Source: Patescibacteria group bacterium (GTDB taxonomy: Bacteria > Patescibacteriota > Microgenomatia > UBA8517). Taken from it: DNA of 64,000 nucleotides. The stretch is from assembly GCA_036835125.1 (NCBI GenBank), contig DAITMO010000001.1, forward strand, positions 127,508 to 191,507, given 5' to 3'. Below are positions 1 through 64,000 of this stretch, in pieces. The notes under the pieces were generated by a model that did not search any database, was not told where the DNA came from, and saw only the letters and a program-made list of their open reading frames with translations. The position numbers and the translations under genes were made by a program. Position 1 is the first letter of the stretch. Each line of letters starts with the position of its first letter.

Positions 1-1763
1 TACCCCTGTACCCCTTAAATAAACAGCGGCCCAAGGTTTGTAGTTGCTTATAAATGTTTTATTAATAATTTCCTTCCCGTTTTTTGTTACAACATATTTG
101 AAAGTGACCTTTGCTCCCCATGCTTTGTAATCAATTTGTTTAATGGTTCCGATAGGCATTGTTGGATCGTCTTGATAAACGTCTGGGGGTGGGGAGGAAA
201 CATTGGTTATTACAGGTTTTGAAACAGATGAAACCCTACCGTCTTTTGTTCCGTATAGCTCAAAAACAAGAGAATAGTTTTTTGTATCAGCAGTAGCAGC
301 AATCAAAATATAGTTGTCTGTATCGTTAGTAAACTTAAAATCAGGAGAAGGACTGTATACTGTTGCATCAAAACCAGGGGAAGATCCTTGTTCATAGTAG
401 CCAACACGATAAGCATGTGCTTGTCTTTCATTTATAGGTAATCCTGAATTTAAAACTGCTCTAAAAAGAGTAGAAGAAACTTGGCAAACTCCACCACCGT
501 CTCCCAGAATAGTTTTACCCTCGTTTATAATATATGCTTGTTGATATCCAGTGAAGGAGGATACATCTCCCAAAGTTGTATTAAACGAAAACGTTTCGCC
601 TGGTTTGATTAAAGTTCCATTTATTCTACTCGTTGCTAAAGCAACATTGTGAACACGACCAGGAATGGAATGATAATAAGTTGAAGTACCTCTTCCAATT
701 AGTTCTTTAATTCCAAAATTATTGACTTCACCAGTCTCAATTTCAGAAGGAGTTTTCACTACAGGAATGTCAAAACCGACACTGGTATCAGAAGACGTTT
801 CTAATTTATTTATGTTTTCTTTAATTGTTACTTTAAATTTGTCTTTATCAACTTTAATTCCATCAAGAGCAGGTTGAAACTCTGATACTTTTCCATTTTC
901 AAAAACAAATTTTGGATTTTGAGCAGGTCTTTCTATTTTTTTTGCAACCTTTTCAAAAGTGTTTTCAAGAATATCCTCTTTAAAGTCTCCCTTAGGATCA
1001 AGAATTTCAAAAAGGTCACTCTCTTTTAGAGTAATTGTGGTGTATTCAAATTTCATAGAGATTAATTTACCCAAAAGATTTTCTGCTCTTTTTAGATATT
1101 CGTAAGATTCTTCTTCGGTTAGGGAGTTATCAATTGCATCGATTGGAATATGTATCTCTTCAGTGTTATTAAATGATAATCTATTAATTATTTCTTCTTT
1201 TAATTTTTGTTGATTAACTTCTAGTCCCGGGGAACCATTTTTGATAGAGACATATCCATCAAATTTTTCAATACTTGGTTCAACTGGACTTACTGATATT
1301 GATCCAGAAACAATAGAGGTCCAACTATTGAGCTTTTCCTCATCGATCGTGATTGCAAGGCCAAAATTTTTAGAATTAAAAAGCAAACTAACTCTATTTC
1401 CAAAATCGGTAAACACATTACCAGAACGTGTGTATTTATATGCCTGAATTGCAGATTCTGTAAAATCTATACTAAAATCGACCTCGCTTAATTTTAAAGT
1501 AAAAGTTTGATCTTGATATTTAAATGTTAGTTTTTCAGGAACAGAGATTTTCTGAGAAATATTTTCTATGGCTTTAGATAAAACAAGACCAGAAACATTT
1601 ATGTTGGAAACGAAAGTGTTTGGGTATATTTTTTCGCGAAAGGCGACAATATAAGAAGAAAAAAGAAGAATACTAATTAGTATTAAAGAAAAAACAATAA
1701 CAGAGACTCTTGCTATAGTTTTTTTTATTGCTTTTACTCTTTTTTTGTCAAAAAACCTTGTCA
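1..1763 (-). CDS. VanW family protein, partial (runs off window start); N-terminal TM anchor
   Basis: Reverse-strand translation is continuous from an ATG at about 1763 to position 1. It contains YYHSIPGRVHNVALATSRINGTLIKPGETFSFNTTLGDV and GDGGGVCQVSSTLFRAV, typical of the VanW domain. The ORF is absent from the track only because it is truncated at the window edge. Confidence 0.75.
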
Positions 1764-1812
1764 TATTCCAGGCTTATGATACCATTTATTTATAACCTAA
1801 TTCTAATTTACC

Positions 1813-3285
1813 ATGCCACCATCTAATGTTTTTCAAAACAACAATCAAAATAATCCTGTTGTTAATCCCGTTTTGGGGAATTCCCAGCAGTTGCAAAATC
1901 AACCTGAAATTAACTCGAATTCACAAATACCAGCATCACCCCCTTCCACACCTAAATATCCAAAGCTAAAAATTAAATTTTCGAAACCATTAATGATGAT
2001 AGCTGGAATTGTGTTTGCTTTAGTTGTTTTAATAATTTTGATTGTCAAAATATTTTTTGGAGGGTCTACTAAAAAATCGGGTGAGATAGTTTGGTGGGGT
2101 TTATGGGAGGACCAATCAGTAGTAACTCCTTTAATAAACTCGTATGAATCAACTCATCCAGGTGTAAAAATTACATATCTTAATCAATCAAAAGAGGATT
2201 ATAGAGAAAGACTAAAAAGTGCTTTGGCCAAAGGTGAAGGACCTGATATTTTTACAATTCATAACTCTTGGATACCAATGTTTAAAAACGAACTTGATGC
2301 ACTTCCTTCGTCATTAATTACTGCGGCAGATTATTCAAAAGACTTTTATCCTGTTATAACCTCAGATTTGTCATATGGGAATTCAATTGTTGGAATACCA
2401 CTTGGATATGATGCCTTGACTTTATATATCAATGAAGAAATATTTGAAAAGTCAGGAAAAAGCCCACCTTCTACCTGGGATGATTTAAGAAAAATGGCTA
2501 AAGAACTTACAATTAAAGATGAAAAGGGAATAATTGTGCAATCTGGAGTGGCATTAGGAAGAACTGAAAATGTAGATCATTGGCAGGAAATACTTGCCCT
2601 AATGATGATTCAAAATGGAGTAAATTTAGCAAATCCAGTTGGTGAAAACGCTGAAGATGCTTTGAAATTCTTTACACTTTTTTCATCAACAGATGGTGTT
2701 TGGGACGCAACACTTCCTACTTCAACACAGGCTTTTGAGGCAGGAAAACTTGCAATGTATTTTGCTCCTAGTTGGAGATCATTTGAAATTCAAGCAAAAA
2801 ATCCTCAGTTAAGATTTAAAACTGTAGCGCTTCCACAACTACCCGATGAGGGAACCGGTGAATCAATTAACATTAGTTATGCTACCTATTGGGCACAAAG
2901 TGTTTGGAATAAAAGTACACATAAATTAGAAGCGTGGAATTTTTTGAAGTATCTAAGCTCTAGCGATTCACTACAAACTCTTTACAAAAATGAAGCTGGT
3001 ACTAGAAGTTTTGGAGAACCGTACCCGAGGATTGATATGGCAGGTCTTTTAAAAGATCATCCACTTATTGGATCAATTGTGAACATGGCTCCATATGCTA
3101 GAAGTTGGTATTTGGCTAGCCGTACTTTTGATGGAGCAACAGGAATTAATACTCTAATGTCAAACTATTTTGGGGATGCTGTAAATGCTGTAACTACAGG
3201 CAAGAAGTCTCCTGAGGATGCATTAGAAACAGTTGCATTGGGTGTATCCCAAGTTCTTGCACAGTATGGAATTTTGCAAAAATAA
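1813..3285 (+). CDS. extracellular solute-binding protein (ABC transporter family 1, sugar-type) with N-terminal Q/N/P-rich region and TM anchor
   Basis: 490 aa. There is a TM segment after a low-complexity N-terminus. SBP_bac_1-like motifs are present (IVWWGLWEDQ, GPDIFTIHNSWIPMF, GIPLGYDALTLYINEE). Confidence 0.6.
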   Translation: MPPSNVFQNNNQNNPVVNPVLGNSQQLQNQPEINSNSQIPASPPSTPKYPKLKIKFSKPLMMIAGIVFALVVLIILIVKIFFGGSTKKSGEIVWWGLWEDQSVVTPLINSYESTHPGVKITYLNQSKEDYRERLKSALAKGEGPDIFTIHNSWIPMFKNELDALPSSLITAADYSKDFYPVITSDLSYGNSIVGIPLGYDALTLYINEEIFEKSGKSPPSTWDDLRKMAKELTIKDEKGIIVQSGVALGRTENVDHWQEILALMMIQNGVNLANPVGENAEDALKFFTLFSSTDGVWDATLPTSTQAFEAGKLAMYFAPSWRSFEIQAKNPQLRFKTVALPQLPDEGTGESINISYATYWAQSVWNKSTHKLEAWNFLKYLSSSDSLQTLYKNEAGTRSFGEPYPRIDMAGLLKDHPLIGSIVNMAPYARSWYLASRTFDGATGINTLMSNYFGDAVNAVTTGKKSPEDALETVALGVSQVLAQYGILQK

Positions 3286-4148
3286 TGTCCTATTTGCATG
3301 GTTTTGACTCCAAAAATATACCCTCGGAAGCTGAATTAACAAAGGGCGAAAAATTTTCAATTCTATATCACAGCATTTTTGACTATCCATTAAGTTTTTC
3401 TGAACTTATAAAATGGAAATTTGAAGGTTCTTTTAAGTTTAATAAAGTAAGTGAGATAGACATAGATTATAAAAATGGATTTTATTTTATTAAAGGGAAA
3501 GAGTGCCTTTTGTATAAAAGAAAGACACGGGAAAGGATTTCAAAAAAAAAGATTGAGTATGCTAAAAAGGCTACAAAATTAATTTCCTTTATACCTTCAG
3601 TTAAATTTGTAGGACTAACAGGATCTTTAGCAATGAATAATGCAGAAGAGGGCAGCGATATTGATCTAATTATCATTACAAAGAAAGGGCACCTCTGGTC
3701 TTCAAGAATGTTCACATACTTTTTGCTAAAAACAATGGGGTATGAGGTTAGAAAACCAAAACAAATGTTTCAAAAAGACAAGCTGTGTTTAAATATGTGG
3801 CTAGACGAAAGTGATTTGGTCTGGCCATCCAAAAATAGAAATATATATACTGCTCATGAAATTTTACAAATTGTGCCACTACTAACAAAAGAAAACATTT
3901 TTGAGAAATTATTAAAAGTAAACAAGTGGGTATTAAAATATTGGCCAAATGTAGTTAAAATACCAAACACTAGTAACAAATTCAAAGATATGAAATTAAA
4001 CAGTCTAAGCTTAATTGAGAATCTACTATTCAAAATTCAGCATTTTTATATGAAAAAAAAGATTACTAAAGAACAAATTAGCCAAACAAAAGCAATTTTT
4101 CACCCTAGGAACTTGAGTAAACAAATATTAGCTAAGATTAGACCTTGA
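3285..4148 (+). CDS. Pol-beta superfamily nucleotidyltransferase domain protein, function unknown
   Basis: It carries the GS...DxD NTase motif (VGLTGSLAMNNAEEGSDIDLIIIT). Its start overlaps the SBP stop (ATGA). An A9 homopolymer lies at about 3542-3550. Confidence 0.5.
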   Translation: MSYLHGFDSKNIPSEAELTKGEKFSILYHSIFDYPLSFSELIKWKFEGSFKFNKVSEIDIDYKNGFYFIKGKECLLYKRKTRERISKKKIEYAKKATKLISFIPSVKFVGLTGSLAMNNAEEGSDIDLIIITKKGHLWSSRMFTYFLLKTMGYEVRKPKQMFQKDKLCLNMWLDESDLVWPSKNRNIYTAHEILQIVPLLTKENIFEKLLKVNKWVLKYWPNVVKIPNTSNKFKDMKLNSLSLIENLLFKIQHFYMKKKITKEQISQTKAIFHPRNLSKQILAKIRP

Positions 4149-4198
4149 CAAGGCTAGAAAGACTTTCTAAAATAGCACTCATTGGGTTAGAATGCTAA
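4145..4198 (+). promoter_or_regulatory. sigma70-like promoter (TTGACA, 17 nt spacer, TAAAAT) overlapping a CIRCE operator upstream of groES
   Basis: TTGACA is at 4145-4150, followed by a 17-nt spacer and TAAAAT at 4168-4173. The element TAGCACTC-N9-GAATGCTAA lies at 4173-4198. It matches the CIRCE consensus TTAGCACTC-N9-GAGTGCTAA with two mismatches. Confidence 0.8.
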
Positions 4199-4208
4199 CT
4201 AAGTAATT

Positions 4209-4502
4209 ATGACAAAATTAAACATCAAACCAACCGCAGGATATGTATTAATTGAACCTGTTGAGGCAGAAACCAAAACTGCATCAGGAATATATCTACC
4301 CGATTCAAACACCGAAAAACCTCAAAAAGGAAAAGTAATTGCAATTGGTGGAAGCATTTTTCAGGAAGGCCAAAAAGTTGAAACTCCAGTAAAATTAAAT
4401 GAAATTGTTTTCTATAAAAAATGGGGTGGAAATGAAGTTAAAATTGAAGGAAAAGAATATTTGTTTGTAAAGTTTGAGGATATTTTAGCAGTTGAAGGAT
4501 AA
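4209..4502 (+). CDS. groES: co-chaperonin GroES
   Basis: 97 aa. The sequence IKPTAGYVLIEPVEAETKTASGIYLPD is typical of Cpn10. It lies immediately upstream of groEL. Confidence 0.95.
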   Translation: MTKLNIKPTAGYVLIEPVEAETKTASGIYLPDSNTEKPQKGKVIAIGGSIFQEGQKVETPVKLNEIVFYKKWGGNEVKIEGKEYLFVKFEDILAVEG

Positions 4503-4526
4503 ACACAGAATAGACATATATTAAAT

Positions 4527-6152
4527 ATGGCAAAACAACTTAAATTTTCAAAAGAAGCAAGAGAGTCGCTCCTTAAAGGAATTGACACTGTTGCTAAGGC
4601 AGTAGTTACAACTCTTGGACCAAAAGGGAGAAACATTGCAATAGATAAAAAGTGGGGAGCACCAAATATAGTTCACGATGGCGTAACTGTTGCAAAAGAA
4701 ATTGATCTTCCAGATCCATTTGAAAACATGGGTGCTCAGCTTGTAAAAGAAGCTGCAAGTAAAACCAACGATAATGCGGGTGATGGAACCACAACATCGA
4801 CTTTATTAGCTCAGGTTATGACTCAAAAAGGAATGGAAGAGGTAGATAAAGGGGCAAACCCAATGATTATTAAAAAGGGCATGGAGAAAGCAGTAGAGGC
4901 TGTCACAGAAGAACTTAAAAAGATGGCCAAGCCCATCAAAGGACATGAGGAAATTTCTCAAGTTGCTAAAATTTCTGCAGGTGATGAGACAATTGGTGAG
5001 AAGATAGCAGAAGCCCTTGATAAGGTGGGACGTGATGGAGTTGTCACTGTTGAAGAGGGGAAAGGTTTAACAATTGATATTGAGTATAAAGAAGGAATGG
5101 AATTTGATCGCGGTTATGCTTCAGCTTATTTTGTAACAAATCCTGATAAAATGGAGGCAGAAATAGAATCTCCTTATATTCTTTTGACAGATAAAAAAGT
5201 GACTTCAATCCAGGAACTTCTACCTTTCTTAGAAAAATTTGTAAAAGTAAGTAAAAGCTTAGTAATTATTGCTGATGAAATTGAAGGAGAAGCCTTGGCA
5301 ACACTTGTAGTTAATAGACTTAAGGGAACTTTCAATATTCTTGCAATTAAAGCTCCAGGGTTTGGTGATAGAAGAAAAGAGAGTTTGGAAGATATCGCAA
5401 TACTCACAGGAGGAACTGTTATAAGTGAGGATACAGGTAGAACATTTGAATCTATTGAAGTTTCAGATCTTGGACAAGCCGATAAAGTTTGGGCTGACAA
5501 AGATAATGCAAGAATCATTGGAGGAAAAGGTGATAAAGCTATGATTGATGCTAGAGTCGAGTCAATCAAAAAGCAGATCAAATCAAGTGACTCAGATTTT
5601 GATAAGGAAAAACTTGAAGAACGCTTAGCAAAGCTCTCTGGGGGAGTTGCCCAAATAAACGTTGGAGCAGCCACCGAAGTTGAATTAAATGACAAAAAAG
5701 AAAGAGTAAAAGATGCTGTTGGAGCAACAAAGGCAGCAATTGAAGAAGGAATTGTTCCAGGTGGAGAGACTTCACTTTTAAGAGTAAGAGAAGTTATTAA
5801 GAAAATTAAAGTAGAAAAAGGTGATGAACAAATAGGGCTTGATATTGTCTATTCTTCTTTGGAAGAGCCACTCAAGTGGCTTGCAAAAAATGCAGGTGAA
5901 GATGGTGAAGAAGTGTTAACTAAAATTCTTGGACAGAAAGAAATTGATTTTGGTTTTAATGCGTTAACAGGAGAATTTGGAAGCATGACCAAAATGGGAG
6001 TAATTGACCCTGTAAAAGTAACCAGAAGTGCCCTTCAAAATGCAGCAAGTGTTGCCATGATGGTTCTCACTACAGAAGGTTTGATTACAGATTTGCCAGA
6101 GGAAAAGAAAGAACCAATGATGCCTCCAGGTGGAATGGGAATGGACTATTAA
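4527..6152 (+). CDS. groEL: chaperonin GroEL
   Basis: 541 aa. It has AKQLKFSKEARE, TTLGPKGRNIAIDKKWGAP and a C-terminal GGM repeat (PGGMGMDY). Confidence 0.97.
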   Translation: MAKQLKFSKEARESLLKGIDTVAKAVVTTLGPKGRNIAIDKKWGAPNIVHDGVTVAKEIDLPDPFENMGAQLVKEAASKTNDNAGDGTTTSTLLAQVMTQKGMEEVDKGANPMIIKKGMEKAVEAVTEELKKMAKPIKGHEEISQVAKISAGDETIGEKIAEALDKVGRDGVVTVEEGKGLTIDIEYKEGMEFDRGYASAYFVTNPDKMEAEIESPYILLTDKKVTSIQELLPFLEKFVKVSKSLVIIADEIEGEALATLVVNRLKGTFNILAIKAPGFGDRRKESLEDIAILTGGTVISEDTGRTFESIEVSDLGQADKVWADKDNARIIGGKGDKAMIDARVESIKKQIKSSDSDFDKEKLEERLAKLSGGVAQINVGAATEVELNDKKERVKDAVGATKAAIEEGIVPGGETSLLRVREVIKKIKVEKGDEQIGLDIVYSSLEEPLKWLAKNAGEDGEEVLTKILGQKEIDFGFNALTGEFGSMTKMGVIDPVKVTRSALQNAASVAMMVLTTEGLITDLPEEKKEPMMPPGGMGMDY

Positions 6153-6204
6153 TACTTACCTAATTACCAGTTATTATCTATCAATTTTCAGTTAAAATGC
6201 TGTT

Positions 6205-6801
6205 ATGTGGAAAGATGCTGAGAAGTTTTTAAGTGAGGATAAGTACATAGGACCTTTGATTAAAAAATGGGGAAATGTTCAAATAAAAAAGACTCCAAGA
6301 ACTAAGTATTTTGAAAATCTTTTTGAATCCATCGTGAATCAACAGTTATCAGGAAAAGCAGCCTCAACCATTTTTGGAAGAGTTAAAAAACTTTGTAAAG
6401 GAAAAATCTCTCCAGGTGTGATTCTGAAAATATCTGATGAAAAATTAAGATCAGCAGGTTTGTCCCATCAAAAAATTAGTTATGTTAAGGATTTAGCGTA
6501 TAAAGTTAAAAGACGAGAGATAAATATTGAAAATAATGATAGTCTGTCAGATGAAGAAATAATAGAAGAATTAATAAAAGTAAAAGGAATAGGGCGTTGG
6601 ACTGCAGAAATGTTTTTAATGTTCAGTCTTGCACGGCCAGACATATTTCCAATTGATGATTTGGGAATAAAAAAAGGATTTGAGAAAGTAACAGGAAAAA
6701 GTTGGGATAAAGAAAAATCTGCTAAGTTGGCTAAAAAACATTGGTCTCCTTATCGTACCGTAGCCTCCTGGTATTTGTGGAGAAGCCTTGAAAATAGATA
6801 A
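6205..6801 (+). CDS. HhH-GPD family DNA glycosylase (DNA-3-methyladenine glycosylase II/AlkA-like)
   Basis: HhH-GPD motif: VKGIGRWTAEMFLMFSLARPDIFPIDDLGIKKG. Confidence 0.7.
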   Translation: MWKDAEKFLSEDKYIGPLIKKWGNVQIKKTPRTKYFENLFESIVNQQLSGKAASTIFGRVKKLCKGKISPGVILKISDEKLRSAGLSHQKISYVKDLAYKVKRREINIENNDSLSDEEIIEELIKVKGIGRWTAEMFLMFSLARPDIFPIDDLGIKKGFEKVTGKSWDKEKSAKLAKKHWSPYRTVASWYLWRSLENR

Positions 6802-6822
6802 TAATTATGTAATTATTGCGGC

Positions 6823-7245
6823 ATGTCTCCTGAAAGAGTTGAAACCACTGGGAAAAAAGGAATAATTTTTATTTTATTAGATCATAATGTAATTCAACTC
6901 GAAGAGAGAACAAAATTGGGTGATAAATTTTTTGGCTACACAATAATTCCGGGCGGAGGAATTAAACAGAATGAAACTCCAGAGACAGCTCTTTGTAGAG
7001 AAGTAATTGAGGAATATGGCGTTTTACCATTAAAGTTTAAGAAACTGGGAGAAATCAGCTCTTATGAGGAAAATGATCGTTTAAATACGAGATATGTTTA
7101 TTTAGTAACTAAATGGTTGGGAGTGCTTGGTAATCCAGAGAAAAAGAGTCAGCATATTGAAGTTGATCTAGATATTGCTAAGAATATTTGTAAACACCCC
7201 ATTTCACAACAGGTGTTAACTTTGTTAAAGAAAGACTTATTTTGA
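6823..7245 (+). CDS. NUDIX hydrolase
   Basis: Nudix box GGGIKQNETPETALCREVIEEYGV (G-x5-E-x7-REVxEExG). Confidence 0.75.
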   Translation: MSPERVETTGKKGIIFILLDHNVIQLEERTKLGDKFFGYTIIPGGGIKQNETPETALCREVIEEYGVLPLKFKKLGEISSYEENDRLNTRYVYLVTKWLGVLGNPEKKSQHIEVDLDIAKNICKHPISQQVLTLLKKDLF

Positions 7246-7920
7246 CAAAACAGTCAAAGGGTTTAATGAAAGCCCGTTTTGGTGAATCTCTAAATGAAGA
7301 TGAATTCCTGTTGCTCTTCCTGTTGCACCCATTTTTCCAATTATTGTATCAGTGGTTACAATATCTCCTGTTTTTACATAAATCTTTGAAAGATGTGCAT
7401 AATATGACTCAATTCCATTTCTGTGAAGTAAAACAATTAGGTTTCCATATCCAGATCTGTCCCAACCTGCATAGGCAACTACTCCATTCATAACAGGTTT
7501 AATTGGAGTGTCTAAAGTTCCACCAAAATCTAAGGCTTTATGGAATATGCTGTAGCCTTGGTTAATAACTACTTTTCCAACAGGATAGATCATTGATTTT
7601 TCTGTTGCCAAATTAGTTTCTGCTTCCAAAATCACATTTTCAGAAGCTTCAGCCTGTATGTTTTGTGGATGAGGAACTAAAATCATAGCAGCAACAAATG
7701 TTGCAAAAGCTGATGCAAATATCTTTCTTATATTTTTGTGCCCTGTGAAGTACCTAACAAGTTTTCCAGGTAGGGTTCCTGTACGATATCTTTTATCAAT
7801 CTTGGATGGCCTAATAATAATTGGCTCATCAAGCTGCAGCAAAGGCTTTCGCCTCTTAATGACTTTTACGTGCATTTGAAGGCGATACTTAGGTAACTCT
7901 ATGTTTATTTTTCTTCTCAT
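7237..7920 (-). CDS. M23 family metallopeptidase (LytM-like) with N-terminal membrane anchor
   Basis: Peptidase_M23 motifs: HKALDFGGTLDTPIKPVMNGVVAYAG, YGNLIVLLHRNGIESYYAHL, GATGRATGIHLHLEI. Confidence 0.8.
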   Translation of the reverse strand: MRRKINIELPKYRLQMHVKVIKRRKPLLQLDEPIIIRPSKIDKRYRTGTLPGKLVRYFTGHKNIRKIFASAFATFVAAMILVPHPQNIQAEASENVILEAETNLATEKSMIYPVGKVVINQGYSIFHKALDFGGTLDTPIKPVMNGVVAYAGWDRSGYGNLIVLLHRNGIESYYAHLSKIYVKTGDIVTTDTIIGKMGATGRATGIHLHLEIHQNGLSLNPLTVLSK

Positions 7921-7980
7921 ATAGCACCGAATTCCTCGGTGCCACAGACAGAATTTAGCTTTAAAACAAATCTAAATTCC

Positions 7981-8005
7981 AATAAAAAATCCCGCTTTGT
8001 GCGGG
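7981..8005 (-). terminator. rho-independent terminator (minus strand) downstream of tRNA-Cys
   Basis: Hairpin cccgc-tttgt-gcggg at 7991-8005. Read on the minus strand it is followed by ATTTTTTATT (7981-7990). Confidence 0.55.
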
Positions 8006-8079
8006 ACAAGTCGCTATTTTATCTTATGAAAAGCCTCAAAGTCAAGTTTGGGAAGCTTACAATTTAGGTTGGTAAATAG

Positions 8080-8154
8080 TGGAGGCCGGAGCGGGAATCG
8101 AACCCGCGCATAAGAGTTTTGCAGACTCCTGTGTTTCCTCTTCACCATCCGGCC
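8080..8154 (-). tRNA. tRNA-Cys (anticodon GCA), CCA encoded
   Basis: The reverse complement of 8080-8154 reads GGCCGGA TG GTGAAGAGGAAACAC A GGAGT CTGCAAA ACTCT TATGC GCGGGTTCGATTCCCGC TCCGGCC T CCA. The acceptor stem is 7 bp. The T-arm is GGTTCGATTCC. The anticodon loop is CTGCAAA, giving anticodon GCA. Confidence 0.85.
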
Positions 8155-8217
8155 TTACTTTATAAGGACAATGGTATTTTAACATGAACCCAGCTTGTGT
8201 TACACTCGAACACGGTA

Positions 8218-9063
8218 ATGAAAAAGTTAAAGATAATTTTGATCGTTATTATATCAATCTTTGCTGTTGGAGTTGTGGGACTTTTTTTGATGGGATATTT
8301 TGCTCCTAAGCCTGGTGGTTTGAGAATAGAAACAAGTCCTAAGGCTTCAGTGTTTGTAAACGGTGAACTTAATGGAACAACTCCTTTTGAAGGTTCATTT
8401 CCTGCAGGCAAAATTTTATTAAGGTTAGTTCCAGAAGGATCTAGTGAAAATCTTATTTCTTATGAAACGTCTGTAAACCTTGAAGAAGGTACAGAAACAG
8501 TAATAGGAAGAAATTTTAGAACGTCAGAGGATGAATCATCAGGCTATGTTGTTTCTTTTGAGAAGAGTGCTGCTAAAACTGCAAGCCTTACTGCCATTTC
8601 ATTACCAGATGCATCACAAGTTGTAATAGATGGAGTTTCTAGAGGTTTCTCACCATACAATATATCTGCAATATCTCCTGGTATGCACACAGTTACTATT
8701 AAATCTCCAGGATATACAGATTTTACAATGACAGTAAAAACAGTTGTTGGGTTTCGTCTTACTTTCTATGTAAAACTTGGTCTTGCATCACAAAATTCGT
8801 TTATAAAAAATGATTCAGTAAATCAGAAAACAGTAACCATACTAGATACTCCTGAAGGATACGTAAAAGTGAAAGCGGCTCCAGGGGATAATAATGAATA
8901 TATAGCTCAGGTAAAAAGTGGGGAAACATATCCATATGTAGATACTGATGTAGAAACAGGAGAAGTTGAGATACAATATCAAGCACCAAAATCTGGAATG
9001 CCCTCTGGTTTAACAGGTTGGATCCCAGGAAACCTTGCTTCAGTTAGTGCCTTAATTAAATAA
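8218..9063 (+). CDS. PEGA domain-containing membrane-anchored protein
   Basis: N-terminal TM (MKKLKIILIVIISIFAVGVVGLFL). PEGA-like segments: GTTPFEGSFPAGKILLRLVPEG and IDGVSRGFSPYNISAISPGMHTVTIKSPGYTDFTMTV. The ORF track starts at 8197, but MKKLK at 8218 fits a signal anchor. Confidence 0.6.
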   Translation: MKKLKIILIVIISIFAVGVVGLFLMGYFAPKPGGLRIETSPKASVFVNGELNGTTPFEGSFPAGKILLRLVPEGSSENLISYETSVNLEEGTETVIGRNFRTSEDESSGYVVSFEKSAAKTASLTAISLPDASQVVIDGVSRGFSPYNISAISPGMHTVTIKSPGYTDFTMTVKTVVGFRLTFYVKLGLASQNSFIKNDSVNQKTVTILDTPEGYVKVKAAPGDNNEYIAQVKSGETYPYVDTDVETGEVEIQYQAPKSGMPSGLTGWIPGNLASVSALIK

Positions 9064-10027
9064 CAGTAATACCACTATAGAGAACCCAGAAGATTAGAAG
9101 AATCCATGTAATTACAGCAGCAATCAAAGATTTATCTTTTAGTATCAATTTTTCAGGTCTTTCGCTTCTATCTTGAAAAATTAAAGATTCATATCTCATT
9201 ATTCCAAAAATTGCCACAGGAATTGTTAACATTAGAAGTTTTCCTACAGTTGTAGTTTTGGATAACTCTGCTAGTACGAGCCAAACAGGAAGAGAAGCTC
9301 TTGGGCTTTCAAAAAATGTAAAAAGGGACCATGAAAGCCAGGAAGCTGCTCCAAACATAGTGACATATGAATTAAGAAGCCCTTTTTTATATGCAATTAA
9401 GCTTTTCCTTGTTGTGTCAACTGCACCAACAGTATTAAGTTCAGCCCTTCTTTTTCCTGAAGCTAAAAATAGAGCAACTGAAATCACACAAAGAAGAAAC
9501 CATACTGAGATGTGAGAATTAATAACAATGGCACCTGCATATACTCTTAAAACAAACCCTGCAGCAATTAACATAATGTCTAGTATTGCAACATTTTTCA
9601 AAAACAAACTATAAAGAAACTGCATTACTAAATAGAAAAGTATTATTGATGTAAAGAAATGATCAAGACCTCCTATGCTTGCTGCAATAAAAGCTCCAGC
9701 AAGTAGGACGATAGCCTCAGTGATGGCTAAAGAAACAGGTATTAAACCACAGGCGATTGGTCGAAATCTTTTTGTAGGATGCATGAGATCTACCTTTCGA
9801 TCAAAAACATCATTAATAATGTAGGTTGCGGAGGTTACAAAACAAAAGACTATAAAAGCCCAAAATGTTTTGGTAAATAGTTCTATGTCAAAAAAGTTTC
9901 CAGATAAAAATAGAGGAGCAAAGATTGCTAAATTTTTAATCCAATGAACAGGCCGAGCTGCAACCGCCGCAGCATAAATCAGATGGAATCCTTTTGCTTG
10001 TCTTTTTTGAGTTTGAGTGTCAACCAT
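9056..10027 (-). CDS. UbiA family prenyltransferase, decaprenyl-phosphate phosphoribosyltransferase (DPPR synthase)-like
   Basis: Polytopic membrane protein with a UbiA Asp-rich motif (YIINDVFDRKVDLMHPTKRFRPIACG). Its 5' end overlaps the 3' end of the upstream GT4 gene by about 49 nt. Confidence 0.65.
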   Translation of the reverse strand: MVDTQTQKRQAKGFHLIYAAAVAARPVHWIKNLAIFAPLFLSGNFFDIELFTKTFWAFIVFCFVTSATYIINDVFDRKVDLMHPTKRFRPIACGLIPVSLAITEAIVLLAGAFIAASIGGLDHFFTSIILFYLVMQFLYSLFLKNVAILDIMLIAAGFVLRVYAGAIVINSHISVWFLLCVISVALFLASGKRRAELNTVGAVDTTRKSLIAYKKGLLNSYVTMFGAASWLSWSLFTFFESPRASLPVWLVLAELSKTTTVGKLLMLTIPVAIFGIMRYESLIFQDRSERPEKLILKDKSLIAAVITWILLIFWVLYSGITVI

Positions 10028-11070
10028 ATTAAAAATCCTCCTAAAAATAGGGCTACGCCTATCATTGTATATATCTTACTGGCAGTATTCAAATTAAGAG
10101 CCAAAAAACCCAGAAATGCTGTTATTGTCCAGTAAAAAATCGCAACTTGTGCTTTGGTTAATCCAATATCTAAAAGCTTATGGTGAAGATGTCCTCGGTC
10201 TCCCCATACAGGAGATTTGTGATTCAAAATTCTTCTAATTATTGTATATCCCGTATCAATCAAAGGAATTCCAAGAACAACAATTAAAGCTCCAACTTTT
10301 GCTGTTGCTAAAATTGAAAGAACAGCAAGTAAATATCCTGCCAGTGTACTTCCGGAATATCCCGGCATTATCTTTTGAGGAAATATATGCCAAGGAAGAA
10401 ATCCTAGGTATGCTCCTGCTGTAATTGCGGCCAATATTATTACTGGCCACTGAGTAATATCTGCAGAAAATCTGATTGAGAGGAATGCAATGGTTAAGGC
10501 AGCAATTACAGTTACTCCACTAAGTTGTCCATCAACACCTTTGGCACCCATGTTAACAATATTCATTAAGAATGTTATCCAGATAATTGCAAGAATGTCT
10601 GAAATGATCCACACACTGTGGGTTTTTCCAAATAAATCAAAACTGAATTGTAAATGGCTTAAATCTATTACTCCTCCAAATGGGTTGGTAATAAAGGAAA
10701 TACCAATCCCTGAAATAATCGGAGCTGCTGCAGCCAAAAGTCCGATTCCAAGCCTCAAGTATGGGTTTATATTGTATTTATCATCCAATACACCCATAAT
10801 AACCAGAATTGTAGCCCCAACCAGTATTCCTATTAAATGTTTGTCTAATGGTAAAAAAATAAGGCTCGCTATCAAAAGGGCTACAAAGATTGATATTCCT
10901 CCTCCTCGAGGAATTGGATAGGTGTGTATTACCTTTGGATGCTTATTTTTTTTAGGATCATCAATTATTCCAATTTTTTCAGCAAGTTTTATAACAAAAG
11001 GAGTAGCAACAAAAGCTATAACTGCCGAGACAATCCAAGGTATTAAAAAAATGTTTCTCAATTCATTCAT
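9979..11070 (-). CDS. glycosyltransferase family 4 (MraY/WecA-like polyprenyl-phosphate N-acetylhexosamine-1-phosphate transferase)
   Basis: Polytopic membrane protein with MraY/WecA motifs (LDDKYNINPYLRLG, NIVNMGAKGVDGQLSGV, NHKSPVWGDRGHLHHKLLDIG). Confidence 0.75.
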   Translation of the reverse strand: MNELRNIFLIPWIVSAVIAFVATPFVIKLAEKIGIIDDPKKNKHPKVIHTYPIPRGGGISIFVALLIASLIFLPLDKHLIGILVGATILVIMGVLDDKYNINPYLRLGIGLLAAAAPIISGIGISFITNPFGGVIDLSHLQFSFDLFGKTHSVWIISDILAIIWITFLMNIVNMGAKGVDGQLSGVTVIAALTIAFLSIRFSADITQWPVIILAAITAGAYLGFLPWHIFPQKIMPGYSGSTLAGYLLAVLSILATAKVGALIVVLGIPLIDTGYTIIRRILNHKSPVWGDRGHLHHKLLDIGLTKAQVAIFYWTITAFLGFLALNLNTASKIYTMIGVALFLGGFLIWLTLKLKKDKQKDSI

Positions 11071-11072
11071 TA

Positions 11073-11408
11073 TTAGAAAAAACCAACAAGCAAAATTATT
11101 TTAATCACAGTGATAACTGCCATGAATGATACAACAAAAGATGATATAGAAAGTATTTTTTTGATGAATTCATCTGTTAATTTATTGCTTATGATAAAGT
11201 TAAGAATTGAGATAAGAAAAGAAATAATGGGTACTATAAGAAGAAAAAGATTTGATGCGAGCTGATCATTACCTACAGGTTTGCCATAGAACAAAGGTAC
11301 GACTGGTGGCAAAAAAACTTTTGTACCCAAAATTGAAATAACCGTTATAAGATTTAATACAAAGGCTGCTATATAATATCCTCGAAGTACAGTGTTTTTT
11401 AAGATCAT
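11073..11408 (-). CDS. small integral membrane protein (3-4 TM), unknown
   Basis: 111 aa, hydrophobic throughout. Its stop abuts the GT4 start, suggesting an operon. Confidence 0.4.
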   Translation of the reverse strand: MILKNTVLRGYYIAAFVLNLITVISILGTKVFLPPVVPLFYGKPVGNDQLASNLFLLIVPIISFLISILNFIISNKLTDEFIKKILSISSFVVSFMAVITVIKIILLVGFF

Positions 11409-11438
11409 TTTTTAGTTAAGGCTTATATTGTACGATAT

Positions 11439-12947
11439 CTACTTTTTGAGGGCAAAGTCAATTCTGGAATATATATAAGTATTACCAATCTGATTAATTA
11501 ATAAATATCTATTTTTAACCAAAGAACTAAGCTCAGGATATGGATAAGAGTTGTTTAGTATTATAAATTTTGGTGGGTTACTTTCAATATTTTTTGCTTC
11601 AATTTCTCTAGTTGAGTAGTCAAAAACATGATAGGGAACGGTGTATCTAATAGGGGGCATGCGTTTGGAAAGGGAATATACTGCTGCTGAATCAGGATCC
11701 CACATAAAAACACGGTCATCCGGCATACTGGATTTTGTTAGAAAGTCAGCAATTTGATAATTTCTGTCTGTAGTGGAAGAAAATCCATTTAAATATACAG
11801 GTTTTGAGTCCATCCCTACCACAAACCTGACAAATCTAGTGTAGTAGGGAATTGTTGGATAAAGCCAGAATTTATAATAAAAAGGAACAAAGAAAGTAAG
11901 AGTAAGTGGTAAAACCACTAAAGGCTGTTCAAAACTTTTTTCTGTTAACAAAATTGTTACTAGAATAGATAGAGGAGGGACAATCTGAATAAGATAATGA
12001 GGATATGGACGTTCAGACAAGGTAATTGCAAAAAGAGAGAAAAGAGTCCAGAGAGATAAAAGAATAAATTTCTTTGACAGTCTTTTTCTGAATATAAAGA
12101 GAATTGTGGATCCAATAAAGACAATACCGGCTCTAATTAGGAGTGGTGTATTTCTAACTAAGAATGACTTTTGAACATCTCCTGGTCGGTAACTACTTAT
12201 ATACCCCACATTTTCAAGGAAAGCAGCCTTAATATATTCAGGAAGAGCACCACGAATGAAATACCAAATAAAAGTTATAATTATTGGAGAAGCAAATCCA
12301 AGTCCTAATATTAATGTGTTTTTGATTATTTCCCTCCAACTTTTAAATCCAAGAGTGATTATCCAGTAGATTACGATAATCGGAGCGTCAAACGCGGCAG
12401 GAATTTTAAAAAGAGCACCAATTCCAAGAAGTACTCCTGCTAAATATATATTTTTACCCTTCAAACCATCTCTAAGAAGTATGAGAAGGGCTCCAATTGT
12501 AAAGACAATCATAAATAGTTCAGAATTTACTGTTAGCCCTTCAAGCAGTGGAAGGGTTGTAAGAAGGGCAAAAATTGTAGTTGAAATGACTTGTCCCTTT
12601 TTGTTTTTATCAAGAATTTTGATCGTAAGTTTATAAAAAAGAAATATTGTAACAATACTTGCAAATGCAAGAATAACCTTAAACCAAAAAAGACTTCCTG
12701 CTACCATTGCAGTTATGTAGAGAAGTGGAGGCTTGTTGTCGTGAATATCTTTATATAAAGTTAATCCTTGACGTGCACCTTCTCCTAAAGTCATATATAT
12801 CATTTCATCTCCGTAATAATATGGTTCAAAAAAAGAGGGGACTCTCAAAAGAAAAACCAATGACATAACTATCAAAAGCCAAGTGGGAATATCTGGAAGA
12901 TGAAGAAAATCTCCAATCCTATGAAGTCGATTCCAAAAGGATTTCAT
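11439..12947 (-). CDS. GT-C fold glycosyltransferase (ArnT/PMT/GT39-83-like, polyprenyl-phosphate-sugar dependent)
   Basis: 502 aa with about 11 TM segments. An N-terminal loop carries YYYGDEMIYMTLGEGARQGLTLYKDIHDNKPPLLY, a DE-type motif in the first periplasmic loop as in ArnT/PMT. Confidence 0.6.
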   Translation of the reverse strand: MKSFWNRLHRIGDFLHLPDIPTWLLIVMSLVFLLRVPSFFEPYYYGDEMIYMTLGEGARQGLTLYKDIHDNKPPLLYITAMVAGSLFWFKVILAFASIVTIFLFYKLTIKILDKNKKGQVISTTIFALLTTLPLLEGLTVNSELFMIVFTIGALLILLRDGLKGKNIYLAGVLLGIGALFKIPAAFDAPIIVIYWIITLGFKSWREIIKNTLILGLGFASPIIITFIWYFIRGALPEYIKAAFLENVGYISSYRPGDVQKSFLVRNTPLLIRAGIVFIGSTILFIFRKRLSKKFILLSLWTLFSLFAITLSERPYPHYLIQIVPPLSILVTILLTEKSFEQPLVVLPLTLTFFVPFYYKFWLYPTIPYYTRFVRFVVGMDSKPVYLNGFSSTTDRNYQIADFLTKSSMPDDRVFMWDPDSAAVYSLSKRMPPIRYTVPYHVFDYSTREIEAKNIESNPPKFIILNNSYPYPELSSLVKNRYLLINQIGNTYIYSRIDFALKK

Positions 12948-12979
12948 ATTACATTCAGTTTAAAGTATAATCAACCTAT

Positions 12980-13927
12980 ATGCAAAACGTTTTGGTGACA
13001 GGGGGAGCGGGTTTTATTGGAAGTCATTTATGTGATCGTCTAATAGAAGACGGCTACAAAGTAATTTGTCTAGATAATCTTTTAACGGGAAGTAGGGATA
13101 ATATAAAACAGCTATTAGATAACCCAAATTTCAGGTTTATTGAAGCAGATACAACTAATTCATTAGAAGATAGGGAAGAACTTTTAGAGCTTGATTACAT
13201 ATTTCATCTTGCTTCTCCCGCTTCTCCTGTTGATTTTAAAAATTACTCAGAAGAAATACTTCTTACCAATTCTTTGGGGACTTTAAATATACTCAGACTT
13301 GCAAAGAAAACTGGAGCAAGACTTTTAGACGCTTCTACATCTGAAGCTTATGGGGATCCATTAGAACATCCTCAAAAAGAAACATATTTTGGTAATGTAA
13401 ACACCTTTGGTCCAAGAAGTTGTTATGACGAAAGTAAAAGATTTGGAGAAACAGCAACTTATGTTTATCTGAAAAAATATAACATTGATGCTAGAGTAAT
13501 TAGAATTTTTAATACTTATGGTCCAAGGATGCAGAAAGATGACGGAAGGGTTGTTTCAAACTTTATATTGGCTGCCTTAAAAAGGGAACCTTTTAAAATT
13601 GATGGGGACGGATCTCAGACTCGATCCTTTTGTTATGTAGATGATCTTGTAGATGGAATTATGAAAGTAATGTTTAGTGAGAATACGCGGGGAGAGATAT
13701 ATAACCTTGGAAATCCTGGAGAGTTTACAATAAAAGAATTAGCAGAACTTGTTAATAAACTAACTGGTGCAAATTCTGAAATGGAATTTTCAGGAACTTT
13801 TCGCGAAAACGATCCTATGAAAAGACGTCCCGATATTTCAAAAGTGAAAGAGGTAACGGGCTGGGAACCAAAAGTTAGTTTAGAGGAAGGGCTTCAAAAG
13901 ACGATTGAGTTCTACAAAAATAACTAA
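12980..13927 (+). CDS. UDP-glucuronate decarboxylase (UDP-xylose synthase)/NAD-dependent epimerase-dehydratase
   Basis: Rossmann motif VLVTGGAGFIGSHL and catalytic YxxxK (RSCYDESKRFGE). Overall similarity to the UXS/ArnA decarboxylase family. Confidence 0.75.
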   Translation: MQNVLVTGGAGFIGSHLCDRLIEDGYKVICLDNLLTGSRDNIKQLLDNPNFRFIEADTTNSLEDREELLELDYIFHLASPASPVDFKNYSEEILLTNSLGTLNILRLAKKTGARLLDASTSEAYGDPLEHPQKETYFGNVNTFGPRSCYDESKRFGETATYVYLKKYNIDARVIRIFNTYGPRMQKDDGRVVSNFILAALKREPFKIDGDGSQTRSFCYVDDLVDGIMKVMFSENTRGEIYNLGNPGEFTIKELAELVNKLTGANSEMEFSGTFRENDPMKRRPDISKVKEVTGWEPKVSLEEGLQKTIEFYKNN

Positions 13928-15414
13928 ACCTTTTCAGTAACTTTATACTCCATATATTTTCCAAGCATAAGCCTTGTGTGGGCGTCTAACCCAGGAACTG
14001 CAGAAAGAAAGAATCCAACTACTGGCATTAATATAAATTCAAATGGGGTAAGAATAAATCTAAAGAAAGAAAAATGTTTTGGTCTTTTTGGTTTTTGAAT
14101 GTTATCAATCACTATTGTGACCAAAAGAAATGCAAGTGAGATTGTGAGAATGAAAGATGAAAGCTTGGGAACAGTATAACCAAGTGCGGTTCTTGCAAAA
14201 ACGGGGTTAAGAAGAGAGGGGATGGAAAGCCCGATTGTAATAGTAAACCAGTTAACAGGCCAAAGAAAATGAGACCATATAGCCTGAATAAGCCTCATTG
14301 TTTTATCCCAAAAAGGAATATCTCGTGTCAAAAAGTAGCTTTTTATAATCCATGGATCATCACTCACGCCCCACGCCCAGCGTTTAATTTGTTGATATTG
14401 ATTTCCTAGTGTTTTCCAGAATGTTGTTGATTGAGCAGCGTCTGCCCAAAGAGGTAGGAATATCGGTTCAACTTCGACATTTCCTCCTGATTTATAAAAA
14501 GACTTAAAAAATATTCCCCAATCTTCAGGAATTTTGTCTGCATCCCAATAGCCAACAGAATCAAGAAGTTTAAAGGAAAGTGAATAGTTTTGGGCATTAA
14601 TAAGTCTATCTCTTCTTGGGAGTTGGGAAAGATTATAAATACTCATAAGAGTATTAAGAACACGGGTTATTGCTGGTATCTCCCAAATGTTGTTATAAAA
14701 CATGACTGATGCCTGCCAGAACTTCTTGTAGCGATTTGGATCATCCAAAAATTTGTAGGTAAGACATGCATAGTGGTTTGGGTGGAATTTATGATCTGCA
14801 TCACAAGAAGTGACTGTAAAATAATCAATATTTAACTTATTTTTTTCAATGTAATTTTCTTTTACCCAGATAGCTGCATATTTTTCATTTGATGATTTCC
14901 CAACTGCTTCACCGGGTTGTAATTCGTGGACCGTCACAAAAAACTTTCCAAATTTTCTTTTATACTTTTCTTCCAAGACTTTAACCTTAGCAAGACGATC
15001 GGTCTCAGGTTCATTTTTTTCCATTGCAAGAACAGGAATTATCTGTTTGGTTGGAAGGGTTTGAGAAGCCAAAGAATCAAATGTTCGTTCAAGAATATAG
15101 AGAGGTTCTTTGTAAGTTGGGATAATTACAACATGTCTAACTTCTTGGTAGTCTGGAAATCCTTTAACATCTCCCATCCAATCATATATCTTTGCAGCCT
15201 GGATTCTTGTATGGGATATTATTGAAGAGACAGCAATCTGCATAGATTGGATTAACCAGTAAACATTGAATGCCAAAATCATATATGCAATAAATTCTGG
15301 AAAAACAAAAATTCCCCAATAGGGAAGAAGTATAAAGTTCCATGACATAAAGCCAGGAAGAATCTCAAGAATTCTCTGAACCTGTTTATCATGTTTTTCT
15401 ATAAATTTACGCAT
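13924..15414 (-). CDS. membrane-bound family 2 glycosyltransferase
   Basis: GT2 motifs (VVIIPTYKEP, TSCDADHKF, QIKRWAWGVSD) plus N- and C-terminal TM segments. Confidence 0.65.
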   Translation of the reverse strand: MRKFIEKHDKQVQRILEILPGFMSWNFILLPYWGIFVFPEFIAYMILAFNVYWLIQSMQIAVSSIISHTRIQAAKIYDWMGDVKGFPDYQEVRHVVIIPTYKEPLYILERTFDSLASQTLPTKQIIPVLAMEKNEPETDRLAKVKVLEEKYKRKFGKFFVTVHELQPGEAVGKSSNEKYAAIWVKENYIEKNKLNIDYFTVTSCDADHKFHPNHYACLTYKFLDDPNRYKKFWQASVMFYNNIWEIPAITRVLNTLMSIYNLSQLPRRDRLINAQNYSLSFKLLDSVGYWDADKIPEDWGIFFKSFYKSGGNVEVEPIFLPLWADAAQSTTFWKTLGNQYQQIKRWAWGVSDDPWIIKSYFLTRDIPFWDKTMRLIQAIWSHFLWPVNWFTITIGLSIPSLLNPVFARTALGYTVPKLSSFILTISLAFLLVTIVIDNIQKPKRPKHFSFFRFILTPFEFILMPVVGFFLSAVPGLDAHTRLMLGKYMEYKVTEKV

Positions 15415-15416
15415 AT

Positions 15417-16850
15417 TTAGCTAAGACGAGGAAATAAGGGATCACTAGATTTAATTTCAGGACCAGTAAATTGTTTTTCAATTTTCTCGGCAGTCTTTGG
15501 AAGGAATGGTTTAACAATATCAGCAATACCCAAAATTCTTTTGACATATTTGTTAAGATATCCAGACCTTTCTTCTTTTGTCTTATTCCAAGGTTCGTAA
15601 GTGGTTATATCCTGGTCAAGTTTTTTAATTTCTCTCCAAATTTCCTCTAGGGCAATCGAAAACTCATATTTTTCAATATTTATAAAGTAAGCTCCCAGTA
15701 GCTGTTTCAAATTTTCTAAATCAGATGAATAATTTTTGATTCCTTCTATACTATCCATCTCGCAGAGTTTTGCGACTCTTGCCACTAGGTTTCCGATCCC
15801 ATTAGCGAGATCTGCGTTATATTTTGTATCAAAATCTTTGAGAGAGATATCTCCATCTGAGCCAAAAGATACAGCTGAAATAAGTAAATATCTTGCTCCG
15901 TCAACTCCATATCTATCAACAAGTTGTTTTGGAGTAATTACATTGCCCAAAGATTTTGACATCTTCTGTCCATCAATTGTAAAGAAACCATGTGCATATA
16001 TAGTTTTAGGTAAAGGTAAATCTGCAGCAAATAAAAGTGCCTGCCAAATAACAGCATGAAACCATAAAATATCTTTAGCCATTAGGTGTAAATCAGCTGG
16101 CCAAAAATCTTTTTTACCTTCTAGAAATTGTGTCGCAGAGTAATAGTTCATTAAAGCTTCTACCCAGACATAGATAGTTTGACTTTTATCCCAAGGTACA
16201 GGAATTCCCCAGGAAACACCTTCTCGAGAAACTGAAACATCCTCAATTCCTTGTTCAATGCGAGAAAGAATCTCATTTTTCCTGAACTCTGGCAATATTT
16301 GATACTCCCCAGATTTTATTGCTGGCAACACTTTTTCTTCAACCAGCTCTTTAAGTTTTAAGAAATAATTTTTTTCTTTTTGATGGGATATTTCTTTATT
16401 GGGGTGCAGAGGACAGCGATTGTCTACTAATTCTGACTCTTTGTAAAATCTCTCACAACCTATACAGTATGGACCTTCATAAGTTCCTTCATAAATATAA
16501 CCGTTATCATAAATTTTTTGTAAAAGATCACTAGCCACTTTTTCGTGTTTAAGGTCTGTGGTTCTAATGAAATAGTCATAATTTATATTCAAAAGTTTCC
16601 ATGCTTCTTTGAATTTTGGAACAATAGAGTCCGCGAATTCTATTGGTGTTAGATTATTTTCTTTTGCGGATTGGGCAATTTTTTGACCATGCTCATCTGT
16701 CCCGGTTAAAAAAAATACATTTTTATCTCCGAGTTTTAATCGATAGTAACGACTAATAATATCTGCAGCCAAAGTAGTATAAGCACTACCTACATGTGGC
16801 GCATCATTAACATAATAAATTGGTGTGGTCACATAAAATTTCTTGTCCAT
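15417..16850 (-). CDS. metG: methionine--tRNA ligase (short form)
   Basis: HIGH-like motif (PIYYVNDAPHVGSAYTT), KMSKS (KMSKSLGNVI) and a CxxC Zn knuckle (CIGCERF...CPLH). Confidence 0.92.
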   Translation of the reverse strand: MDKKFYVTTPIYYVNDAPHVGSAYTTLAADIISRYYRLKLGDKNVFFLTGTDEHGQKIAQSAKENNLTPIEFADSIVPKFKEAWKLLNINYDYFIRTTDLKHEKVASDLLQKIYDNGYIYEGTYEGPYCIGCERFYKESELVDNRCPLHPNKEISHQKEKNYFLKLKELVEEKVLPAIKSGEYQILPEFRKNEILSRIEQGIEDVSVSREGVSWGIPVPWDKSQTIYVWVEALMNYYSATQFLEGKKDFWPADLHLMAKDILWFHAVIWQALLFAADLPLPKTIYAHGFFTIDGQKMSKSLGNVITPKQLVDRYGVDGARYLLISAVSFGSDGDISLKDFDTKYNADLANGIGNLVARVAKLCEMDSIEGIKNYSSDLENLKQLLGAYFINIEKYEFSIALEEIWREIKKLDQDITTYEPWNKTKEERSGYLNKYVKRILGIADIVKPFLPKTAEKIEKQFTGPEIKSSDPLFPRLS

Positions 16851-16883
16851 ACACGTATTGTACAGCGTGATGGGGGTTTGAAG

Positions 16884-17342
16884 CTACTCGATAACAAAAT
16901 CCGAATAATCATGAATGATTATTTTTTCTTGAGATGCAATTCTGTTTTCATGACTCGCTCCCATAGATTTTTCCCAACGAGGGGTTCTTATAAGATCGGT
17001 TATTAAACCACTTTTAAGAATATCTTCCCAAAAATTTAAGTAATCTTGATTAACGGCACCATTTGAATCAAATCTTTTAAATAATTTTTGGTTAAAAATG
17101 TCTGCTGCCGAAAAAACTATTCCGTCAATCACCTCTCCAGCTTTTTGCGACCTCTGTTTTAATAACTGAAGATTTTTATCAACATGTTCAGGTCCATCTG
17201 ATGTAACTGTTCCAATTAAATAGTAAATCTTTAAATTTGGAGCTTTTTCCTTTGTATATTTAAGTGCTCTTAGAAAGTTTAATTCAGCTTCCATTAAACT
17301 GTTTGATTCAGAAATACTTGTAGTAAGAAATTCTTTATTCAT
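16884..17342 (-). CDS. hypothetical protein
   Basis: 152-aa ORF with a 4-nt overlap to the next gene. No family recognised. Confidence 0.35.
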   Translation of the reverse strand: MNKEFLTTSISESNSLMEAELNFLRALKYTKEKAPNLKIYYLIGTVTSDGPEHVDKNLQLLKQRSQKAGEVIDGIVFSAADIFNQKLFKRFDSNGAVNQDYLNFWEDILKSGLITDLIRTPRWEKSMGASHENRIASQEKIIIHDYSDFVIE

Positions 17343-17674
17343 TTTGATACTCTAAACTTTTTTATCTTTTCAACCCACTTATTTGCCCATTCTTCTGCCT
17401 CAATCTTCTTGATTGCAAGTCTAGTTCCTTCTTTTTTTAATATCTCATGAGCCATCTTTATTTCTTTTTCAGAAGCAAGAAGGTTTCTTTTAATATTTTC
17501 TTCATCTCTACCTTTCTTTATCCAGTAGACGATAGAAATTCTTTTAATATATTTCTCTAGCTCTTCATCGTCAAAGAAATCTTTCAAAAATAGTTCAATT
17601 TCTTTTTTGTCTTTCAAATCCTCAACCATTTGAACAAAAGTATGAAGAAGACCTCTTTTAAGTGATGGATTCAT
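17339..17674 (-). CDS. hypothetical small basic protein (possibly TrpR/YerC-like HTH)
   Basis: 111 aa, Lys/Glu-rich. Weak resemblance to the YerC/YecD family. Confidence 0.3.
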   Translation of the reverse strand: MNPSLKRGLLHTFVQMVEDLKDKKEIELFLKDFFDDEELEKYIKRISIVYWIKKGRDEENIKRNLLASEKEIKMAHEILKKEGTRLAIKKIEAEEWANKWVEKIKKFRVSK

Positions 17675-18012
17675 TTCAAGGTGAAATATAGCTCTATACA
17701 GGAGGCAATTGCAAGTACTAGAACAAGATTAAGCCAATTTCCAACTCCAAGATACATTAGGGTCAGAAAAATAGATAAAGCTAAAGAGGCGAGAAGACCC
17801 CTTCTGGAGCTTGCAAAAATAAGCGAAAAAGTAAAAAGGAGTGCAACAAATACTGTAATAAAAAAAAGTGGAATAACACCAAAAGTCCCAGGATCAACAA
17901 AATAGATTAGAGCTCCCAAAAGAATCCAAAAAAGAATGGTTAAAAGAAGAGTTGGTAAAAAATTCTTTCTCTTTAAAACCTGCTGTTTTCTTATGGTAGA
18001 ATGACTTGTCAT
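17671..18012 (-). CDS. small membrane protein (3 TM)
   Basis: Hydrophobic 113 aa. Confidence 0.4.
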   Translation of the reverse strand: MTSHSTIRKQQVLKRKNFLPTLLLTILFWILLGALIYFVDPGTFGVIPLFFITVFVALLFTFSLIFASSRRGLLASLALSIFLTLMYLGVGNWLNLVLVLAIASCIELYFTLK

Positions 18013-19006
18013 GGACCCAATAGTAATTCTAATTATAGTATTAGCGGCATTAGTAGTCTTGGCTATTTTTATAAATAGAAAATTATCTGATTTAAAAGAT
18101 TCTCAAAAACCTTCAGAAGAGCTTTTAGAAGTAATTAAAATGCTTCAAACAGGAAGCAAGGAAGATAGACGAGTACTTTTGAACTCTCTTCAACAAAATA
18201 CCCAGGCAATGAATGAAAGGCTTGATAGTGCAGCCCGTGTTATTTCCCAAGTACAAAAGAACATTGGAGAATTTTCCGAAATTGGGAGAGGAATGAAAGA
18301 TTTGCAAGACTTTTTAAGAAGTCCCAAAGTTCGCGGAAACATCGGTGAACAAGTTTTAAAAGAAATGCTTGGGCAGTTTCTACCAAAAGAGTCATTTAAT
18401 CTTCAATACACATTTAAAAGTGGCGAGAAGGTGGATGCCGCAATTAAAACTGCAGGAGGTATTATTCCGGTTGATTCCAAGTTCCCAATGGAAAACTTTA
18501 GAAAGATGACAAATGCAGGAACTGACGCAGAAAAGAAAATTTTTGAAAGGGAGTTTGTTAAAGATGTTAAAAAACACATTGATGATATAGGGAAAAAATA
18601 TATTTTGACAGAGGAAGGAACCATCGATTATGCCTTAATGTATATTCCATCAGAAGGTGTCTATTATGAGGTTGTAAACAACCAGGATCTTTTTGATTAT
18701 TCACAAGGTAAAAGGGTTCTCCCTGTCTCCCCAACAACTTTCTATGCATACCTAAGAGCAATACTCATGAGTTTTGAAGGACAAAAAATAGAAAGTAGAG
18801 CCAAAGAAATCCTGGCATCTCTTCGTGCAATCCAAAAAGATTATGAAAAAACAGAAGAGAACTTAGGAATACTTCAAAAACATTTAACAAACGCATTCAA
18901 CATGATGAGCAATGTGTTTACAAGTTTTGGAACATTAGGACAAAAAATAACAGGAGCGGGAAAGTTGGGGAGTGGTATGAAAAAAGAAGCAAAGGAGTTG
19001 GAATAA
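18011..19006 (+). CDS. rmuC: DNA recombination protein RmuC
   Basis: N-terminal TM followed by a coiled coil. RmuC core: FNLQYTFKSGEKVDAAIKTAGGIIPVDSKFPMENF and YALMYIPSEGVYYE. Confidence 0.75.
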   Translation: MDPIVILIIVLAALVVLAIFINRKLSDLKDSQKPSEELLEVIKMLQTGSKEDRRVLLNSLQQNTQAMNERLDSAARVISQVQKNIGEFSEIGRGMKDLQDFLRSPKVRGNIGEQVLKEMLGQFLPKESFNLQYTFKSGEKVDAAIKTAGGIIPVDSKFPMENFRKMTNAGTDAEKKIFEREFVKDVKKHIDDIGKKYILTEEGTIDYALMYIPSEGVYYEVVNNQDLFDYSQGKRVLPVSPTTFYAYLRAILMSFEGQKIESRAKEILASLRAIQKDYEKTEENLGILQKHLTNAFNMMSNVFTSFGTLGQKITGAGKLGSGMKKEAKELE

Positions 19007-19027
19007 TTTTCGTGATACAATCCACTT

Positions 19028-21922
19028 GTGAACAAATCTTCAAACTTAAAACTAAATAAAGAACAGATTGATGCCATTAAACACGGTAAAGGACCACTTC
19101 TTATTATTGCTGGGGCAGGAACAGGAAAAACTACAGTTGTTACTGAGAGAATAAAATACTTAATCCTTGGTAAATACGCAAAACCTTCTGAAATTTTAGG
19201 ACTTACTTTTACAGAGAAAGCAGCAAGAGAAATGGAAGAAAGGGTAGATATTGGTCTTCCATATGGTTATACACAAATGTGGATAATGACTTTTCATTCT
19301 TTTTGTGACCGAATATTAAGACGTGAGGCTCTTCACATAGGACTTGATCCAAAATATAAGCTCATGACAGAAGCAGAAAGTATTCAGCTTTTAAGAAATA
19401 ATCTATTTAAGCTTGAGCTAAATTATTTTAGACCTCTTGGAAATCCAACAAAATTCATAAGTGGAATGTTGCAACATTTTAGTCGTTTACAGGATGAAGA
19501 TATTTCTCCAACAGAATATTCAGATTGGGTTAAAAAACAAAAGACGACAAAAGAAGAAGAAAAAATTGAAATAGAAAAATGGCAAGAGTTGGCAAAAGTC
19601 TATAAATCGTATGATGAACTAAAAGTAAAAGAAGGATTAATGGATTTTGGAGACCTTATAACTAAAACATTAAAACTATTTCGAGATAGGCCGAACATTC
19701 TCTCGGAGTACAAAAAACAATTTAAGTATATTTTGGTTGATGAGTTCCAAGATACAAACTATGCCCAAAATGAATTGGTTAATCTTCTGGCGGGCAAGAC
19801 TGGAAACATTACAGTAGTGGGGGATGACGATCAAAGTATTTATAGATTTAGAGGTGCGGCAGTTAGCAACATCATCCAATTCAGGAAAACCTATCCAAAA
19901 GCAAAAGTTGTAGTTTTAACAAAAAATTATAGAAGTACTCAGGAAATTTTGGATAGAAGTCATGAGTTAGTTCGTTTCAATGACCCAGACCGTCTTGAGG
20001 TTGTTGCGAAGATAGACAAAAGGTTGAAGTCACAAGTTGCTAAAGATGGAGATGAAATAAAGTTCATCCACGCAGACAGAGTTGAAAATGAGGCAGATCT
20101 CATTGCAAAAGAAATTCAAAGATTAAGTATCCAGGAAAAATACAAATGGGGGGACTTTGCGGTACTGGTTCGTGCCAATAATCATTCTGAAACAATTATT
20201 AGAGCACTTTCTCGTAATGGAATTCCATATCAGTTCTTGGGTCCAGGCAGACTTTTTAAACAACCAGAAATAATTGATTTAATTTCATATCTGAAAGTTC
20301 TTAACAATTTTGAAGACTCCATAGCTTTCTTTCGAATTCTTTCAAATGATTACTTTAATATAAACTCCCGCGATATTGCTGCCATTGGGAATTATTCAAA
20401 GAAATACAATCTTTCACTTTTTGAAGCTTCTGAAAGAATTAAAGACATTTTTGTAAGTAATGATACAAAAGAAAAAATAGATAAGCTTTCAACAATAATT
20501 AAAAAACACCTCGGACTTATAAAGAAAGAAACTGCAGGTCAAATTCTTTATTATTATCTTGAAGATACTGGTTTAATCCAAAAACTTCTTTCTCCAACAT
20601 CAGTTGATGCAGAGAAAAAAGCAAAAAACATTTCTAAATTTTTTGACAAATTAAAAACATATGAAGTTGATAATGAAGACGCCACAGTTCCCGCAGTTGT
20701 TGATTATCTAGACCTTTGTTTGGAACTTGGAGAAAGTCCGCTGGCCGCAAACGAAGATTGGACTGAAGAGAATAAAGTAAATATCCTGACAATTCACAGT
20801 GCAAAGGGTTTGGAATTCCCAGTAGTCTTTTTGGTTAATCTTGTGTCCCAGAGATTTCCAACAATTGAGAGGCGTGAGCAAATTCCAATTCCGGAAGCTC
20901 TAATAAAAGAAGTATTACCAATAGGGGATTTCCATTTAGAAGAAGAAAGAAGACTTTTCTATGTTGGAATGACTAGAGCAAAAGAAAGAATTTATTTAAC
21001 AGCGGCTGATTATTATGGAGAAGGAAAGCGTGAGAAAAAACTATCTCCATTTATTTTTGAAGCATTAGGGAAAGATCTTGATATAAAAGTTAATGATACA
21101 AAAATAAAACAACTATCTTTCTTAGATTATAAAAATTCAGAAGTTCAGAACATCGAAACTGATATATCTAAGATTAAGGTTGATTACCTGAGTTATTCTC
21201 AGATAGAAACTTTCAAAACCTGTCCTTTGCATTACAAACTAAAATATATTTTAAAAGTTCCAACTCCACCTAACGCCTCAGCAAGCTTTGGTACATCAAT
21301 GCATGGAACCTTAAAGGGTTTTTATGAAGAAGTGTCAAGAGGGGTAAAACCGACAGATAGACTTTTATATGATCTATTAGAAAGTAATTGGGTAAAAGAG
21401 GGATTCAAAAGTAAGAAACAGGAAAAAGACTTTTTTGAAAAAGGGAAATTATACTTATCAGGTTTTTTGAAAACTGGTTTTAATCCAAAGACCCCAATAC
21501 TATCTTTGGAACAACCATTTACAATACCTTTAGGAAAAGACTTGAAAATAGGTGGTAGGGTAGATAGAGTGGATGATTTAGGCGGGGGAGAAATTGAAAT
21601 TATTGATTATAAAACAGGAGCAACAATCCCAAGCCAGCGTGAAGTAGATAAAAACTTGCAGCTATCTTTTTATGCACTTGCAGCAACAAAAATCCCAACA
21701 GAACCGTTTAATAAGACTCCAGATAAAATAAAACTATCTTTGTACTATCTTGATGAGCAGGAAAAGATTTCAACAACAAGAACTGCAAAACAACTAGAAG
21801 ATGCGGAAAAAGAAATCCATAAGATAAAAGAAGAGATAGAGAAAAGTGACTTTAAATGTAGTAATCACATCTTTTGTCAGACAGGATGTGATTACTCACT
21901 GTTTTGTAAATCGGAGGAATAG
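19028..21922 (+). CDS. UvrD/PcrA-family helicase fused to C-terminal PD-(D/E)XK (Cas4/AddB-like) nuclease domain
   Basis: Walker A LIIAGAGTGKTT, motif II YILVDEFQDTN, and helicase motifs V/VI (LTIHSAKGLEFPVVF, VGMTRAKERIYL). The C-terminal nuclease motifs are YSQIETFKTCPLHYKLKYIL, EIEIIDYKTG and a Cys cluster (CSNHIFCQTGCDYSLFC). Confidence 0.8.
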   Translation: MNKSSNLKLNKEQIDAIKHGKGPLLIIAGAGTGKTTVVTERIKYLILGKYAKPSEILGLTFTEKAAREMEERVDIGLPYGYTQMWIMTFHSFCDRILRREALHIGLDPKYKLMTEAESIQLLRNNLFKLELNYFRPLGNPTKFISGMLQHFSRLQDEDISPTEYSDWVKKQKTTKEEEKIEIEKWQELAKVYKSYDELKVKEGLMDFGDLITKTLKLFRDRPNILSEYKKQFKYILVDEFQDTNYAQNELVNLLAGKTGNITVVGDDDQSIYRFRGAAVSNIIQFRKTYPKAKVVVLTKNYRSTQEILDRSHELVRFNDPDRLEVVAKIDKRLKSQVAKDGDEIKFIHADRVENEADLIAKEIQRLSIQEKYKWGDFAVLVRANNHSETIIRALSRNGIPYQFLGPGRLFKQPEIIDLISYLKVLNNFEDSIAFFRILSNDYFNINSRDIAAIGNYSKKYNLSLFEASERIKDIFVSNDTKEKIDKLSTIIKKHLGLIKKETAGQILYYYLEDTGLIQKLLSPTSVDAEKKAKNISKFFDKLKTYEVDNEDATVPAVVDYLDLCLELGESPLAANEDWTEENKVNILTIHSAKGLEFPVVFLVNLVSQRFPTIERREQIPIPEALIKEVLPIGDFHLEEERRLFYVGMTRAKERIYLTAADYYGEGKREKKLSPFIFEALGKDLDIKVNDTKIKQLSFLDYKNSEVQNIETDISKIKVDYLSYSQIETFKTCPLHYKLKYILKVPTPPNASASFGTSMHGTLKGFYEEVSRGVKPTDRLLYDLLESNWVKEGFKSKKQEKDFFEKGKLYLSGFLKTGFNPKTPILSLEQPFTIPLGKDLKIGGRVDRVDDLGGGEIEIIDYKTGATIPSQREVDKNLQLSFYALAATKIPTEPFNKTPDKIKLSLYYLDEQEKISTTRTAKQLEDAEKEIHKIKEEIEKSDFKCSNHIFCQTGCDYSLFCKSEE

Positions 21923-22288
21923 TTGACACAGACTCTTTGTTTATATAAACTCGCAGCAATGACGCTAGAATCGAATCAGTTACAGAACTCTCCAGATATT
22001 GAAAACGCATTAAATTTCAGCAAGATCTTCTGGGATTCAATTAGCAATATTAGCGAAGACGGACAACTTGGTGCCACTCCAGACGAGATTGTCGATAAAG
22101 TGCAAGAAGCAATTAAAAATGGCCAGTTGAGGTCTTTACCGTCTCAAATTTTGGCTGGGGCGTTAATTCGCGGTTTGTCAACTGTTATTAGAGAAAATAT
22201 TGAGGATATAATGCAATCTAGCGGTACGAGATCCATTATTCGTGATGGTGATAGATTTTATTGTAAAAAATCACCCAAATCTGTTTAA
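21923..22288 (+). CDS. hypothetical protein
   Basis: 121-aa ORF with no recognised domain. Confidence 0.3.
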   Translation: MTQTLCLYKLAAMTLESNQLQNSPDIENALNFSKIFWDSISNISEDGQLGATPDEIVDKVQEAIKNGQLRSLPSQILAGALIRGLSTVIRENIEDIMQSSGTRSIIRDGDRFYCKKSPKSV

Positions 22289-22545
22289 CGAAAAGCCATT
22301 ATCATGATTCCATCTTTTTTAATATCACTTTGACTCCAGAATTTTTGTTCTTTGGTATTCAATATAAAAGTAATTTCTTTTTCTATTTTCCTGCCTGTGT
22401 ATTTTTTAAGTTTAGGATTATATTCCTCAAGAACTAATATATCTCCAATTTTACATTCAAAATTTGCAAGTCTTGCATCAAATGTCTTTTCACCGGAAAG
22501 AACTTTTTCAAAAGCATCGGTCCAAGTTTTCTTTCTTATTTTCAT
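22285..22545 (-). CDS. small ASCH/DUF3850-like protein
   Basis: 86 aa. FDARLANFECKIGDILVLEEYN resembles DUF3850/ASCH-fold proteins. Confidence 0.4.
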   Translation of the reverse strand: MKIRKKTWTDAFEKVLSGEKTFDARLANFECKIGDILVLEEYNPKLKKYTGRKIEKEITFILNTKEQKFWSQSDIKKDGIMIMAFR

Positions 22546-23130
22546 CTAGTCAATTTTATCTATTGGAAGCCAGTCATTAATCAAATCAAGGTTTTTAGCA
22601 TTAAAAACAAAATAATATCCTCCACCTTTTCCTAACTCATATCCAGATTTTGGAATATTCATTTTTTTGATATACCAATTAAGTAGAACTCCAACTCCGC
22701 CATGACTTGCTATAAAAATATTCTTGTTAGGATTTTGTCTTATGATGTTTTCAATGGTTGTAACAATTCTATTTTGTACATCAGTAGCTTTCTCCCAACC
22801 CCGAACACTTTCATCTGGATACTCAAAAAACTCTTTAACAACCTTCCAAAATTCATTCTGACCCAAATACCCAGTAGAAGATCTATCAATTTCTCCAAGC
22901 TCTTCAATTGTCTGTGGTTTTATTTGTAAATTGTCTGAAACAATATTAGCTAAATCGATTGCTTTTTGTTCATTAGAAGAAAATATTTCCTGAATATTTT
23001 CAATCCATGGTTGTCTTAACATCTTTTTTGCTCTGTCAAACCCAAGTGCTGATAAGTGCCACTTTGGGACAGGAATATCAGCGTCTTGTTGTACTTCAGG
23101 GTGAGTAACAAAATAAATACTATTTGACAT
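22546..23130 (-). CDS. histidine phosphatase (phosphoglycerate mutase) family protein
   Basis: The internal start MSNSIYFVTHPEVQ at 23130 avoids a 214-nt overlap with the upstream gene. FIASHGGV is the C-terminal His motif. The track ORF extends to 23334. Confidence 0.55.
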   Translation of the reverse strand: MSNSIYFVTHPEVQQDADIPVPKWHLSALGFDRAKKMLRQPWIENIQEIFSSNEQKAIDLANIVSDNLQIKPQTIEELGEIDRSSTGYLGQNEFWKVVKEFFEYPDESVRGWEKATDVQNRIVTTIENIIRQNPNKNIFIASHGGVGVLLNWYIKKMNIPKSGYELGKGGGYYFVFNAKNLDLINDWLPIDKID

Positions 23131-23974
23131 ATTTTGAAAACTTGAGCTTAGTATAGCATCCAGGATAGGAAACTTCGAAGCCTCCAAAAGATTGTTTGAA
23201 ATGAGTAAACCCAAGCCAATCTTTATTTGGGAACCTGGGATCAAATACGCCTTCGAAATCAAAAATCTTAAAACCATTCTTTTTAGCCCATAGTATGCCT
23301 TGATAGAGGAGAGAGTATTGGGAGAGTAGGGCACGTCCTTCTTTATTTGTAAATGCTTGCCAATAGTAAGTGATATAGTTTGATCTTTCGTGTGAAGAAG
23401 TCGTGAAAATCACTCCACCTATAATTCTGCCAGAAATATTGTGCGACGCAAGGAATAGAGACTTGCTTTGTGGAAAACTTTTCTTAAGTTTAATTAATTG
23501 TTCAGCTGACGGCACATATCGTGAGATTTTTACTGATTTTTTCCACCCCTTTCGGAACTTTTTGATTTCATCGGGAGTTGAGTATTCGACGATTTTAACC
23601 CCTCCCCCCTTTCGAATCGCGTATCTTGCATCTTTTTTAAAATGTTTGATTATCTCCTCTCGACTCTTGGTCAGGTCAATTTGCAGAGTTTTGCTTGGCA
23701 AATATGTGTTTTTTGCATGTTTAAAACCAATGGAGGCTAAGTATTTGGCATCCAACTCGTTCTTTGGTTCAATAATAAATTGAAATACCCCATATTTACG
23801 GCATAATTTCTTGATTGTATCAATTCTGATTTCTTCTGGTCTTTGCACTTTCAGAATTGATCCAAAGAGTGGAACCTTTTTAATGAAGTAGTTTATCTCA
23901 GCAATTCTTTCAACTGTCCAGCCAATACTTTTAAGATATTTTGCGTAAGATTCACTTTGTCTTATATCAATCAT
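23120..23974 (-). CDS. FemAB-family peptidoglycan peptide-bridge aminoacyltransferase
   Basis: 284 aa. KDARYAIRKGGGVKIVEY matches the FemAB TRYxIRKAxKxGV motif. It is paralogous to the adjacent gene. Confidence 0.6.
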   Translation of the reverse strand: MIDIRQSESYAKYLKSIGWTVERIAEINYFIKKVPLFGSILKVQRPEEIRIDTIKKLCRKYGVFQFIIEPKNELDAKYLASIGFKHAKNTYLPSKTLQIDLTKSREEIIKHFKKDARYAIRKGGGVKIVEYSTPDEIKKFRKGWKKSVKISRYVPSAEQLIKLKKSFPQSKSLFLASHNISGRIIGGVIFTTSSHERSNYITYYWQAFTNKEGRALLSQYSLLYQGILWAKKNGFKIFDFEGVFDPRFPNKDWLGFTHFKQSFGGFEVSYPGCYTKLKFSKYVK

Positions 23975-23975
23975 T

Positions 23976-24920
23976 TCAAAATCTATTTTTGGAGAGTTTT
24001 ACGGCAATTGGGTTTTTAAGTATTTTCCAACGAATACTTTCTACAATTCTATAAATGAGGTAAACAGGTTTATTTACTACCAGATCCCAAGTTCCCAAAA
24101 ACTCAATGACTTTTGGATTATAACCTTCTTTAAATTTAGTAAATCCTTTCCCTTCCTCTCTCCCCCAAAGGTCAAATGTTGTTAATTTCAATTTTTTTCC
24201 AAGTTTGATGGCCTCCCACATCATGAGATTATTTGCCATTACTTCTTTATGTGCTTCAGTGGAAGCCCCATATGGATAATATAAAAAGTCTTTCCATGTA
24301 AAAAGAATCCATGTAGTAATAATTTTTCCTTTATATGTAGCCGTAAGAAGATGGGCAATCCCTGCCTCCTTAAGCGTATTCCACATAAGCTTGTGATACT
24401 TTTCTGTGTGAGCATAGAAGCCCTGCCTTTGAGTAGTTTCGCGGGTTAATTCTAGATACTTTTTAAAAGCTTTGTCTGAATTATCCTCTATCACTTTTAC
24501 TCCTTTCCTCTCAGCAAGCCTGATGTTGTAGCGGGTTTTACTGGTGAAACTTTTTAAGAGATCCTCCTCCGACTTTGTTAAATCTATCCAAAAGGTAGTT
24601 GGTGTAAAAAACCTTTTGCCAGGAACTGCCCCAGAAGATTCCATAAGGCTAATTAGTTTTTCATCCTTTTGACAGTTTGGCTCGAGTTTTACAAAAATAA
24701 TGTTATTTTTCTTTGCAATTTCTTTAAGCCCATCAAGCATTTTGGTAGTTGGGGTTGGTCCCTTTTCAAAGATTGCTAGTTTATAATGAATACCTGGAAT
24801 CTTGTGAATCGTGAGAATTCCCCAGGCAGTTTCTAAAACTTCATTTCCCCAGGCTTTTCGGAAACTTTCCCAATAAGTTGTTTGCAGAGGGTGGGTGGCA
24901 ATATCGTTAATTTTATTCAT
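23976..24920 (-). CDS. FemAB-family peptidoglycan peptide-bridge aminoacyltransferase
   Basis: 314 aa. Signatures: TTYWESFRKAWGNE, TSKTRYNIRLAERKGVKV, LLTATYKGKIIT. Confidence 0.65.
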   Translation of the reverse strand: MNKINDIATHPLQTTYWESFRKAWGNEVLETAWGILTIHKIPGIHYKLAIFEKGPTPTTKMLDGLKEIAKKNNIIFVKLEPNCQKDEKLISLMESSGAVPGKRFFTPTTFWIDLTKSEEDLLKSFTSKTRYNIRLAERKGVKVIEDNSDKAFKKYLELTRETTQRQGFYAHTEKYHKLMWNTLKEAGIAHLLTATYKGKIITTWILFTWKDFLYYPYGASTEAHKEVMANNLMMWEAIKLGKKLKLTTFDLWGREEGKGFTKFKEGYNPKVIEFLGTWDLVVNKPVYLIYRIVESIRWKILKNPIAVKLSKNRF

Positions 24921-26847
24921 TGTCTAAATATTTATTAATTATATCGTCAAATGTTCCTTTGATGTCGTCAATGTCTGTGGAAACGTCAGACATTATATCT
25001 TTTACTCCTCCCAAAACTCCACCAACACTATCTAGTAAATTTTCAGGTATATCCATAATAAATCTACTTGGAGGGTTACTTATTCTCTCTCCAAAATAAA
25101 GTCGGGAATTGGCATAAATTAGATATAGCTGATTCATTGCACGAGTTATTCCAACATATGCAAGGCGACGTTCTTCTTCCATCTGGGAACTATCCATAAG
25201 ACTTCTGCTATGAGGGAAAAGCCCTTCTTCCATTCCAACTATAAAAACAATTGGAAACTCCAATCCCTTTGCAGCATGTAGCGTCATTAGAGTTACTGAA
25301 TTCTTTTCCTGAAGATTCCCTGACACGTGTTTACTGGAGTCCTGAGAGGTTTCAACCAATGTTACATTTTCCAAAAACTCGATAACATTTGGAAACTCTG
25401 TTGCAACACTTCTTAGTTCCTTTAAGTTCTCAAGTCTGGCAATGTTTTCCTCTGTTTCTTTTTGGAAAAGAGCAAGATAGTCTGTTTTTTGAATAACAGC
25501 ATCAAGAATATCTAAGGTTGTTAGTTCAGAGAAGTCTGGATTTTCCACTCTAAAAGTTTCAAGTTTTTCAAACCGTCTAATCCCAATTTTTTCAATTCTT
25601 TTTTTTGATACTTTGTCTTTTGGATTTGTTAAGTATCTGATGAACGCCAGAACATCTTTAATTTCTTTTCTGTCATAGAACTTAACTCCCCCAACAAGCA
25701 TGTATGGAATTCCACCATGAAGAAAGGCCTCTTCTAAAACACGGGACTGGGCATTTGTTCTATAAAGAATAGCAATGTCTTTGTAATTCAGTTTATCTTT
25801 TGAATATTTAACCAAAGTCTTAATTTCATCAACTACAAAATCTGCTTCATCAAAACCATTTTTAGCAGAATAGAGTTTAATCTTGTTCCCATTTTCTTTT
25901 TCTGTCCAAAGTTTTAATACGGGGTGGCTTGTGTTTTTAGAGATTACCAAATTTGCCGCACTAAGGATGTTTCCTGTCGATCTGTAGTTTTGTTCAAGAT
26001 TAATTATTTTTATGTTTGGATAATCCCTCATTAGATAATTGATGTTTCGGTAGTCAGCCCCGCGCCATGAGTAAATTGATTGGGAAGCGTCCCCTACAGC
26101 TGTAATATTTTTTCCTTTTCCAACCAAAAGTCTGGTTAGAGCATACTGGATTTTATTTGTATCTTGCCACTCATCTACAAAGATATGAGTTAACCTTTTG
26201 TTCCACTTTTCTAAAACTTCGGGGACTTCTTTAAAAAGAACAACAGTCTTGATAAGAAGGTCATCAAAGTCGAGTGCCCCTGCCTCTTTTAATCTTTTCT
26301 CATACTCAACATAAACTTTAGCAGCCATTTCCTGCCACTCACTTCTAACAAAGTTTACGTATTCGGCGGGGCTTAACATCATGTTTTTTGCTTCACTTAT
26401 CCCATTCAAAATTGAGTTGGGGTTAAATTGATCAGTTGAAATATTTAGCTCTTCCATAATCTCTTTAACAGTTTCTTTTTGGTCAGAGTCATCATAGATA
26501 ACAAAATTTTTGGGGATACCTATATACTCTCCATCAATCCTTAAGACCTTTGCACAAAATGAATGAAAAGTGGAAGCCATAATTTGAAGTTTGGAGTCAA
26601 GGAGCTTTAGGATTCTTTCTTTCATTTCGGAAGCAGCTTTGTTTGTGAATGTTAAAAGAAGTGCGTTCTCAGGTTTTATTAAGCCTTTCTCTATAAAATA
26701 GGCAACGCGGTGGGTCAAAACTTTTGTCTTTCCGCTGCCGGCCCCTGCTAATACCAAAAGAGGACCTTTCGTATAAGTGACTGCCTCTTTTTGTTCTTTG
26801 TTTAAACCAGTTATACTTATCTCAGACATGTCTGACCATTCTAACAT
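24913..26847 (-). CDS. pcrA: ATP-dependent DNA helicase PcrA/UvrD
   Basis: Walker A LLVLAGAGSGKT, HIFVDEWQDTN, LMTLHAAKGLEFPIVF, VGITRAMNQLYL. An alternative start, MSEISI, at 26829 is plausible. Confidence 0.88.
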   Translation of the reverse strand: MLEWSDMSEISITGLNKEQKEAVTYTKGPLLVLAGAGSGKTKVLTHRVAYFIEKGLIKPENALLLTFTNKAASEMKERILKLLDSKLQIMASTFHSFCAKVLRIDGEYIGIPKNFVIYDDSDQKETVKEIMEELNISTDQFNPNSILNGISEAKNMMLSPAEYVNFVRSEWQEMAAKVYVEYEKRLKEAGALDFDDLLIKTVVLFKEVPEVLEKWNKRLTHIFVDEWQDTNKIQYALTRLLVGKGKNITAVGDASQSIYSWRGADYRNINYLMRDYPNIKIINLEQNYRSTGNILSAANLVISKNTSHPVLKLWTEKENGNKIKLYSAKNGFDEADFVVDEIKTLVKYSKDKLNYKDIAILYRTNAQSRVLEEAFLHGGIPYMLVGGVKFYDRKEIKDVLAFIRYLTNPKDKVSKKRIEKIGIRRFEKLETFRVENPDFSELTTLDILDAVIQKTDYLALFQKETEENIARLENLKELRSVATEFPNVIEFLENVTLVETSQDSSKHVSGNLQEKNSVTLMTLHAAKGLEFPIVFIVGMEEGLFPHSRSLMDSSQMEEERRLAYVGITRAMNQLYLIYANSRLYFGERISNPPSRFIMDIPENLLDSVGGVLGGVKDIMSDVSTDIDDIKGTFDDIINKYLDNE

Positions 26848-27904
26848 TCCAAAGGTAGAAGAAGTACCTCCAAAAAAGAAAAAAAATAATGTTGAAAAGA
26901 TAATTTTTCTAGTAATTTTATCTATTCTTCTTCTGTTAACATTAAGTATTGGTGCATTTTTATTTAGATATCCTGAAATCTCAAAGGCAACTTACAACTT
27001 CATAAAAGCACCAGTTTCTCAAGTTTCCTCAAACAATAACAAAATAAACATTCTTCTTATGGGTAAATCTGGGGAGAATCATGATGGAGCAGATTTGACA
27101 GATACAATGATGCTCGTCTCAATTCCCTTAAAAGATGGAGAAATAAAAACAGTGTCAATTCCAAGAGATGTTTGGGTACCAGAGTTAATGGCAAAAATTA
27201 ATTCTGCATATTATTGGGGTAAATATGGAAGCGCATATTTTTCTCTTCAAGACACAGGGGGAGGAATTTCTTTTGCAAAAAGAATTGTAGGCAAAATTAT
27301 TGGACAGCCTATTCAATATGGTGTCGTAATTGATTTCTCAGCGTTCAAAGATATTGTAGATGCGGTAGGAGGAATCAGTGTTGATGTTGAGCATCCTTTT
27401 GTAGATAACTTCTATCCAATAGAAGGTAGGGAAAATGATCTTTGTGGTGGTGACAAAAGTTTTTCCTGTCGTTATGAAACTGTGATCTTTGATTCAGGAG
27501 TCCAAACAATGGATGGAGCAACGGCTCTAAAGTTTGTTAGGTCTCGTCATGCAGAAGGAGATGAAGGTACAGATATTGCAAGAGAATCCAGACAACAGAA
27601 AGTAATTGCGGCAATCAAAGACAAAATTGTTGAACCAAAAACTTACCTATCCACTAAAAGAATTTCGGCACTTTTGACAATAGCAAACAAATATATAGAA
27701 ACTGACATTAATCTTCCAACTGTTGGAATAATTGTCAGAAAAGGATTGGAGAATATGAATAATATTTCTCAGAAAAGATTTCCTGAAAACTTGGTTGTTG
27801 TTCCAAAAACCAACCCAATATATGACAACCTATATGTTTTTATTCCAAAAGCAGGGAATGGGAATTGGGAAGAAATTCAGAAGTGGTTTACCGAAAACTT
27901 TTAA
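26828..27904 (+). CDS. LytR-CpsA-Psr (LCP) family cell-envelope polymer transferase
   Basis: TM anchor followed by the LCP core (ILLMGKSGENHDGADLTDTMMLVSI, VSIPRDVWV, ALKFVRSRH). The start MSDHSN at 26828 is used. The track start at 26777 would overlap pcrA. Confidence 0.75.
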   Translation: MSDHSNIPKVEEVPPKKKKNNVEKIIFLVILSILLLLTLSIGAFLFRYPEISKATYNFIKAPVSQVSSNNNKINILLMGKSGENHDGADLTDTMMLVSIPLKDGEIKTVSIPRDVWVPELMAKINSAYYWGKYGSAYFSLQDTGGGISFAKRIVGKIIGQPIQYGVVIDFSAFKDIVDAVGGISVDVEHPFVDNFYPIEGRENDLCGGDKSFSCRYETVIFDSGVQTMDGATALKFVRSRHAEGDEGTDIARESRQQKVIAAIKDKIVEPKTYLSTKRISALLTIANKYIETDINLPTVGIIVRKGLENMNNISQKRFPENLVVVPKTNPIYDNLYVFIPKAGNGNWEEIQKWFTENF

Positions 27905-29154
27905 AAACTTACCCATCCAAACTTGTTGATCCAAAGCACTCCCCAAAGATTGACCATTATTGATAAGAAGAGTAAAAACCAATGGTACCACCTAAGTCCA
28001 GTTTTGGTAGCTCCCTTGATCGTTAAGAACAATAGAAAAGGATAAAAATCCACAGCATATCTATAGCCAAATTGGGAGAACCCTGTTGAACCATACGAAA
28101 AGTTTATTAGTGCAATCAACAAGATTACAACCCACAATTGCTTAACAATTTTTTCTTTTATGTTTGCACAAAAAGCAAAAACAAAGGCTGGAGTTGTAAT
28201 CCAAATTGACATTCCGGCCCACGAAGGAAAAATATAAGGTACATGGTTTGTAAATATAGGTAAACCAAGTAGAAATATTTTTAGATGTTTTGGAATATAA
28301 GAAAAACTAAACTGACCATATTTGAACCACGGTTCATCAAGAATACCAGGAATTAGAGTATATCCGGTTTCCCATGGTCTTCCGAAGCGGAAATAATTAT
28401 AAAGACTATAAAGAATTACAAAAAATGATAAAGCAATCATTATTTTTAGAACACCTTTTTTATCGAATTTTGGTTTTAATAAATATGTAAACAAAATAAG
28501 ACTTGGGAGAAGTTGTAATCTTGAAAGTAAAGCGGCAGACAGTAAAAATCCAATTACAAGTGGTCGTTTTTTATCAATATACTCGAGTAACATAGCTGCA
28601 ATGAAGAAGGTGGCGGTAATTTGACCTAAATACCAAACAGATCCAGTTGAAGATAAAAACCAAATTATGTTTCCAAAAGCAGTTAGTAAACCAGTCCAAA
28701 TTGTAATTTTTTTATTTTTGCTAACTTTCCAAGAAATTAACATCATAAGAACAGTTATTCCAGCACCAACAATGTGAGCCATATATTGCTGTTCAAAATT
28801 TGAGCCAAAGAAAAATCTAAATGGGGCAATAATAACTGCCGGCATTGGTGGATTGACAAATGTGAACTTATTATTTCTAATGGTTATTAATTCACTTAGC
28901 CAGGAAGGATTTTCTTCTAAATATATTTTTCCATGGAGAAATGAATCCGAAAGTCGAGTAAAATAGTCGTACGGAGTTTTTCCTCCTGAGGTAAGTAGAT
29001 AAACAATGAAGACAAAAATAAAAGAAAAAGCAAGAAATTTCTTCATACCTAATATTGTATATGTTTTAATATTTGGGTTCTTGACTAGATTATTTCTATC
29101 TTTTTTTGGAACTCTACATTTGGACCAAGGAACTTTCGTTGCATGGAGTAACAA
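27901..29154 (-). CDS. polytopic membrane protein, GT-C-like glycosyltransferase candidate
   Basis: At least 10 TM segments. The start may be the internal MKKFLAF at 29046. It is divergent from, and overlapping, the next gene's predicted start. Confidence 0.4.
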   Translation of the reverse strand: MLLHATKVPWSKCRVPKKDRNNLVKNPNIKTYTILGMKKFLAFSFIFVFIVYLLTSGGKTPYDYFTRLSDSFLHGKIYLEENPSWLSELITIRNNKFTFVNPPMPAVIIAPFRFFFGSNFEQQYMAHIVGAGITVLMMLISWKVSKNKKITIWTGLLTAFGNIIWFLSSTGSVWYLGQITATFFIAAMLLEYIDKKRPLVIGFLLSAALLSRLQLLPSLILFTYLLKPKFDKKGVLKIMIALSFFVILYSLYNYFRFGRPWETGYTLIPGILDEPWFKYGQFSFSYIPKHLKIFLLGLPIFTNHVPYIFPSWAGMSIWITTPAFVFAFCANIKEKIVKQLWVVILLIALINFSYGSTGFSQFGYRYAVDFYPFLLFLTIKGATKTGLRWYHWFLLFLSIMVNLWGVLWINKFGWVSF

Positions 29155-31480
29155 TCTGGTGGTAGATGGATTTAAGAATTTTTACAATGGATGGAGTGAT
29201 TATTTACCAGGATATTTATATATATTGTGGTTTTTGGGGAAAATAAATCTTTTGGGTTTTATTCCACAAGTGGTGCTTTATAAACTACCCGCAATATTTT
29301 CAGATCTTTTAACTGGATTTTTGATCTATAAAATTATTAAGAAAAATCTTTCATTAAAATTAAAAAAAATATCTAATAAAAATGAATGTTTGGGACTTCT
29401 CGGAGCACTTATTTATATTTTTAACCCAGCAATTTTGGCAAATTCTTCACTTTGGGGGCAAGTTGATTCATTGACTGCTTTATCAGTAATTTCATCAATA
29501 TATTTGTTTGATAAAAAATATATTCTTTCTGCAATAGCTTTAGCAATCGGAACTTTAATAAAACCACAAGCTGCATTTGTTTTGCCAATAATCTTATATT
29601 TGTTTGTAGTAAATAAAAGAAAACTTAGTGAACTATTTTTCTATTGTTATACTGGTTTATTAGTATTCATTTTAGGTTTTATTCCTTTTTCAAATGGTAA
29701 CTTTTTTGAATTTATTATTAATAGACTTTCTTTGTCTGCTAATCAATATCAATATACTTCAGTAAACGCTTTTAACTTCTGGGGGCTTTTTGGGATGTGG
29801 AAACCAGACAATGTGGTATTTCAGTTTGGAAGTTATTTACTTGTAATTTTATTGTTTACTGTTTTACTAATTAAATTTAGAAAGAAAAAAATATCTCCTT
29901 ATACACTTGCTGTATTTATTTTCACTGCAAGCTTTATGCTCTTTACCAGAATGCATGAAAGGCATCTTTTGCCAGCGTTTGCTCCGATGGCAATTATCTT
30001 GATTGAAAACTCACTTTTTATTTTTCCATACTTAGGACTTTCAATAATATATATTTTGAATTTGCTTTATTCCTACAAGTGGATTACAGAAAATTTTATT
30101 AAAGTATATCCTGATATATTTACAAAATTTCTAGAAATATTTGGCATATTTTTCTTGGTTTTTGTCTTTTTAATAATATTAAAAAACTTTCAAATTACTT
30201 GGAAGAAATTAATATCATTTGCAAAAAATCTTGTTAATAAAATAAGTACATCAAAAACAGAAATGTCTCCAATGCCTCAAATTAAATTGTCCAATAAAAA
30301 ATCAAAAATTATTCTTCTTTTGATTCTAATATTTGCTTTTACTTCTCGAGTTTATAAATTAGGATCTCCAACAACAATGTATTTTGATGAGGTTTATCAC
30401 GCCTTCACTGCAAAAGTGATGATGGGGGAAGATAGAGCAAAAGCTTGGGAATGGTGGAACACTCCACCTGAAGGATTTGCGTATGAGTGGACTCACCCGC
30501 CTTTGGCAAAACTTGGAATGGTTATGGGAATGAGTATTTTTGGACAAAATTCATTTGGTTGGAGGATTCCAGGGGTATTACTAGGGGTAGGATCGGTATT
30601 TTTGATATATCTTTTGGCAAAAGAAATTTTTAAAGATGAAACCATAGGACTAATCTCTGCTGGGGTATTTTCACTTGATGGTTTGTCTTTGATTTTAAGC
30701 AGAATTGGTATGAATGATAGCTATCTATTATTCTTTTCACTTCTTTCAATATATTTGTTTTTAAAACAAAAAGATGCATTTTCTGCGTTATCTTTTGGTC
30801 TTGCACTTTCTTCTAAATGGTCTGCCTTGTGGGTTGTTCCAGTTCTTTTTATTCTTTGGCTGAAGCGCAGGAATAAATTTACTCCAGTTACGTTTTTGTC
30901 ATTTTTATTTTTACCAATTGCTATATATTTTTTAACCTACTTACCGATGTTTATAACAGGGCACACTATAGAGACTTGGTGGGGAATGCAAAAACAAATG
31001 TGGTGGTATCATACAAGACTTGATGCAACTCATTCTTATTCATCTCCTGCCTGGACCTGGCCATTTTTGGTTAGACCAGTATATCTTTATACAAGTGATG
31101 AAATAGGAGGATTTGTTTCAAGAATATATTTAATGGGTAATCCATTTGTTTTTTTCTCTGGATTTGCTTCAGTTTTAATGTGTGCAATATATTCAATAAT
31201 AGAGAGAAACAAAAATCTCGGGATAATTGTTTTTTCGTACCTTGTTTTCTTTGTCCCCTGGATTGCATCTCCAAGAGTTATGTTTTTATATCATTATCTT
31301 CCCTCAGTTCCATTCTTATCAATCGCAATAGCGTATGTTTTACGTAGAAATAGACGAATACTTCTTTTGTATATTGCTATTGCGGTTATATTGTTTATAT
31401 ATTTTTATCCTCATTGGACAGATATACAGATCCCTCTTTGGTTGGACAAAAGTTACTATTGGATAACAAGCTGGAGATAG
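29006..31480 (+). CDS. two-module GT-C membrane glycosyltransferase; C-terminal module is a PMT (protein O-mannosyltransferase, GT39)-like domain
   Basis: 824 aa with two TM-rich halves. The second half begins with the PMT loop-1 DE motif (MYFDEVYHAFTAKVMM ... YEWTHPPLAKL). The start at 29006 overlaps the divergent upstream gene, so the true start may be downstream. Confidence 0.6.
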   Translation: MKTKIKEKARNFFIPNIVYVLIFGFLTRLFLSFFGTLHLDQGTFVAWSNNLVVDGFKNFYNGWSDYLPGYLYILWFLGKINLLGFIPQVVLYKLPAIFSDLLTGFLIYKIIKKNLSLKLKKISNKNECLGLLGALIYIFNPAILANSSLWGQVDSLTALSVISSIYLFDKKYILSAIALAIGTLIKPQAAFVLPIILYLFVVNKRKLSELFFYCYTGLLVFILGFIPFSNGNFFEFIINRLSLSANQYQYTSVNAFNFWGLFGMWKPDNVVFQFGSYLLVILLFTVLLIKFRKKKISPYTLAVFIFTASFMLFTRMHERHLLPAFAPMAIILIENSLFIFPYLGLSIIYILNLLYSYKWITENFIKVYPDIFTKFLEIFGIFFLVFVFLIILKNFQITWKKLISFAKNLVNKISTSKTEMSPMPQIKLSNKKSKIILLLILIFAFTSRVYKLGSPTTMYFDEVYHAFTAKVMMGEDRAKAWEWWNTPPEGFAYEWTHPPLAKLGMVMGMSIFGQNSFGWRIPGVLLGVGSVFLIYLLAKEIFKDETIGLISAGVFSLDGLSLILSRIGMNDSYLLFFSLLSIYLFLKQKDAFSALSFGLALSSKWSALWVVPVLFILWLKRRNKFTPVTFLSFLFLPIAIYFLTYLPMFITGHTIETWWGMQKQMWWYHTRLDATHSYSSPAWTWPFLVRPVYLYTSDEIGGFVSRIYLMGNPFVFFSGFASVLMCAIYSIIERNKNLGIIVFSYLVFFVPWIASPRVMFLYHYLPSVPFLSIAIAYVLRRNRRILLLYIAIAVILFIYFYPHWTDIQIPLWLDKSYYWITSWR

Positions 31481-31482
31481 TT

Positions 31483-31770
31483 TCAGGCTGGTCCGAAACG
31501 GAAGTTTCCCTTCAGAATTAAGAATACCAATATTCCTAAAATAAAAATTGTGACAAGGAAGTAGGTTACAGACCATTTTCCAGATTTTGGAAAAAATTTA
31601 TCAAAAGGATAATATGAAAAATTTTCAGATTTCAACTTACCTAATGTATAAAAAGTCAGCTTGTATCCTAAATAAATTACTAGAATAAGAACTAGTACCA
31701 ATATAATTATAGAAAAATTGGAATTAACAAAATTGGTAATGTGTTTTGATAACTCAATTAGTTTATTCAC
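31483..31770 (-). CDS. small membrane protein
   Basis: 95 aa with two TM segments. It is the last gene of the minus-strand surface-protein operon. Confidence 0.35.
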   Translation of the reverse strand: MNKLIELSKHITNFVNSNFSIIILVLVLILVIYLGYKLTFYTLGKLKSENFSYYPFDKFFPKSGKWSVTYFLVTIFILGILVFLILKGNFRFGPA

Positions 31771-31777
31771 AGAATAT

Positions 31778-32305
31778 TTAGATTACTAATAAAATTGATC
31801 CGAAGAGAATGATTATTCCCAAACCAATTCCTGTAAGAGTTGGCCAACTAATCCCCGACTGAGGTAAAGCTGCAGCTGTTGCTGTTGGAGTGGCAGTTCC
31901 ACATGTGCAATCTGTATCCTCCGGACAATTTGGATTTCTGCAGTAGCCATTGTAACAGTAATATCCTGATCCACAATTAGAATTGCTTCCACAAGTACCA
32001 CCACAAGAATTTGGTTCTCCGGAGGAAGTTGGAGTTGGTGTTGGTGACGGAGTTGAAGAACCAGTTGCTGTTGGAGTAGCAGAAGGTGTGCTGGTTGGAG
32101 ATGGTGTAATAGTTGAAATTGTAAAAGACAGAGAACAACCAACTAGAGGAGTTAGAGCTTTAGGATTACTACTTGGTGCATTTGGTGCAACAGTAGTCTC
32201 TCTTAATTGATAAAGTCTGAAAGCTGTAAAAATAGCAACACCTGCCAATATAACTGTAGCAATTATTATTAAAGTTGTTCCAACTTTTCCAATAGGTTTT
32301 TTCAT
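31778..32305 (-). CDS. secreted/anchored Thr-Pro-rich protein with Cys-rich module and C-terminal LPQSG + hydrophobic tail
   Basis: N-terminal signal anchor and a TPSPTSTPSATPTATGSSTPSPTPTPTS linker. Cys module: GEPNSCGGTCGSNSNCGSGYYCYNGYCRNPNCPEDTDCTCG. It ends AAALPQSGISWPTLTGIGLGIIILFGSILLVI. Confidence 0.6.
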   Translation of the reverse strand: MKKPIGKVGTTLIIIATVILAGVAIFTAFRLYQLRETTVAPNAPSSNPKALTPLVGCSLSFTISTITPSPTSTPSATPTATGSSTPSPTPTPTSSGEPNSCGGTCGSNSNCGSGYYCYNGYCRNPNCPEDTDCTCGTATPTATAAALPQSGISWPTLTGIGLGIIILFGSILLVI

Positions 32306-32312
32306 ATTATTT

Positions 32313-33476
32313 TTAAAACCACCCTAATGTTGGATGGTGGACTTGACCTGAAATATTAAATGTAGTTGTATCACTTGGAATGGTATAGCTCTGACAGAAA
32401 TCATTTGATTCCGCCCTTTGCAATGTGGTCTCTTCATTCAGTATTCCGTTTATAGTAAATCTTGCTTTATCAAAAATTCCAGACGAAGAATAACCAGAAA
32501 CACACAAATAAATGACGTCCCCTTCTTTCAAGAGCGATCTGTCGCTTGCACTAATTAGCTCCCAACTTGAAGAATAGGTAGATATAGATGAACAATATGT
32601 TGATATAGGGGGACTTGTTGGTGGTGAAGTTGGGGGACTTGTTGGTGGTGAGGTGGGTAAAGTTGGGTCACAAAGCTCATTTGTACATCTAGTTCCATTT
32701 CCTTGATAAGTACACGCATTGGGTGTGAGACAGTAGTTTCCGGGTGCTGGATTCCTTCCAGAAGGACATATACAATTAGCGTTTCCTATGATGGGTTGTC
32801 CATATTCGGCCTTGACGTTGTAGCATTTATAAATCTTTTCGGCACCATAACCGCCACAAAAACTTCCACCTATATCATGATCATAAACACAATCCATATC
32901 GCCTAGTTGACATGTAGGTTTTGAAGCACACACACCTCCGTTACACAATCCACTACAACATTCTGCATTACTTGAGCATGATTTACTATTTGTTTTACAG
33001 CAAATACCACCGTTACAAGTACCATAACAACATTCACTTGAGTTGCTGCAGGCACCACCAATTAATACATTACAATTTCCAGCAACACAAAGTCCATCAC
33101 TACATACTCCTGAAGTACATTCTGAATTTTTTCCACATCTGCTTCCATTGGAATATGCTGCCTCTTGTTTAAACAGTTGTTTTTGCCCAATCAAATATGT
33201 ACCTGCACCCAACCCTCCCACTAATACTAAAATTCCCAAGATTGTTGCAATAATTCTTTTTGTTCCAAATTTTTTCTTTGGATTTGAAGCAATGTTGTTT
33301 GTATTAGGAACAGGAGAAGCTGTTCCAGAATCTTTGACTGGTTTATTCTCTATCTGTTCTGTTTTTTCCACATTCTGAAAATCTGCAGGCATTGGTGGCA
33401 GATCTGTTTGAGAAGCAAATGATATTCCCGGATTAGGATTATTTTGTTGTTGGTTATTTGAGTCTTGGTTGGGCAT
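32313..33476 (-). CDS. membrane-anchored Cys-rich repeat protein with (TSPP)n linker
   Basis: Q/N/P-rich N-terminus, then a TM anchor. Three knottin-like Cys repeats follow (CGKNSECTSGVCSDGLCV; CSNSSECCYGTCNGGICC; CSSNAECCSGLCNGGVC). Then TSPPTSPPTSPPTSPP and a C-terminal domain. Confidence 0.55.
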   Translation of the reverse strand: MPNQDSNNQQQNNPNPGISFASQTDLPPMPADFQNVEKTEQIENKPVKDSGTASPVPNTNNIASNPKKKFGTKRIIATILGILVLVGGLGAGTYLIGQKQLFKQEAAYSNGSRCGKNSECTSGVCSDGLCVAGNCNVLIGGACSNSSECCYGTCNGGICCKTNSKSCSSNAECCSGLCNGGVCASKPTCQLGDMDCVYDHDIGGSFCGGYGAEKIYKCYNVKAEYGQPIIGNANCICPSGRNPAPGNYCLTPNACTYQGNGTRCTNELCDPTLPTSPPTSPPTSPPTSPPISTYCSSISTYSSSWELISASDRSLLKEGDVIYLCVSGYSSSGIFDKARFTINGILNEETTLQRAESNDFCQSYTIPSDTTTFNISGQVHHPTLGWF

Positions 33477-33533
33477 GTTAATAAATATATCTATTCACTC
33501 CATTGTAGAATATGTGTCTTATTTGGTCAAAGT

Positions 33534-34331
33534 TTATATCGCCAAAAGGAGCAGAGACCCAATTATCACAATTGTTCCAATTCCCATTCCAAGGAAACTG
33601 GGCCAATTAACTCCTGACTGTGGTAATGCAGCCTGCGTTGGCGTTGGTGTTGGAGATGAACAATTACAATCTTGATTTGCAGGACAACTTGGGTTTCTGC
33701 AGTAGCCATTATAACAATAAAAATCTGTTCCACAATTAGAATTGCTTCCACAAGTACCACCACAAGAATTTGGTTCCCCTGATGATATTGGAGTTGGTGT
33801 GGCTGTTGTAGTCGCAGTTGGAGTTGATGATGGAGTGGCGGTTGGGGTAGGCTCTAGTGTTGGAGTTGGTGTTGGTTCTATAGTTGGTGTGGGTGTCGAA
33901 ACAATTTCAACCGCTGCTGGGGCATGATAACAACATATTGGCAATACAGCATCTCCCGCACTACACGTTACTCCTGACTCCTCTCCGGCTCCCATCTGGT
34001 CATCTCTTGCTGGTGTAGTCTGGCATTTTGGTGTACAGTCACAAGCTTCCTCTTCTAGTATTTGAGGTTGTTGTGTGAGAATAATACCAGCACCAATACC
34101 TCCCACAATAACAATAACTCCCAAAATAGCAGCGATGATTTTCTTCTTTTTCCCAAATTTTCCTCGTGGTTTAGCAATGATTGTGTTTGGAGAAGCAACT
34201 ACACTACTTACATTTCCACCATTTTGTAATTCTGTTGGCATTGGTGGTAAGTCTGTTTGAGAAGCAAAAGACCCTGCAGTAAGATCACTCTGTGATGTTT
34301 GTTGTTGATTTGGATTATCTTGATTGGGCAT
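33534..34331 (-). CDS. secreted/anchored Thr-Pro-rich protein with Cys-rich module and C-terminal LPQSG + hydrophobic tail (paralog of 31778..32305)
   Basis: It shares the N-terminus (MPNQD..NQQQ..SFASQTDLPPMP plus TM) with 32313..33476. It shares the Cys module (GEPNSCGGTCGSNSNCG..YCYNGYCRNP.CP) and the LPQSG tail with 31778..32305. Confidence 0.6.
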   Translation of the reverse strand: MPNQDNPNQQQTSQSDLTAGSFASQTDLPPMPTELQNGGNVSSVVASPNTIIAKPRGKFGKKKKIIAAILGVIVIVGGIGAGIILTQQPQILEEEACDCTPKCQTTPARDDQMGAGEESGVTCSAGDAVLPICCYHAPAAVEIVSTPTPTIEPTPTPTLEPTPTATPSSTPTATTTATPTPISSGEPNSCGGTCGSNSNCGTDFYCYNGYCRNPSCPANQDCNCSSPTPTPTQAALPQSGVNWPSFLGMGIGTIVIIGSLLLLAI

Positions 34332-34333
34332 AT

Positions 34334-35698
34334 TTAATTTTCAGCTTCTCTCCAGACGTAAAAACCAAAGGATACTACCCCCAATCCCACTATTAACATT
34401 AACACAGTTGGAAGCAAACTCCCAGATTTTGGAAGTGAGGATGGTGTAGCTATGAGAGTTGGAGAAGGTTTAACTGTTGGCGTTGAAGTTGCCTTTGGTG
34501 TTGCTGTCGGACTACCTGTTTTTACAGGAGTCGGAGTTGGTGTTGCTGTCTGTTTTGGTGTTGCTGTTGGAGTCGATTCAAAAGCAGGCAATTCTCCAGC
34601 TTGTACTACAAAGTTTCTGGTTATTGTGCGTGTTATTCCTGAAAGATCTATCCATGAAATAGTAATAGTGTGTTCACCTGGACTCAAATTTGAAGGAGGT
34701 GACCAACTCCAAGAACCAGTTGAAGCGACTTTTGTACTGCCTGTAATCTCCTCATCTGAGTGAACGGTAATGGTTATGTTTGTACCTTTTGGTCCATCTC
34801 CAAAAAATTCAGGAGTATCGCTAGTAATTACTTCTCCCTCAGTTATGCTCTCAAGAGTTACTTTTGAGGAGTCTGAACTAACAGAATCTGAATCAACATT
34901 AAATTTTGATTCAGAAGTGGCACTTGTTGGAAGTTCTAAATTTGCATTGGGGTTGTTCCCATCAGCAATTGGTTCAAGACTTCTAAAATCTTGATCTTTT
35001 CCAATGATTAGAGCTGGTATTGGATTTGCAGACCTTGGATAAACCTTAGCTGTTGCAATTTCTCCCGTTTCAGAAATAGCAGAGATTTCAAGAAGAGTTT
35101 TGTTTAAGTCAATTTGGGCATATGATTTCAAGTCTGTAGTGCGCACTGAACCAAGTTGTATTACAAATACCCCACTGTCAGATGTAATTGACGATATTGT
35201 ATAGCCATTAACCATAATATGAATAAGTGCTCTTTTTGATGGTTCACCCGAAGCTGTCAATATTGATCCTGATATGGGGATAGAAGGTTGACTTGTATTT
35301 ATTTTTTTACCAGTTGAAAATTGCCAAGTTGTGCCGTTATTATCAAACATTTTTCCTTCAGAGTTAATTTTGAAATAGTAGATAGTCTCCGGCTCTAATC
35401 CGGTAAGAGTAATACTATGAGTGTTATAGCCTTCCTCGTCTTCACTTTCATTTGCGACTGTTCCGACGTTTTGAGAAGTACCATATGAAACAAAACCTGT
35501 TGTTGCGTCTTCGGTAAACCAAGATACAGTAGCGGAAGAATCAGAAATTGAACCAATACGAATATTATTAGGTGTTATTGTAGGACTGGCGCCAATTCTA
35601 AATACTTGATTGTTTCTTAATAGAATAACTCCAGCAAAAACACCAAAGAAAAGAACAATGATCCCTAGTATTGTTGGTATTTTATTTCTTTTAATCAT
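34334..35698 (-). CDS. cell-surface protein with FN3-like and Ig-like domains, TP-rich stalk and LPKSG sorting-signal-like C-terminus
   Basis: Signal anchor, then an FN3/PAP-N-like domain (SATVSWFTEDATTGFVSYGTS...ETIYYFKINS). An Ig-like domain follows (GTNITITVHSDEEITGSTKV...HTITISW). Then a TPTATPKQTATPTPTP stalk. It ends LPKSGSLLPTVLMLIVGLGVVSFGFYVWREAEN, i.e. motif, TM, then a charged tail. Confidence 0.6.
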   Translation of the reverse strand: MIKRNKIPTILGIIVLFFGVFAGVILLRNNQVFRIGASPTITPNNIRIGSISDSSATVSWFTEDATTGFVSYGTSQNVGTVANESEDEEGYNTHSITLTGLEPETIYYFKINSEGKMFDNNGTTWQFSTGKKINTSQPSIPISGSILTASGEPSKRALIHIMVNGYTISSITSDSGVFVIQLGSVRTTDLKSYAQIDLNKTLLEISAISETGEIATAKVYPRSANPIPALIIGKDQDFRSLEPIADGNNPNANLELPTSATSESKFNVDSDSVSSDSSKVTLESITEGEVITSDTPEFFGDGPKGTNITITVHSDEEITGSTKVASTGSWSWSPPSNLSPGEHTITISWIDLSGITRTITRNFVVQAGELPAFESTPTATPKQTATPTPTPVKTGSPTATPKATSTPTVKPSPTLIATPSSLPKSGSLLPTVLMLIVGLGVVSFGFYVWREAEN

Positions 35699-36066
35699 AT
35701 TTGTGCACTAGGTGAGGCACTTTGAGTGGCCTCTACATTTATTGGTTCAGGTGTAATTGTTGGAATTGGAACAACCATAGTATTTGATTCTATATTAAGT
35801 GGCGGAATTTCAGAATCAGGAATAAAAATTGCAGACTCAATCAATTGAATAGATTCCAAATTAATATTTGGATCTATTGGTTTTGTAATGTTTGTAGGCA
35901 CAATTGTAGGTGGTTTAATTGTGAATGTTCTGTAAACAGACAAACTTACCCACAATAACGTAGTTAGAAGGGTGAGTATAAGTATGGAAATTGGTTTAGG
36001 GATTTTTCCCTTATTTTGATTATCTGTTTTCATATAAGTATGGGATTCTTCCCGAAATGACAGCAA
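35695..36066 (-). CDS. membrane-anchored Pro-rich protein (possible PilP-like pilus assembly component)
   Basis: 123 aa with one TM and a Pro/Ile-rich periplasmic tail. It lies immediately downstream of pilO-like. The true start may be MKTDNQ at 36033. Confidence 0.3.
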   Translation of the reverse strand: MLSFREESHTYMKTDNQNKGKIPKPISILILTLLTTLLWVSLSVYRTFTIKPPTIVPTNITKPIDPNINLESIQLIESAIFIPDSEIPPLNIESNTMVVPIPTITPEPINVEATQSASPSAQI

Positions 36067-36679
36067 TTAGTGTTTTCCCTTCGTTGGTTGTAGATGAGCT
36101 GATGGATACGTTATCAATTATCGATATTACTCTCATTCTACCCATATTTGTAATAAAATTGTTTATATTATTGTAAAATCCCCTAACATTTAATACATAA
36201 CTTACTCCCTTTGTTTCATTAGGTAAATCTATTAGTACATCTTCGTTAATGGTGGATTTTAATTGACCTTTTACAACAATTTCTTTCATTGATATTCCGA
36301 CCAAATCAACTTCATTTCTAACAGCCAATCCTTCTACCTGTTTTGCAAATAAATCTGGATTTGGTGAAGATGGAATAGCAGTATTAATTATCTCTAATAT
36401 AGGTTGGTATTGATTAACAATATTGTTAGCTTTTTTTAAATCATTTAACTTCTTATCAAGAATACTTATTACTTTCTTTTCTTCATTGATTTGTTGAACC
36501 AGGCTGATTATGGTTAAAGCTGTTGGTTTAATAGCAAACACTAAAAAGACCAATACAGCAATTATCGAAAGTACGATTTCCAAAAATGCCCTCAAGTCTG
36601 CCCTTTTTTTGTATAGCTCAGTAACATTTAAAAAAACCTCTTTATATCTTAGATAAGCTGATTTCCAATTAGATGCCAT
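36020..36679 (-). CDS. type IV pilus assembly protein PilO-like
   Basis: 219 aa. Single N-terminal TM after a short cytoplasmic segment, then a coiled coil and a ferredoxin-like C-terminal domain. It sits directly after pilN-like. Confidence 0.45.
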   Translation of the reverse strand: MASNWKSAYLRYKEVFLNVTELYKKRADLRAFLEIVLSIIAVLVFLVFAIKPTALTIISLVQQINEEKKVISILDKKLNDLKKANNIVNQYQPILEIINTAIPSSPNPDLFAKQVEGLAVRNEVDLVGISMKEIVVKGQLKSTINEDVLIDLPNETKGVSYVLNVRGFYNNINNFITNMGRMRVISIIDNVSISSSTTNEGKTLIAVISGRIPYLYENR

Positions 36680-36680
36680 G

Positions 36681-37211
36681 TTAGTATTCTATGTCTATAA
36701 CAAAATTTGTTCCTCCAAAATTACTTTCAGATGAACTCAGTTGTTTTAATTCAACTTTTTTGAAAAGATCACCTTCAAGATTATTAATATAACCACTAAT
36801 ATCAAAATCTGATAAGGAATAACCTCTGATATTAATAGATTTGTTTTCAATTACTATTCTGGATAACGTTATTGTTGTGGGTATGCTTCCAGTGATTTTG
36901 TCTAATATCTGAGTAGTATTTTGAATTTTTGCTATTTTTCCATAGGTATCGACTTTTGTTTGCATACTTCGAAATTGTTTTTCTAACTCTCCTTGAGCCA
37001 AAATTTGTCCGGTTTTGACTTTTATTATTTTGTTCAAATTTGAATTCTGAGTGTCAAGCCAAAATCTTGAGAGAAATGCAGCCATTACAACTATTTCTGT
37101 CACAATGACGATGATACGAAATGTACCCGTTGCCCATTTTAAAACACGACCAATGGTGGAAGAATTAAATTCTTCTTGAGGAAGTAAATTTATTGACTTA
37201 TTTTTGGGCAT
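36681..37211 (-). CDS. type IV pilus assembly protein PilN-like
   Basis: N-terminal INLLP motif (MPKNKSINLLPQEEF), which is the PilM-binding signature of PilN. It is followed by a single TM and a periplasmic domain. Confidence 0.55.
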   Translation of the reverse strand: MPKNKSINLLPQEEFNSSTIGRVLKWATGTFRIIVIVTEIVVMAAFLSRFWLDTQNSNLNKIIKVKTGQILAQGELEKQFRSMQTKVDTYGKIAKIQNTTQILDKITGSIPTTITLSRIVIENKSINIRGYSLSDFDISGYINNLEGDLFKKVELKQLSSSESNFGGTNFVIDIEY

Positions 37212-37276
37212 AATCTAGGCAGGCCATAGGCCTTAAATCAATATAGCACATGTAAATGCGTGAAAGAAGCGAATTG

Positions 37277-37567
37277 TTACTTTTTGGAAGAAGACTTTTT
37301 GGCCTTTTTTGATGTAGATTTTACAGCAGGCTTTGAAACGATCATTTTTGCAAGTTGAGACTTAATTCTTGCAGCTTTATTTTTATGAATAATTCTCTTT
37401 TTTGCTGCACGATCAGCGAGGGAAGATGCTCTAATAATCTCCTCGTTTTTCTTAGATTTTTTGGCAACACGAATTGCAATTTCCAAATTTTTAATTGCTA
37501 TTTTGTTGACCTCTGCTTTGTTTTTTGATCCTCTAAGGGCTCTTTTTGCTGTTTTAGTTACTGGCAT
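37277..37567 (-). CDS. rpsT: 30S ribosomal protein S20
   Basis: 96-aa basic protein, MPVTKTAKRALRGSKNKAEVNK..., typical of bS20. Confidence 0.85.
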   Translation of the reverse strand: MPVTKTAKRALRGSKNKAEVNKIAIKNLEIAIRVAKKSKKNEEIIRASSLADRAAKKRIIHKNKAARIKSQLAKMIVSKPAVKSTSKKAKKSSSKK

Positions 37568-37639
37568 ATTTTTGATTTATGGTTGTTAGTATATGACAAA
37601 GAAGCTAGAATATCAATCAGAACTACCCTAAAAAGAAAT

Positions 37640-39367
37640 ATGGAAGATATAATCTCTCGAGGAAAGAAAATAATTAATTCCCAACAAAATACAGTTCTTT
37701 CTGCAGCAACTCTCATAATGTTTATGATTGGAGTCTCCATGGTTTTAGGGCTTGTTAGGCAAAGAGTCTTGGCCAGTTTTTTTGATCCGGAGTCACTTTC
37801 ACTTTTTTTTGCAGCTTTTAGACTTCCCGATGCAATATTTCAAGTTTTAGTTTTTGGAACTTTTTCTTCTGCTTTTATTCCAGTTTTTACAAAAACATTA
37901 AAGGAAGGAGAAGATAAAGCCTGGAAATTGGCAGGAAAAGTTGTTTCAATTGGTCTTGCAATTTTCCTTTTTGCAGTAGCAGTTATTGGGATATTTGCAC
38001 CACAAATTTATTCATTCATTTCTCCGGGTTATGGAATAGAAGGAAATTCTCAAATTGCATATTTGGCAAGAATTCTTTTTGCAGCCCAAGGGTTTTTTGT
38101 TGTTAGTTATGTTTTAACAGGAGTCTTGGAGTCTTTAAGACGCTTTTTAGTTCCTGCTCTTGCCCCAATTTTTTATAATTTAGGAATAATACTAGGAACA
38201 GTTCTTTTAACACCAAAACTTGGTTTATTGGCACCCGCAGTTGGTGTGGTAATTGGAGCTTTTGCTCATTTCATTATTCAATATCCTATGTCAAGGAAAC
38301 TTGGCTTTAGATTTACTTGGGATTTCAAGGTTGATTCTGAAGTTAAAAAAATTGGAAAATTAGCCCTTCCCAGAGTAATAGATTTAGCGCTAGATCAGGT
38401 AGGGAAAAGTACAGAGCTATTTCTTTCGTCAATTATTTCTCAGGCTAGTTATACTTACTACACTTTTGCAAATTCCCTTCAGATGCTCCCTGTAAGTCTT
38501 TTTGGAACTTCTCTTGCTAAAGCAGTTCTTCCTATGCTTTCAAGCGCAGATGGAAATAAAAAGGAGTTTAGAAGAATACTTTTGACAGCAATTTCTCAAG
38601 CAATGTTTTTTACCCTTCCTTTATCAGCCGCACTAATTGCTTTGAGAATTCCTATTGTCAGACTTGTATATGGTACAAAAATCTTTGATTGGAGCTCAAC
38701 GGTACAAACAGGCACCGTTCTTTCAGTTTTTGCTATATCTGTAGTTTTTCAAACATTAATGTCAATTCTTTCAAGATCATTTTTTGCACTTCATGATACA
38801 AAAACTCCAGTGAAAATATCGTTTATTGGTTTGGTACTTTTTATTGCAGGAAATTTCATATTAGTCAAAGGTTTTCATTTTGGAGTTTGGGCTTTAGCAG
38901 CATCTTTTGCTTTTAGTACATTAGTTGAGGCAGTGATACTGATTTCTCTCATAAACAAAAGAATCGGGGAGATATTGAATCTAAAATTTATTGCTCATAC
39001 TCTAAAAATGTTTTTTACAGCAATTGTGTCTGGGAGTGCCATGTTTTTCATGCTTAAAATTTTTGACAAAGCAGTATGGGTAAAAAGACTTTCATTTTTA
39101 GGAGGAATGGATGCAACAACCACTTTTCCTTTTGAAAAATTTGTTTTAGATACACGCTATACAGGCAATGTTATTATTCTAACTTTGGTAACATTTTTAG
39201 TTGGAATAATAATATATGTTTTACTTTCTTTACTCCTGCGTGTAGATGAAACTAAATATTTTCTTAATCTTGCCAAAAGAATTGTTCTCAAAAAGTCCAA
39301 ACTCTCAATACCAGCCAAAGAAGAAGAACCCATTACTCCCACAACACAGGATATGCAAGTGCAATAA
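37640..39367 (+). CDS. murJ: lipid II flippase MurJ (MviN)
   Basis: About 14 TM segments. MurJ/MviN signature regions: AATLIMFMIGVSMVLGLVRQRVLASFF, RLPDAIFQ, ALPRVIDLALDQV. The start at MEDII (37640) is preferred over 37583, which lies 16 nt from the divergent rpsT start. Confidence 0.8.
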   Translation: MEDIISRGKKIINSQQNTVLSAATLIMFMIGVSMVLGLVRQRVLASFFDPESLSLFFAAFRLPDAIFQVLVFGTFSSAFIPVFTKTLKEGEDKAWKLAGKVVSIGLAIFLFAVAVIGIFAPQIYSFISPGYGIEGNSQIAYLARILFAAQGFFVVSYVLTGVLESLRRFLVPALAPIFYNLGIILGTVLLTPKLGLLAPAVGVVIGAFAHFIIQYPMSRKLGFRFTWDFKVDSEVKKIGKLALPRVIDLALDQVGKSTELFLSSIISQASYTYYTFANSLQMLPVSLFGTSLAKAVLPMLSSADGNKKEFRRILLTAISQAMFFTLPLSAALIALRIPIVRLVYGTKIFDWSSTVQTGTVLSVFAISVVFQTLMSILSRSFFALHDTKTPVKISFIGLVLFIAGNFILVKGFHFGVWALAASFAFSTLVEAVILISLINKRIGEILNLKFIAHTLKMFFTAIVSGSAMFFMLKIFDKAVWVKRLSFLGGMDATTTFPFEKFVLDTRYTGNVIILTLVTFLVGIIIYVLLSLLLRVDETKYFLNLAKRIVLKKSKLSIPAKEEEPITPTTQDMQVQ

Positions 39368-39371
39368 TTTT

Positions 39372-39953
39372 TTATTTTTCAAGCCTACCGATAATTTCTT
39401 TAGCTTTTTCCAAGTGTTCTTGTGGATAGATATTGAATCCAATTCTAATTGGAGTATATTTATTTTCCTTCATAGTACCCCCCCAATCTTTGCTAGCTGG
39501 TTTACCGATTATATAAAAACGAGCAATGTTTAATTCATTGATTAGGTCCCAATCTTTTTCCTCTTTTGCCCTTTCTTCAGTAAGGTGTTTCCGAACAATT
39601 TTCTGAAGGTCTCTTATTTGATTGTGTGTCCAATTGTGATTTTTCAGTCCAACATTTGGTGTGATCAGACAAGAATTTTCATAATCATCGCTATGATGAA
39701 AAGTTAGACTTAAATCACCATTCTGTAATTGCGTAACAGTGCTCCAGAGGGAATGATCACGGGTAAATTTGGTGGTGACAACCCCCGTATCAGGATCAAT
39801 AATGGTTTCTTCTTTTAGTAGACTATCGTTTTGAGAATATTCATCTCTTATATCTTGGAGGAAATCTTGAAATTGATGATTTCTTTCTGCAGGACTCGAA
39901 AATATTTCACCCCAACCTTGAAAAGTTTGAAATTCTTGCTTTTTGGCTTCCAT
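39372..39953 (-). CDS. hypothetical protein
   Basis: 193-aa soluble protein with no recognised family. Confidence 0.3.
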   Translation of the reverse strand: MEAKKQEFQTFQGWGEIFSSPAERNHQFQDFLQDIRDEYSQNDSLLKEETIIDPDTGVVTTKFTRDHSLWSTVTQLQNGDLSLTFHHSDDYENSCLITPNVGLKNHNWTHNQIRDLQKIVRKHLTEERAKEEKDWDLINELNIARFYIIGKPASKDWGGTMKENKYTPIRIGFNIYPQEHLEKAKEIIGRLEK

Positions 39954-40017
39954 AGGCTGAGATTCTACTACTTATAGGATGTAAAGTCAATTGCTCGTCA
40001 TTTATTTAAAAATCCTC

Positions 40018-40054
40018 TTGACAACAATTAGCACTCGAGGTATGATACTGCTAA
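40018..40054 (+). promoter_or_regulatory. sigma70-like promoter (TTGACA, 17 nt spacer, TATGAT) with embedded CIRCE-like operator upstream of hrcA
   Basis: TTGACA at 40018-40023. TATGAT at 40041-40046. TTAGCACTC-N9-TACTGCTAA at 40028-40054. The left half-site is perfect. The right half-site is degenerate (6 of 9). Confidence 0.7.
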
Positions 40055-40063
40055 TTGACTAAT

Positions 40064-40798
40064 ATGACAGAAGGATTAACAACCAGACAAACCCAGGTTT
40101 TAAAGACAATTATTGATGAATATATAGCAACAGCTGAGCCTGTTGGAAGTGAAGCGTTGGATAAAAAATATAATCTTGGAGTTTCCCCTGCGACAATAAG
40201 AAATGAGATGGTGACTTTAACAAAGTTGAACTTTTTAAAGCAACCTCATGCCTCAGCGGGAAGAATTCCCACCCCACAAGCAATGAAATTTTATATAAAC
40301 CAGCTTATGGAGGAAAAACAAATGAGTTTGGTTGATGAAGTCAAAGCTAAAGAGGAAGTTTGGGATTCACGCGACGATATTGATGAATTGATGGATGAAG
40401 CTACACACGCACTTGCGTCTCGTACAAGATCTCTTGCTGTAGCTGCCTTAAAAGACAAAAAGAACAGATTTTGGCAAGCAGGACACTCATATATTTTTGG
40501 TAACCCTGAATTTGCAGATGTAATGACGTGTCAAAACCTATTTTCAATTTTTGAAGAATTTGATAAGTTAGACAGGTTATTTTTTGGATTTGAATCAACG
40601 TCTCCTTTGGAAGTGCTTTTTGGAGAGGAACTTGGGATTCCAGAACTTTCTCCAACAGGGATTGTTTCAACTCATTTTACGATAAACGGTAAAAGGGGAG
40701 CTTTGGGAATAATTGGACCTGCAAGAGCAGATTATGGAACAGTTATCCCAATATTAAGGTATTTTGGAAACATGATTGAAGAGGTTGCTAATAAATAA
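40064..40798 (+). CDS. hrcA: heat-inducible transcription repressor HrcA
   Basis: LTTRQTQVLKTIIDEYIATAEPVGSEAL...ATIRNEM is a winged-helix HrcA N-terminus. ATG at 40064 is preferred over the in-frame TTG at 40055. The gene is followed by grpE, dnaK and dnaJ. Confidence 0.85.
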   Translation: MTEGLTTRQTQVLKTIIDEYIATAEPVGSEALDKKYNLGVSPATIRNEMVTLTKLNFLKQPHASAGRIPTPQAMKFYINQLMEEKQMSLVDEVKAKEEVWDSRDDIDELMDEATHALASRTRSLAVAALKDKKNRFWQAGHSYIFGNPEFADVMTCQNLFSIFEEFDKLDRLFFGFESTSPLEVLFGEELGIPELSPTGIVSTHFTINGKRGALGIIGPARADYGTVIPILRYFGNMIEEVANK

Positions 40799-40809
40799 AA
40801 GTTAATAAT

Positions 40810-41289
40810 TTGAATGAAAATAAAGAAATGAAAAACAAAAATCAAAAAGTAAAAACAAAAACTGAAGAAAGTGTAAATGAAGAAGCTGAACTCTTAAAAT
40901 CTCAGCTTTTAAGAACATTGGCAGATTATGACAACTTGGTAAAAAGGGTAGAAAAAGAGCGTGAAGTATTAAGTAAAGTTGCGTCTCTTGGAGTGATAAC
41001 AAAACTTTTACCAGTTTTGGATAATATAGAAAATGCACAAATTCATTTACAAGATGCAGGTCTAGCTATTTGTATTGGTGAATTTAAAAAAGTTTTTAAT
41101 GAAGAGGGTTTAATTGAAATCAGTCCAAAAGTTGGAGAAAATTTTAATGAAAACACTATGGAAGTAGTTGAAGTTGTAGATGGAAAAGAAGATAATATTA
41201 TCTCAGAAGTAGTTTTAGGAGGCTGGAAATTTAGCGACGGACAGGTTGTTAGACACGCAAAAGTAAAAGTATCTAAAATAGAGAATTAA
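40810..41289 (+). CDS. grpE: nucleotide exchange factor GrpE
   Basis: [20 protein letters not shown] with a GrpE C-terminal beta domain. Operon context. Confidence 0.88.
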
Positions 41290-41296
41290 TAAAAAT

Positions 41297-43216
41297 ATGG
41301 GAAAAATAATTGGAATTGATTTAGGAACAACAAATTCATGCGTAGCAGTAATGGAGGGAGGCCGTCCCAAAGTCATTGCTGCAGCAGACACAGGTAAAAA
41401 TACAACTCCTTCAGTTGTAGAACCAGTTAAAAACTTAGTGGGAGACGTAGCCAAGCGTCAAATGATTCTTAACTCCAAAAATACTGTTTCTTCCGCAAAA
41501 AGACTCATGGGAAGGCGTTTTGAGGATAAAGAGGTCAAAAGAACAATTGACATGGTTCCTTTCAAGATTGTTTCCGGAAAAGGTGGAATGGCTGATATTG
41601 AGGTAGATGGCAAAAACTATACTCCTCAGGAAATTGGAGCAAGGGTCCTCATGAAGCTTAAAAAAGACGCAGAAAAGTATCTTGGTGAAAAAGTAGACTC
41701 TGCTGTCATCACAGTCCCTGCATATTTTGATGATGCACAGCGCCAAGCAACAAAACAAGCTGGGGAAATTGCAGGACTTAAGGTTGAGCGCATTATAAAC
41801 GAACCTACAGCAGCAGCCTTGGCATATGGAATGGATAAAAAGAATTCCGAGAAAATTGCAGTTTATGACCTTGGTGGAGGAACTTTTGATATCTCAATTC
41901 TTGAAATTGGAGATGGAGTAATTGAAGTTAAAGCTACAAATGGTGATACTCACCTTGGAGGAGATGACTTTGACGCCGTAATAGTTGACCATATTGTCTC
42001 TGAATTCAAAAAAGATAACGGAGTTGACCTTAAAGCAGATACGCAAGCCTATCAAAGAGTCAGAGACGCTGCAGAAAAAGCAAAAATTGAGCTTTCAGCA
42101 GCAGATGAGGTAGAAATTAACCAGCCATACATTACTCAGAAAGACGGACAACCTCTTCACTTAACAATGAAGCTAACTCGTTCCAAGATGGAAGGTCTGG
42201 TTGATGAATTAATTCAAAAAACCCTTAAGCCAGTTGAACTTTGTTTGAAAGATGCAAAGCTTGATGCCCACGACATAAACGAGGTAGTTATGGTTGGTGG
42301 AATGACTAGAATGCCAAAGGTTGCACAAGTTGTTAAAGAATTCTTTGGCAAAGATCCAAATCAGTCAGTTAACCCTGATGAAGTTGTTGCAGTTGGAGCT
42401 GCAATTCAAGGTGGAGTCTTAGGAGGAGAGGTTAAAGATATTCTTCTATTGGACGTTACCCCACTTACCTTAGCAATTGAAACCCTTGGAGGAGTTGCAA
42501 CACCAATGATTCCAAGGAATACCACAGTTCCAACAAGCAAAACTGAGGTATTCTCTACCGCTGCAGATAACCAAACACAGGTTCAAGTTGTTGTAACCCA
42601 GGGAGAGAGACCAATGAGTGCAGATAATAAAACCCTAGGAACATTTATCTTAGATGGAATTCCTCCTGCACCCCGTGGTGTTCCTCAAGTTGAAGTTACT
42701 TTTGACATGGATGCGAGTGGAATCCTAACAGTGACTGCAAAAGATAAAGCAACAGGGAAAACTCAAAACATAAAAATAACAGGAGCTGTTGGACTATCTG
42801 ACGATGAAATCAAAAGAATGCAGGAAGAGGCAGAAAAGCATAAAGAAGAGGATGAAAAGAAAGCTGAAGTAATAAAGACAAAAAACAATGCTGACGCAAT
42901 GGTAGCAACTGCAGAAAAAGCTCTTAAAGACGCAGGAGATAAAGTGGACGCAAAAGTAAAAGAACAAGTTGAAGAAAAAGTTGCAAAATTGAAAGAAGTT
43001 TCAGGAAAAGAAGATTCAAGTAAAGATGACATAGAAGCAGCAACAAAAGATCTTTCAGATACTCTTTCCCAGATTGGACAAGCTATGTATGGGAACCAAG
43101 GCGCCCCCCAAGAACAGCCTCAAGGTGAGGAACAGAAAGAAGAAGATAAAGAGGATGCTGACGCTCATTCTGATAAAAAAGACGAAAAAGTTGAAGAAGG
43201 CGAAGTGGTAGAATAA
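41297..43216 (+). CDS. dnaK: molecular chaperone DnaK (Hsp70)
   Basis: [27 protein letters not shown], and an acidic C-terminal tail. Confidence 0.97.
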
Positions 43217-43223
43217 GCTCCAA

Positions 43224-44099
43224 ATGGCCACAAAATCTGATTACTACGATATCCTAGGGGTAGGTAAAAGTGCTTCTGCTGATGAAATTAAAAAAGCCTA
43301 CAGAAAGGCTGCTTTAGAGTGGCATCCTGATAGACACAAAAATGATAAGGAAACTGCAGAGAAAAAATTTAAAGAAATAAACGAAGCATATCAAGTTCTT
43401 TCTGATCCCCAGAAAAAATCTGCATATGATCAGTATGGTCATGCAGCATTTAACCCTGGAGGAATGGGTGGAGGGAATCCATTTGCTGGTGGATTTGGGG
43501 GCCAAGGTGGACCATTTACCTATACATATACTAGTGGTGGACAAAACCCATTTGGACAAGGTGGATTTGGTGATCCATTTGATATTTTTGAAGCATTTTT
43601 TGGTGGTGGAAATCCATTTGGAGGAAGAGCAAGACAGTCAAAACCTAGGTATTCAATTGAAATAGACTTCATGGATGCAATTAAGGGTATAAGTAAAGAA
43701 GTAAATATCGGAGGAAAGAAAAGAAAAATTAAAATTCCTGCTGGAATATATGAAGGAGCAACTATTGATTTTGGAGACTTTAGACTTTCTGTAAATATAC
43801 GTCCAGATAAAACATTTGAACGCCAGGATGATGATATTTATGTAGCAGTTGGCATTCCATTTTCTTTGGCTGTAATGGGTGGAGAAATTAAAGTACCAAC
43901 AGTTGACGGAGAACTAAAACTTAAGATTCGTCCTGGAACCCAAAGTGGAACAATGATGAGACTTCGTGAACGTGGTGTGGCTCACCTTCATTCTCGAGGA
44001 AAGGGAGATGAATATGTAAGAATAAGTGTGATTGTTCCCGAGAAACTAGACCGTGAACAAAAAGAAATGGTTGAGGAAATGCGGAACAGAGGAATGTAA
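43224..44099 (+). CDS. dnaJ: J-domain co-chaperone (DnaJ/CbpA-like; Gly/Phe-rich, no CxxCxGxG zinc-finger repeats)
   Basis: J domain with HPD ([16 protein letters not shown]), a G/F region and a C-terminal substrate-binding domain. The four Cys repeats of type I DnaJ are absent. Confidence 0.85.
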
Positions 44100-44202
44100 T
44101 TGTTTGACTTCACAGGCTTCATAAGCTAAAATTGCATTTGAATTGAGTATTAGATTTGGTGGGACTGGTCCCACCATTTTTTTTACACAATTAAAAAAGC
44201 AT

Positions 44203-45438
44203 ATGCAACAAACAGCAAGAACAGAGTTTAGCCAAGCATTAAAAGCTATAGCCGCAGAACGCGGACTTGATGCTAATGTGATTTTGGAGACCATAAAACA
44301 GGCAATAATTGCAGCATATAAAAGAGATGCTCATGAGATGGGTGTTGAAGTTGAAAACTTTGACTATGACGCAGTTATTGATCCAGTAAATGGTGAGACT
44401 AGAGTGTTTGCATGGGATCTTCCAGCAGAAGATGCAACTGCCGAGCAAATTAAAGAAGCTAAAAAGGGAAAACATGATGTCACCCCTCCTGGATTTGGAA
44501 GAATTGCAGCCCAAACTGCAAAACAAGTAATTCATCAAAAAATCCGTGAAGCTGAAAAAGGGGTAATCATGGATGAATTTGAAGAGAAAATTGGATCTTT
44601 AGTTTCAGGTCTTGTTCTTCGTTTTGATGGACCAAATGTTAGGGTTGACCTTGGAAGAACTGAGGCCATAATGCTTGCAGAGGACAGAATTCCAAATGAA
44701 AGATTAAACCTTAATCAAAGACTTACATTCCTCATTAAAAACATTGAAGAAACACCTCACGGAAAAGAAATTTTCCTTTCCAGGTCCAGTGCAGAATTTG
44801 TAGCCAAACTTTTTGCAAGGGAAGTACCTGAAATTGGTTCAGGATCAGTTGAAATTAAAGCAATTGCAAGAGAAGCTGGAACAAGAACGAAAGCAGCTGT
44901 ATTTTCAGCCCAAACTGGTGTTGACCCAGTTGGCTCCTGTGTTGGACAAAAAGGAGTTCGTGTTCAGGCTGTTACAAATGAAATCGGTGGAGAAAGGGTG
45001 GACGTCATCGCTTGGAGTGAGGACCTAGGGGAACTAATTAAAGCTTCTCTTTCACCAGCTGAAGATCTATCTGTAACAATTAACGAAGAAACAAAAATTG
45101 CAAAAGTAATAGCGCCTGAAGACATGCTTTCAGTTGCAATTGGAAAAGATGGTCAAAATGTAAGGCTCACTGCAAAGTTGACGGGTTACAGAATTGAAGT
45201 TGAAGGAGATGGAAAAGTAGTCGAAGAACCAAAAGAGGAAGAAAAAACAGAAGAAGTAGTTGAAGAAAAAGTTGAAGAAACCGTTAGCGAACCAGTTGAA
45301 GAACCAAAAACAGTAGAGGAAAAGATTGAACAAAATGAAGTTGTTACTGAAGACACACAATCTGATCAGAATAGTGAATCCGAAGCTGAAGCTAAGGATG
45401 AGGAAATAAAAGAAGAAATTACACCTGAAGAGAAATGA
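44203..45438 (+). CDS. nusA: transcription termination/antitermination factor NusA with acidic C-terminal tail
   Basis: NusA N-terminal domain, S1 and two KH domains (GVRVQAVTNEIGGERVDVI; VAIGKDGQNVRLTAKLTG). The track start at 44143 is probably too early. MQQTARTEF at 44203 is preferred. Confidence 0.85.
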   Translation: MQQTARTEFSQALKAIAAERGLDANVILETIKQAIIAAYKRDAHEMGVEVENFDYDAVIDPVNGETRVFAWDLPAEDATAEQIKEAKKGKHDVTPPGFGRIAAQTAKQVIHQKIREAEKGVIMDEFEEKIGSLVSGLVLRFDGPNVRVDLGRTEAIMLAEDRIPNERLNLNQRLTFLIKNIEETPHGKEIFLSRSSAEFVAKLFAREVPEIGSGSVEIKAIAREAGTRTKAAVFSAQTGVDPVGSCVGQKGVRVQAVTNEIGGERVDVIAWSEDLGELIKASLSPAEDLSVTINEETKIAKVIAPEDMLSVAIGKDGQNVRLTAKLTGYRIEVEGDGKVVEEPKEEEKTEEVVEEKVEETVSEPVEEPKTVEEKIEQNEVVTEDTQSDQNSESEAEAKDEEIKEEITPEEK

Positions 45439-45496
45439 AAAAAGTAATTTAGAGGTCTGCTACAAATCTTCTTAAAGTTCTCTCTCCTTTTAGTTT

Positions 45497-46933
45497 TTGC
45501 TTCACAAATCTAAAAATAAAATGGATAAAAATAATACAAATCAAACGCGTCCACCCATTGTAGTTGTACTTGGGCATGTTGATCATGGAAAAACAACACT
45601 CCTTGACGCAATAAGAAAAACCAATGTAACAGCAAAGGAAGCTGGTGGAATTACTCAAAAAATTGGGGCCTCTGTAGTTGAAACAAAAGAAGGCAAAAAA
45701 ATAACATTCATTGATACTCCAGGACACGCTGCTTTTACCAAGATGAGAGGAAGAGGGGCCCAAGTTGCAGATATTGCAGTTTTGGTTGTAGCCCAAGACG
45801 ATGGAGTCAAACCTCAAACAAAAGAAGCTTTGGAAATAATTAAAGAAACAGGTATTCCCTTCATTGTTGCAGGAACAAAATCTGATGTAGCAGGAGTCAG
45901 TGCCGAGAAGCTTCAAGGGGAACTTGAAAAAGAAGAAGTCTATTTTGAAGGAAGAGGAGGAAACATTCCTTTTGTCTCAGTCTCAGCAAGAAATAGTACT
46001 GGAATAACAGAACTTTTAGAAATGCTCACCCTAATGGCAGACGTTGCAGAACTTAAAGGAGATCCTAACGCCCCAGTTGAAGCAGTAGTTATTGAATCAG
46101 GAAAAGATAAAATGGGATCTACCGCCACAGTTGTTGTAAGACAGGGAAGCATAAAAGTGGGAGAGGCAGTGTTTGCAGAGGAGCTACCTTGTAAAGTTAG
46201 AGCCCTATTTGATGATAAAGGAAAGGGAATTAAGGAAGTCACTCCCGGCCTCCCTGCAGGAGTTTTTGGTTTTACTGATGTTCCAACAGTTGGGGCTACA
46301 GTTCTTTCTATGCCCCATAAAGGTGAAGAAGTTGAAAAAAAGGTAAGAGGAACATTTGATTTAAGACGTTTAAAAGACGATGAAATTCCTGTAATTATAA
46401 AAGCTGATAATGCAGGTTCCCTTGAAGCTATTATTGCTTCCCTTCCACCAAGAATTGTTGTTGTTGGTCAGGGGGTGGGAGACGTGACAGCAAGTGACAT
46501 AATTGATGCAAAAACAGGAAATGCCTATGTATTTGTATTTGAAGCAAAAATACCAAATGACATAGTTAAGCTTGCAGAAGCGGAAAAGATAAAGGTTGAA
46601 AGATTCCAAATTATTTATGAGCTCTTGCAAAAGTTGGATGAAATCCTCAAAAAAGGACAGGTTATAGAGCTTGGACACGCAGAAGTTTTAGCAAGCTTCC
46701 CATTTGATCACAAGAAGGTTGCAGGATGTAAAGTAATTGATGGAAGGTTGTCAAAAGGCGACGCACTTATTATTAAAAGAGAAGATAAAGAAATAGGCAA
46801 AGGTAAAGCAACTTCTCTTAGAAAACAAAAAACTGAAGTAGCAAGTGTAGGTCAATCAGAAGAATTTGGTGTGATAATAGATCCCCAACTTGATTTTCAG
46901 GTAGGAGATATAATAACTTCAATCTCCAAATAA
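45497..46933 (+). CDS. infB: translation initiation factor IF-2 (short form lacking N-terminal domains)
   Basis: G domain [34 protein letters not shown]-like GTKSD. The last 8 codons lie inside a duplicated segment (see findings). Confidence 0.92.
46887..46933 (+). repeat. direct repeat copy A (22-bp perfect core aacttgattttcaggtaggaga + divergent in-frame infB tail)
   Basis: The 22-bp core is identical to 49860-49881. The continuation encodes DIITSISK* for copy A and DVIVSVAR* for copy B. Confidence 0.8.
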
Positions 46934-46962
46934 TTGACTTCAAAGCCTTCCTGGCGTACACT
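46934..46962 (+). promoter_or_regulatory. candidate sigma70 promoter for DGR target gene (TTGACT, 17 nt spacer, TACACT)
   Basis: TTGACT at 46934-46939 and TACACT at 46957-46962. A short hairpin ccgcaaaagcgg at 47033-47044 and a GAAAGGAAG RBS precede the ATG at 47062. Confidence 0.45.
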
Positions 46963-47061
46963 ATGGGTCTGTACATTGAAATTTAAAGTGCGAGGGGGCC
47001 TAATACTCCAAGGTTTGGAGTAATTTTTATATCCGCAAAAGCGGAAGAAAGGAAGTGTGCG

Positions 47062-47973
47062 ATGACAACTAATAAGTTGATCACGCAAGGTCAGGTAAGG
47101 CAGATCACAGGTTTTGGGGCTGACGTAATTGAGAAGGTTCTCGATGATCTTGGGCTTGATAAAAAAGGCGCCCAGGCTGTCATCGGCCGTGGTGGTGAGT
47201 TTGGAAGTTTAATTATGCCTTCCATACTCTCTGCGCTACAGAGCCTTTCAGTTTCTGAACGGTTCAAAGATGAAGAAGTTGATTCCAGATATGGATATCT
47301 CTCCGGTTATAAACCGAAGGGTTTGAATGAACAAATGAACCAACTTCGAATCCTGTTTCCAGGCATAGGATTTTGCAATCAAGATCTGTTCACACAGATC
47401 GAGAGAGATGACGTCAAATTGCCAAAACATGCCGAAGGTTGGTTTGCCATCCCCAACTGGATGAGAAACCCGCAGATTTTTGGTACGACCTACAGTGATG
47501 CCCTTCTCAAAGTGCTTAATATGATCAAAAAAGCCAGAAACGGCAAGTTTTACAACTACCGTGAAGGTCAGATAAACGAGAAGAACATTCACCAGTCGGA
47601 CCGAACCAGGGAGTTTTGGAAAAAACTCTCAAATGATCAGGGAAATCCTGATATTTTGATTGTTCCTGCACAGTTTGGCATCCGTCACCGTGGTCGATCT
47701 GTTCGACGCGCTTGCGAAATTTTTGTCGGGAACGAATTCGGTCTTGGCGCATTTGCTGTTGGTGTTATGATCCTGACGCACCCTGAACGTCTTCAGAATT
47801 TTGACGATCTTTGGATCGACTGCGCGGGTGATGAATTTGCAGCAAATGCCGATGGCGACTGTTCGAGGGCTCCATATTTCGGGTTCGGCGATAGTGATAT
47901 CAAGGTTGGCACGGGATGGGTTGACGATGCGGATTCGGATTATGGTTCGGCATCGGGGTTCCTTCCGCAGTAA
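47062..47973 (+). CDS. DGR target (variable) protein; C-terminal variable region
   Basis: 303-aa ORF with noticeably higher GC than its surroundings. Its last about 41 codons (47847-47970) are duplicated downstream as the template repeat, with differences at TR adenines. Confidence 0.75.
   Translation: MTTNKLITQGQVRQITGFGADVIEKVLDDLGLDKKGAQAVIGRGGEFGSLIMPSILSALQSLSVSERFKDEEVDSRYGYLSGYKPKGLNEQMNQLRILFPGIGFCNQDLFTQIERDDVKLPKHAEGWFAIPNWMRNPQIFGTTYSDALLKVLNMIKKARNGKFYNYREGQINEKNIHQSDRTREFWKKLSNDQGNPDILIVPAQFGIRHRGRSVRRACEIFVGNEFGLGAFAVGVMILTHPERLQNFDDLWIDCAGDEFAANADGDCSRAPYFGFGDSDIKVGTGWVDDADSDYGSASGFLPQ
47847..47970 (+). repeat. DGR variable repeat (VR)
   Basis: 124-bp near-copy of 48358-48481. 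There are 12 mismatches, and 10 of them are A in TR to G/C in VR. Template Asn codons AAC/AAT correspond to GGC/GAT in the VR. Confidence 0.85.
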
Positions 47974-48033
47974 ATTTTGGTATTTGGATACTTGAGTCTT
48001 TTTGATTTTTTGATATCTTGTGTCCGCCAATTT

Positions 48034-48069
48034 GGGGGTTATTCGCAATGTGCAATATGAATAACCCCC
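48034..48069 (+). terminator. GC-rich hairpin (10-bp perfect stem gggggttatt/aataaccccc, 16-nt loop) followed by T-tract; terminator and/or DGR cruciform element
   Basis: The stem is at 48034-48043 and 48060-48069, followed by gttttatttctt. It lies 60 nt downstream of the target gene stop. Confidence 0.6.
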
Positions 48070-48357
48070 GTTTTATTTCTTCAAAATAATTTTGATATAC
48101 TAATATGGGTTTTGGCTAGTGAACAACAGTTTAAGAATTGTTGTCGCCAAATTCTCCTTATAAACAACCAGAATTTTAGTGATTACCGGTTTCTAAAAGT
48201 GTGTTGTACTGAGGGGAGATACTGCTTATTTCTATCTAGTGCAGATTTCTACTTTGTTAGGATGCTGCCAAATAAAATACAAGATAAAGAAGATATAAAT
48301 TTATTACAGTAAACTTCAATATCTGGTGAGAAAAGATGGATGGAAATAATATTTTGT

Positions 48358-48481
48358 TGCCGATGGCGACTTTTCGAAGGCTCCATATTTCAGGTTCAAC
48401 GATAGTGATATCAAATTTGACACGGAATGGGTTGACAATGCGAATTCGAATTATGGTTCGGCATCGGGGTTCCTTCCGAAG
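48358..48481 (+). repeat. DGR template repeat (TR)
   Basis: Noncoding copy of the VR that carries adenines at all but two mismatch positions. It lies between the target gene and the avd/RT genes. Confidence 0.85.
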
Positions 48482-48499
48482 TTTCTCCCCTGAGTGACT

Positions 48500-48868
48500 T
48501 TAGATAGTTGAACGCAACCACCCCCCTAACATACGTCCAATTTCGTCAAGTTTTTCTTGAAGATAAATATATTTATTAATATTAATTATTTTTGTGTCTT
48601 TTGCCAATCTAACCAAAATTTTTAGCATATTAAGTTTGTGACTAGTATTCTCCAATATTTCCAATTTTTTGATTTTGGAAGAAGAAGTTGTTGTCAAAAT
48701 TCCCTCTAAAATTTCTAAAGTTGTATTTTCTACCCTTTGCCAAATGGTACAACGGTCTTGTTTTGGAATCGAATTTCTAAGTTTGTGAATTTCTTTATAC
48801 ACTTCATATGTTTGTATAAAAATGGGTGTGTCAAAAAATTCCGACATAATATGAAAATTTATCTTCAA
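48500..48868 (-). CDS. avd: four-helix-bundle protein (Avd-like accessory variability determinant, TIGR02436 / 23S rRNA IVS protein family)
   Basis: 122 aa. FIQTYEVYKEIHKLRNSIPKQDRCTIWQRVENTTLEILEGI fits the four-helix-bundle family that accompanies DGR RTs. It sits between the TR and the RT on the opposite strand. Confidence 0.65.
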   Translation of the reverse strand: MKINFHIMSEFFDTPIFIQTYEVYKEIHKLRNSIPKQDRCTIWQRVENTTLEILEGILTTTSSSKIKKLEILENTSHKLNMLKILVRLAKDTKIININKYIYLQEKLDEIGRMLGGWLRSTI

Positions 48869-48891
48869 AAAGAAAATTTTCTGACAAATTC

Positions 48892-49860
48892 ATGAAAATT
48901 TATAGAAATGTCTTTGAGAAAATAGTTACTTTGGAAAACCTACTTAATGCTTGGAAAGACTTCAGTCATGATAAACGAAAGAAAAAAGATGTTCAAGGGT
49001 TTGAAATTAAACTTGAAGAAAATATTTTTGAGCTTTATAGAGAATTGAAGGCTGGAAATTATAAACATAGCTCATATAAACCTTTTTATATTCAAGACCC
49101 AAAACAGAGACTGATTCATAAAGCAAGTGTTCGAGATAGAATCGTTCATCATGCGATTTATTCAATTCTAAATCCCATTTTTGAATCTATGTTTATTGCA
49201 AATTCTTTTTCCTGCAGAGTTGGAAAAGGAACACATAAAGGAGTTGAAACTTTAAGAAATATGTTAAGAAAGGTTAGCAAAAACGATACTAGAAAATGTT
49301 TTGCTTTAAAGTGTGATATCAAGAAGTTTTTTGATAGCATTGACCACAAAATTTTAATGGAAATTTTATGTAAAAAAATTAAAGACAATAATGTTAGTGG
49401 GCTGCTATCCGAAATTGTTGAAAGTTACCACCCAAAAGGAATGGGAATTCCTATTGGCAATTTAACTTCACAGATTTTTGCAAACATTTATCTAAATGAA
49501 TTTGACCAGTTTATAAAACATAAGCTAAAAGTAAAAAATTATATTCGTTATACAGATGACTTTATTATAGTTAGCAATAACAAAAATTATTTAGAGAGTT
49601 TGATTTATCCGATAGATAATTTTTTAAAATTGAATCTTAAATTATTTCTCCATCCTCAGAAAACTTTGGTTAGAAAATATTCTCAAGGGATAGATTTTTT
49701 GGGATATGTAATTTTCCCACATTATTTAGTATTAAGAACAAAAACAAAGAAAAGGGTTTTCCAAAGGATAAATAACAAAAATCTTCCCTCATATTTAGGT
49801 GTTTTATCGCATGCGAATAGCTATGAGTTGACGAAAAGACTAATTTTCTTGGTAACTTAA
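48892..49860 (+). CDS. DGR-type reverse transcriptase
   Basis: RT motifs 1-7 are present: PKQRLIHKASVRDRIVHHA, SFSCRVGKGTHKG, KCDIKKFFDSIDH, the DGR-specific GIPIGNLTSQIFANIYLNEFD (I/LGxxxSQ), RYTDDFII (YxDD) and LHPQKT. Confidence 0.9.
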   Translation: MKIYRNVFEKIVTLENLLNAWKDFSHDKRKKKDVQGFEIKLEENIFELYRELKAGNYKHSSYKPFYIQDPKQRLIHKASVRDRIVHHAIYSILNPIFESMFIANSFSCRVGKGTHKGVETLRNMLRKVSKNDTRKCFALKCDIKKFFDSIDHKILMEILCKKIKDNNVSGLLSEIVESYHPKGMGIPIGNLTSQIFANIYLNEFDQFIKHKLKVKNYIRYTDDFIIVSNNKNYLESLIYPIDNFLKLNLKLFLHPQKTLVRKYSQGIDFLGYVIFPHYLVLRTKTKKRVFQRINNKNLPSYLGVLSHANSYELTKRLIFLVT

Positions 49861-49906
49861 ACTTGATTTTCAGGTAGGAGACGTGATAGTATCGGTCGCT
49901 AGGTAA
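49860..49906 (+). repeat. direct repeat copy B (22-bp core + alternative in-frame infB 3' end, DVIVSVAR*)
   Basis: Identical to 46887-46908 over 22 bp. The next 25 nt are about 50% identical to copy A, yet they keep the IF-2 reading frame and a stop codon. Confidence 0.8.
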
Positions 49907-49941
49907 TTAGGTTTGTAATCTGCCTCATTTTTAATATATAA

Positions 49942-50904
49942 ATGGAAAATTCTCTTTTATCTTTAATAGATTCTGCGTCTTCAGTTCTTGTTGTTTTGCC
50001 AAATAAACCCTATTTTGATCAAGTTGCAGCTGGTCTTTCCCTTTATCTCTCGATCCATGACAGGAAAGACGTAAATATCTATTGTCCAGCCCCAATGATG
50101 GTTGGATTCAATAGACTCATAGGAATAGACAAGATCTCAGAGGAAATGGGAAAGAAAAACTTAACCATAAAATTTGCAGGATTTGATGCAGCCAACATCG
50201 ATAAAGTGGGATACGATATTGAAAATGGAGAATTCAAACTCACAGTAACTCCAAAATCAGGCTTTACCTCCCCAACAAAAGAACAAATAGTAACAGATTA
50301 TTCAGGAGTTTCAGCAGACTTAGTGATCCTTATTGGTGGAGCAAATGACAGTCACTTCCCGATTTTAGAAAATGCAGATTTGGCAAACTCAAAAATTGCA
50401 CACATTGGAACAAGAGTACTGGAAGCAAAGCGAGAAATCCTTTCCTTTGCAAAACCAGGTTCAACAACAAGTGAGTTAGTAGCAAGTATTATTAAAGACA
50501 ATAATCTTCCAGTAGATCCAGACGTTGCAACAAACTTAGTAATGGGAATTGAAGATGGAAGTAGTAACTTTAGTGGGAGCGAAGTAACTCCTGAGACTTT
50601 TGAAACATTTGCATACTTACTTAGAAATGGTGGTCAAAGAATTCCAAAAGTTAAGCTTTCCCCCGCAAGCTTCCCAGCAGGAGCAATTCCAGCCAAGCCA
50701 TACAATCAACCAGTAAGACAAGAGACTCCAAAGGTTCAACCAATAGCACAGGTAGAAGATCAAAGAGAGTCGGTAACTCCTGTTGCCCAAGTAGAAACAC
50801 AACCAAATAGACCATCGGGTGAGATGGGAATTGAAACCCCAGAAATCAATCCACCAGACGATTGGCTTCAACCAAAGATTTTTAAGGGAACTAACGTAAG
50901 CTAA
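49942..50904 (+). CDS. hypothetical protein, possibly degenerate DHH/NrnA-like, with Pro/Gln-rich C-terminal tail
   Basis: Its position after infB matches conserved infB-rbfA-DHH synteny. There is weak similarity to the DHH family N-terminus, and the canonical DHH residues are not evident. Confidence 0.3.
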   Translation: MENSLLSLIDSASSVLVVLPNKPYFDQVAAGLSLYLSIHDRKDVNIYCPAPMMVGFNRLIGIDKISEEMGKKNLTIKFAGFDAANIDKVGYDIENGEFKLTVTPKSGFTSPTKEQIVTDYSGVSADLVILIGGANDSHFPILENADLANSKIAHIGTRVLEAKREILSFAKPGSTTSELVASIIKDNNLPVDPDVATNLVMGIEDGSSNFSGSEVTPETFETFAYLLRNGGQRIPKVKLSPASFPAGAIPAKPYNQPVRQETPKVQPIAQVEDQRESVTPVAQVETQPNRPSGEMGIETPEINPPDDWLQPKIFKGTNVS

Positions 50905-51033
50905 CTTCAATAAACTTGCAAATTATCCTGTAGTTGTCCTATACTTCCCCCAGTTCTTTAAAATGTTAAGGGACCCCTCAGCTTGCGGGAAGCAAGAAAT
51001 TTCTGAGCTATAAGCTCAAGAAAGGTTTGGTGT

Positions 51034-51609
51034 GTGATGAAGTACGGTAATTTTACATTGGGTCAGATCGAAGCTGGAATCAATAAAATTGGAGGGGAAG
51101 ACAATTGGATGAAATTGCTCAAGGGAGAACTGAAAGTTGTTCCTGTTGACAAAGAATCAACTGGTAAAACTGCCAAGATATTTTATCCAAAAAGAGTTTT
51201 TCGATCTAAAAAGGGTTTGTATGTTAGTTCGAACTTCATTAACAAGATCGTAGAAGTTGCTAAGCCAACAGAGGCTGGAAGGATATTTCTAGAAGTATCT
51301 TATGTGAAACTGACAAAATCTGTTACTGGTAAAGAACTCTTGCTAGATAACATGGATCAAGTTTGGGACTCAACCATCTTTTGCTTATGGTTAAATACCA
51401 AATTGAAACAACAATCAAATGGTCAAAATGGATCTTTCCTTACCAATGGTTGTGGAAATCTTTTTCTAGTTGGAAGAATTGACATAAAGGTCTTTGTTGT
51501 CAGCGTCAGCTGGAATTCGATCCCTCGGAAGTGGTACGTCAGCGCTTGGGATCTAGGCTACGGATGGAATGCTGGTAATCGCTTCTTCTCGAAACCGATT
51601 GTTTTTTGA
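51034..51609 (+). CDS. hypothetical protein
   Basis: 191 aa with no recognised family. Its 3' end is compositionally GC-richer. Confidence 0.3.
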   Translation: MMKYGNFTLGQIEAGINKIGGEDNWMKLLKGELKVVPVDKESTGKTAKIFYPKRVFRSKKGLYVSSNFINKIVEVAKPTEAGRIFLEVSYVKLTKSVTGKELLLDNMDQVWDSTIFCLWLNTKLKQQSNGQNGSFLTNGCGNLFLVGRIDIKVFVVSVSWNSIPRKWYVSAWDLGYGWNAGNRFFSKPIVF

Positions 51610-51645
51610 GCCTTTGGCCTTTTGAAAAATTGGTGGTACAAATAA

Positions 51646-51693
51646 CCCCTGATTTGTTGTCATTATGACATTAAGATCAGGGGTTTTCTTTTG
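51646..51693 (+). terminator. rho-independent terminator
   Basis: Stem cccctgat at 51646-51653 pairs with atcagggg at 51676-51683. An inner gtcat/atgac stem is present. It is followed by TTTTCTTTT. Confidence 0.6.
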
Positions 51694-51800
51694 GTTGAAA
51701 ATTTTAACCTTTGTGTTTTAGCTTTGAATGTGGTAATATACCAAAGATGAAATCAAAGTTTATCTTGAAATAGCTTTACATTGATTCTCATGACACAAAT

Positions 51801-52070
51801 ATGGCATTAGCAAAAGACGAAAAAGTAGACGTAATTAAAAAGTTTGCCAGAGAAAAAGGCGACACAGGTTCTCCTGAAGTTCAAGTTGCTCTTCTTTCAA
51901 TGCAGATAGACAAGCTTGTTGGTCATTTAAAAGACCACAAAAAAGATGTTCACAGCCGACGCGGTCTTCTTTCTATGGTTGCAAAAAGGAGAAGACTTCT
52001 TTCATACTTAAGAAGAAGAGATGAAGAACGCTACAAGAAACTCCTCACAGAGTTGAAGATGGAGAAGTAA
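51801..52070 (+). CDS. rpsO: 30S ribosomal protein S15
   Basis: 89 aa; [38 protein letters not shown]. Confidence 0.95.
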
Positions 52071-52100
52071 TTTTTTAAATAATATAAAAAAATATAGATA

Positions 52101-54464
52101 ATGAGTAAGAAAATAGTTGAGAAATCAATAGAATTGGGTGGTCGTACCCTCAGTTTGACCACAGGTGAATTAGCCGAACAAGCAGCTGGTGCTGTTATGG
52201 CCAGAATGGGTGACACTGTAGTTTTGGCAACAGTCGCTTCAGCTCCTCTTAAAATGGAAATGGATTATTTTCCTCTTTCTGTAGAGTATCAAGAAAAACT
52301 ATATGCAGGGGGTTTGATCAAGGGTAGTCGCTGGGTAAAGCGTGAAGGCAGGCCAACCGATGAAGAGATTCTTTGTGCAAGACTTATTGATAGGTCAATT
52401 CGTCCTCTGTTTCCAAAGACATATAAAAAAGAAGTTCAGTTGATAGTCATGGTCATGTCAGTTGACCGTGAGAATGATCCCAAAATTCTTGGAGCTTTGG
52501 CTGGAGCTGCCGCAATCCACATTTCAGGCCTTCCTTGGAAAGGACCAGTTGCTCCTCTAACAGTTGGGCTTAAGGATGGTAAATACATGATTAACCCAGT
52601 TGCAGCTGATCTCGAAGCTTCAAGTATGGATTTGACAGTTTCTGCAACAAAAGAAGCAGTACTCATGGTTGAGGCAGGAGCAAAAGAAGTAACAGAGGAT
52701 GAAATTGCAAAAGGAATTGAGTTTGCACAAAAAGAAAGTAAAGCAGTTCTTAAATTCATGGAAGAGTTTGCAGAGGAAGTTGGAACAGAACGTGAGACTT
52801 ATAAAGAAGAAAAACCAAGTGCAGAGCTTGAAAGGGAAGTAAAGAAATTGGTTGGAGATAAAATGGCAAGTCTTGTTAAAAATATGGCCAACCATGAAGG
52901 TCCTAGCGGTGAATATTCAGAGTTTATTGAAGCTATTAAAGCTCAGTTTGAGAAAGATGAAGACAAAAAATTTGTTCTTGAGATAGTTGATCATATGAAG
53001 AAGGATTTCATAAGAGAACAGATTTTGAAGAAAGGTATAAGGCCTGATGGAAGGAAACTTACTGAACTTAGGAAACTTACTGCAAAGGTAGGAATTTTAC
53101 CAAGGACTCATGGAAGTGGATTATTCTCTCGTGGACAGACCCAGGTCCTTTCTATAGCCACTCTTGGGGCAGGTTCTTTAGGACAGCTTTTAGAAACTGC
53201 AGAAGGAGAAGAAGAAAAGCGCTACATGCATCACTATTCTATGCCTCCTTATTCAACAGGAGAGACTGGGAGAGTTGGATCTCCCAATAGACGCGAAATA
53301 GGTCATGGTGCACTTGCAGAGCGTGCTCTTCTTCCAGTTATTCCTTCTCAGGAAGATTTCCCATATGCAATTCGCATAGTATCTGAAGTAATGAGTAGTA
53401 ACGGCTCAACATCTCAAGCTTCAGTTGTTGGTTCTACACTTGCTTTGATGGATGCAGGTGTTCCAATAAAAGCGCCTGTTGCAGGAATTGCCATGGGACT
53501 CATTATTGAAGACGAGAAAAACTTTGCAGTCTTAAGCGACATCATGGGAATTGAAGACTTTAATGGGGACATGGACTTTAAGGTTGCAGGAACAGATAAA
53601 GGAATTACAGCTCTTCAGCTTGATGTTAAAACTCTTAATTTAACCTCAGAAATCTTAGCTAAAGCTCTTGCTCAGGCAAAAGATGCCAGAAACGAAATAA
53701 TGAAGTCGATCCTTTCTGCAATCAAAGAACCAAGAAAAGAAGTTTCTGCATTTGCCCCAAAAATCAAAGTTGTAAAAATTCCGGTTGATAAAATTGGAGA
53801 ATTTATAGGTCCAAGCGGAAAGAATATCAAAAAGCTCATGGCAGATACTGACACACAGATTGATGTGAACGATGATGGGATGGTTAGTGTTTCAGGAATT
53901 GAGCCTGAGAAAATGGAGAAAGCAATTGCCTGGGTTGAAGGATTTTCAAAAGTAGTTGCCGCAGGTGAAATATATGAAGGAGAAGTAGTTCGCCTAATGT
54001 CTTTTGGAGCATTTGTAAATATCCTACCTGGAAAAGACGGAATGGTTCATGTAACAGACATGGGGCAAGAAGGTTTTGTTAAAGATGCAGGAGATGTTGT
54101 TCAAATAGGTCAAAAAGTACAAGTTAGAGTTAAAGAGGTTGATGACCAAGGAAGAATCAACCTTTCAATGAACATGGATCCTTCAAAAGATAAACCAAGA
54201 GAAGAAAGGCCACGTAGCGGCGGATTTGGAAGAGGTGGAGATAGAAATGGACACGGAAGTTTTGGTGGAGATAGACGTGGAGGATTCAGTAGAGGAGGAA
54301 GAACAGGTGGATACCAAAGAGGTGCAGATAGAGGATTTGCAGGAAGTCGTGGTGGAAGTTTTTCAGGTGGAAATCGTAATGGTTTTGATAAACCTGATCG
54401 TGGGACTTCTGGTGGACCCCATTTTCCAACCAGTAGACTTATGGGTGACAAGAAAGATTACTAA
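52101..54464 (+). CDS. pnp: polyribonucleotide nucleotidyltransferase (PNPase) with C-terminal RGG/Gly-Arg-rich extension
   Basis: Two RNase PH domains plus KH and S1 domains. An about 90-aa tail is rich in GGFGRGG/RGG repeats. Confidence 0.95.
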   Translation: MSKKIVEKSIELGGRTLSLTTGELAEQAAGAVMARMGDTVVLATVASAPLKMEMDYFPLSVEYQEKLYAGGLIKGSRWVKREGRPTDEEILCARLIDRSIRPLFPKTYKKEVQLIVMVMSVDRENDPKILGALAGAAAIHISGLPWKGPVAPLTVGLKDGKYMINPVAADLEASSMDLTVSATKEAVLMVEAGAKEVTEDEIAKGIEFAQKESKAVLKFMEEFAEEVGTERETYKEEKPSAELEREVKKLVGDKMASLVKNMANHEGPSGEYSEFIEAIKAQFEKDEDKKFVLEIVDHMKKDFIREQILKKGIRPDGRKLTELRKLTAKVGILPRTHGSGLFSRGQTQVLSIATLGAGSLGQLLETAEGEEEKRYMHHYSMPPYSTGETGRVGSPNRREIGHGALAERALLPVIPSQEDFPYAIRIVSEVMSSNGSTSQASVVGSTLALMDAGVPIKAPVAGIAMGLIIEDEKNFAVLSDIMGIEDFNGDMDFKVAGTDKGITALQLDVKTLNLTSEILAKALAQAKDARNEIMKSILSAIKEPRKEVSAFAPKIKVVKIPVDKIGEFIGPSGKNIKKLMADTDTQIDVNDDGMVSVSGIEPEKMEKAIAWVEGFSKVVAAGEIYEGEVVRLMSFGAFVNILPGKDGMVHVTDMGQEGFVKDAGDVVQIGQKVQVRVKEVDDQGRINLSMNMDPSKDKPREERPRSGGFGRGGDRNGHGSFGGDRRGGFSRGGRTGGYQRGADRGFAGSRGGSFSGGNRNGFDKPDRGTSGGPHFPTSRLMGDKKDY

Positions 54465-54488
54465 GTTTTTGGTTTATAATTCATTAGC

Positions 54489-55118
54489 ATGAAAAGTAAA
54501 GGTATTCTTCTGTTTGATATTGATAGAACAATTCTTGATACAACTAAACTCTCTAGCTATTTTGAATCTGGTCTCAAAGAAGTTTTTAAGAATTCTTCAT
54601 TAGAAGAAATAAAGGCAGCAAAAAACGATTATACATTTTCACTGTCTGATAAAATAGAATTTGACCCTGAAAATTTTGCAACATTTTTATGTAAAAGTTT
54701 AGATTTTAACGATAAAAATAAAATCTTGGAGATATATTATGGTCAAAAATTTAGGAATTGGTATAAAAACTCAGTTTTTAATGAGACATACGAGGTTATA
54801 GAAAAATTAAAGGACAAATATAGATTAGGTATTTATTCTGAAGGAACAAAAAGATTCCAAAACTATAAATTTGATTCAATGGGAATATCTGACCTTTTGG
54901 ATAAAAACCTGATCTTTATTTTTGACCATAAAACAAACCCTAAGTCTATTTCTAAAATTCCAAAAGAGGCAATTGTCGTTGATGATAAAGAAAGTGTATG
55001 TGAGTATTTGGTTGGTAATAAATTTAAGGTTATTTGGCTAAATAAATTAGATATAAGAAAAAGTACGAAGTTCAAAACAATTCATAGCCTCTTAGAACTT
55101 CCAGGAATACTGCTATAA
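54489..55118 (+). CDS. HAD superfamily hydrolase
   Basis: Motif I is LLFDIDRTILDT (DxDxT). Overall size and pattern fit HAD phosphatases. Confidence 0.55.
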   Translation: MKSKGILLFDIDRTILDTTKLSSYFESGLKEVFKNSSLEEIKAAKNDYTFSLSDKIEFDPENFATFLCKSLDFNDKNKILEIYYGQKFRNWYKNSVFNETYEVIEKLKDKYRLGIYSEGTKRFQNYKFDSMGISDLLDKNLIFIFDHKTNPKSISKIPKEAIVVDDKESVCEYLVGNKFKVIWLNKLDIRKSTKFKTIHSLLELPGILL

Positions 55119-55125
55119 TTAACTT

Positions 55126-56172
55126 ATGGATTCAGCTGCTCAAGAGATAACTGCCTTAATTGAAAAAGTAAAAGCTGTAAGTTTACCAGACAAACTTAGA
55201 GATCTTGTATTGGTTCGTTTAAATCAGCTTGCAAAACTAACTAATTCCCCTTCATTTTTGCCAGAATTTGACAGGATGGAGAAATATATTGATTGGATTA
55301 CAACTCTTCCTTGGAATAAAAGAACGCAGGACACACTAGACTTAAATAACGCAAAAGCAATTTTGGAAAAACACCATTATGGTTTAACTGACATCAAAAC
55401 TCGTGTTTTGGAATACATGAGTGTGATGAAATTAAAACAAGAAAAAGGAGAAGCTGCAGATGTCTATCGTGCTCCAATTCTTTGTTTTGTAGGTTTGGTA
55501 GGTACAGGAAAAACCACAATTGCATATTCTATAGCTGAAGCTTTGGGTCGCCCCATCGCCCGTGTTCCTTTTGGTGGAATGGGAGATCCATTGGACCTTA
55601 GGGGTCAAAGCAGAATGCATGCAGAGGCAGAACCAGGGAAAATTATTAAAGCCTTAAGAGATGTTCAAAGTAAAAATCCAGTTATACTTCTTGATGAAAT
55701 TGATAGGGTAACAGACCAGGGAAGGGCTTCCATAATGGGAGTTTTGGTTGAGCTTTTGGATCCCAAACAAAATTATGCATTTATAGATCACTATATAGAT
55801 TTTCCGTTTGATCTTTCAGAAACTTTATTTATTGCAACAGCGAATAACACAACAAACATAGCAACAGCTGTTATGGATAGACTTGAACCAATTTCAATGC
55901 CAAGCTATACCGATCAAGAAAAAATTGCTATTGCACAAAAATATGTTATTCCAGGAGCTATTAAAGCAGCAGGTCTTCCACAAGGGGCGTTAACAGTTGA
56001 TGAAGACGTTTGGGCCAACATTGTACGTCCTCTTGGATATGATGCAGGAATCCGTACACTGGAAAGGAACATTGAAGGAATTGTAAGAAAAGTAGCGAGA
56101 CTTATTGTCGAAGGACAAGCACAAAATGTGCATATAACCTCTACTAATATAAAAGAATTTCTGCCTCAATAA
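55126..56172 (+). CDS. Lon-like AAA+ ATPase module (no LAN and no S16 protease domain)
   Basis: Collinear with the Lon linker helix plus AAA+ domain: YIDWITTLPWNKRT, HYGLTDIKTRVLEYM, Walker A CFVGLVGTGKTT, Walker B VILLDEIDRV, sensor-1 FIATAN, Arg finger GIRTLER. The ORF ends exactly at the Lon AAA/protease boundary. Confidence 0.7.
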   Translation: MDSAAQEITALIEKVKAVSLPDKLRDLVLVRLNQLAKLTNSPSFLPEFDRMEKYIDWITTLPWNKRTQDTLDLNNAKAILEKHHYGLTDIKTRVLEYMSVMKLKQEKGEAADVYRAPILCFVGLVGTGKTTIAYSIAEALGRPIARVPFGGMGDPLDLRGQSRMHAEAEPGKIIKALRDVQSKNPVILLDEIDRVTDQGRASIMGVLVELLDPKQNYAFIDHYIDFPFDLSETLFIATANNTTNIATAVMDRLEPISMPSYTDQEKIAIAQKYVIPGAIKAAGLPQGALTVDEDVWANIVRPLGYDAGIRTLERNIEGIVRKVARLIVEGQAQNVHITSTNIKEFLPQ

Positions 56173-56199
56173 TGTAGAATAGGTTAATCTCTAAGTTTT

Positions 56200-56679
56200 A
56201 TGAAAATTCTAATAATAGGTGACTCTCACGGACACATTGCCAATTTAAAGCATGTTGTTGGTTTTGCAAACAAATTTAAAATTGATGCAATAATCCACGC
56301 AGGAGATTGGGACACGTCGACTTCCATTGAGGTTGTAAGACTTTCAAAAATTCCCCTTTATACAGTCTTGGGAAATGCGGATGTAGATAGTGAGCTTATT
56401 AAAGACATGAGAAAAAAAGCTAAAAAATTTGGAGAAGAATATTTAGTTATCAATATTGGTGGGAGAAATATTGGAATAACCCACAAACCGTCAGATAACA
56501 GAAAATACTTTGGAGAGATGAAATTGGATCTTATTGTGAATGGTCATTATCATTCCCCTTATGAAAGTGTCGAAACACCAATTAAAATGATTCGCCCAGG
56601 TGCTCTCATTAAAGGAATTTATTTTGCAGTATATGATACGATCAAAAACAAAGTAGAATTCATTGGAGAAAATGAGTAA
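56200..56679 (+). CDS. metallophosphoesterase (YfcE/MJ0936-like)
   Basis: MKILIIGDSHGH ... IIHAGDW ... GNAD ... GHYH are calcineurin-like phosphoesterase motifs. Confidence 0.7.
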   Translation: MKILIIGDSHGHIANLKHVVGFANKFKIDAIIHAGDWDTSTSIEVVRLSKIPLYTVLGNADVDSELIKDMRKKAKKFGEEYLVINIGGRNIGITHKPSDNRKYFGEMKLDLIVNGHYHSPYESVETPIKMIRPGALIKGIYFAVYDTIKNKVEFIGENE

Positions 56680-57289
56680 ATTTGAAGAATTGCATAAATT
56701 GAAAGATGGGATGGAGAATGATGATACGCTTCCCTTAAAAAAAGGTGCTACCAAATTAGTTTTTGGTTCAGGGAATACTGAAGCAAAAGTTCTTGCGATC
56801 GGAGAGGCGCCAGGAGCAACAGAAAATTCAACAGGCTTGCCATTTGTAGGACAGGCGGGTAAGCTTTTAGATAAACTTTTTCCTTTGGCGGGACTCGTGC
56901 GGAAAGATGTTTTCATAACAAACATTGTTCATCATAGGCCTCCAGGAAATCGTGATCCTGAACCCAATGAAATTGAAGCATATGGGGTTTATTTAGATAA
57001 AATCATTGAAATAATTGACCCTGAAGTAATAATCACACTAGGTCGCTATTCAATGGCAAAGTTTTTACCAAATGTTTTTATAAGTAGTGTCCATGGTAAA
57101 AAGTATGAAATTAATTGGAAAGGGAAAAATATAGTTGTTATTCCTATGTATCACCCTGCAGCTTCCCTTCGAAATGGAAACATTTTGGAGGCAGAAAAAA
57201 ACGACTTCTATCAATTAAGAGAAATATTGCGTAAAATAAAAGAGGAAAAAAAAGAAGTTCCAAAAGTTGAACAAATAGAGTTGGTTTAA
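56663..57289 (+). CDS. uracil-DNA glycosylase, family 4
   Basis: LVFGSGNTEAKVLAIGEAPGATE and GLPFVGQAGKLLD are UDG family 4 motifs. Confidence 0.8.
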   Translation: MEKMSKFEELHKLKDGMENDDTLPLKKGATKLVFGSGNTEAKVLAIGEAPGATENSTGLPFVGQAGKLLDKLFPLAGLVRKDVFITNIVHHRPPGNRDPEPNEIEAYGVYLDKIIEIIDPEVIITLGRYSMAKFLPNVFISSVHGKKYEINWKGKNIVVIPMYHPAASLRNGNILEAEKNDFYQLREILRKIKEEKKEVPKVEQIELV

Positions 57290-57308
57290 CTACCCATTTA
57301 GTAAATGT

Positions 57309-58973
57309 ATGAAAAATAATTCAAACAAATTGAAATTCATTGCGTTATCCGGAACCACTGGAGTTACCGAGAATTTATATGTATATGAGTATGGAAACGA
57401 TATGATAATTGTTGACTGTGGCGTGGGTTTTCCAGATAGTGATATGTTTGGGGTAGATCTTGTAATTCCTGATTTCTCATACATTATTCAAAATAAAAAT
57501 AAATTAAGGGGAATTCTAATTTCTCATGGTCACGAAGATCACCTTGGAGCTCTTCCATTTTTACTAAAAGAGATAAATGTACCAATTTATTCTTCAAAAT
57601 TGGTCGCAGGTTTTATTCAAGATAAATTTGACGATTATGAAATGAAAACTCCAGACTTGAAAGTATTTGACCCAGAGCGTGATGTTTTGACACTTGGAGT
57701 TTTCAAAGTAACTCCATTTAGGGTAGCCCACTCAGTTCCTGATGGGGTTGGATTTTGTATTGACACCCCTGAGGGAAAGGTATTCCATGTACCAGATTAT
57801 AAATTTGACTGGACTCCGGTGGACGGCAAACCATTTGATGCAGTGAAAGCTGCAACATTAGCATCAGGTGGAGTATTAGCACTTGCCTCAGACGCTCTTG
57901 GTTCAACATCCCCTGGATATACAGAAAGTGAAAAAGAACTAGAAGACAGGATTGAAACAGTTGCTAGAAAAGTTAAAGGCAAAATTTACTTAACTACAAT
58001 TTCATCAAATATAAGTCGTATGCAACAAACAATAAATGTTGCCCAAAGACTTGGAAGAAAGGTTGTTCTTATTGGTCGCTCTATTGAAAGAAAAGCTCAA
58101 ATCGCAAAAGACCTAGGTTACCTTTTCTATCCAGAGGGTGTGGTTGTTAAGCCCAAGCAAGTAGGAAGGATTCAACCAAACCAAGTCCTTTACATAATTT
58201 CTGGTTGTTATGGGCAGTCAGGGAGTGCACTTTATAGACTTATCACAGGAGAACATGATTTTCTAACAATTGGAAAAGGAGATGCTGTGATATTTTCAGC
58301 TGACCCTGCTCCTCCTGGAAGCAAAGCAAATGTTGATTATTTAGTAGATAAACTAATTGAAGACAACATTGACGTTCATTATTATGATACCCAGGAAGAT
58401 CTTCATGTATCAGGTCATGGTTGTCAAAAAGATATTGAAATGCTTTTTGCGCTTGTTAAACCAAAATATTTCATCCCAATTGGTGGAACTGTAAGACACA
58501 TGAGGTCCTATGGACTCATTGCTCGAAGTATGGGAGCGAAGGAAGAAGAAGTTTTGGAGTTGGAACCAGGAGATATTGTTGAGTTTTCAGGTGGTTATGC
58601 AAAAGAAGCGGGAAGAATACCTGTAAAAGAAATATTGGTAGATGGACTTGGAATTGGGGATGTTGGAAATGTTGTGTTAAGGGATCGTCATATTCTTTCC
58701 AAAGAAGGAATAGTAATTGCACTAATACATTTTGATAGAAATGAGAATATTCTTACAGAAACTCCAGAAATATTGAGTCGTGGTTTTGTTTTTGAACAAA
58801 AATATGGAAGAGTTTTAGAAGACGCAGGCCGTGAACTTGTAAAAGCCCTAACTAAAAAGAAAAAAATCAATTCAAATATTGTTAAAAACATTGCAATAGA
58901 TTTCCTGGAAAGATATTTCTTCCAAAAAACAGGCAGACGTCCCATGATTCTTCCAGTTGTTGTTGAGGTTTAA
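57309..58973 (+). CDS. rnj: ribonuclease J
   Basis: Metallo-beta-lactamase motif ILISHGHEDHLGALP and a beta-CASP domain (HVSGHGCQKDIEMLF). The length and C-terminal domain are typical of RNase J. Confidence 0.88.
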   Translation: MKNNSNKLKFIALSGTTGVTENLYVYEYGNDMIIVDCGVGFPDSDMFGVDLVIPDFSYIIQNKNKLRGILISHGHEDHLGALPFLLKEINVPIYSSKLVAGFIQDKFDDYEMKTPDLKVFDPERDVLTLGVFKVTPFRVAHSVPDGVGFCIDTPEGKVFHVPDYKFDWTPVDGKPFDAVKAATLASGGVLALASDALGSTSPGYTESEKELEDRIETVARKVKGKIYLTTISSNISRMQQTINVAQRLGRKVVLIGRSIERKAQIAKDLGYLFYPEGVVVKPKQVGRIQPNQVLYIISGCYGQSGSALYRLITGEHDFLTIGKGDAVIFSADPAPPGSKANVDYLVDKLIEDNIDVHYYDTQEDLHVSGHGCQKDIEMLFALVKPKYFIPIGGTVRHMRSYGLIARSMGAKEEEVLELEPGDIVEFSGGYAKEAGRIPVKEILVDGLGIGDVGNVVLRDRHILSKEGIVIALIHFDRNENILTETPEILSRGFVFEQKYGRVLEDAGRELVKALTKKKKINSNIVKNIAIDFLERYFFQKTGRRPMILPVVVEV

Positions 58974-59001
58974 GCCTACTTCGATATACAATTACTTACG
59001 T

Positions 59002-61110
59002 ATGGCCAAAAGAAAAAGATTTACCAAAAGAGCTTTTAAGTTAAAACTTAAAAAGGAATCTGTTTTTTCTATTTCTCAAATAATATTTTTTACTTTAGCA
59101 GGTCTTATTCTTGTTTCTTTTTCTCGTCAGGGAATGATCCTTTTAGGTTTTAATGATTTTCTTTTGAAATATTTTGCTTGGTCATCTATTCTTTTGCCAT
59201 TTATTTTTCTTTCTTTTGCATTTCTTCTTTCAAAAACAAAATTTATTTTAGGTCAACCTAATGTAATTGTAGGAGGGCTCCTTTTCTTTATCTCAGTAAT
59301 GTCGTTGGGACAGGCTGGGATAGTAGGAAAAACATTTTGGGAAGCAATTGCTACTCTTGTAATGGGGGTTGGGGCAGGAATCATATTTGCAGGAGTCGGA
59401 TTTATTGGGCTAATTATTCTTTTTAATACTTCAATTGATGCAGTTTATAAAATTTTCAAAGAATTCTTAAGGAAAGCAGGAATTTATATTCATGGAGATA
59501 AAACACAAATCAAAATTGGTGGTGTTGGTATGACCAAAGGACAACTTAAAGTTAGTGGAGGAAATTTTAATACAAACGATGCAAATAAAGGAACAGCTCC
59601 AGTAGCAACTTTGTCTAAGGAACCCCTTGAGCAGAAACTTGTGAGTAACATTCCAGGAGAAGAGACGGTTTGGAAATATCCGTCAATTGACATTTTGGGT
59701 GGAACTGACGGTGGACATGCTGATCGTGGTGACATTAAAGGAAATGCTGCAACAATTGAAAAAACTCTTGAATCTTTTGGAATTACTGCAAATGTTGTTG
59801 AGGTAAACCTTGGGCCCGCGGTCACCCAGTATGCAATTGAGGTGGCTCTTGGCACAAAACTTTCAAAAATTACTTCGCTGGAACGTGACTTGGCATTAGC
59901 TCTTTCTGCTCCAACTGGAACCATCAGAATTGAGGCTCCAATTCCAGGCCGCAACCTTGTCGGAATTGAGCTTCCCAATAGATCCCCTGAATTTGTTCCT
60001 CTTAGGAAGATTATGGAAGCAGAAGAAATGCAGGGAGCAAAATCCAAGCTCATGGTTTCTTTGGGGTTGGATGTTTCCGGAAAACCAATTGTTGCCAATA
60101 TTGGAAAAATGCCACATGTTCTTATAGCAGGACAAACTGGTAGTGGTAAATCTGTTTGTATTAATGCATTTTTAGCATCTCTTCTTTTTAGAGCAGCTCC
60201 CACAGAAGTGAAGTTCATTCTTGTTGATCCTAAGCGAGTTGAATTAACTCCATATAACGGTTTGCCGCATTTATTATCTCCTGTTATCGTAGAACCTGAA
60301 AAAGTTATTTCAGCCCTTCGTTGGCTTATGGCTGAGATGGATAGACGCTATAAACTATTTGCTCAAGCAGGAGCAAGAAACATTGAAAGCTATAATGAGA
60401 TGTCTGGTTTTCAGGCACTTCCCTATATCGTTCTTTTCATTGATGAGCTTGCAGATATCATGCTTTTCTCTCCGGTTGAAGTTGAAGACGCAATTACTCG
60501 TATTGCACAAATGTCTAGGGCAACTGGAATACACATGGTACTAGCTACACAGCGACCTTCAGTTGATGTTATTACAGGTTTAATTAAAGCCAATGTTCCT
60601 TCTCGTATTGCATTTGCAGTTTCTTCTCAAATTGACTCAAGAGTAATTTTAGACACTCAGGGAGCAGAGAAACTTCTTGGAAAGGGAGACATGCTTTACC
60701 TTCCTCCAGAACAAGCAAAACCTTTAAGAATTCAAGGAGCATTCATTGGGGATAAAGAAATAGGGAGTTTAATATCCTTCCTTAAAAATCAGGGAATTGA
60801 AACTCAATATACTGAAGAAGTTACAACAATGGCAAAAGCAGGAAGTGTTTCAGTTGCAGGAGTTGGTGGGGAAGTTGATGATTTCTTCAAAGAAGCGGTT
60901 AAAGTAGTTTGCCAGTATGATAGAGCTTCTGCCTCCCTTCTTCAAAGAAGGCTTTCAATAGGTTATGCAAGGGCAGCAAGAATTGTTGACCAACTTGAAG
61001 CAGCGGGAGTAATTGCTCCAAGTGATGGAACTAGTAAACCTCGTGAAGTTTTAGTTCAAAACGCTGAAGAATTTTTAGCTTCTTCAGGAAATCCTCCTGC
61101 TCAGGAATAA
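59002..61110 (+). CDS. ftsK: DNA translocase FtsK/SpoIIIE
   Basis: Four N-terminal TM segments. Motor domain with Walker A IAGQTGSGKS, Walker B LFIDELADIM and MVLATQRPSVDVI. C-terminal gamma winged helix (LLQRRLSIGYARAARIVDQLEAAGVI). The start MAKRKRF at 59002 is preferred over 58957. Confidence 0.9.
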   Translation: MAKRKRFTKRAFKLKLKKESVFSISQIIFFTLAGLILVSFSRQGMILLGFNDFLLKYFAWSSILLPFIFLSFAFLLSKTKFILGQPNVIVGGLLFFISVMSLGQAGIVGKTFWEAIATLVMGVGAGIIFAGVGFIGLIILFNTSIDAVYKIFKEFLRKAGIYIHGDKTQIKIGGVGMTKGQLKVSGGNFNTNDANKGTAPVATLSKEPLEQKLVSNIPGEETVWKYPSIDILGGTDGGHADRGDIKGNAATIEKTLESFGITANVVEVNLGPAVTQYAIEVALGTKLSKITSLERDLALALSAPTGTIRIEAPIPGRNLVGIELPNRSPEFVPLRKIMEAEEMQGAKSKLMVSLGLDVSGKPIVANIGKMPHVLIAGQTGSGKSVCINAFLASLLFRAAPTEVKFILVDPKRVELTPYNGLPHLLSPVIVEPEKVISALRWLMAEMDRRYKLFAQAGARNIESYNEMSGFQALPYIVLFIDELADIMLFSPVEVEDAITRIAQMSRATGIHMVLATQRPSVDVITGLIKANVPSRIAFAVSSQIDSRVILDTQGAEKLLGKGDMLYLPPEQAKPLRIQGAFIGDKEIGSLISFLKNQGIETQYTEEVTTMAKAGSVSVAGVGGEVDDFFKEAVKVVCQYDRASASLLQRRLSIGYARAARIVDQLEAAGVIAPSDGTSKPREVLVQNAEEFLASSGNPPAQE

Positions 61111-61157
61111 ATATAAATCAAAAAACAATAAAGAAACAAAATTATTGTAAGTAGGAT

Positions 61158-61781
61158 ATGAAAAACATTAATCAAATTCTTAAAGATGCCAGAGTTGAAA
61201 AAAAGCTCTCGTTAGAAGAGCTTGGAGAAATTACAAAGATAAAAACATCATTTTTAAAATTATTGGAAGAAGGTAAATGGGAAGCACTTCCTCCCTTTGC
61301 AACAGTACTTGGCTTTGTAAAAAGTTTATCTTCTGTTTTAGGAATTGATGAAAAAATGGCAATTGCAGTATTTAAAAGAGACTATCTACCTAAAGAAGAA
61401 AATATTGTTCCAAAGCCTGATGTGTCTTCCAAAAAAACACTTGGACCAAAATTAGCTTTTGGTTTAGGGATTGGGGCAGTTTCTCTTCTAATTATTGGGT
61501 ATCTTATATTTCAATATATTAAGTTTGTTTCTCCCCCAAAGTTAGATATTGTAAGTCCTAAAGAAGATCAAAAAATTGCAGGTGCTACGGCTTTAGTATT
61601 TGGTTCAACAGATAAAGATGCTAAAGTAACCATAAATAATGAGCCTGTATTGATTGATGACGATGGAAAATTCTCAGTTGATATAAAAATAACAGACGAC
61701 ACAAAAGAAATTGTAATTACCTCCCAATCTAGGAGTGGTAAAACAACGACAATTTCGCGTAAAATACAGACAGTGCAGTAG
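61158..61781 (+). CDS. RodZ-like HTH membrane protein
   Basis: N-terminal XRE-type HTH (LSLEELGEITKIKTSFLKLLEEGKW), a single TM, and a C-terminal beta domain. Confidence 0.55.
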   Translation: MKNINQILKDARVEKKLSLEELGEITKIKTSFLKLLEEGKWEALPPFATVLGFVKSLSSVLGIDEKMAIAVFKRDYLPKEENIVPKPDVSSKKTLGPKLAFGLGIGAVSLLIIGYLIFQYIKFVSPPKLDIVSPKEDQKIAGATALVFGSTDKDAKVTINNEPVLIDDDGKFSVDIKITDDTKEIVITSQSRSGKTTTISRKIQTVQ

Positions 61782-61810
61782 CTCTGATAAAATAGAAATA
61801 TAAAATTAAC

Positions 61811-62044
61811 ATGGATTCAGTTCAAACACTTTTGATAGTTGTAGTAATAAGTCTAACCTTTCTTCTTGTTGTTGTTGGAATTCAGGTAATGATGATAATT
61901 ATTGATTTAAGGCGAGCTGTGAAAAGACTAAATAGTATATTAGAAGATTCAATTTTAGGAGGTGGATTAATCAGACCAGACAAGCTGACTTCAGTTATGG
62001 AGATTCTTCATAAAGGCAAGAAGCTCGAAACACATGGAGGGTAG
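61811..62044 (+). CDS. small membrane protein
   Basis: 77 aa with one TM (LLIVVVISLTFLLVVVGIQVMMIII). Confidence 0.35.
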   Translation: MDSVQTLLIVVVISLTFLLVVVGIQVMMIIIDLRRAVKRLNSILEDSILGGGLIRPDKLTSVMEILHKGKKLETHGG

Positions 62045-62047
62045 AGT

Positions 62048-62560
62048 TTAGACAAGTAATTGACTTAAAAATTTTTTAATAATGTTCTCCAGTTCACCCA
62101 TTTTCTCGTATTCTACGAGTTCAAAATTAGGCAGTTCCTCTTTCCCAACCCCCTTTACCATCGTAGAAAGACCGGACGGCCAGATATTTTTTTGATTGAG
62201 AGCCAGGATTTGTACGGCAGTTAATCCCCGTTGCTGTCTTGTACAAGCATAACCAATTTCAATGCCAGTACCAGTACTTGGTATTGTTGTCTCAAATATA
62301 ATTCCGGCAAGTTCGGGTCTATCTATAAAACCCAATAATGCTTGTCTGATAGCAATACTCCTGTTTGTTTCTGGAGAAATTTTACCAATCGCATTTTCCA
62401 AAAGAAGAGCTGTTTCTTCTTTTGTTTTTCCTGAAGTGTGTTCTGAGAGAACAGCAAAACCCTCTCTCTTAATTATATCTATGGCATGTTTATGTATAGG
62501 TGCCCTTTCTGCTCTGTCGATATTCCCCTGAATTGCTGCCCCATAAAATATTTCACGCAT
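62048..62560 (-). CDS. nucleoside 2-deoxyribosyltransferase-like / 2'-deoxynucleoside 5'-phosphate N-hydrolase-like protein
   Basis: DRPELAGIIFETTIPSTGTGIEIGYA matches the NDT catalytic Glu region. It is 170 aa. Confidence 0.55.
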   Translation of the reverse strand: MREIFYGAAIQGNIDRAERAPIHKHAIDIIKREGFAVLSEHTSGKTKEETALLLENAIGKISPETNRSIAIRQALLGFIDRPELAGIIFETTIPSTGTGIEIGYACTRQQRGLTAVQILALNQKNIWPSGLSTMVKGVGKEELPNFELVEYEKMGELENIIKKFLSQLLV

Positions 62561-62652
62561 AATATTCGGACCATTATACCAAACTTTTTTGTAGGGGATA
62601 CGAAAATATAATTTGAATCATTAGTAGTGGCTAAAAATGCTATACTTTAGCC

Positions 62653-64000
62653 ATGACAACCTCTGATATTAGAAAAAAGTATTTGGACTTTTTCAAAAAG
62701 AATGGACATACTGAAATAGCTCCATCCCCACTTGTTATTGATGGTGACCCAACAACCCTTTTTACATCATCTGGTATGCAGCAATTAGTTCCATACTTGA
62801 AAGGAGAAAAACATCCCGATGGGCAAAGATTGGTGGATATTCAACCATCACTTCGGTTGCAGGACTTGGATGAAGTAGCTGACAATAGACACTTTTCTTT
62901 TTTTGAGATGCTTGGAAATTGGAGCCTTGGTGAATACTTTAAAAAAGAACAACTTGCTTTTGTTTGGGAGTTTTTTACCAAAGAGCTAAATCTTTCTTCC
63001 GAAAGGCTCCATGTATCTGTTTTTGAAGGAACCGATGACATTCCAAAAGATACAGAATCTTTCGATATTTGGAAAAGCTTGGGAGTAGAAGAAAGTCACA
63101 TACATTTCTATGGATCAGAAAAAAATTGGTGGAGCAGGGCCGGAGCCCCTTCAAAAATGCCAGCAGGAGAAGTTGGCGGACCAGATAGTGAAATATTCTA
63201 TGAATTCACGGATGTTCCTCATGATCCAAAGTTTGGCTCTTTTTGCCATCCAAATTGTGATTGTGGAAAGTTTTTGGAAATAGGCAACTCTGTTTTTATG
63301 CAGTATCAAAAAATGGAAGATGGATCTTTAAAGGAACTTCCTCAAAAAAACGTAGACTTTGGTGGAGGTTTAGAAAGGGTTGCCGCAGCAGTCTTAAATG
63401 ATTCTGATGTTTTTCATATAGATATTTTTTCAGGAGTAATCAAAAAAGTAAGCGAAGAAGTTGGTGTGGAATACAATACTGATTCCAAAAAAGATAGAAG
63501 TTTTAGGATTATAGCAGACCATTTAAGGGCTAGTGTAAATTTGCTTGCAGAAGGTATCGTTCCAGGAAATAAACTTCAGGGTTATGCTCTAAGGCGTTTG
63601 ATAAGACGCGCCATGTTTCATTTTCACCTTTTGGGATCTGGAATTTCTGGAAATGCAATTGCTTATATCGCAGAAGACTACAAAAAGCATTACGAAAATG
63701 TAAATAAAAATTGGCAGTTTATTGAAGAGAACTTAACTACAGAGGCAGTACGTTTTGAAGCGGCACTAAAAAGAGGATTGTCAAGATTAACAAAAGCTGT
63801 GACAGACGGAAAAGTAATAAATGGTGAATTTGCTTTTGATTTGTACCAGACTGAAGGATTTCCTTTAGAACTTACAATGGAAATTTTGGGTCAAAATGGA
63901 ATTAATTTTTCAACTGAAGAAAAAAATGCTTTTGAAACGGAATTTGAAAAACACAAAGAAGCTTCTCGCTCTGCTTCTTCTGGAATGTTTAAGGGTGGAC
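62653..64000 (+). CDS. alaS: alanine--tRNA ligase, N-terminal part (runs off window end)
   Basis: MTTSDIRKKYLDFFKKNGHTEIAPSPLVIDGDPTTLFTSSGMQQ, FEMLGNWSLGEYFK, HPNCDCGKFLEIGNSVFMQY. There is no stop before the window end. Confidence 0.92.
   Translation, partial: MTTSDIRKKYLDFFKKNGHTEIAPSPLVIDGDPTTLFTSSGMQQLVPYLKGEKHPDGQRLVDIQPSLRLQDLDEVADNRHFSFFEMLGNWSLGEYFKKEQLAFVWEFFTKELNLSSERLHVSVFEGTDDIPKDTESFDIWKSLGVEESHIHFYGSEKNWWSRAGAPSKMPAGEVGGPDSEIFYEFTDVPHDPKFGSFCHPNCDCGKFLEIGNSVFMQYQKMEDGSLKELPQKNVDFGGGLERVAAAVLNDSDVFHIDIFSGVIKKVSEEVGVEYNTDSKKDRSFRIIADHLRASVNLLAEGIVPGNKLQGYALRRLIRRAMFHFHLLGSGISGNAIAYIAEDYKKHYENVNKNWQFIEENLTTEAVRFEAALKRGLSRLTKAVTDGKVINGEFAFDLYQTEGFPLELTMEILGQNGINFSTEEKNAFETEFEKHKEASRSASSGMFKGG

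Follow-up and report, generated by a model that had tools for sequence, protein, structure and literature searches.

Judging by its sequence, one gene of the examined locus encodes a single polypeptide of 824 aa with two GT-C modules, in each of which the active-site residues are intact. Together with a divergently encoded 381-aa protein and, elsewhere, variable further GT-C genes, it forms a candidate conserved extracytoplasmic glycosylation unit of Woesebacteria/Microgenomates, and an O-glycosylation system built here from known parts is plausible. We propose, at about even chances, that the PMT module starts the O-glycosylation of linkers and that the other GT-C modules extend it, where we infer the acceptor, the sugar and the order of action. 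With a polyprenyl-phosphate-sugar as donor, the PMT module would place a hexose (probably mannose) on Ser/Thr of surface proteins exported by Sec, in their unfolded linkers rich in Pro/Thr/Ala; the adjoining proteins with sortase signals are candidate substrates. The N-terminal (N) module and the 381-aa enzyme would then extend the glycan using lipid-phosphate donors, in parallel to mycobacterial Pmt and the GT87 enzyme PimE. The observations presented below concern domain identities, conserved catalytic residues, the pattern of fusions and splits, and synteny.

Architecture of the 824-aa protein

The window, which is the whole 64-kb stretch of DNA that was analysed, comes from an ultrasmall (Woesebacteria-type) bacterium, and the features of the locus are listed in Table 1. 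The plus-strand ORF of 824 aa and the minus-strand ORF 27901..29154 were both present as an earlier, preliminary description of the sequence had reported them. More than 120 full-length homologues of the 824-aa protein (56–100% identity) were found in Microgenomates/Woesebacteria, and these carry the database name 'glycosyltransferase family 39 protein'. The N-terminal 392 residues had been overlooked as a separate GT-C module in the preliminary description. The basic linker between the modules and the positive-inside rule suggest that the first external loops of both modules lie outside the cell; both modules are predicted to face the membrane exterior.

Table 1 Features of the locus (positions are those of the window)
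Feature	Position	Strand	Remarks
LCP (LytR-CpsA-Psr) glycopolymer transferase	26777..27904	+	Stop overlaps that of the convergent 381-aa gene by 4 nt
381-aa stand-alone GT-C-fold membrane protein (predicted), divergent neighbour	27901..29046	-	AF2 and Foldseek
Head-to-head start overlap, 41 nt	29006..29046	both	Dual coding: MKTKIKEKARNFF on +, MKKFLAFSFIFVF on -
Tandem GT-C protein, 824 aa	29006..31480	+	ATG start; ALG6/GPI-MT-I/PimE-like N-terminal and GT39/PMT C-terminal modules
N-terminal GT-C module, residues 1-392, candidate catalytic Asp D40	29006..30181	+	Profile and fold matches
Basic inter-module linker, residues 393-435	30182..30310	+	Predicted cytoplasmic; 10 K/R vs. 1 D/E
GT39/PMT module, residues 436-824, without MIR	30311..31480	+	Pfam PMT, PMT_2 and PMT_4TMC above gathering score
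DE motif codons, D461-E462, external loop 1	30386..30391	+	Aligns with ScPmt1 D77-E78
95-aa two-TM ORF, last operon gene	31483..31770	-	2 nt from the PMT stop
175-aa surface protein	31778..32305	-	N-terminal TM, TPSPTSTPSATPTAT linker, Cys-rich knot, LPQSG and hydrophobic tail
387-aa Cys-rich membrane-anchored protein	32313..33476	-	(PTSP)n linker, without sorting signal
265-aa paralogue of the 175-aa protein	33534..34331	-	TP linker, LPQSG and hydrophobic tail
454-aa fn3/Big_13 surface protein	34334..35698	-	TP linker, LPKSG, TM and charged tail
Further genes upstream in this minus-strand run	35695..37211	-	123-aa TM/P-T-rich protein, PilO-like (219 aa), PilN (176 aa)

The C-terminal GT39/PMT module

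Pfam PMT (PF02366) matched the C-terminal half (residues about 418–824) with 54.3 bits against a gathering score of 22.7, and the C-terminal module also passed PMT_2 (48 vs. 26.1 bits) and PMT_4TMC (PF16192, the PMT-specific four-TM region; 63.9 vs. 32.4 bits). These matches confirm the GT39/PMT-like module of the preliminary description, in which a search with the first two models had been suggested. As the PF02366 model spans ArnT-type GT83 too (InterPro IPR003342), its match alone does not decide the family. At E ≤ 1, the sequence matches of the module in PDB were to fungal PMTs only, in the PMT_4TMC region, and its top NCBIfam match was a protein O-mannosyltransferase model. Together with the PMT_4TMC match, these results support a place in GT39/PMT and in neither the ArnT nor the oligosaccharyltransferase families, which had been named as alternatives. 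To our knowledge, protein O-mannosylation is the sole activity of the characterised GT39 members (CAZy).

The score against the actinobacterial Pmt equivalog model, NCBIfam NF058602, was far below the cut-off (71.9 vs. 800 bits); we regard the module as a homologue of characterised bacterial Pmt with no orthologue-level match. No MIR domain was matched in it by Pfam. Since actinobacterial Pmt likewise has no MIR domains (bioRxiv 10.64898/2026.07.15.738315), this rules out the eukaryotic PMT subtype only.

The stretch YFDEVYHAF (residues 459–467), previously read as the loop-1 DE motif, indeed puts D461-E462 on D77-E78 of yeast Pmt1 (ScPmt1). The same pairwise alignment, from which the ScPmt1 residue numbers were derived, pairs D571 with D189 and R757/F760 with R649/F652, and the module was also aligned to a second fungal PMT. 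The equivalences of MtPMT with ScPmt1 (D74 = D77, D176 = D189 and R441/Y444 = R649/F652) were taken from PMC12331936, where D74, D176, R441 and Y444 were all shown to be essential, the second essential Asp (D176) lying in EL2 and the Rx2[Y/F] motif in EL5. D461, D571, R757 and F760 are the counterparts of these four residues, all of them kept, and together with E462 they were invariant across 120 homologues. R690/Y693 (VRPVYLY) was also considered as the counterpart of the MtPMT Rx2Y motif and was rejected, as the Pmt1 alignment puts R757/F760 there.

The N-terminal GT-C module

A profile search of the N module against PDB retrieved ALG6 (E 7e-12, positions 27–381) and GPI mannosyltransferase I (GPI-MT-I; E 7e-11). 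With its AF2 model (pLDDT 84.9), Foldseek returned PIG-U, ALG6 (TMq 0.67), GPI-MT-I, PimE (TMq 0.57) and ALG3 at TMq about 0.6, the sequence identity to the fold relatives ALG6/GPI-MT-I being 14–19%. Thus, the N module is related to ALG6, GPI-MT-I and PimE. No Pfam model was matched above threshold: PIG-U, with a cut-off of 24.5 bits, scored 23.5, and GT87 (PF09594), Alg6_Alg8 and PIG-M gave no match. GT87 was matched by 1 of 17 close homologues, and distant members of the N-module family pass it (27.5–39 bits vs. 25). As the module of the window has no GT87 match while distant relatives pass, it is better called GT87-like than a clear GT87 member.

D40, D65, D154, K186, H317, R319 and H320 were unchanged in every homologue covering each position, E318 of the HERH motif was kept in 119 of 120 homologues, and D40 and R319 were invariant in 71 diverse/distant family members. 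D40 aligned with D69 of ALG6, the catalytic base of that enzyme (PMC12653191), with which D58 of PimE has been equated (PMC12041525, PMC12653191). In PimE, the catalytic D58 tips the first juxtamembrane helix, and K195 and H322 bind the donor phosphate; the invariant K186 and H317/H320 lie near the places of K195/H322, a match by position and not by residue-level alignment. Stand-alone copies of the N module (~400 aa) are abundant, and in two loci (L081 and L082) they are duplicated beside the fusion.

The divergent gene and the overlap of starts

The minus-strand ORF is 417 aa long if it starts at a TTG and 381 aa if it starts at ATG 29046. Its relatives form a Microgenomates family of ~381-aa 'hypothetical' proteins, and the gene was present in 65 of 80 loci. 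By sequence, nothing usable was obtained for this family against Pfam and PDB. The AF2 model (pLDDT 81.4, pTM 0.86) was matched by Foldseek to ALG12 (E 3.6e-4, TMq 0.56), ArnT, AglB, PimE and ALG9, and HHalign of this family against the N-module family gave a probability of 95.8%. The protein is predicted to be a third GT-C at the locus, which agrees with its previous listing as a GT-C candidate.

Overlapping starts of the two divergent genes had been noted before, and at least one of them was taken to be mis-set or replaced by a non-ATG start. The overlap (29006 vs. 29046) is present; a mis-set start is contradicted by the N-termini, each conserved among homologues, and by the geometry, which is identical in 10 other species. 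Some start overlap occurs in 35 of the 47 rows with divergent arrangement (46 species loci and the window), and 31 nt around the overlap are identical to the locus L003. We regard the 41-nt overlap as genuine and conserved, and as no annotation error. Two other starts, a TTG at 29081 for the plus-strand gene and the Met after TM1 for the minus-strand gene, were rejected, since both N-termini are conserved among homologues and either choice would remove the first transmembrane helix. Scans of the divergent region, uninformative in both cases, detected no terminator and 1 promoter-like site, where shuffles led us to expect 4.6.

Surface proteins with Thr/Pro linkers and gene order

Four ORFs with Thr/Pro-rich linkers (175, 387, 265 and 454 aa) adjoin the PMT gene, as had been claimed, and they are the only ORFs with TP-type linkers in the 64 kb. 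On the other hand, the PMT gene, previously placed immediately upstream of their operon, is convergent with it; the operon lies on the minus strand, tail-to-tail with the PMT gene (stops at 31480 and 31483), and the two are not co-transcribed. Across species, the linker was found in 61/63 members of the 175-aa family and 58/64 of the 454-aa family, and the sorting-like signal in 53/63 and 46/64, respectively. The 454-aa protein matched Pfam Pur_ac_phosph_N and Big_13. Three proteins of the window have [LIVM]Px[TSA]G followed by a hydrophobic tail, with a charged tail in the 454-aa protein only. No sortase was found among the 58 ORFs of the window; sortase has been reported to be near-ubiquitous in Microgenomates (PMC6744442). 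The 95-aa ORF showed no family match and has homologues in 13 loci, while PilN had a Pfam match and the PilO/PilN order is conserved across loci.

The linkers, which are P/T/A/S-rich, match the site preference of MtPMT (proline-rich, P/A/S/T-rich; PMC12331936), in keeping with the earlier view that they are of the type mannosylated by actinobacterial PMT. They are plausible substrates because of this preference, their conservation, and their restriction, within the window, to four adjacent ORFs. Adjacency alone is weak evidence of a substrate relationship, since a whole block of 20 kb (FemAB-UvrD-LCP-GT-C-fusion-surface proteins-PilO/PilN-MurJ) is syntenic across the lineage. Unrelated genes (UvrD, S20, MurJ and HrcA) are kept in it, and with the PMT gene and the operon convergent, their adjacency may be inherited gene order. 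Perhaps, then, the enzyme is a protein O-glycosyltransferase for which these neighbours are not particular substrates, the order being frozen in the lineage, as the conserved housekeeping genes and the convergent orientation would allow. We find this possible but doubtful, as no TP-linker proteins other than these four lie in the 64 kb and their linkers fit the known bacterial PMT site preference (PMC12331936), and an enzyme acting on such linkers anywhere would modify the neighbours too.

Fusions, splits and related systems

Of 80 Woesebacteria/Microgenomates species loci, 74 have the N and PMT modules fused and four have them split as translationally coupled genes. In L073 and L085 the coupled genes overlap, and in L079 the 381-aa gene lies directly upstream of the split N and PMT genes in a co-directional three-gene run (gtc381-N-PMT). 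The fusions, the coupled splits and this run argue for a functional linkage of the three GT-Cs. Fused forms (1136–1151 aa, named GT39) also occur in Clostridia; their spacer of roughly 200 aa is missing from the CPR proteins, which have a shorter length of about 800 aa.

Like M. tuberculosis Pmt (Rv1002c, GT39), the C-terminal module is MIR-less, with the EL1 DE motif, the EL2 Asp, Rx2[Y/F] and PMT_4TMC. As with actinobacterial Pmt and PimE, the likely acceptors are Pro/Thr/Ala-rich and the enzyme is accompanied by a second GT-C from the PimE/ALG6 fold class (PMC12331936, PMC12757957); there, PimE (GT87) elongates the O-mannose initiated by Pmt (PMC12757957, PMC12331936). Unlike in Actinobacteria, the two modules form one polypeptide, in a CPR bacterium and with no Ppm1 gene nearby, the NF058602 score is low (72 vs. 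800 bits) and the N module is below the Pfam GT87 threshold. No Dpm1/Ppm1-like GT2 (PF00535-type) was found among the 58 ORFs of the 64-kb window, where the sole GT2 is a 496-aa Glyco_trans_2_3 protein, not Dpm1-like. Among solved structures, yeast Pmt1-Pmt2 (PDB 6P25), also an assembly of two GT-Cs, is closest in sequence to the C-terminal module, and the catalytic residues align; however, both yeast subunits are GT39 with MIR, whereas here the second module belongs to another GT-C family and MIR is absent. ALG6 (GT57) and GPI-MT-I (Gpi14/PIG-M, GT50), which the N module matches best in profile and fold, use lipid-phosphate-monosaccharide donors, and the column of the EL1 catalytic Asp is common to ALG6 and the N module (PMC12653191). 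These two enzymes, however, act in the eukaryotic ER, on lipid-linked oligosaccharide or GPI.

That GT39 enzymes pair with GT87-like GT-Cs, in complexes or by translational fusion, is already known from a 2026 preprint (bioRxiv 10.64898/2026.07.15.738315). In it, mycobacterial Pmt pulls down the GT87-like Rv0051/ML2687c, reported without catalytic residues, and GT87-GT39 fusions of Paenibacillus (V9WAU2) are cited as a sign of general dimerisation. The N module could accordingly be mainly structural, a built-in pseudo-dimer partner that helps to recruit the acceptor peptide and adds no second sugar, as Pmt2 for Pmt1 or the dead Rv0051/ML2687c for Pmt; the fusion/split pattern would also suit such an obligate complex. 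This is rather unlikely, given that the N module, unlike Rv0051/ML2687c, keeps its catalytic residues: the invariant EL1 Asp aligns with the ALG6 catalytic base, K186 and HERH are kept over 120 close homologues and D40 and R319 over 71 distant members, and the stand-alone copies are abundant and duplicated, as working enzymes would be. A structural role and that of an extender are not mutually exclusive.

Proposed function

An LCP gene (Pfam LytR_cpsA_psr, 111.9 bits; NCBIfam TIGR00350) was present in 66 of 80 loci, and in other species YfhO, DUF2298 and PMT_2 proteins are encoded in a variable slot; these genes suit wall-polymer glycosylation equally well. YfhO-type enzymes glycosylate teichoic acids. 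A GT-C cluster that builds or decorates a wall glycopolymer or lipoglycan, joined to peptidoglycan by LCP, with a non-protein acceptor for the PMT-like module, would account for the adjacent LCP, the nearby FemAB and MurJ, the contents of the slot and the fact that all the closest solved relatives of the N module act on lipid-linked glycans, but it is unlikely in view of the PMT_4TMC region, the four PMT catalytic-centre residues and the restriction of the GT39 activities known to us to protein O-mannosylation. Initiation on protein linkers by the PMT module, with extension by the other GT-Cs, is the reading that we retain. Its fullest form, in which a GT39 site for initiation and an ALG6/PimE-like site for extension, both competent, build O-glycans specific to the lineage together with a species-variable GT-C island, on the Pro/Thr linkers of surface proteins both sortase-anchored and pilus-associated, is tentative and on the doubtful side.

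Implications

A literature search gave no report, biochemical or glycoproteomic, of protein glycosylation in CPR bacteria. Living attached to other cells, these bacteria presumably make that contact through their surface proteins; a near-universal PMT-type enzyme of Woesebacteria beside surface proteins with PT linkers is a concrete and testable glycosylation candidate. By comparison across 80 species, the fusion/split pattern independently supports a partnership of bacterial Pmt with a second, ALG6/PimE-class GT-C, an idea raised for mycobacteria only in 2026, and the partner here appears to be still catalytic. With two separable candidate active sites (D40 and D461) in one gene, the protein would be handy for dissecting initiation from extension. 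If the two-site reading is true, CPR/Patescibacteria would have here their first protein O-glycosylation system, and it would represent the 'active-partner' state of a Pmt/GT87-like complex whose partner turned into a pseudo-enzyme in mycobacteria.

The C-terminal PMT module and the neighbouring surface proteins

The window is low in GC (about 33–36%) and is most closely related to MAGs of Candidatus Woesebacteria/Microgenomates. The coordinates that the preliminary description gave for the PMT-like gene and its divergent neighbour agreed with our ORF calls (see table), and its PMT-like C-terminal module was recovered: residues about 418–824 scored above the Pfam gathering thresholds for PMT (54.3 bits), PMT_2 (48 bits) and PMT_4TMC (63.9 bits). 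It had named ArnT and oligosaccharyltransferases as families into which the domain might fall instead; two fungal PMTs were the only PDB sequence matches of the module at E ≤ 1, with neither ArnT nor oligosaccharyltransferase among them. The top NCBIfam model for the 824-aa protein was the protein O-mannosyltransferase equivalog, with 72 bits against a cut-off of 800; thus, the module is a distant family member and not an orthologue of actinobacterial Pmt, with which it shares the absence of the MIR domain. Counting on the alignment, D461-E462, D571 and R757/F760 correspond to D77-E78, D189 and R649/F652 of yeast Pmt1, and all were invariant in 120 homologues. A 2025 study found D74, D176, R441 and Y444 of M. 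tuberculosis PMT each essential, and paired them with exactly these yeast residues (PMC12331936). On these sequence features we assign the C-terminal module to the PMTs.

Coordinates of the features in the window and, where stated, in relative loci
Feature	Position	Strand	Remarks
Tandem GT-C fusion	29006..31480	+	ATG start, 824 aa
Divergent GT-C neighbour	27901..29154	-	417 aa from TTG; 381 aa from ATG at 29046
Surface-protein run	37211..31483	-	PilN, PilO-like, 123-aa, 454-aa fn3/Big_13, 265-, 387-, 175-, 95-aa, in this order
Two-TM ORF	31483..31770	-	95 aa
FemAB-family pair	23120..24920	-	adjacent genes
UvrD/PcrA	24913..26847		644 aa, no intein
UvrD/PcrA of a relative (L003/L004)	4790..7768	-	992 aa, intein (Pfam Intein_splicing)
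LCP-fusion slots of relatives	L009:8128-10032, L046:7640-9559, L067:7685-9958, L082:4594-7565, L015:8271-9929		large membrane proteins
Second glycan cluster	9056..15414		UbiA, WecA-like GT4, 111-aa four-TM ORF, 502-aa weak PMT_2 GT-C, SDR sugar dehydratase/epimerase, 496-aa GT2_3
Diversity-generating retroelement	47062..49860
Reverse transcriptase	48892..49860		RVT_1, 322 aa
Variable repeat copy	47847-47971		3′ end of 303-aa ORF
Template repeat copy	48358-48482

Thr/Pro-rich surface proteins do lie beside the PMT gene, as four ORFs of the minus-strand run carry P/T/S/A-rich linkers, with no other such ORFs in the 64 kb. However, the PMT gene is not immediately upstream of their operon, as had been described, since the two are convergent, tail-to-tail, with stops 2 nt apart. 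Three of the linker proteins have LP[QK]SG and then a hydrophobic segment at their C-terminal end; no sortase was found in the window, and sortases are reportedly near-ubiquitous in Microgenomates (PMC6744442). Across species, the small Cys-rich family carries the linker in 61/63 members and the C-terminal signal in 53/63, and the fn3/Big_13 family in 58/64 and 46/64, respectively. As MtPMT favours Pro/Ala/Ser/Thr-rich sites (PMC12331936), the linkers of these proteins are, by analogy, plausible acceptors. It is unlikely, though with an appreciable chance, that they are no special substrates; synteny throughout the lineage extends over the entire block FemAB-UvrD-LCP-GT-C-fusion-surface proteins-PilO/N-S20-MurJ-HrcA, so that adjacency alone is weak evidence.

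The 95-aa ORF ends 2 nt from the stop of the PMT gene; it had no match in family searches, and 13 other loci have homologues in the corresponding place. The two FemAB-family genes (peptidoglycan interpeptide-bridge transferases), conserved in the block with LCP and MurJ, would matter for sortase anchoring, should the surface proteins be linked to the wall. The UvrD/PcrA helicase beside the LCP gene contains an intein in a relative and none in the window.

The N-terminal module

The preliminary description recognised the C-terminal module but overlooked the other half of the protein, which profiles and structural models predict to be a second GT-C. Residues 1–392 gave no above-threshold match in Pfam. 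A profile of 17 homologues matched GPI mannosyltransferase I (GPI-MT-I) in the PDB (E 1e-5), and a broader one of 71 sequences matched yeast ALG6 (E 7e-12, positions 27–381) and GPI-MT-I (E 7e-11). The AF2 model (pLDDT 84.9) was matched by Foldseek to PIG-U, ALG6 (TMq 0.67), GPI-MT-I, PimE and ALG3.

D40, directly following TM1, was invariant in 71/71 diverse family members and aligned with the Asp of ALG6 'GDFEA', which, allowing for a shift of 18 in the numbering of the tagged PDB chain, we infer to be D69, the catalytic base of ALG6 (PMC12653191), whose position corresponds to PimE D58 according to the PimE paper (PMC12041525). D65, D154, K186, H317, R319 and H320 were unchanged in all homologues covering each position, and E318 in 119/120. 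These residues lie at places similar to those of PimE D160, K195 and H321/H322, an equivalence that is positional only. The inter-module linker (residues 393–435) has 10 K/R against 1 D/E, and by the positive-inside rule is predicted to be cytoplasmic, with both predicted active sites facing outside.

Exhaustive profile searching with the N module retrieved 7125 cluster representatives (957 at E ≤ 1e-30). The best 150 matches were mostly stand-alone proteins of about 400 aa, while about 45 were fusions with PMT (800–1290 aa), and some longer fusions were named GT39 proteins of Clostridia. Complete Woesebacteria genomes with the fusion include CP066686.1, CP011214.1, CP055307.1 and OY970314.1. 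Among 80 species-level loci taken from GTDB genomes, the fusion was present in 74 and the two modules were adjacent separate genes in four (L073, L075, L079 and L085), with 4-nt stop/start overlaps in L073 and L085. This pattern argues, from gene organization, that both modules work together.

The pairing of Pmt with a second GT-C is not a new idea: a July 2026 preprint reported that Pmt of mycobacteria co-purifies with the GT87-like Rv0051/ML2687c, and remarked that in Paenibacillus the GT39 enzymes occur fused with a GT87 enzyme (bioRxiv 10.64898/2026.07.15.738315). Whereas Rv0051/ML2687c is without catalytic residues, the module in the window looks catalytically intact from its sequence. 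That it is chiefly a structural partner, a role compatible with a catalytic one, is rather improbable, as its catalytic residues are conserved.

The 381-aa neighbour and the variable GT-C slot

Databases name the 381-aa family 'hypothetical', and it had no match in Pfam and PDB sequence searches. Its AF2 model (pLDDT 81) was matched by Foldseek to ALG12, ArnT, AglB, PimE and ALG9, which supports the predicted second large polytopic GT-C beside the PMT gene, and HHalign against the N-module family gave 95.8% probability. The gene was found in 65/80 loci; it lies upstream of the split genes on the same strand in L079 (directly) and L075 (about 2.3 kb away).

Other species fill the slot that separates the LCP gene from the fusion with different GT-C-type proteins (DUF2298, YfhO, PMT_2) or with additional stand-alone copies of the N module. 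Thus, the locus combines a conserved PMT fusion with species-variable extracytoplasmic transferases, and the slot is a species-variable 'GT-C island'. Five of these slots (see table) hold DUF2298 (630–655 aa), YfhO (757 aa) and PMT_2 proteins and a family-less 552-aa protein. The YfhO/DUF2298 neighbours favour the reading that the cluster serves a glycopolymer of the wall on which the adjacent LCP acts, which is nevertheless quite improbable given the PMT-specific features of the C-terminal module.

The overlapping starts

The starts of the two divergent genes (29006 and 29046) share 41 bases. The overlap itself had been noted before, with the suggestion that at least one start was mis-set, which is not borne out. 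Forty fusion homologues share both the start position and the N-terminal pattern MK.K.K...FF.PNIVYVL, and many homologues of the 381-aa protein start MKK[FL] right ahead of TM1. Alternative starts for either gene were rejected, as each would remove TM1 of one protein. Among 47 divergent rows (46 species loci and the window itself), 35 overlap by 6–77 nt, the commonest length being exactly 41 nt (ten other species and the window), and the window and L003, a relative locus with 63% protein identity, have 31 identical bases across the overlap. The conserved N-termini, the loss of TM1 and the recurrence across species therefore indicate, at the sequence level, a real and old dual-coding overlap. 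Each promoter must lie inside the coding region of the other gene; a consensus promoter scan of the region was uninformative.

Read on opposite strands, the same bases give a Lys-rich N-terminus in one protein and a Phe/Leu-rich first helix in its partner; the in-frame 'KTYTILGMKK' that precedes some calls of the minus gene is the conserved 'FFIPNIVYVL' in antisense.

The retroelement

The window also carries a diversity-generating retroelement, whose reverse transcriptase adjoins two copies of a 125-nt repeat. These are 90% identical, with 11/13 differences at template adenines. Family searches found no match for the ORF bearing the variable copy.

Donor and proposed mechanism

No Dpm1/Ppm1-like GT2 was detected in the 64-kb window. 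Its sole lipid-monophosphate-sugar synthase candidate is a UbiA protein (203 bits against the cut-off of 207 for decaprenyl-phosphate phosphoribosyltransferase), 18 kb from the PMT locus and beside another GT-C. Its cluster resembles a pathway that supplies GT-Cs with a polyprenyl-phosphate-pentose donor, as in mycobacterial arabinan synthesis, and could feed those of the PMT locus as well.

Existing annotation already names the product a GT39 family protein, and published work mentions GT87-GT39 fusions. It appears undescribed that the fusion is near-universal in Woesebacteria, that its second active site seems intact, that fused and split forms make up a series, that the GT-C slot varies between species, that the 41-nt head-to-head overlap is conserved and that the PMT fusion is paired with sortase-signal PT-linker proteins. 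Pmt plus PimE offers a parallel for initiation and extension (PMC12757957). In the mechanism that we propose, to which we give about even credence, the PMT module would initiate O-glycosylation on PT-rich linkers that are unfolded as they are exported, after which the glycan would be lengthened from polyprenyl-phosphate sugars by the N module, by the 381-aa enzyme and by the variable GT-Cs.

Follow-up and report, generated by a model that had tools for sequence, protein, structure and literature searches.

The type IV pilus (T4P) alignment subcomplex PilM–PilN–PilO(–PilP), described from P. aeruginosa, M. xanthus and T. thermophilus, is among the closest known counterparts of the locus analysed here. 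In characterised systems, the INLLP-type N-terminal peptide of PilN binds cytoplasmic PilM. CPR bacteria are enriched in PilM/N/O families (PMC6744442), and a complete Microgenomates genome carries one T4P locus with PilA, minor pilins and PilD/B/T/C/M, for which PilN and PilO are not listed (PMC7143001).

The window (the whole 64-kb stretch of DNA that was analysed) contains a row of eight minus-strand genes running from position 37211 down to 31483, which overlap or are separated by 1–57 nt, and all open reading frames were confirmed at the coordinates collected in Table 1. The products are, in order, PilN, PilO, a 112-aa bitopic protein (X), an FN3/Ig protein free of Cys, three Thr/Pro proteins rich in Cys and a membrane protein of 95 aa. 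Successive junctions from pilN to the 95-aa gene comprise a gap of 1 nt, an overlap, a second overlap (4 nt) and gaps of 2, 57, 7 and 7 nt. The gene upstream of pilN is rpsT, and murJ is divergent.

Table 1 Features of the operon and the adjoining gene, by position in the window.
Feature	Position	Strand	Characteristics
PMT-family (GT39) protein O-mannosyltransferase	29159..31480	+	Convergent, outside operon; Pfam PMT/PMT_2/PMT_4TMC on identical gene
95-aa two-TM protein	31483..31770	-	Conserved loop SYYPFDKFFPKSGKWS; FPKSG-KW motif just before TM2
175-aa stalk protein	31778..32305	-	9 Cys (8-Cys module + 1)
Tail of 175-aa protein	31778..31867	-	LPQSG-ISWPT + Gly-rich TM; TM ends at C-terminus; 29-residue module
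387-aa Cys-rich protein	32313..33476	-	29 Cys; without C-terminal TM
265-aa stalk protein	33534..34331	-	14 Cys (even)
Tail of 265-aa protein	33534..33626	-	LPQSG-VNWPS + Gly-rich TM; no basic residue
FN3/Ig protein (454 aa, Cys-free)	34334..35698	-	Pfam Pur_ac_phosph_N/fn3 and Big_13
Tail of FN3/Ig protein	34334..34435	-	LPKSG-SLLPT + TM + WREAEN; TIGR01167 10.3 bits against cut-off 15.9
X (112 aa from ATG; ORF to 36066, 123 aa)	35695..36033	-	Small bitopic protein
PilO (219 aa)	36020..36679	-	TM helix, long coiled coil, ferredoxin-like ectodomain
PilN (176 aa)	36681..37211	-	N-terminal INLLP (PilM-binding type), one TM helix, PilN ectodomain

About 120 loci (36 from GTDB, 80 from metagenomes and one relative with 33% identity) share the gene order PilN-PilO-X-FN3/Ig-(Cys-rich protein)-(tail-bearing stalk protein)-95-aa protein. 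The system is specific to Ca. Woesebacteria / Microgenomatia (CPR), ultra-small bacteria in which well over a hundred genomes retain this order. However, synteny in the class extends over the whole region (dnaK-grpE-hrcA-murJ-rpsT ... PMT-LCP), and adjacency alone is thus weaker evidence than its appearance suggests. Because a full 30 kb of neighbourhood is collinear throughout the class, inherited synteny alone could have kept PilN/PilO beside functionally unrelated surface proteins, but we consider this highly improbable. Overlaps of 4 nt and single-digit gaps prevail throughout the row, with medians of -4 to +7 nt in related loci compared with 62 nt between rpsT and pilN (28–35 genomes), and a simple consensus scan of the coding strand found no terminator-like site inside the row. 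Furthermore, the row persists where flanks differ or identity drops to roughly 30% (loci L047 and L134); in L047, the most divergent locus, the flanks are rearranged, yet PilN-PilO-X-FN3-[LPLAG+24] is kept. The initial annotation had proposed that the co-directional genes form one operon, and the minimal gaps conserved across 28–35 genomes bear this out. The locus is a conserved, translationally coupled, lineage-specific envelope operon of Ca. Woesebacteria.

The assignments of PilN and PilO are sound. PilN, which directly follows rpsT in every locus compared, matches Pfam PF05137 with 38.8 bits (GA 22.8), and its INL[LI]P/VNLLP motif is retained in 35/36 orthologues. The Pfam score of the window PilO (18.9) is below the GA of 22. 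Nevertheless, its family profile (A1) matches M. xanthus PilO (E 1.5e-4), its AlphaFold (AF2) model (pLDDT 78.5) retrieves as Foldseek top matches the PilO structures 3jc8_O (E 3e-6), 2rjz and 5uvr, and many of its orthologues carry PF04350. Both proteins therefore stand as originally assigned. As in the known alignment subcomplex, PilN joins INLLP and a TM helix to the PilN domain, PilO has a ferredoxin-like fold besides its TM helix and coiled coil, and the genes of the pair adjoin each other and are coupled in translation. Unlike in T4P operons, rpsT takes the place of pilM upstream, pilP and pilQ are absent, and the downstream X, double-anchored FN3/Ig protein and Cys-rich stalks have no described counterpart. 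As first noted, pilM and pilins are missing from the window, leaving PilN without an adjoining PilM, and six-frame translation of the window yielded no prepilin G[FM]TLIE-type motif. Indeed, no pilus gene besides pilN and pilO occurs in the window or in any 10-kb flank, which makes the link to a working pilus indirect.

This isolation raises the alternative that PilN and PilO are the co-opted scaffold of a non-T4P machine, which would position or assemble the FN3/Ig protein and a disulfide-linked stalk pair into a surface fibril or attachment organelle. The pair is always found among envelope genes (murJ, PMT, LCP, FemAB), and the situation recalls the PilMNO homologues that form the flagellar motor cage of H. 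pylori, likewise away from pilus genes and accompanied by non-pilus envelope components (PMC10823254), although organism, partners and context differ. Also consistent with co-option are the conserved N-terminal TM segments, which are related between the FN3/Ig and Cys-rich proteins, and the LPPLP-type motif in the cytoplasmic part of the 387-aa Cys-rich family (49/56 members), whose conservation suggests a cytoplasmic partner. We nonetheless regard co-option as rather unlikely. The PilM-binding peptide is retained here, unlike in the H. pylori cage, and is near-invariant; each locus has one PilN/PilO pair; and at least one complete Microgenomates T4P locus has PilM with no listed PilN/PilO, which fits a split system. 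Most likely, the operon is a type IV pilus accessory.

The genes that follow pilO have their own conserved features. X, called as 112 aa in public assemblies, has an N-terminal TM, a conserved juxtamembrane segment of about 45 aa and a variable end rich in Pro/Thr; 30 loci conserve it, typically with 4-nt overlaps with both pilO and the next gene, and family-model searches returned no family match. The FN3/Ig protein has a TM at the N-terminus, followed by FN3, a beta-sandwich in the middle, Big_13 and a Thr/Pro linker, and closes with LPKSG, a TM helix and WREAEN. Its family carries Big_13 in 33/33 members, an FN3-type domain in 30/33 and CarboxypepD_reg in 17/33. A total of 790 relatives were found at E ≤ 1e-30, a count that includes giant multi-repeat FN3/Big proteins; the best 150 of these comprise 98 full-length representatives, 88 of which are Cys-free. 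In many metagenome loci and at least 15 from GTDB, the operon ends with the 95-aa gene. By description, these proteins have some likeness to those of Pam pili, a CPR-specific surface filament operon of Saccharimonadia and Microgenomatia, in which C-terminal TM helices anchor assembly factors, and PamR, a two-FnIII protein, has such a helix as well as a beta-strand at its N-terminus (bioRxiv 10.64898/2026.03.03.709456). The pam operon differs in having chaperone-like PamC/D, donor-strand pilins and no PilN/PilO, and it lies beside ATP synthase genes.

Three of the surface proteins end in LP[QK]SG plus a hydrophobic helix (LPKSG-SLLPTVLMLIVGLGVVSFGFYVWREAEN, LPQSG-VNWPSFLGMGIGTIVIIGSLLLLAI and LPQSG-ISWPTLTGIGLGIIILFGSILLVI), as the initial annotation had stated, and just these three were returned when all six frames of the window were scanned for LPx[ST]G or other sortase-type pentapeptides with a hydrophobic run to the stop. 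The same 29-residue tail occurs in 121 distinct homologues, which places the motif far above chance. The tail reads [LI]P-x-[S/A/T/V]-G-T-x-W-P-T, followed by a Gly-rich helix that ends exactly 24 residues after the Gly. P2, G5 and G17 are invariant, position 1 is L/I in 120/121 sequences, and Lys/Arg are missing in 120/121. Position 4 (S 73%, A 17%, T 7%, V 3%) is less strongly conserved than the post-Gly residues (T-x-W-P-T, GxGxG and GSLLLAL-COOH). The wider FN3/Ig family has the looser pre-helix motif [LIVTMQ]P-x-[A/S/T/P/V]-G-xxx-PT, also followed by a TM. The tail is used at two or more unrelated gene positions, in the cassette and in a lone gene after cysS. This 29-residue membrane tail is previously undescribed and lineage-specific.

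The tail shares with LPXTG signals (TIGR01167; sortase PF04203) the L-P-x-x-G core before a C-terminal helix and its occurrence on Thr/Pro-rich secreted proteins. It had been interpreted as a tripartite sortase signal with Ser replacing Thr. The likeness in position and in the LP..G core stands, but the canonical signal does not, given the missing basic end, the variable position 4 and the failure of the curated LPXTG_anchor model. Specifically, TIGR01167 matches neither LPQSG protein of the window and just 6/35 tail-family members, even at E ≤ 10, whereas it matches 13/13 lineage relatives that carry LPKTG with a KKFKLI basic tail. These canonical relatives adjoin their own sortase and coexist in the lineage as a separate class. 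Nor is Ser a distinctive feature of the tail, since Firmicutes are known to use Ser at position 4 as a minor natural variant, as in the LPKSG of PrpA (PMC4682149; also PMC7137321).

The tails might still be true sorting signals, cleaved between position 4 and Gly by a divergent sortase (or another), which would attach to peptidoglycan the stalk proteins and perhaps also the FN3/Ig protein. The called open reading frames of the window contain no sortase TLxTC motif, in line with the earlier statement that it has no sortase. A genome devoid of such an enzyme would have spoken against the initial annotation; a sortase gene was found about 2.7 kb past the right end of the window, roughly 30 kb from the operon, on a contig that is 100% identical to window positions 54627–64000. 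This sortase (Pfam 90.4 bits; TIGR01076 62.3 against 39.35; motif ITLVTC) shares only 34% identity with the LPKTG-associated one and falls into a second, divergent subfamily of no defined class, and so provides an enzyme without known substrates. A cleaved signal would also fit the invariant L/I-P and G, the S or A at position 4 of real Firmicute substrates, the placement after a Thr/Pro stalk, the presence of FemAB-family genes in the window, the near-ubiquity of sortase in Microgenomates, and the interchangeability with LPKTG: the same 8-Cys module occurs with LPKTG and a basic tail beside a sortase. If cleavage occurs and the N-terminal TM is retained, the proteins would become membrane-to-wall tethers around the PilN/PilO platform. 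We consider this the main alternative for the tail, but a doubtful one. The protein end is fixed and lacks basic residues, conservation beyond the motif exceeds that at position 4 (at which even Val is allowed), the FN3/Ig family admits T/Q/M at position 1 and A/S/T/P/V at position 4, and no sortase lies within 10 kb of any of the approximately 120 cassettes.

Exosortase and archaeosortase signals (PEP-CTERM, VPDSG-CTERM and PGF-CTERM) likewise combine a short motif with a C-terminal TM helix as a module on unrelated passenger domains; these signals terminate in an Arg/Lys cluster and are found together with a multi-TM exosortase. The VPDSG-type motif is close to the IPDSG/VPESG variants of the FN3/Ig family, and the tail resembles the VPDSG-CTERM type. 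Together with the fixed length of the tail, its use at unrelated gene positions and its sequence-conserved, helix-destabilising GxGxG, this would accommodate a signal for a non-sortase enzyme (a rhomboid-type intramembrane protease or one like exosortase/archaeosortase) that releases or lipid-anchors the proteins. Such a function is improbable, because no NCBIfam C-terminal sorting-domain (CTERM) model matches the window proteins, the basic cluster is missing, and no exosortase or other candidate enzyme was found in any flank. Furthermore, conservation of the N-terminal TM segments favours anchors that are retained. We interpret the tail primarily as a sequence-specific membrane anchor or partner-recognition helix rather than a canonical sortase signal.

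The best explanation of the locus as a whole, to which we assign a probability of roughly one half, is a T4P PilN–PilO pair coupled to lineage-specific, membrane-anchored envelope proteins whose tail is mainly an uncleaved anchor or recognition helix. If this model is correct, pilM, the pilus ATPases and pilins would be encoded elsewhere in the genome, and the PilN/PilO of the cassette would supply the alignment platform. X and the three-domain FN3/Ig protein may extend this platform from the membrane into the wall, and the variable middle domain of the stalk protein would be exposed on the cell surface, as an accessory that is adhesin-like or spans the wall.

The Thr/Pro linkers of the stalk pair are probably O-glycosylated by the neighbouring PMT, which adjoins the operon in nearly all loci and is a candidate glycosylase. 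In Actinobacteria, Thr/Pro-rich secreted proteins undergo Pmt-dependent O-mannosylation. The present locus resembles that system in having a GT39 PMT beside genes for long Thr/Pro-linker proteins, but here the PMT is not co-transcribed.

The stalk proteins have related layouts, with predicted topology. The 265-aa protein has a cytoplasmic N-terminus of about 60 aa, a TM, a Cys-containing region, a Thr/Pro linker, an 8-Cys module and the LPQSG tail; it alone in the data set joins an N-terminus of the 387-aa type (C387) to a tail, and its closest architectural relatives (P0094 and P0016) stand alone behind cysS in other genomes. The 387-aa protein has a cytoplasmic N-terminus of about 85 aa with an LPPMP motif, a TM, Cys-rich repeats, a (TSPP)n linker and a conserved C-terminal beta domain of about 97 aa, for which no Pfam or PDB relative was found. 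In the 175-aa protein, a conserved N-terminal TM and RLYQLR..VAPNAPSS segment precede an unpaired Cys in ‘C-SLSFTI’; a Thr/Pro linker, the 8-Cys module and the LPQSG tail follow. Structure prediction for the Cys-rich proteins, as initially suggested, was run on this protein, and the AF2 model places a small Cys module between a disordered linker and the tail, with helices at 5–36 and, after a disordered LPQSG, at 154–174. In its orthologues the middle domain is variable (DUF11/CLIPPER; precomputed Pfam PF00963, PF13519 and PF07705).

The ectodomain Cys count is odd in 53/55 members of the 387-aa family, as is the Cys count in 48/49 members of the 175-aa family, in which values of 1, 9, 17 and 25 dominate. 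The unpaired Cys of the 387-aa type starts the C-terminal beta domain and is kept in 56/57 members; the other two Cys of that domain are lost together. This odd parity in two adjacent stalk families is a new finding and, with one positionally conserved, unpaired Cys in each, predicts that the two types form an interchain disulfide-linked pair. In one locus (L045), the 387-type/175-type pair is duplicated as a unit.

The cassette running from PilN down to the 95-aa membrane protein lies in a low-GC window (about 0.33-0.36, and 0.38-0.40 across the Thr/Pro-rich genes). The initial annotation described this region as eight co-directional minus-strand ORFs, three of which end in LPKSG or LPQSG plus a hydrophobic stretch, and the description is accurate because the ORF calls, the tails, and the six-frame and motif scans all agree. 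Specifically, a six-frame scan of the whole window finds a sortase-type pentapeptide followed by a hydrophobic run to the stop in these three proteins only (LPKSG once and LPQSG twice).

With a PilO profile run against GTDB, at one genome for each species, 36 loci were recovered, most of which bear the name Ca. Woesebacteria or Microgenomates. A PilN profile run against metagenomes added 80 further loci, and one more was reached through an FN3/Ig relative of 33% identity. The source organism is present in several metagenomes. Gene order is kept in all loci: murJ, then rpsT, PilN, PilO, a ~110-aa protein (X, a bitopic protein with a TM helix and a Pro-rich region), a ~450-aa FN3/Ig protein, a Cys-rich protein, a tail-bearing protein and a ~95-aa protein. 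Beyond the cassette, most loci have a convergent PMT glycosyltransferase, accompanied by a GT-C-like protein and an LCP protein, and the corresponding stretch of the window is unusually dense in envelope-biogenesis genes. Several public metagenome-assembled genomes with a Woesebacteria-type cassette (for example, L012, L016-L018 and L024) are titled 'uncultured Gammaproteobacteria' or 'Alphaproteobacteria' and are probably mislabelled.

Median gaps within the row are 2, -4, -4, 3.5, 4 and 7 nt (15-35 loci), with 62 nt between rpsT and pilN. The entire neighbourhood is collinear across the class, so the evidence for coupling rests mainly on the overlaps and on loci L047 and L134 rather than on adjacency alone. 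At L047, the most divergent locus (30% PilO identity), the flanks are rearranged and PilN-PilO-X-FN3-[LPLAG+24] is retained. A scan of the region for promoters and terminators gave background level. This arrangement shows a PilN/PilO pair predicted to share a transcript with six envelope proteins, each of them bitopic or with two TM helices. The operon is single-copy, universally placed and tightly coupled across the whole class, and it therefore nominates testable accessory components, namely the Cys-free FN3/Ig protein with its three domains and a pair of stalk proteins, predicted to be joined by a disulfide, whose display domain is swappable.

Features of the PilN/PilO cassette, the adjoining envelope-biogenesis genes and the diversity-generating retroelement (DGR), in window coordinates
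Feature	Coordinates	Strand	Remark
PilN-like	36681-37211	-	ORF call
PilO-like	36020-36679	-	ORF call
TM + Pro-rich protein (X), 112 aa in public assemblies	35695-36033	-	
FN3/Big_13 protein, 454 aa	34334-35698	-	
265-aa protein	33534-34331	-	
387-aa Cys-rich protein	32313-33476	-	
175-aa protein	31778-32305	-	
95-aa two-TM protein	31483-31770	-	
PMT	29159-31480		
GT-C-like 417-aa protein	27901-29154		no Pfam match
LCP	26777-27904		
Two FemAB-family genes	23120-24920		
PEGA-domain protein, UbiA, GT4, PMT_2-like protein, GT2	within 8197-31480		unusually dense envelope-biogenesis genes
DGR target gene, 303 aa	47062-47973		
DGR VR (target 3' end)	47847-47971		90% identical to TR
DGR TR	48358-48482		11/13 VR-TR differences at TR adenines
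DGR bAvd-like accessory gene	48500-48868	-	
DGR reverse transcriptase	48892-49860		

The PilN assignment passes a profile search, with PF05137 scoring 38.8 bits against a Pfam gathering threshold of 22.8, and the identical public protein carries a precomputed PF05137 match. Its N-terminus, MPKNKSINLLPQEE..., followed by a hydrophobic stretch, constitutes an INLLP-type peptide and TM helix, and the INLLP-type motif is kept in 35 of 36 orthologues. In characterised systems, the N-terminal INLLP peptide of PilN binds PilM. No pilM gene lies beside pilN, and rpsT is the upstream gene in every locus examined; a metagenome scan with the PilN profile for distant lineages with an adjacent pilM returned close relatives only (47-64% identity), all with rpsT upstream.

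The PilO assignment falls short of the Pfam threshold (PF04350, 18.9 versus 22) but is upheld by profile and fold matches. Several orthologues carry PF04350, and a profile of 23 orthologues matches Myxococcus xanthus PilO in the PDB (3jc8_O, E 1.5e-4). The AlphaFold model of the window protein (pLDDT 78.5) comprises a TM helix, a long helix and an alpha/beta domain, and its best Foldseek matches are 3jc8_O (E 3e-6), then 2rjz and 5uvr, with Thermus thermophilus PilN further down. The PilO-type succession of TM helix, coiled coil and ferredoxin-like domain is thus found by the AF2 model, Foldseek and profile together. X was considered as a PilP and rejected, given no family match and a conserved ectodomain of only about 45 aa.

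Type IV pili are the best-supported attachment and DNA-uptake organelle of CPR bacteria, which are thought to live attached to other microbes, and the pilus machine has to span a Gram-positive-like wall. The PilN and PilO of this cassette are probably partners of a PilM encoded elsewhere with the pilus ATPases. In a complete Microgenomates genome, the single type IV pilus locus lists PilA, minor pilins and PilD/B/T/C/M, and not PilN/PilO (PMC7143001). Pilins are absent from the window, as the initial annotation had stated, with no G[FMLIVY][TS][LIV][LIVM]E prepilin motif in any frame. The surface proteins were also considered as type IV (pre)pilins on account of their conserved N-terminal helices, and this was rejected because they lack a Gly(-1)/Glu+5 signature. 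A serious rival to a pilus-like platform is that PilN/PilO may have been co-opted for a non-pilus structure, for which the Helicobacter pylori flagellar cage is a precedent. The recently reported Pam pilus of CPR bacteria differs in gene content, and the operon was not assigned to it.

The 265-aa protein, used as a query, brought in 193 relatives; these and the locus proteins comprise 121 distinct sequences whose C-terminal module is exactly 29 residues long. Position 1 is L in 108 and I in 12, positions 2 and 5 are P and G in all 121, and position 4 is S in 88 (73%), A in 20 (17%), T in 9 (7%) and V in 4 (3%). After the Gly comes T-x-W-P-T, then a helix (predicted at residues 154-174 of the 175-aa protein) with G at module positions 13, 15, 17 and 23, of which G17 is invariant, ending in [SA]-L-L-L-A-[LIF]-COOH. 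Lys and Arg are absent from the last 24 residues in 120 of the 121.

These ends had been likened to a tripartite sortase signal with Ser in place of Thr. The hydrophobic segment (19-24 residues) agrees with that reading, but the LPXTG pentapeptide, the basic tail and a match to TIGR01167 are lacking. TIGR01167 misses the two window LPQSG proteins and, even at E<=10, reaches only 6 of 35 members of the tail class; other NCBIfam sorting-domain or CTERM models (E<=1-10) match none of the window proteins. An exosortase, archaeosortase or rhombosortase CTERM domain was rejected for lack of a CTERM model match and of a terminal basic cluster. Thirteen relatives with the same 8-Cys module (C..C..C..C..C..C..C.C) end in APPVLPKTG, a helix and FKKFKLI, which is a textbook sortase signal, and TIGR01167 matches 13 of 13 (18.1 bits versus a cut-off of 15.9 for member P0065).

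Firmicute sortase substrates with Ser or Ala at position 4 have been described before; the distinctive features of the tail are its missing basic end, fixed length and conserved TxWPT/Gly-rich helix. Other Microgenomates genomes also encode the tail, in genes that stand alone downstream of cysS (L051 10001-10567; L052 10001-11041), whose proteins carry it as IPx[ST]G-TDWPT... with an N-terminus of MP..D..SPFEI, and thus it is a general module of the lineage, not private to the PilN/PilO operon. It defines a new C-terminal module missed by current annotation models, and as an HMM it could be used to catalogue the Microgenomatia surface proteome.

The called ORFs of the window contain no TLxTC motif, in line with the reported absence of a sortase there. 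A Woesebacteria sortase adjacent to an LPKTG gene, used as a query, gave 2258 matches, with none on the source contig among the 120 matches listed. The sortase of the source genome was reached by extending the right end of the window through a contig (L137) that is 100% identical to window positions 54627-64000. This 229-aa protein (L137 5170-5859, about 2.7 kb beyond window position 64000) scores 90.4 bits with Pfam and 62.3 versus 39.35 with TIGR01076, and carries an ITLVTC motif. Its gene lies in the order AlaRS, a 248-aa protein with no family match, a 502-aa protein (Baseplate_J-like, TM), sortase and RuvX, with no obvious substrate gene seen beside it. Because the genome encodes a sortase, the sorting-signal reading is not refuted for want of an enzyme. 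Sortase is reported to be near-ubiquitous in Microgenomates (PMC6744442), and a literature search for sortase and LPXTG in Microgenomates found no paper.

Two of the LPKTG genes directly precede a sortase gene, in the order RadA, LPKTG protein, sortase and Rho (L048 7953-9676; L050 3107-4505), which is a predicted dedicated substrate/enzyme pair in related genomes. One such pair shares a 766-kb contig with a cassette (L019/L048). The sortase of the source genome is only 34% identical to the LPKTG-linked enzyme, and neither is reached by the class A-F sortase models. Two sortase subfamilies therefore coexist in the lineage, one without a known substrate. The existence of this second subfamily leaves room for the reading that the tail is a sorting signal cleaved by the divergent sortase of the genome, to which we assign a probability of roughly one third; in that event, a protein that kept its N-terminal helix would tether the membrane to the wall. 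Our slight preference is for a sequence-specific anchor that the mature protein retains.

The FN3/Ig family, which is Cys-free, has an N-terminal TM helix, FN3, a CarboxypepD_reg-like sandwich (17/33), Big_13 (33/33), a Thr/Pro linker and a C-terminal helix. An exhaustive HMMER search at E<=1e-30 found 790 relatives, giant multi-repeat FN3/Big proteins being counted among them. The 150 best cluster representatives include 98 full-length sequences, in which [LIVTMQ]P-x-[A 26, S 22, T 8, P 4, V 1]-G-xxx-PT precedes the helix, and a few of these end in ...GALLLAL, as the stalk proteins do. The window protein ends in a single R followed by EAEN, and scores 10.3 with TIGR01167 versus the cut-off of 15.9.

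Cysteine is all but absent from PilN, PilO, X, the FN3/Ig protein and the 95-aa protein, and the cysteines reside in the stalk proteins. Members of the 387-aa type have a cytoplasmic N-terminus of ~90 aa, a TM helix, Cys-rich repeats and a conserved 97-aa C-terminal domain, for which Pfam and PDB profile searches gave no significant family or fold. The pre-TM N-termini of the 387-aa and 265-aa window proteins begin MPNQ(D/N) and span ~60-90 codons, and a conserved [LIVM]PP[LM]P (LPPLP-type) motif, present in 49 of 56 members of the 387-aa type, points to binding by a partner in the cytoplasm. In the 175-aa type, a conserved N-terminal helix with RLYQLRQ..VAPNVPSS is followed by a variable middle and the tail; for the window's 175-aa protein, AlphaFold predicts only a pair of helices and a small Cys module, with linkers that are disordered. 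Precomputed Pfam matches show that its middle domains differ between genomes (DUF11/CLIPPER and others), as expected for the displayed, fast-evolving part. The 265-aa protein joins a 387-type N-terminus to the tail and has 14 Cys, an even number; among the cassette proteins compared, no other is a hybrid of this kind.

The ectodomain Cys count is odd in 53 of 55 proteins of the 387-aa type, and likewise in 48 of 49 of the 175-aa type, in the latter mostly 1, 9, 17 or 25 (8n+1). In the former, the odd Cys opens the C-terminal domain (56/57); the two remaining Cys of this domain are lost jointly and therefore make up a pair. The odd Cys of the latter lies in 'C-SLSFT[IL]' and is the sole Cys in single-Cys members. 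Locus L045 carries a duplication of both genes together. From these patterns we infer one interchain disulfide between the two adjacent stalk gene products; homodimers are the alternative. A lipobox was rejected for the Cys of C-SLSFT, which lies ~25 residues after the TM helix with no conserved L-x-x-C context. The 95-aa protein has a strictly conserved loop, SYYPFDKFFPKSGKWS, which includes, directly ahead of the second TM helix, an FPKSG-KW motif reminiscent of LPxSG-xxW in the tails.

Each part belongs to a known kind (PilN/PilO, FN3/Ig stalks and an LPXTG-like ending), and the searchable literature does not describe the gene combination, the tail module or the odd-Cys pairing. In the most likely model, the platform would reach into the wall by way of X and the FN3/Ig protein, and the disulfide-linked stalk pair, held by its conserved helices, would display the variable domain on Thr/Pro linkers to which the neighbouring PMT probably adds O-glycans. 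In a bolder reading, the LPxSG-TxWPT-Gly-rich tail would be a new sorting signal, and a pilus-like PilN/PilO platform would handle non-pilin clients, extracting or positioning two-TM stalk proteins and assembling them through one engineered interchain disulfide into a glycosylated fibre that spans the envelope, possibly attached to the wall by a new subfamily of sortase, with hypervariable adhesin tips for host attachment by these ultra-small bacteria. We consider this bolder reading improbable, at roughly one chance in eight.

Elsewhere in the window, a diversity-generating retroelement occupies positions 47062-49860.

Follow-up and report, generated by a model that had tools for sequence, protein, structure and literature searches.

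The window analysed here, a 64-kb stretch of DNA from an uncultured Woesebacteria (CPR) bacterium, contains three adjacent genes, A, B and C, whose products are best explained as extra-cytoplasmic, disulfide-rich envelope proteins which constitute the variable part of a conserved Woesebacteria operon and which were diversified by recombination (probability about 0.6). They are modular, probably sortase-sorted surface proteins that follow a known kind of evolution, and they are built from domains that lack a database description. This reading draws on the observed protein architecture, synteny, DNA repeats, codon pattern and strain differences. The designation as surface antigens, used in a preliminary description of this DNA, is no more than a presumption.

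Genes A, B and C are intact minus-strand ORFs, located exactly where the preliminary description had placed them. They belong to the following operon, listed from its first gene, and its convergent neighbour:

36681 to 37211, minus strand: PilN-like bitopic protein whose gene opens the operon (Pfam PF05137, E=9.6e-10, 38.8 bits, cutoff 22.8)
36020 to 36679, minus strand: PilO-like bitopic protein (Pfam PF04350, E=0.0017, 18.9 bits, under the cutoff of 22)
35695 to 36066, minus strand: small protein s, about 110 amino acids, N-terminal anchor, between PilO and D in most loci
34334 to 35698, minus strand: protein D, with N-terminal TM segment, fn3-like and Ig-like (Big_13) domains (Pfam PF16656, E=2e-11; PF19077, E=1.3e-8), PT linker and LPKSG tail
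33534 to 34331, minus strand: protein C, 265 amino acids, with B-type leader, TM segment, short Cys-rich middle, PT linker, 8-Cys module and LPQSG tail
32313 to 33476, minus strand: protein B, 387 amino acids, with Q/N-rich leader, TM segment, Cys-rich centre, (TSPP)4 and C-terminal beta-sandwich
31778 to 32305, minus strand: protein A, 175 amino acids, with L1 leader including a TM segment, PT linker, 8-Cys module and LPQSG tail
31483 to 31770, minus strand: small protein t, 95 amino acids, two TM segments, last gene of the operon, found after A in many loci
29006 to 31480, plus strand: PMT-family (GT-C) O-mannosyltransferase-like gene (Pfam PF02366, PF16192 and PF13231)

The operon is conserved in about 60 Woesebacteria/Microgenomates species, and the order pilN-pilO-s-D-B-A-(t)-PMT is found in about 55 of 61 species-level loci; here it reads pilN-pilO-s-D-[C]-B-A-t. 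The PMT-type gene is the convergent neighbour in most loci. D, B and A occur as single copies per genome in most species surveyed, and all paralogues in the operon are complete ORFs with start codon, leader and stop. Pfam and NCBIfam scans returned no match for s or for t. The PilN-like gene occupies the same operon position in about 60 related loci and is adjoined by pilO in all loci surveyed. Both proteins carry the respective Pfam domain and an N-terminal TM segment, and adjacency is retained although the PilO score is below the cutoff.

Homologues of pilN and pilO stand first, as in type IV pilus operons (pilMNOPQ in diderms, pilMNO in Gram-positives). In contrast to these operons, the window contains no pilM, and neither PilP nor PilQ has a recognisable homologue here; the downstream Cys-rich genes and those with putative sortase signals are not known from any described type IV pilus operon. 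One could nevertheless suppose that D, B, A and C are accessory parts of a type IV pilus which form a wall-spanning collar or conduit around the pilus, their genes taking the places of PilP and PilQ in diderm pilMNOPQ operons. This would agree with the tight packing of the genes downstream of pilN-pilO in all of the about 60 loci, with the single-copy state of D, B and A, which fits a structural, stoichiometric role, and with the PilN N-terminus, which reads SINLLP, the PilM-binding motif. Moreover, a described Microgenomates type IV pilus locus lists PilM, without PilN or PilO (PMC7143001), and thus the present operon may supply PilN and PilO. However, neither s nor D is similar to PilP or PilQ, hypervariable centres and gene presence or absence at 97% identity would be unusual for a core machine part, and at other loci the same Cys module and tail are joined to many unrelated passenger domains. 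We therefore consider a pilus accessory role unlikely, and favour envelope proteins of a separate kind.

The three proteins are related to each other in a modular way. A and C have their C-terminal halves in common, i.e. Cys module and LPQSG tail as preliminarily described (65% identity over 114 amino acids, E=3e-57), while B and C have in common the Q/N-rich N-terminus, including SFASQTDLPPMP, and the TM anchor (39% over 158 amino acids, E=7e-24). Protein A has the minimal architecture that occurs most often in the family; it contains a TM segment (32219-32284) after which the L1 leader reads RLYQLR..VAPNAPSSNPKA, the 8-Cys module (31901-32005) and the tail (31781-31867); the corresponding positions in C are 34074-34139, 33660-33764 and 33537-33626. 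The leader of B is Q/N-rich and cytoplasmic, contains DLPPMP, and precedes the TM segment at 33198-33254. The three 4-Cys repeats of B noted previously are present (33087-33137, 32997-33050 and 32928-32978) and are followed by a further Cys-rich stretch, by the perfect (TSPP)4 linker, likewise noted previously (32607-32654), and by a conserved C-terminal beta-sandwich (32316-32609), with which the protein ends without a sorting tail. AF2 models of B and C predict the TM helices and are confident for the module of C and for the C-terminal domain of B (residues 290-387, pLDDT 95-98). In a Foldseek search against the PDB, this B domain retrieved only generic Ig-like, RhoGDI and Wzt-CBD matches with E≥0.01.

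At E≤0.001, homologues numbered 193 with C and 133 with B as query, nearly all from Woesebacteria/Microgenomates, and phmmer with A returned 867 cluster representatives at E≤1e-3. The family has two conserved leader types, L1 and L2. These leaders, the Cys module and the tail are lineage-wide building blocks present in hundreds of Microgenomates proteins, but no Pfam or NCBIfam model exists for the leader types, the 8-Cys module or the atypical tail. Thus, the earlier proposal of module shuffling is correct in that the proteins are modular paralogues, but the combination of modules is not a local invention. The same applies to the idea that gene C is a unique local chimera, because its combination of leader, module and tail is widespread; other genomes have C-type architecture at a second conserved locus close to cysS, and a further lineage (L075) has it between D and B.

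C and B have cytoplasmic N-terminal extensions of 60-70 amino acids that are atypical of signal peptides, a point against the reading favoured here. Other export and assembly routes were considered and rejected. A lipoprotein signal in A is not supported, since its LVGC lies about 25 residues beyond the TM helix and is unconserved in homologues. A prepilin-type leader was also dismissed, as the G/FTLIE-type motif is absent from A-D. The candidate nucleophile Lys of a sortase-polymerised pilin, in a PKA motif after the L1 leader, is unconserved in the family consensus.

The module of A and C, originally described as containing six to eight cysteines, has eight of them in the spacing C-x3-C-x5-C-x5-C-x4-C-x4-C-x5-C-x-C, which is fixed in 111 of 115 module instances. 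In homologues, it is fused to DUF11, cohesin, VWA, CARDB and DsbA domains. Structure prediction, which had been suggested for the module, gave a confident small hairpin for C (AF2 pLDDT 89-94). All 22 Foldseek matches of this model in the PDB are cystine-knot peptides, although with non-significant E-values of 3.4-9.6; the squash-inhibitor matches superimpose with an rmsd of 0.6-0.8 Å over 20-24 residues. The Dumpy DPY family (Pfam PF21164) is matched by 15 of 34 family module instances at E≤1 (best E=1.2e-5), and PDB 1OIG (DPY) shows a sub-threshold similarity to the family profile (E=0.004). The modules of A and C themselves do not match DPY at E≤10, and nothing in Pfam is significant for them. 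The core C-x2-N-S-[ND]-C-x5-C-x-N-G-x-C-R-N-P aligns with DPY (1OIG), which likewise serves as a stiff spacer, in a fibre protein outside the cell. In contrast to DPY (four Cys) and knottins (six Cys), the module has eight Cys, is bacterial and is placed within a larger anchored protein. The term "knottin-like" therefore denotes no more than a resemblance, with sub-threshold Pfam and non-significant Foldseek scores. On this basis, the module resembles a knottin/DPY-like domain for which no database model exists, and the similarity probably reflects convergence or a very distant relationship.

Immediately downstream of the module, 10-15 residues away, follows the LPxSG motif. A and C both end with LPQSG and 20-21 hydrophobic residues, and D ends with LPKSG, a hydrophobic segment and WREAEN (34337-34435); Ser thus replaces the usual Thr. 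The hydrophobic segment that characterises LPXTG substrates is present, and AF2 predicts a helix at residues 243-264 of C. The positively charged tail of canonical sortase signals is absent from A (...GSILLVI) and C (...GSLLLLAI), which have no basic residue after this segment, and WREAEN of D has one Arg. Accordingly, the LPXTG model TIGR01167 does not match A or C, and its score for D, 10.3 bits, falls short of the cutoff (15.9). Within the family, however, the tail motif is LPxSG, LPxTG, LPxAG or IPxTG, and the module occurs together with LPxSG..LLLAL tails in some members and with classical LPKTG..FKKFKLI tails in others. We infer from these sequences that LPxSG and the following hydrophobic segment of about 22 residues in D, C and A represent a putative sortase-type sorting signal. 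No sortase gene was detected in the window by TLxTC motif search and Pfam scans; the sole motif match, TVTSC near 14817, lies in a 498-amino-acid ORF that scores as a family-2 glycosyltransferase.

The closest known counterparts are sortase-anchored LPXTG proteins, such as MSCRAMMs, the Alp/Rib family and internalins, which show the same succession of export signal, passenger, Pro/Thr linker, LPx[T/S]G and hydrophobic segment, and which likewise occur as tandem paralogues that recombine between shared modules and vary from strain to strain. These Gram-positive proteins are typically Cys-poor, whereas the 8-Cys module directly precedes the motif here. Further differences are the conserved (T/V)xWP(T/S) and Gly-rich helix after LPQSG/LPKSG, the lack of a basic tail, the long cytoplasmic N-terminal extension of C, the failure to satisfy the LPXTG HMM and the lack of a linked sortase gene. 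A sortase is encoded in another Microgenomates genome (PMC7143001). Finally, the genes for proteins with Thr/Pro/Ser linkers adjoin a PMT-family GT-C gene, as in Actinobacterial Pmt-dependent O-mannosylation, which acts on secreted Thr/Pro-rich proteins; unlike in that system, the connection here consists of gene neighbourhood, from which the PMT-like enzyme is probably a candidate for O-glycosylating the PT linkers.

At the DNA level, two pairs of direct repeats connect the paralogues:

31842 to 32041, no strand: DNA direct repeat, copy 1, in A (blastn 80.1% over 201 nt, E=4e-38)
33601 to 33800, no strand: DNA direct repeat, copy 2, in C, partner of copy 1 in the same blastn match
33365 to 33419, no strand: short repeat at the 5' end of B (84% over 56 nt against 34213-34268, E=3e-9)
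34213 to 34268, no strand: short repeat at the 5' end of C, paired with 33365-33419

The preliminary description had proposed that 31930-32040 and 33690-33800 are about 90% identical. This is true of the core (31930-32040 against 33689-33799, register 1759: 89%), but 89-91% is reached only in a core of about 100 nt and the full match amounts to 80%. A similar value of about 90% for the 5' gene ends was not reproduced, since 33390-33476 and 34240-34331 are 71% identical and the best local match is that of the short repeats. The similarities extend beyond low-complexity Thr/Pro codons: the 12-nt periodic repeats of PT codons (family D1) resemble each other at just 60-73%, and identity peaks in the codons of the Cys module.

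Such similarity could in principle reflect purifying selection on peptide motifs together with strongly AT-biased codon usage, without any gene conversion or recombination between paralogues. For the 5' ends of B and C this is indeed the better account, because 32 same-codon sites compared with 28 expected do not exceed expectation, and protein conservation and codon bias explain the similarity. The extreme conservation of the module peptide across the family also fits this view. In the A/C core, however, the same codon is used at 24 of 27 identical residues, while about 44% (roughly 12) are expected, a proportion derived from an expected total of 31.7 in 73 sites; with p=0.44, a binomial tail calculated for 25 or more of 28 comes to about 8e-7. 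Between A and its orthologue in L005, the codon is the same at only 16 of 29 residues of this core (83% nucleotide identity, versus 91% for A/C), even though the flanks of A and C are more diverged: their tails are 59% identical, versus 68% between orthologues from genomes that are only about 75% identical. Likewise, modules of other genomes with about 70% amino acid identity are just 61-66% identical in nucleotides. Together with an indel junction in the natural variant L004 located exactly within the shared 5' ends, these data make selection and codon bias a quite unlikely explanation overall.

Since the A/C core is more similar than true orthologues and its flanks are saturated, a short gene-conversion tract is favoured over recent duplication. 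The tail and PT regions of A and C are 59-68% identical and saturated at synonymous sites, which argues against a recent duplication of the whole segment from A to C. Thus, of the two processes initially invoked, recombination is retained and recent duplication is not. From its sequence, the patch of about 100 nt looks as if it was homogenised by short-tract gene conversion; this suggestion builds on one patch in one genome and on analogous patches in L075, and nucleotide-level constraint may alternatively have caused the identity. Two other diversifying mechanisms were excluded. The template repeat (TR) of the DGR in the window (48358-48482) matches only 47847-47971 and not A-C, and cassette variation of the pilE/pilS type would require promoterless, partial silent copies as donors for one expression locus, whereas a search between 31 and 35 kb yielded no truncated silent copies and all paralogues are complete.

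The strain comparison proposed in the preliminary description revealed variation in both gene content and gene structure. In strain L004, whose flanks are 97% identical, gene C is missing and the central cassette of B is a different one. The segment concerned was delimited by sliding identity and alignment:

32600 to 34523, no strand: strain-variable segment relative to L004

It is bounded by the PT-linker codons of D and the TSPP-linker codons of B, and the last approximately 200 nt of D are 73-77% identical to L004, compared with about 97% upstream. The first 33 nt of the L004 B gene match the 5' end of C (31/33) better than that of B (24/33), i.e. this B' gene has retained the 33-nt beginning of C (34299-34331) as its 5' end. 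At this position, neither L004 nor L005 nor any surveyed GTDB locus has gene C. A separate D-C-B-A array exists in L075, in which the C analogue is 85.5% identical to B over 138 nt and 86.9% identical to A over 84 nt, and analogous extra paralogues with mosaic identity are found in L075, L009 and L037. Gene C is therefore present or absent between close strains and the centre of B is hypervariable. The loss of C, the hybrid 5' end and the replaced B centre in L004 bear out the earlier proposal that the shared DNA is a substrate for recombination.

An assembly artefact, in which reads were mis-joined across the repeats that C shares with A and B to yield gene C, is very improbable. Two of three related contigs do end within the locus (L003 at the start of A, and L002 in the 5' region of B, where its 46 terminal nt are unmatched). 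Nonetheless, the arrangement is reproduced in three separate assemblies at 99.99-100% identity: contig L001, which comes from another sample, has D-C-B-A at 99.99%, and L003 has D-C-B. Furthermore, C is an intact ORF whose middle region is unique and whose tail has diverged, repeats of 80-89% over at most 200 nt are too weak to mislead an assembler, and the independent lineage L075 shows the same four-gene layout.

In the favoured model of recombining envelope proteins, each protein would be inserted via an N-terminal hydrophobic leader of one of the two conserved types, and the sorting signals of D, C and A would be recognised and processed by a sortase whose gene lies outside the window. The compact 8-Cys module, if its disulfides form, could provide a rigid base upstream of LPxSG, and the Thr/Pro linkers could act as extended stalks, probably O-glycosylated by the neighbouring PMT enzyme. 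B would be held by its N-terminal anchor and would present its hypervariable Cys-rich centre and conserved Ig-like C-terminal domain. Because the coding sequences for leader, linker, module and tail are common to paralogues, homologous recombination would act between paralogues and between strains. A gene-conversion tract of about 100 nt would homogenise the modules of A and C, gene C would be gained or lost by unequal crossover within the first approximately 33 nt common to C and B, and the central cassette of B would be swapped between conserved TM-coding and linker-coding DNA. The outcome would be strain-level diversity of the presumably exposed surface with constant anchoring parts, which may be of selective benefit, for instance in host attachment or phage evasion.

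A far-reaching and rather doubtful extension is that the operon and the PMT gene specify an undescribed Woesebacteria envelope structure, scaffolded by PilN/PilO, wall-anchored, O-glycosylated and disulfide-locked, which would replace the PilP/PilQ conduit in monoderm CPR cells. It would entail a new sorting signal (LPxSG-xxWPT-Gly-rich helix without basic tail), a bacterial knottin-like family, and exposed parts (the B centre and gene C) that are swapped by recombination to change interactions with hosts or phages.

CPR/Patescibacteria are generally regarded as living attached to other microbes, and to our knowledge their surface proteins, type IV pili apart, have hardly been described. The easily recognised, conserved operon described here couples pilN and pilO to three presumed surface proteins in essentially all Woesebacteria loci surveyed, and its leaders, 8-Cys module and tail could become models to annotate hundreds of "hypothetical" proteins. 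The presence of putative disulfide-rich extracellular modules in a minimal-genome bacterium also raises the question of how exported proteins are oxidised. Finally, the locus provides a case of natural strain-level remodelling by gene gain or loss, cassette swaps and probably short gene conversion, with breakpoints in linker and leader codons, and this is the pattern expected of host-range or phage-receptor determinants.

The window is AT-rich (30-42% GC), and downstream of rpsT it carries the closely packed minus-strand ORFs listed below, which are met by a convergent gene for a protein O-mannosyltransferase-like (PMT) enzyme.

Open reading frames of the operon and its convergent neighbour
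36681-37211, minus strand, PilN-like protein
36020-36679, minus strand, PilO-like protein
35695-36066, minus strand, small protein s
34334-35698, minus strand, D, fn3/Big_13 domains and LPKSG tail
33534-34331, minus strand, C, 265 aa
32313-33476, minus strand, B, 387 aa
31778-32305, minus strand, A, 175 aa
31483-31770, minus strand, t, 95-aa membrane protein
29006-31480, plus strand, PMT-family glycosyltransferase

ORF calling confirmed A, B and C exactly as delimited in the preliminary description, and no Pfam or NCBIfam model matches any of them at threshold. The three proteins are built from exchangeable modules. The C-terminal halves of A and C are 65% identical over 114 aa (E=3e-57), and the N-terminal 150 residues of B and C are 39% identical (E=7e-24). 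A and C share the proposed Cys-rich module, for which six to eight cysteines had been given; it contains eight with fixed spacing (C-x3-C-x5-C-x5-C-x4-C-x4-C-x5-C-x-C). The three four-cysteine repeats and the perfect (TSPP)4 linker described for B are likewise present.

Searching with C retrieved 193 homologues (E<=0.001), in which the module lies 10-20 residues upstream of the C-terminal motif, is joined to DUF11/CLIPPER, cohesin, VWA, CARDB or DsbA passengers and occurs twice in nine proteins. The family tails fall into a first class, LPxSG-(T)xWPT-GxGxG...GSLLLAL, which is devoid of basic residues, and a second, classical LPKTG...FKKFKLI class. Two conserved leaders were recognized, L1 in A (MK..KGK.GT...LAGVAIFTA.RLYQLR...VAPN.PSS.P.A) and L2 in B and C (MPNQ...DLPP.P...PKKKFG.KRIIATILG...GAG..L.QQ.Q). 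In the B family, L2 precedes a hypervariable Cys-rich center and a conserved C-terminal domain of about 95 aa ending in HHxTLGWF; the first 40 members listed contain 3-35 cysteines in total.

AF2 models based on family alignments show high confidence for the Cys module of C (pLDDT 89-94), for both its transmembrane (TM) helices and for the C-terminal β-sandwich of B (pLDDT 95-98), moderate confidence for the three B repeats and poor confidence for the rest of the B center. The β-sandwich retrieved only generic Ig-like folds (E>=0.01). The module profile matches the Dumpy DPY module (1OIG, E=0.004) and kiwellin/knottins, and 15 of 34 module instances match Pfam DPY (best E=1.2e-5). All 22 Foldseek matches of the module in the PDB are cystine-knot miniproteins with non-significant E-values, the squash inhibitors fitting at sub-angstrom level over 20-24 residues; the B repeats gave conotoxin and Dickkopf matches, all sub-threshold. 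The term knottin/DPY-like is therefore supported for the eight-Cys module as a resemblance, not as demonstrated membership.

At the DNA level, blastn aligned 31842-32041 with 33601-33800 (80% over 201 nt, E=4e-38) and 33365-33419 with 34213-34268 (84% over 56 nt, E=3e-9). The roughly 90% identity reported earlier holds for the core (31930-32040 versus 33689-33799, 89%), but not for the 5' ends as then delimited (71%). These repeats exceed Thr/Pro low complexity, since the 12-nt periodic repeats are just 60-73% alike. We compared the codons of identical residues with the expectation from window codon usage and with the A orthologue of L005, a genome about 75% identical. In the module core (A residues 97-127), A and C use the same codon at 24 of 27 sites (91% nt identity), as against about 44% expected and 16 of 29 (83%) between A and its L005 orthologue; across genomes, modules sharing about 70% of their amino acids are just 61-66% identical in nucleotides. 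In the tail, A and C share 5 of 20 codons (59% nt identity, versus 68% for A and its orthologue), and the B/C 5' ends show no excess (32 same-codon sites, 28 expected). The excess codon identity in the core, together with the lower identity across genomes, thus delimits an island of about 100 nt within otherwise saturated flanks, which argues against the recent duplication proposed for A and C and carries the signature expected of short-tract gene conversion.

The exact C protein is encoded on contigs of three other assemblies matching the window at 99.99-100%, which rules out an assembly artefact as the source of the D-C-B-A arrangement. Two same-strain contigs, each from an independent assembly, break within the locus: L002 in the 5' region of B, its terminal 46 nt (L002:11033-11078) lacking a match in the window, and L003 at the start of A. 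Co-existing strain variants, or fragmentation caused by repeats, could explain such breaks. The exact B sequence is missing from a collection of 15 billion proteins that contains its contig neighbours A, C and D; the 387-aa gene was called on same-strain contigs L001 and L003, and its absence is probably an indexing gap.

The Logan contig L004, with flanks about 97% identical, carries D-B'-A and lacks C. The first 33 nt of B' match the 5' end of C at 31 positions and that of B at 24, and B sequence follows thereafter; this hybrid start is exactly what would arise if the shared 5' ends crossed over unequally or the reciprocal insertion took place. The sequences diverge sharply from about 34523, in the PT-linker (Thr/Pro-rich) codons of D, to about 32600, in the TSPP-linker codons of B. 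Breakpoints in this natural variant lie in shared 5' ends and linker codons. Within the divergent segment, L004 has 164 nt of unrelated sequence holding one repeat in place of the 485 nt of the B center (33150-32665; the three repeats plus another Cys-rich stretch), and an island over the B TM codons is 100% identical. The more distant L005 has D-B-A only. The separate lineage L075 has D-C-B-A with a C-type gene of its own, which is 85.5% identical to the L075 B gene over 138 nt in the TM region and 86.9% identical to the L075 A gene over 84 nt in the tail. L009 and L037 contain tandem [B A][B A] duplications of mosaic identity, the two B genes of L009 being 93% identical over the first 344 nt. 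Together, the L004, L075, L009 and L037 variants show recurrent recombination among shared modules at this locus. The preliminary description was thus broadly correct on a real feature and its evolution, but overstated identity and recency.

A diversity-generating retroelement (DGR) occupies 46887-49908 of the same window.

Components of the DGR
47062-47973, target gene, 303 aa, no Pfam match
47847-47971, variable repeat (VR), 125 nt, 3' end of the target gene
48358-48482, template repeat (TR), upstream of the reverse transcriptase
48892-49860, RVT_1 reverse transcriptase

VR and TR are 90% identical, with 11 of 13 differences at TR adenines. The cassette is flanked by a 49-nt direct repeat (46887-46935 and 49860-49908, 76%) derived from the infB 3' end, which suggests insertion there.

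With A as query, 867 matches were found (phmmer, E<=1e-3, 1.84 billion representatives). A GTDB-wide scan gave 61 loci, titled mostly Woesebacteria or Microgenomates; in an ORF/phmmer survey, almost every one showed the order PilN-PilO-s-D-B-A-(t)-PMT(convergent)-X, usually with one B and one A. Other genomes encode C-type proteins, with an L2-like leader, the module and an IPxSG tail, at a second conserved site near cysS. The pilN and pilO genes (pilN at 36681-37211, and related loci L004-L070) directly follow rpsT and pilM is absent; in about 60 Woesebacteria/Microgenomates species the same surface-protein gene set always follows pilN-pilO. Since a published Microgenomates type IV pilus locus has PilM on its list and neither PilN nor PilO (PMC7143001), the genes for pilus alignment seem to be distributed over two loci. 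This published list and the constant pilN/pilO linkage would both fit D, B, A and C being accessory to the type IV pilus, which is a possibility.

As surface proteins, they would be exported via their N-terminal hydrophobic segments, and D, C and A would be processed at LPxSG by a sortase encoded outside the 64-kb window, in which no sortase gene was found; Microgenomates genomes encode sortases (PMC7143001). The LPxSG signal fails a strict LPXTG test because the basic tail is missing and Ser replaces Thr, and it may be a distinct sorting-signal variant. Disulfides would lock the Cys module. The homologues P0105 and P0118 carry a DsbA/thioredoxin domain that a PT linker joins to this module and to a TM anchor, and in L071 a VKOR gene adjoins a C-type gene. 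Both observations hint that these Cys-rich proteins have an extracytoplasmic disulfide-forming system of their own. The adjacent PMT enzyme would O-glycosylate the PT linkers, and the exposed parts are predicted to be under diversifying selection. Envelope glycosylation genes are abundant nearby (27901-29154, 11439-12947, 9056-11070 and 13924-15414, all minus strand). Their products are a conserved 417-aa multi-TM protein without Pfam match, which adjoins PMT, along with a second PMT_2-like protein, a GT4-family phosphosugar transferase, a UbiA prenyltransferase and a GT2, which suggests that the operon sits in a larger surface-glycan island.

Modular surface proteins, probably sortase-sorted, that diversify by recombination are a familiar theme; in the present variant, they consist of unannotated CPR-specific parts and are housed in a strikingly conserved pilN/pilO operon.
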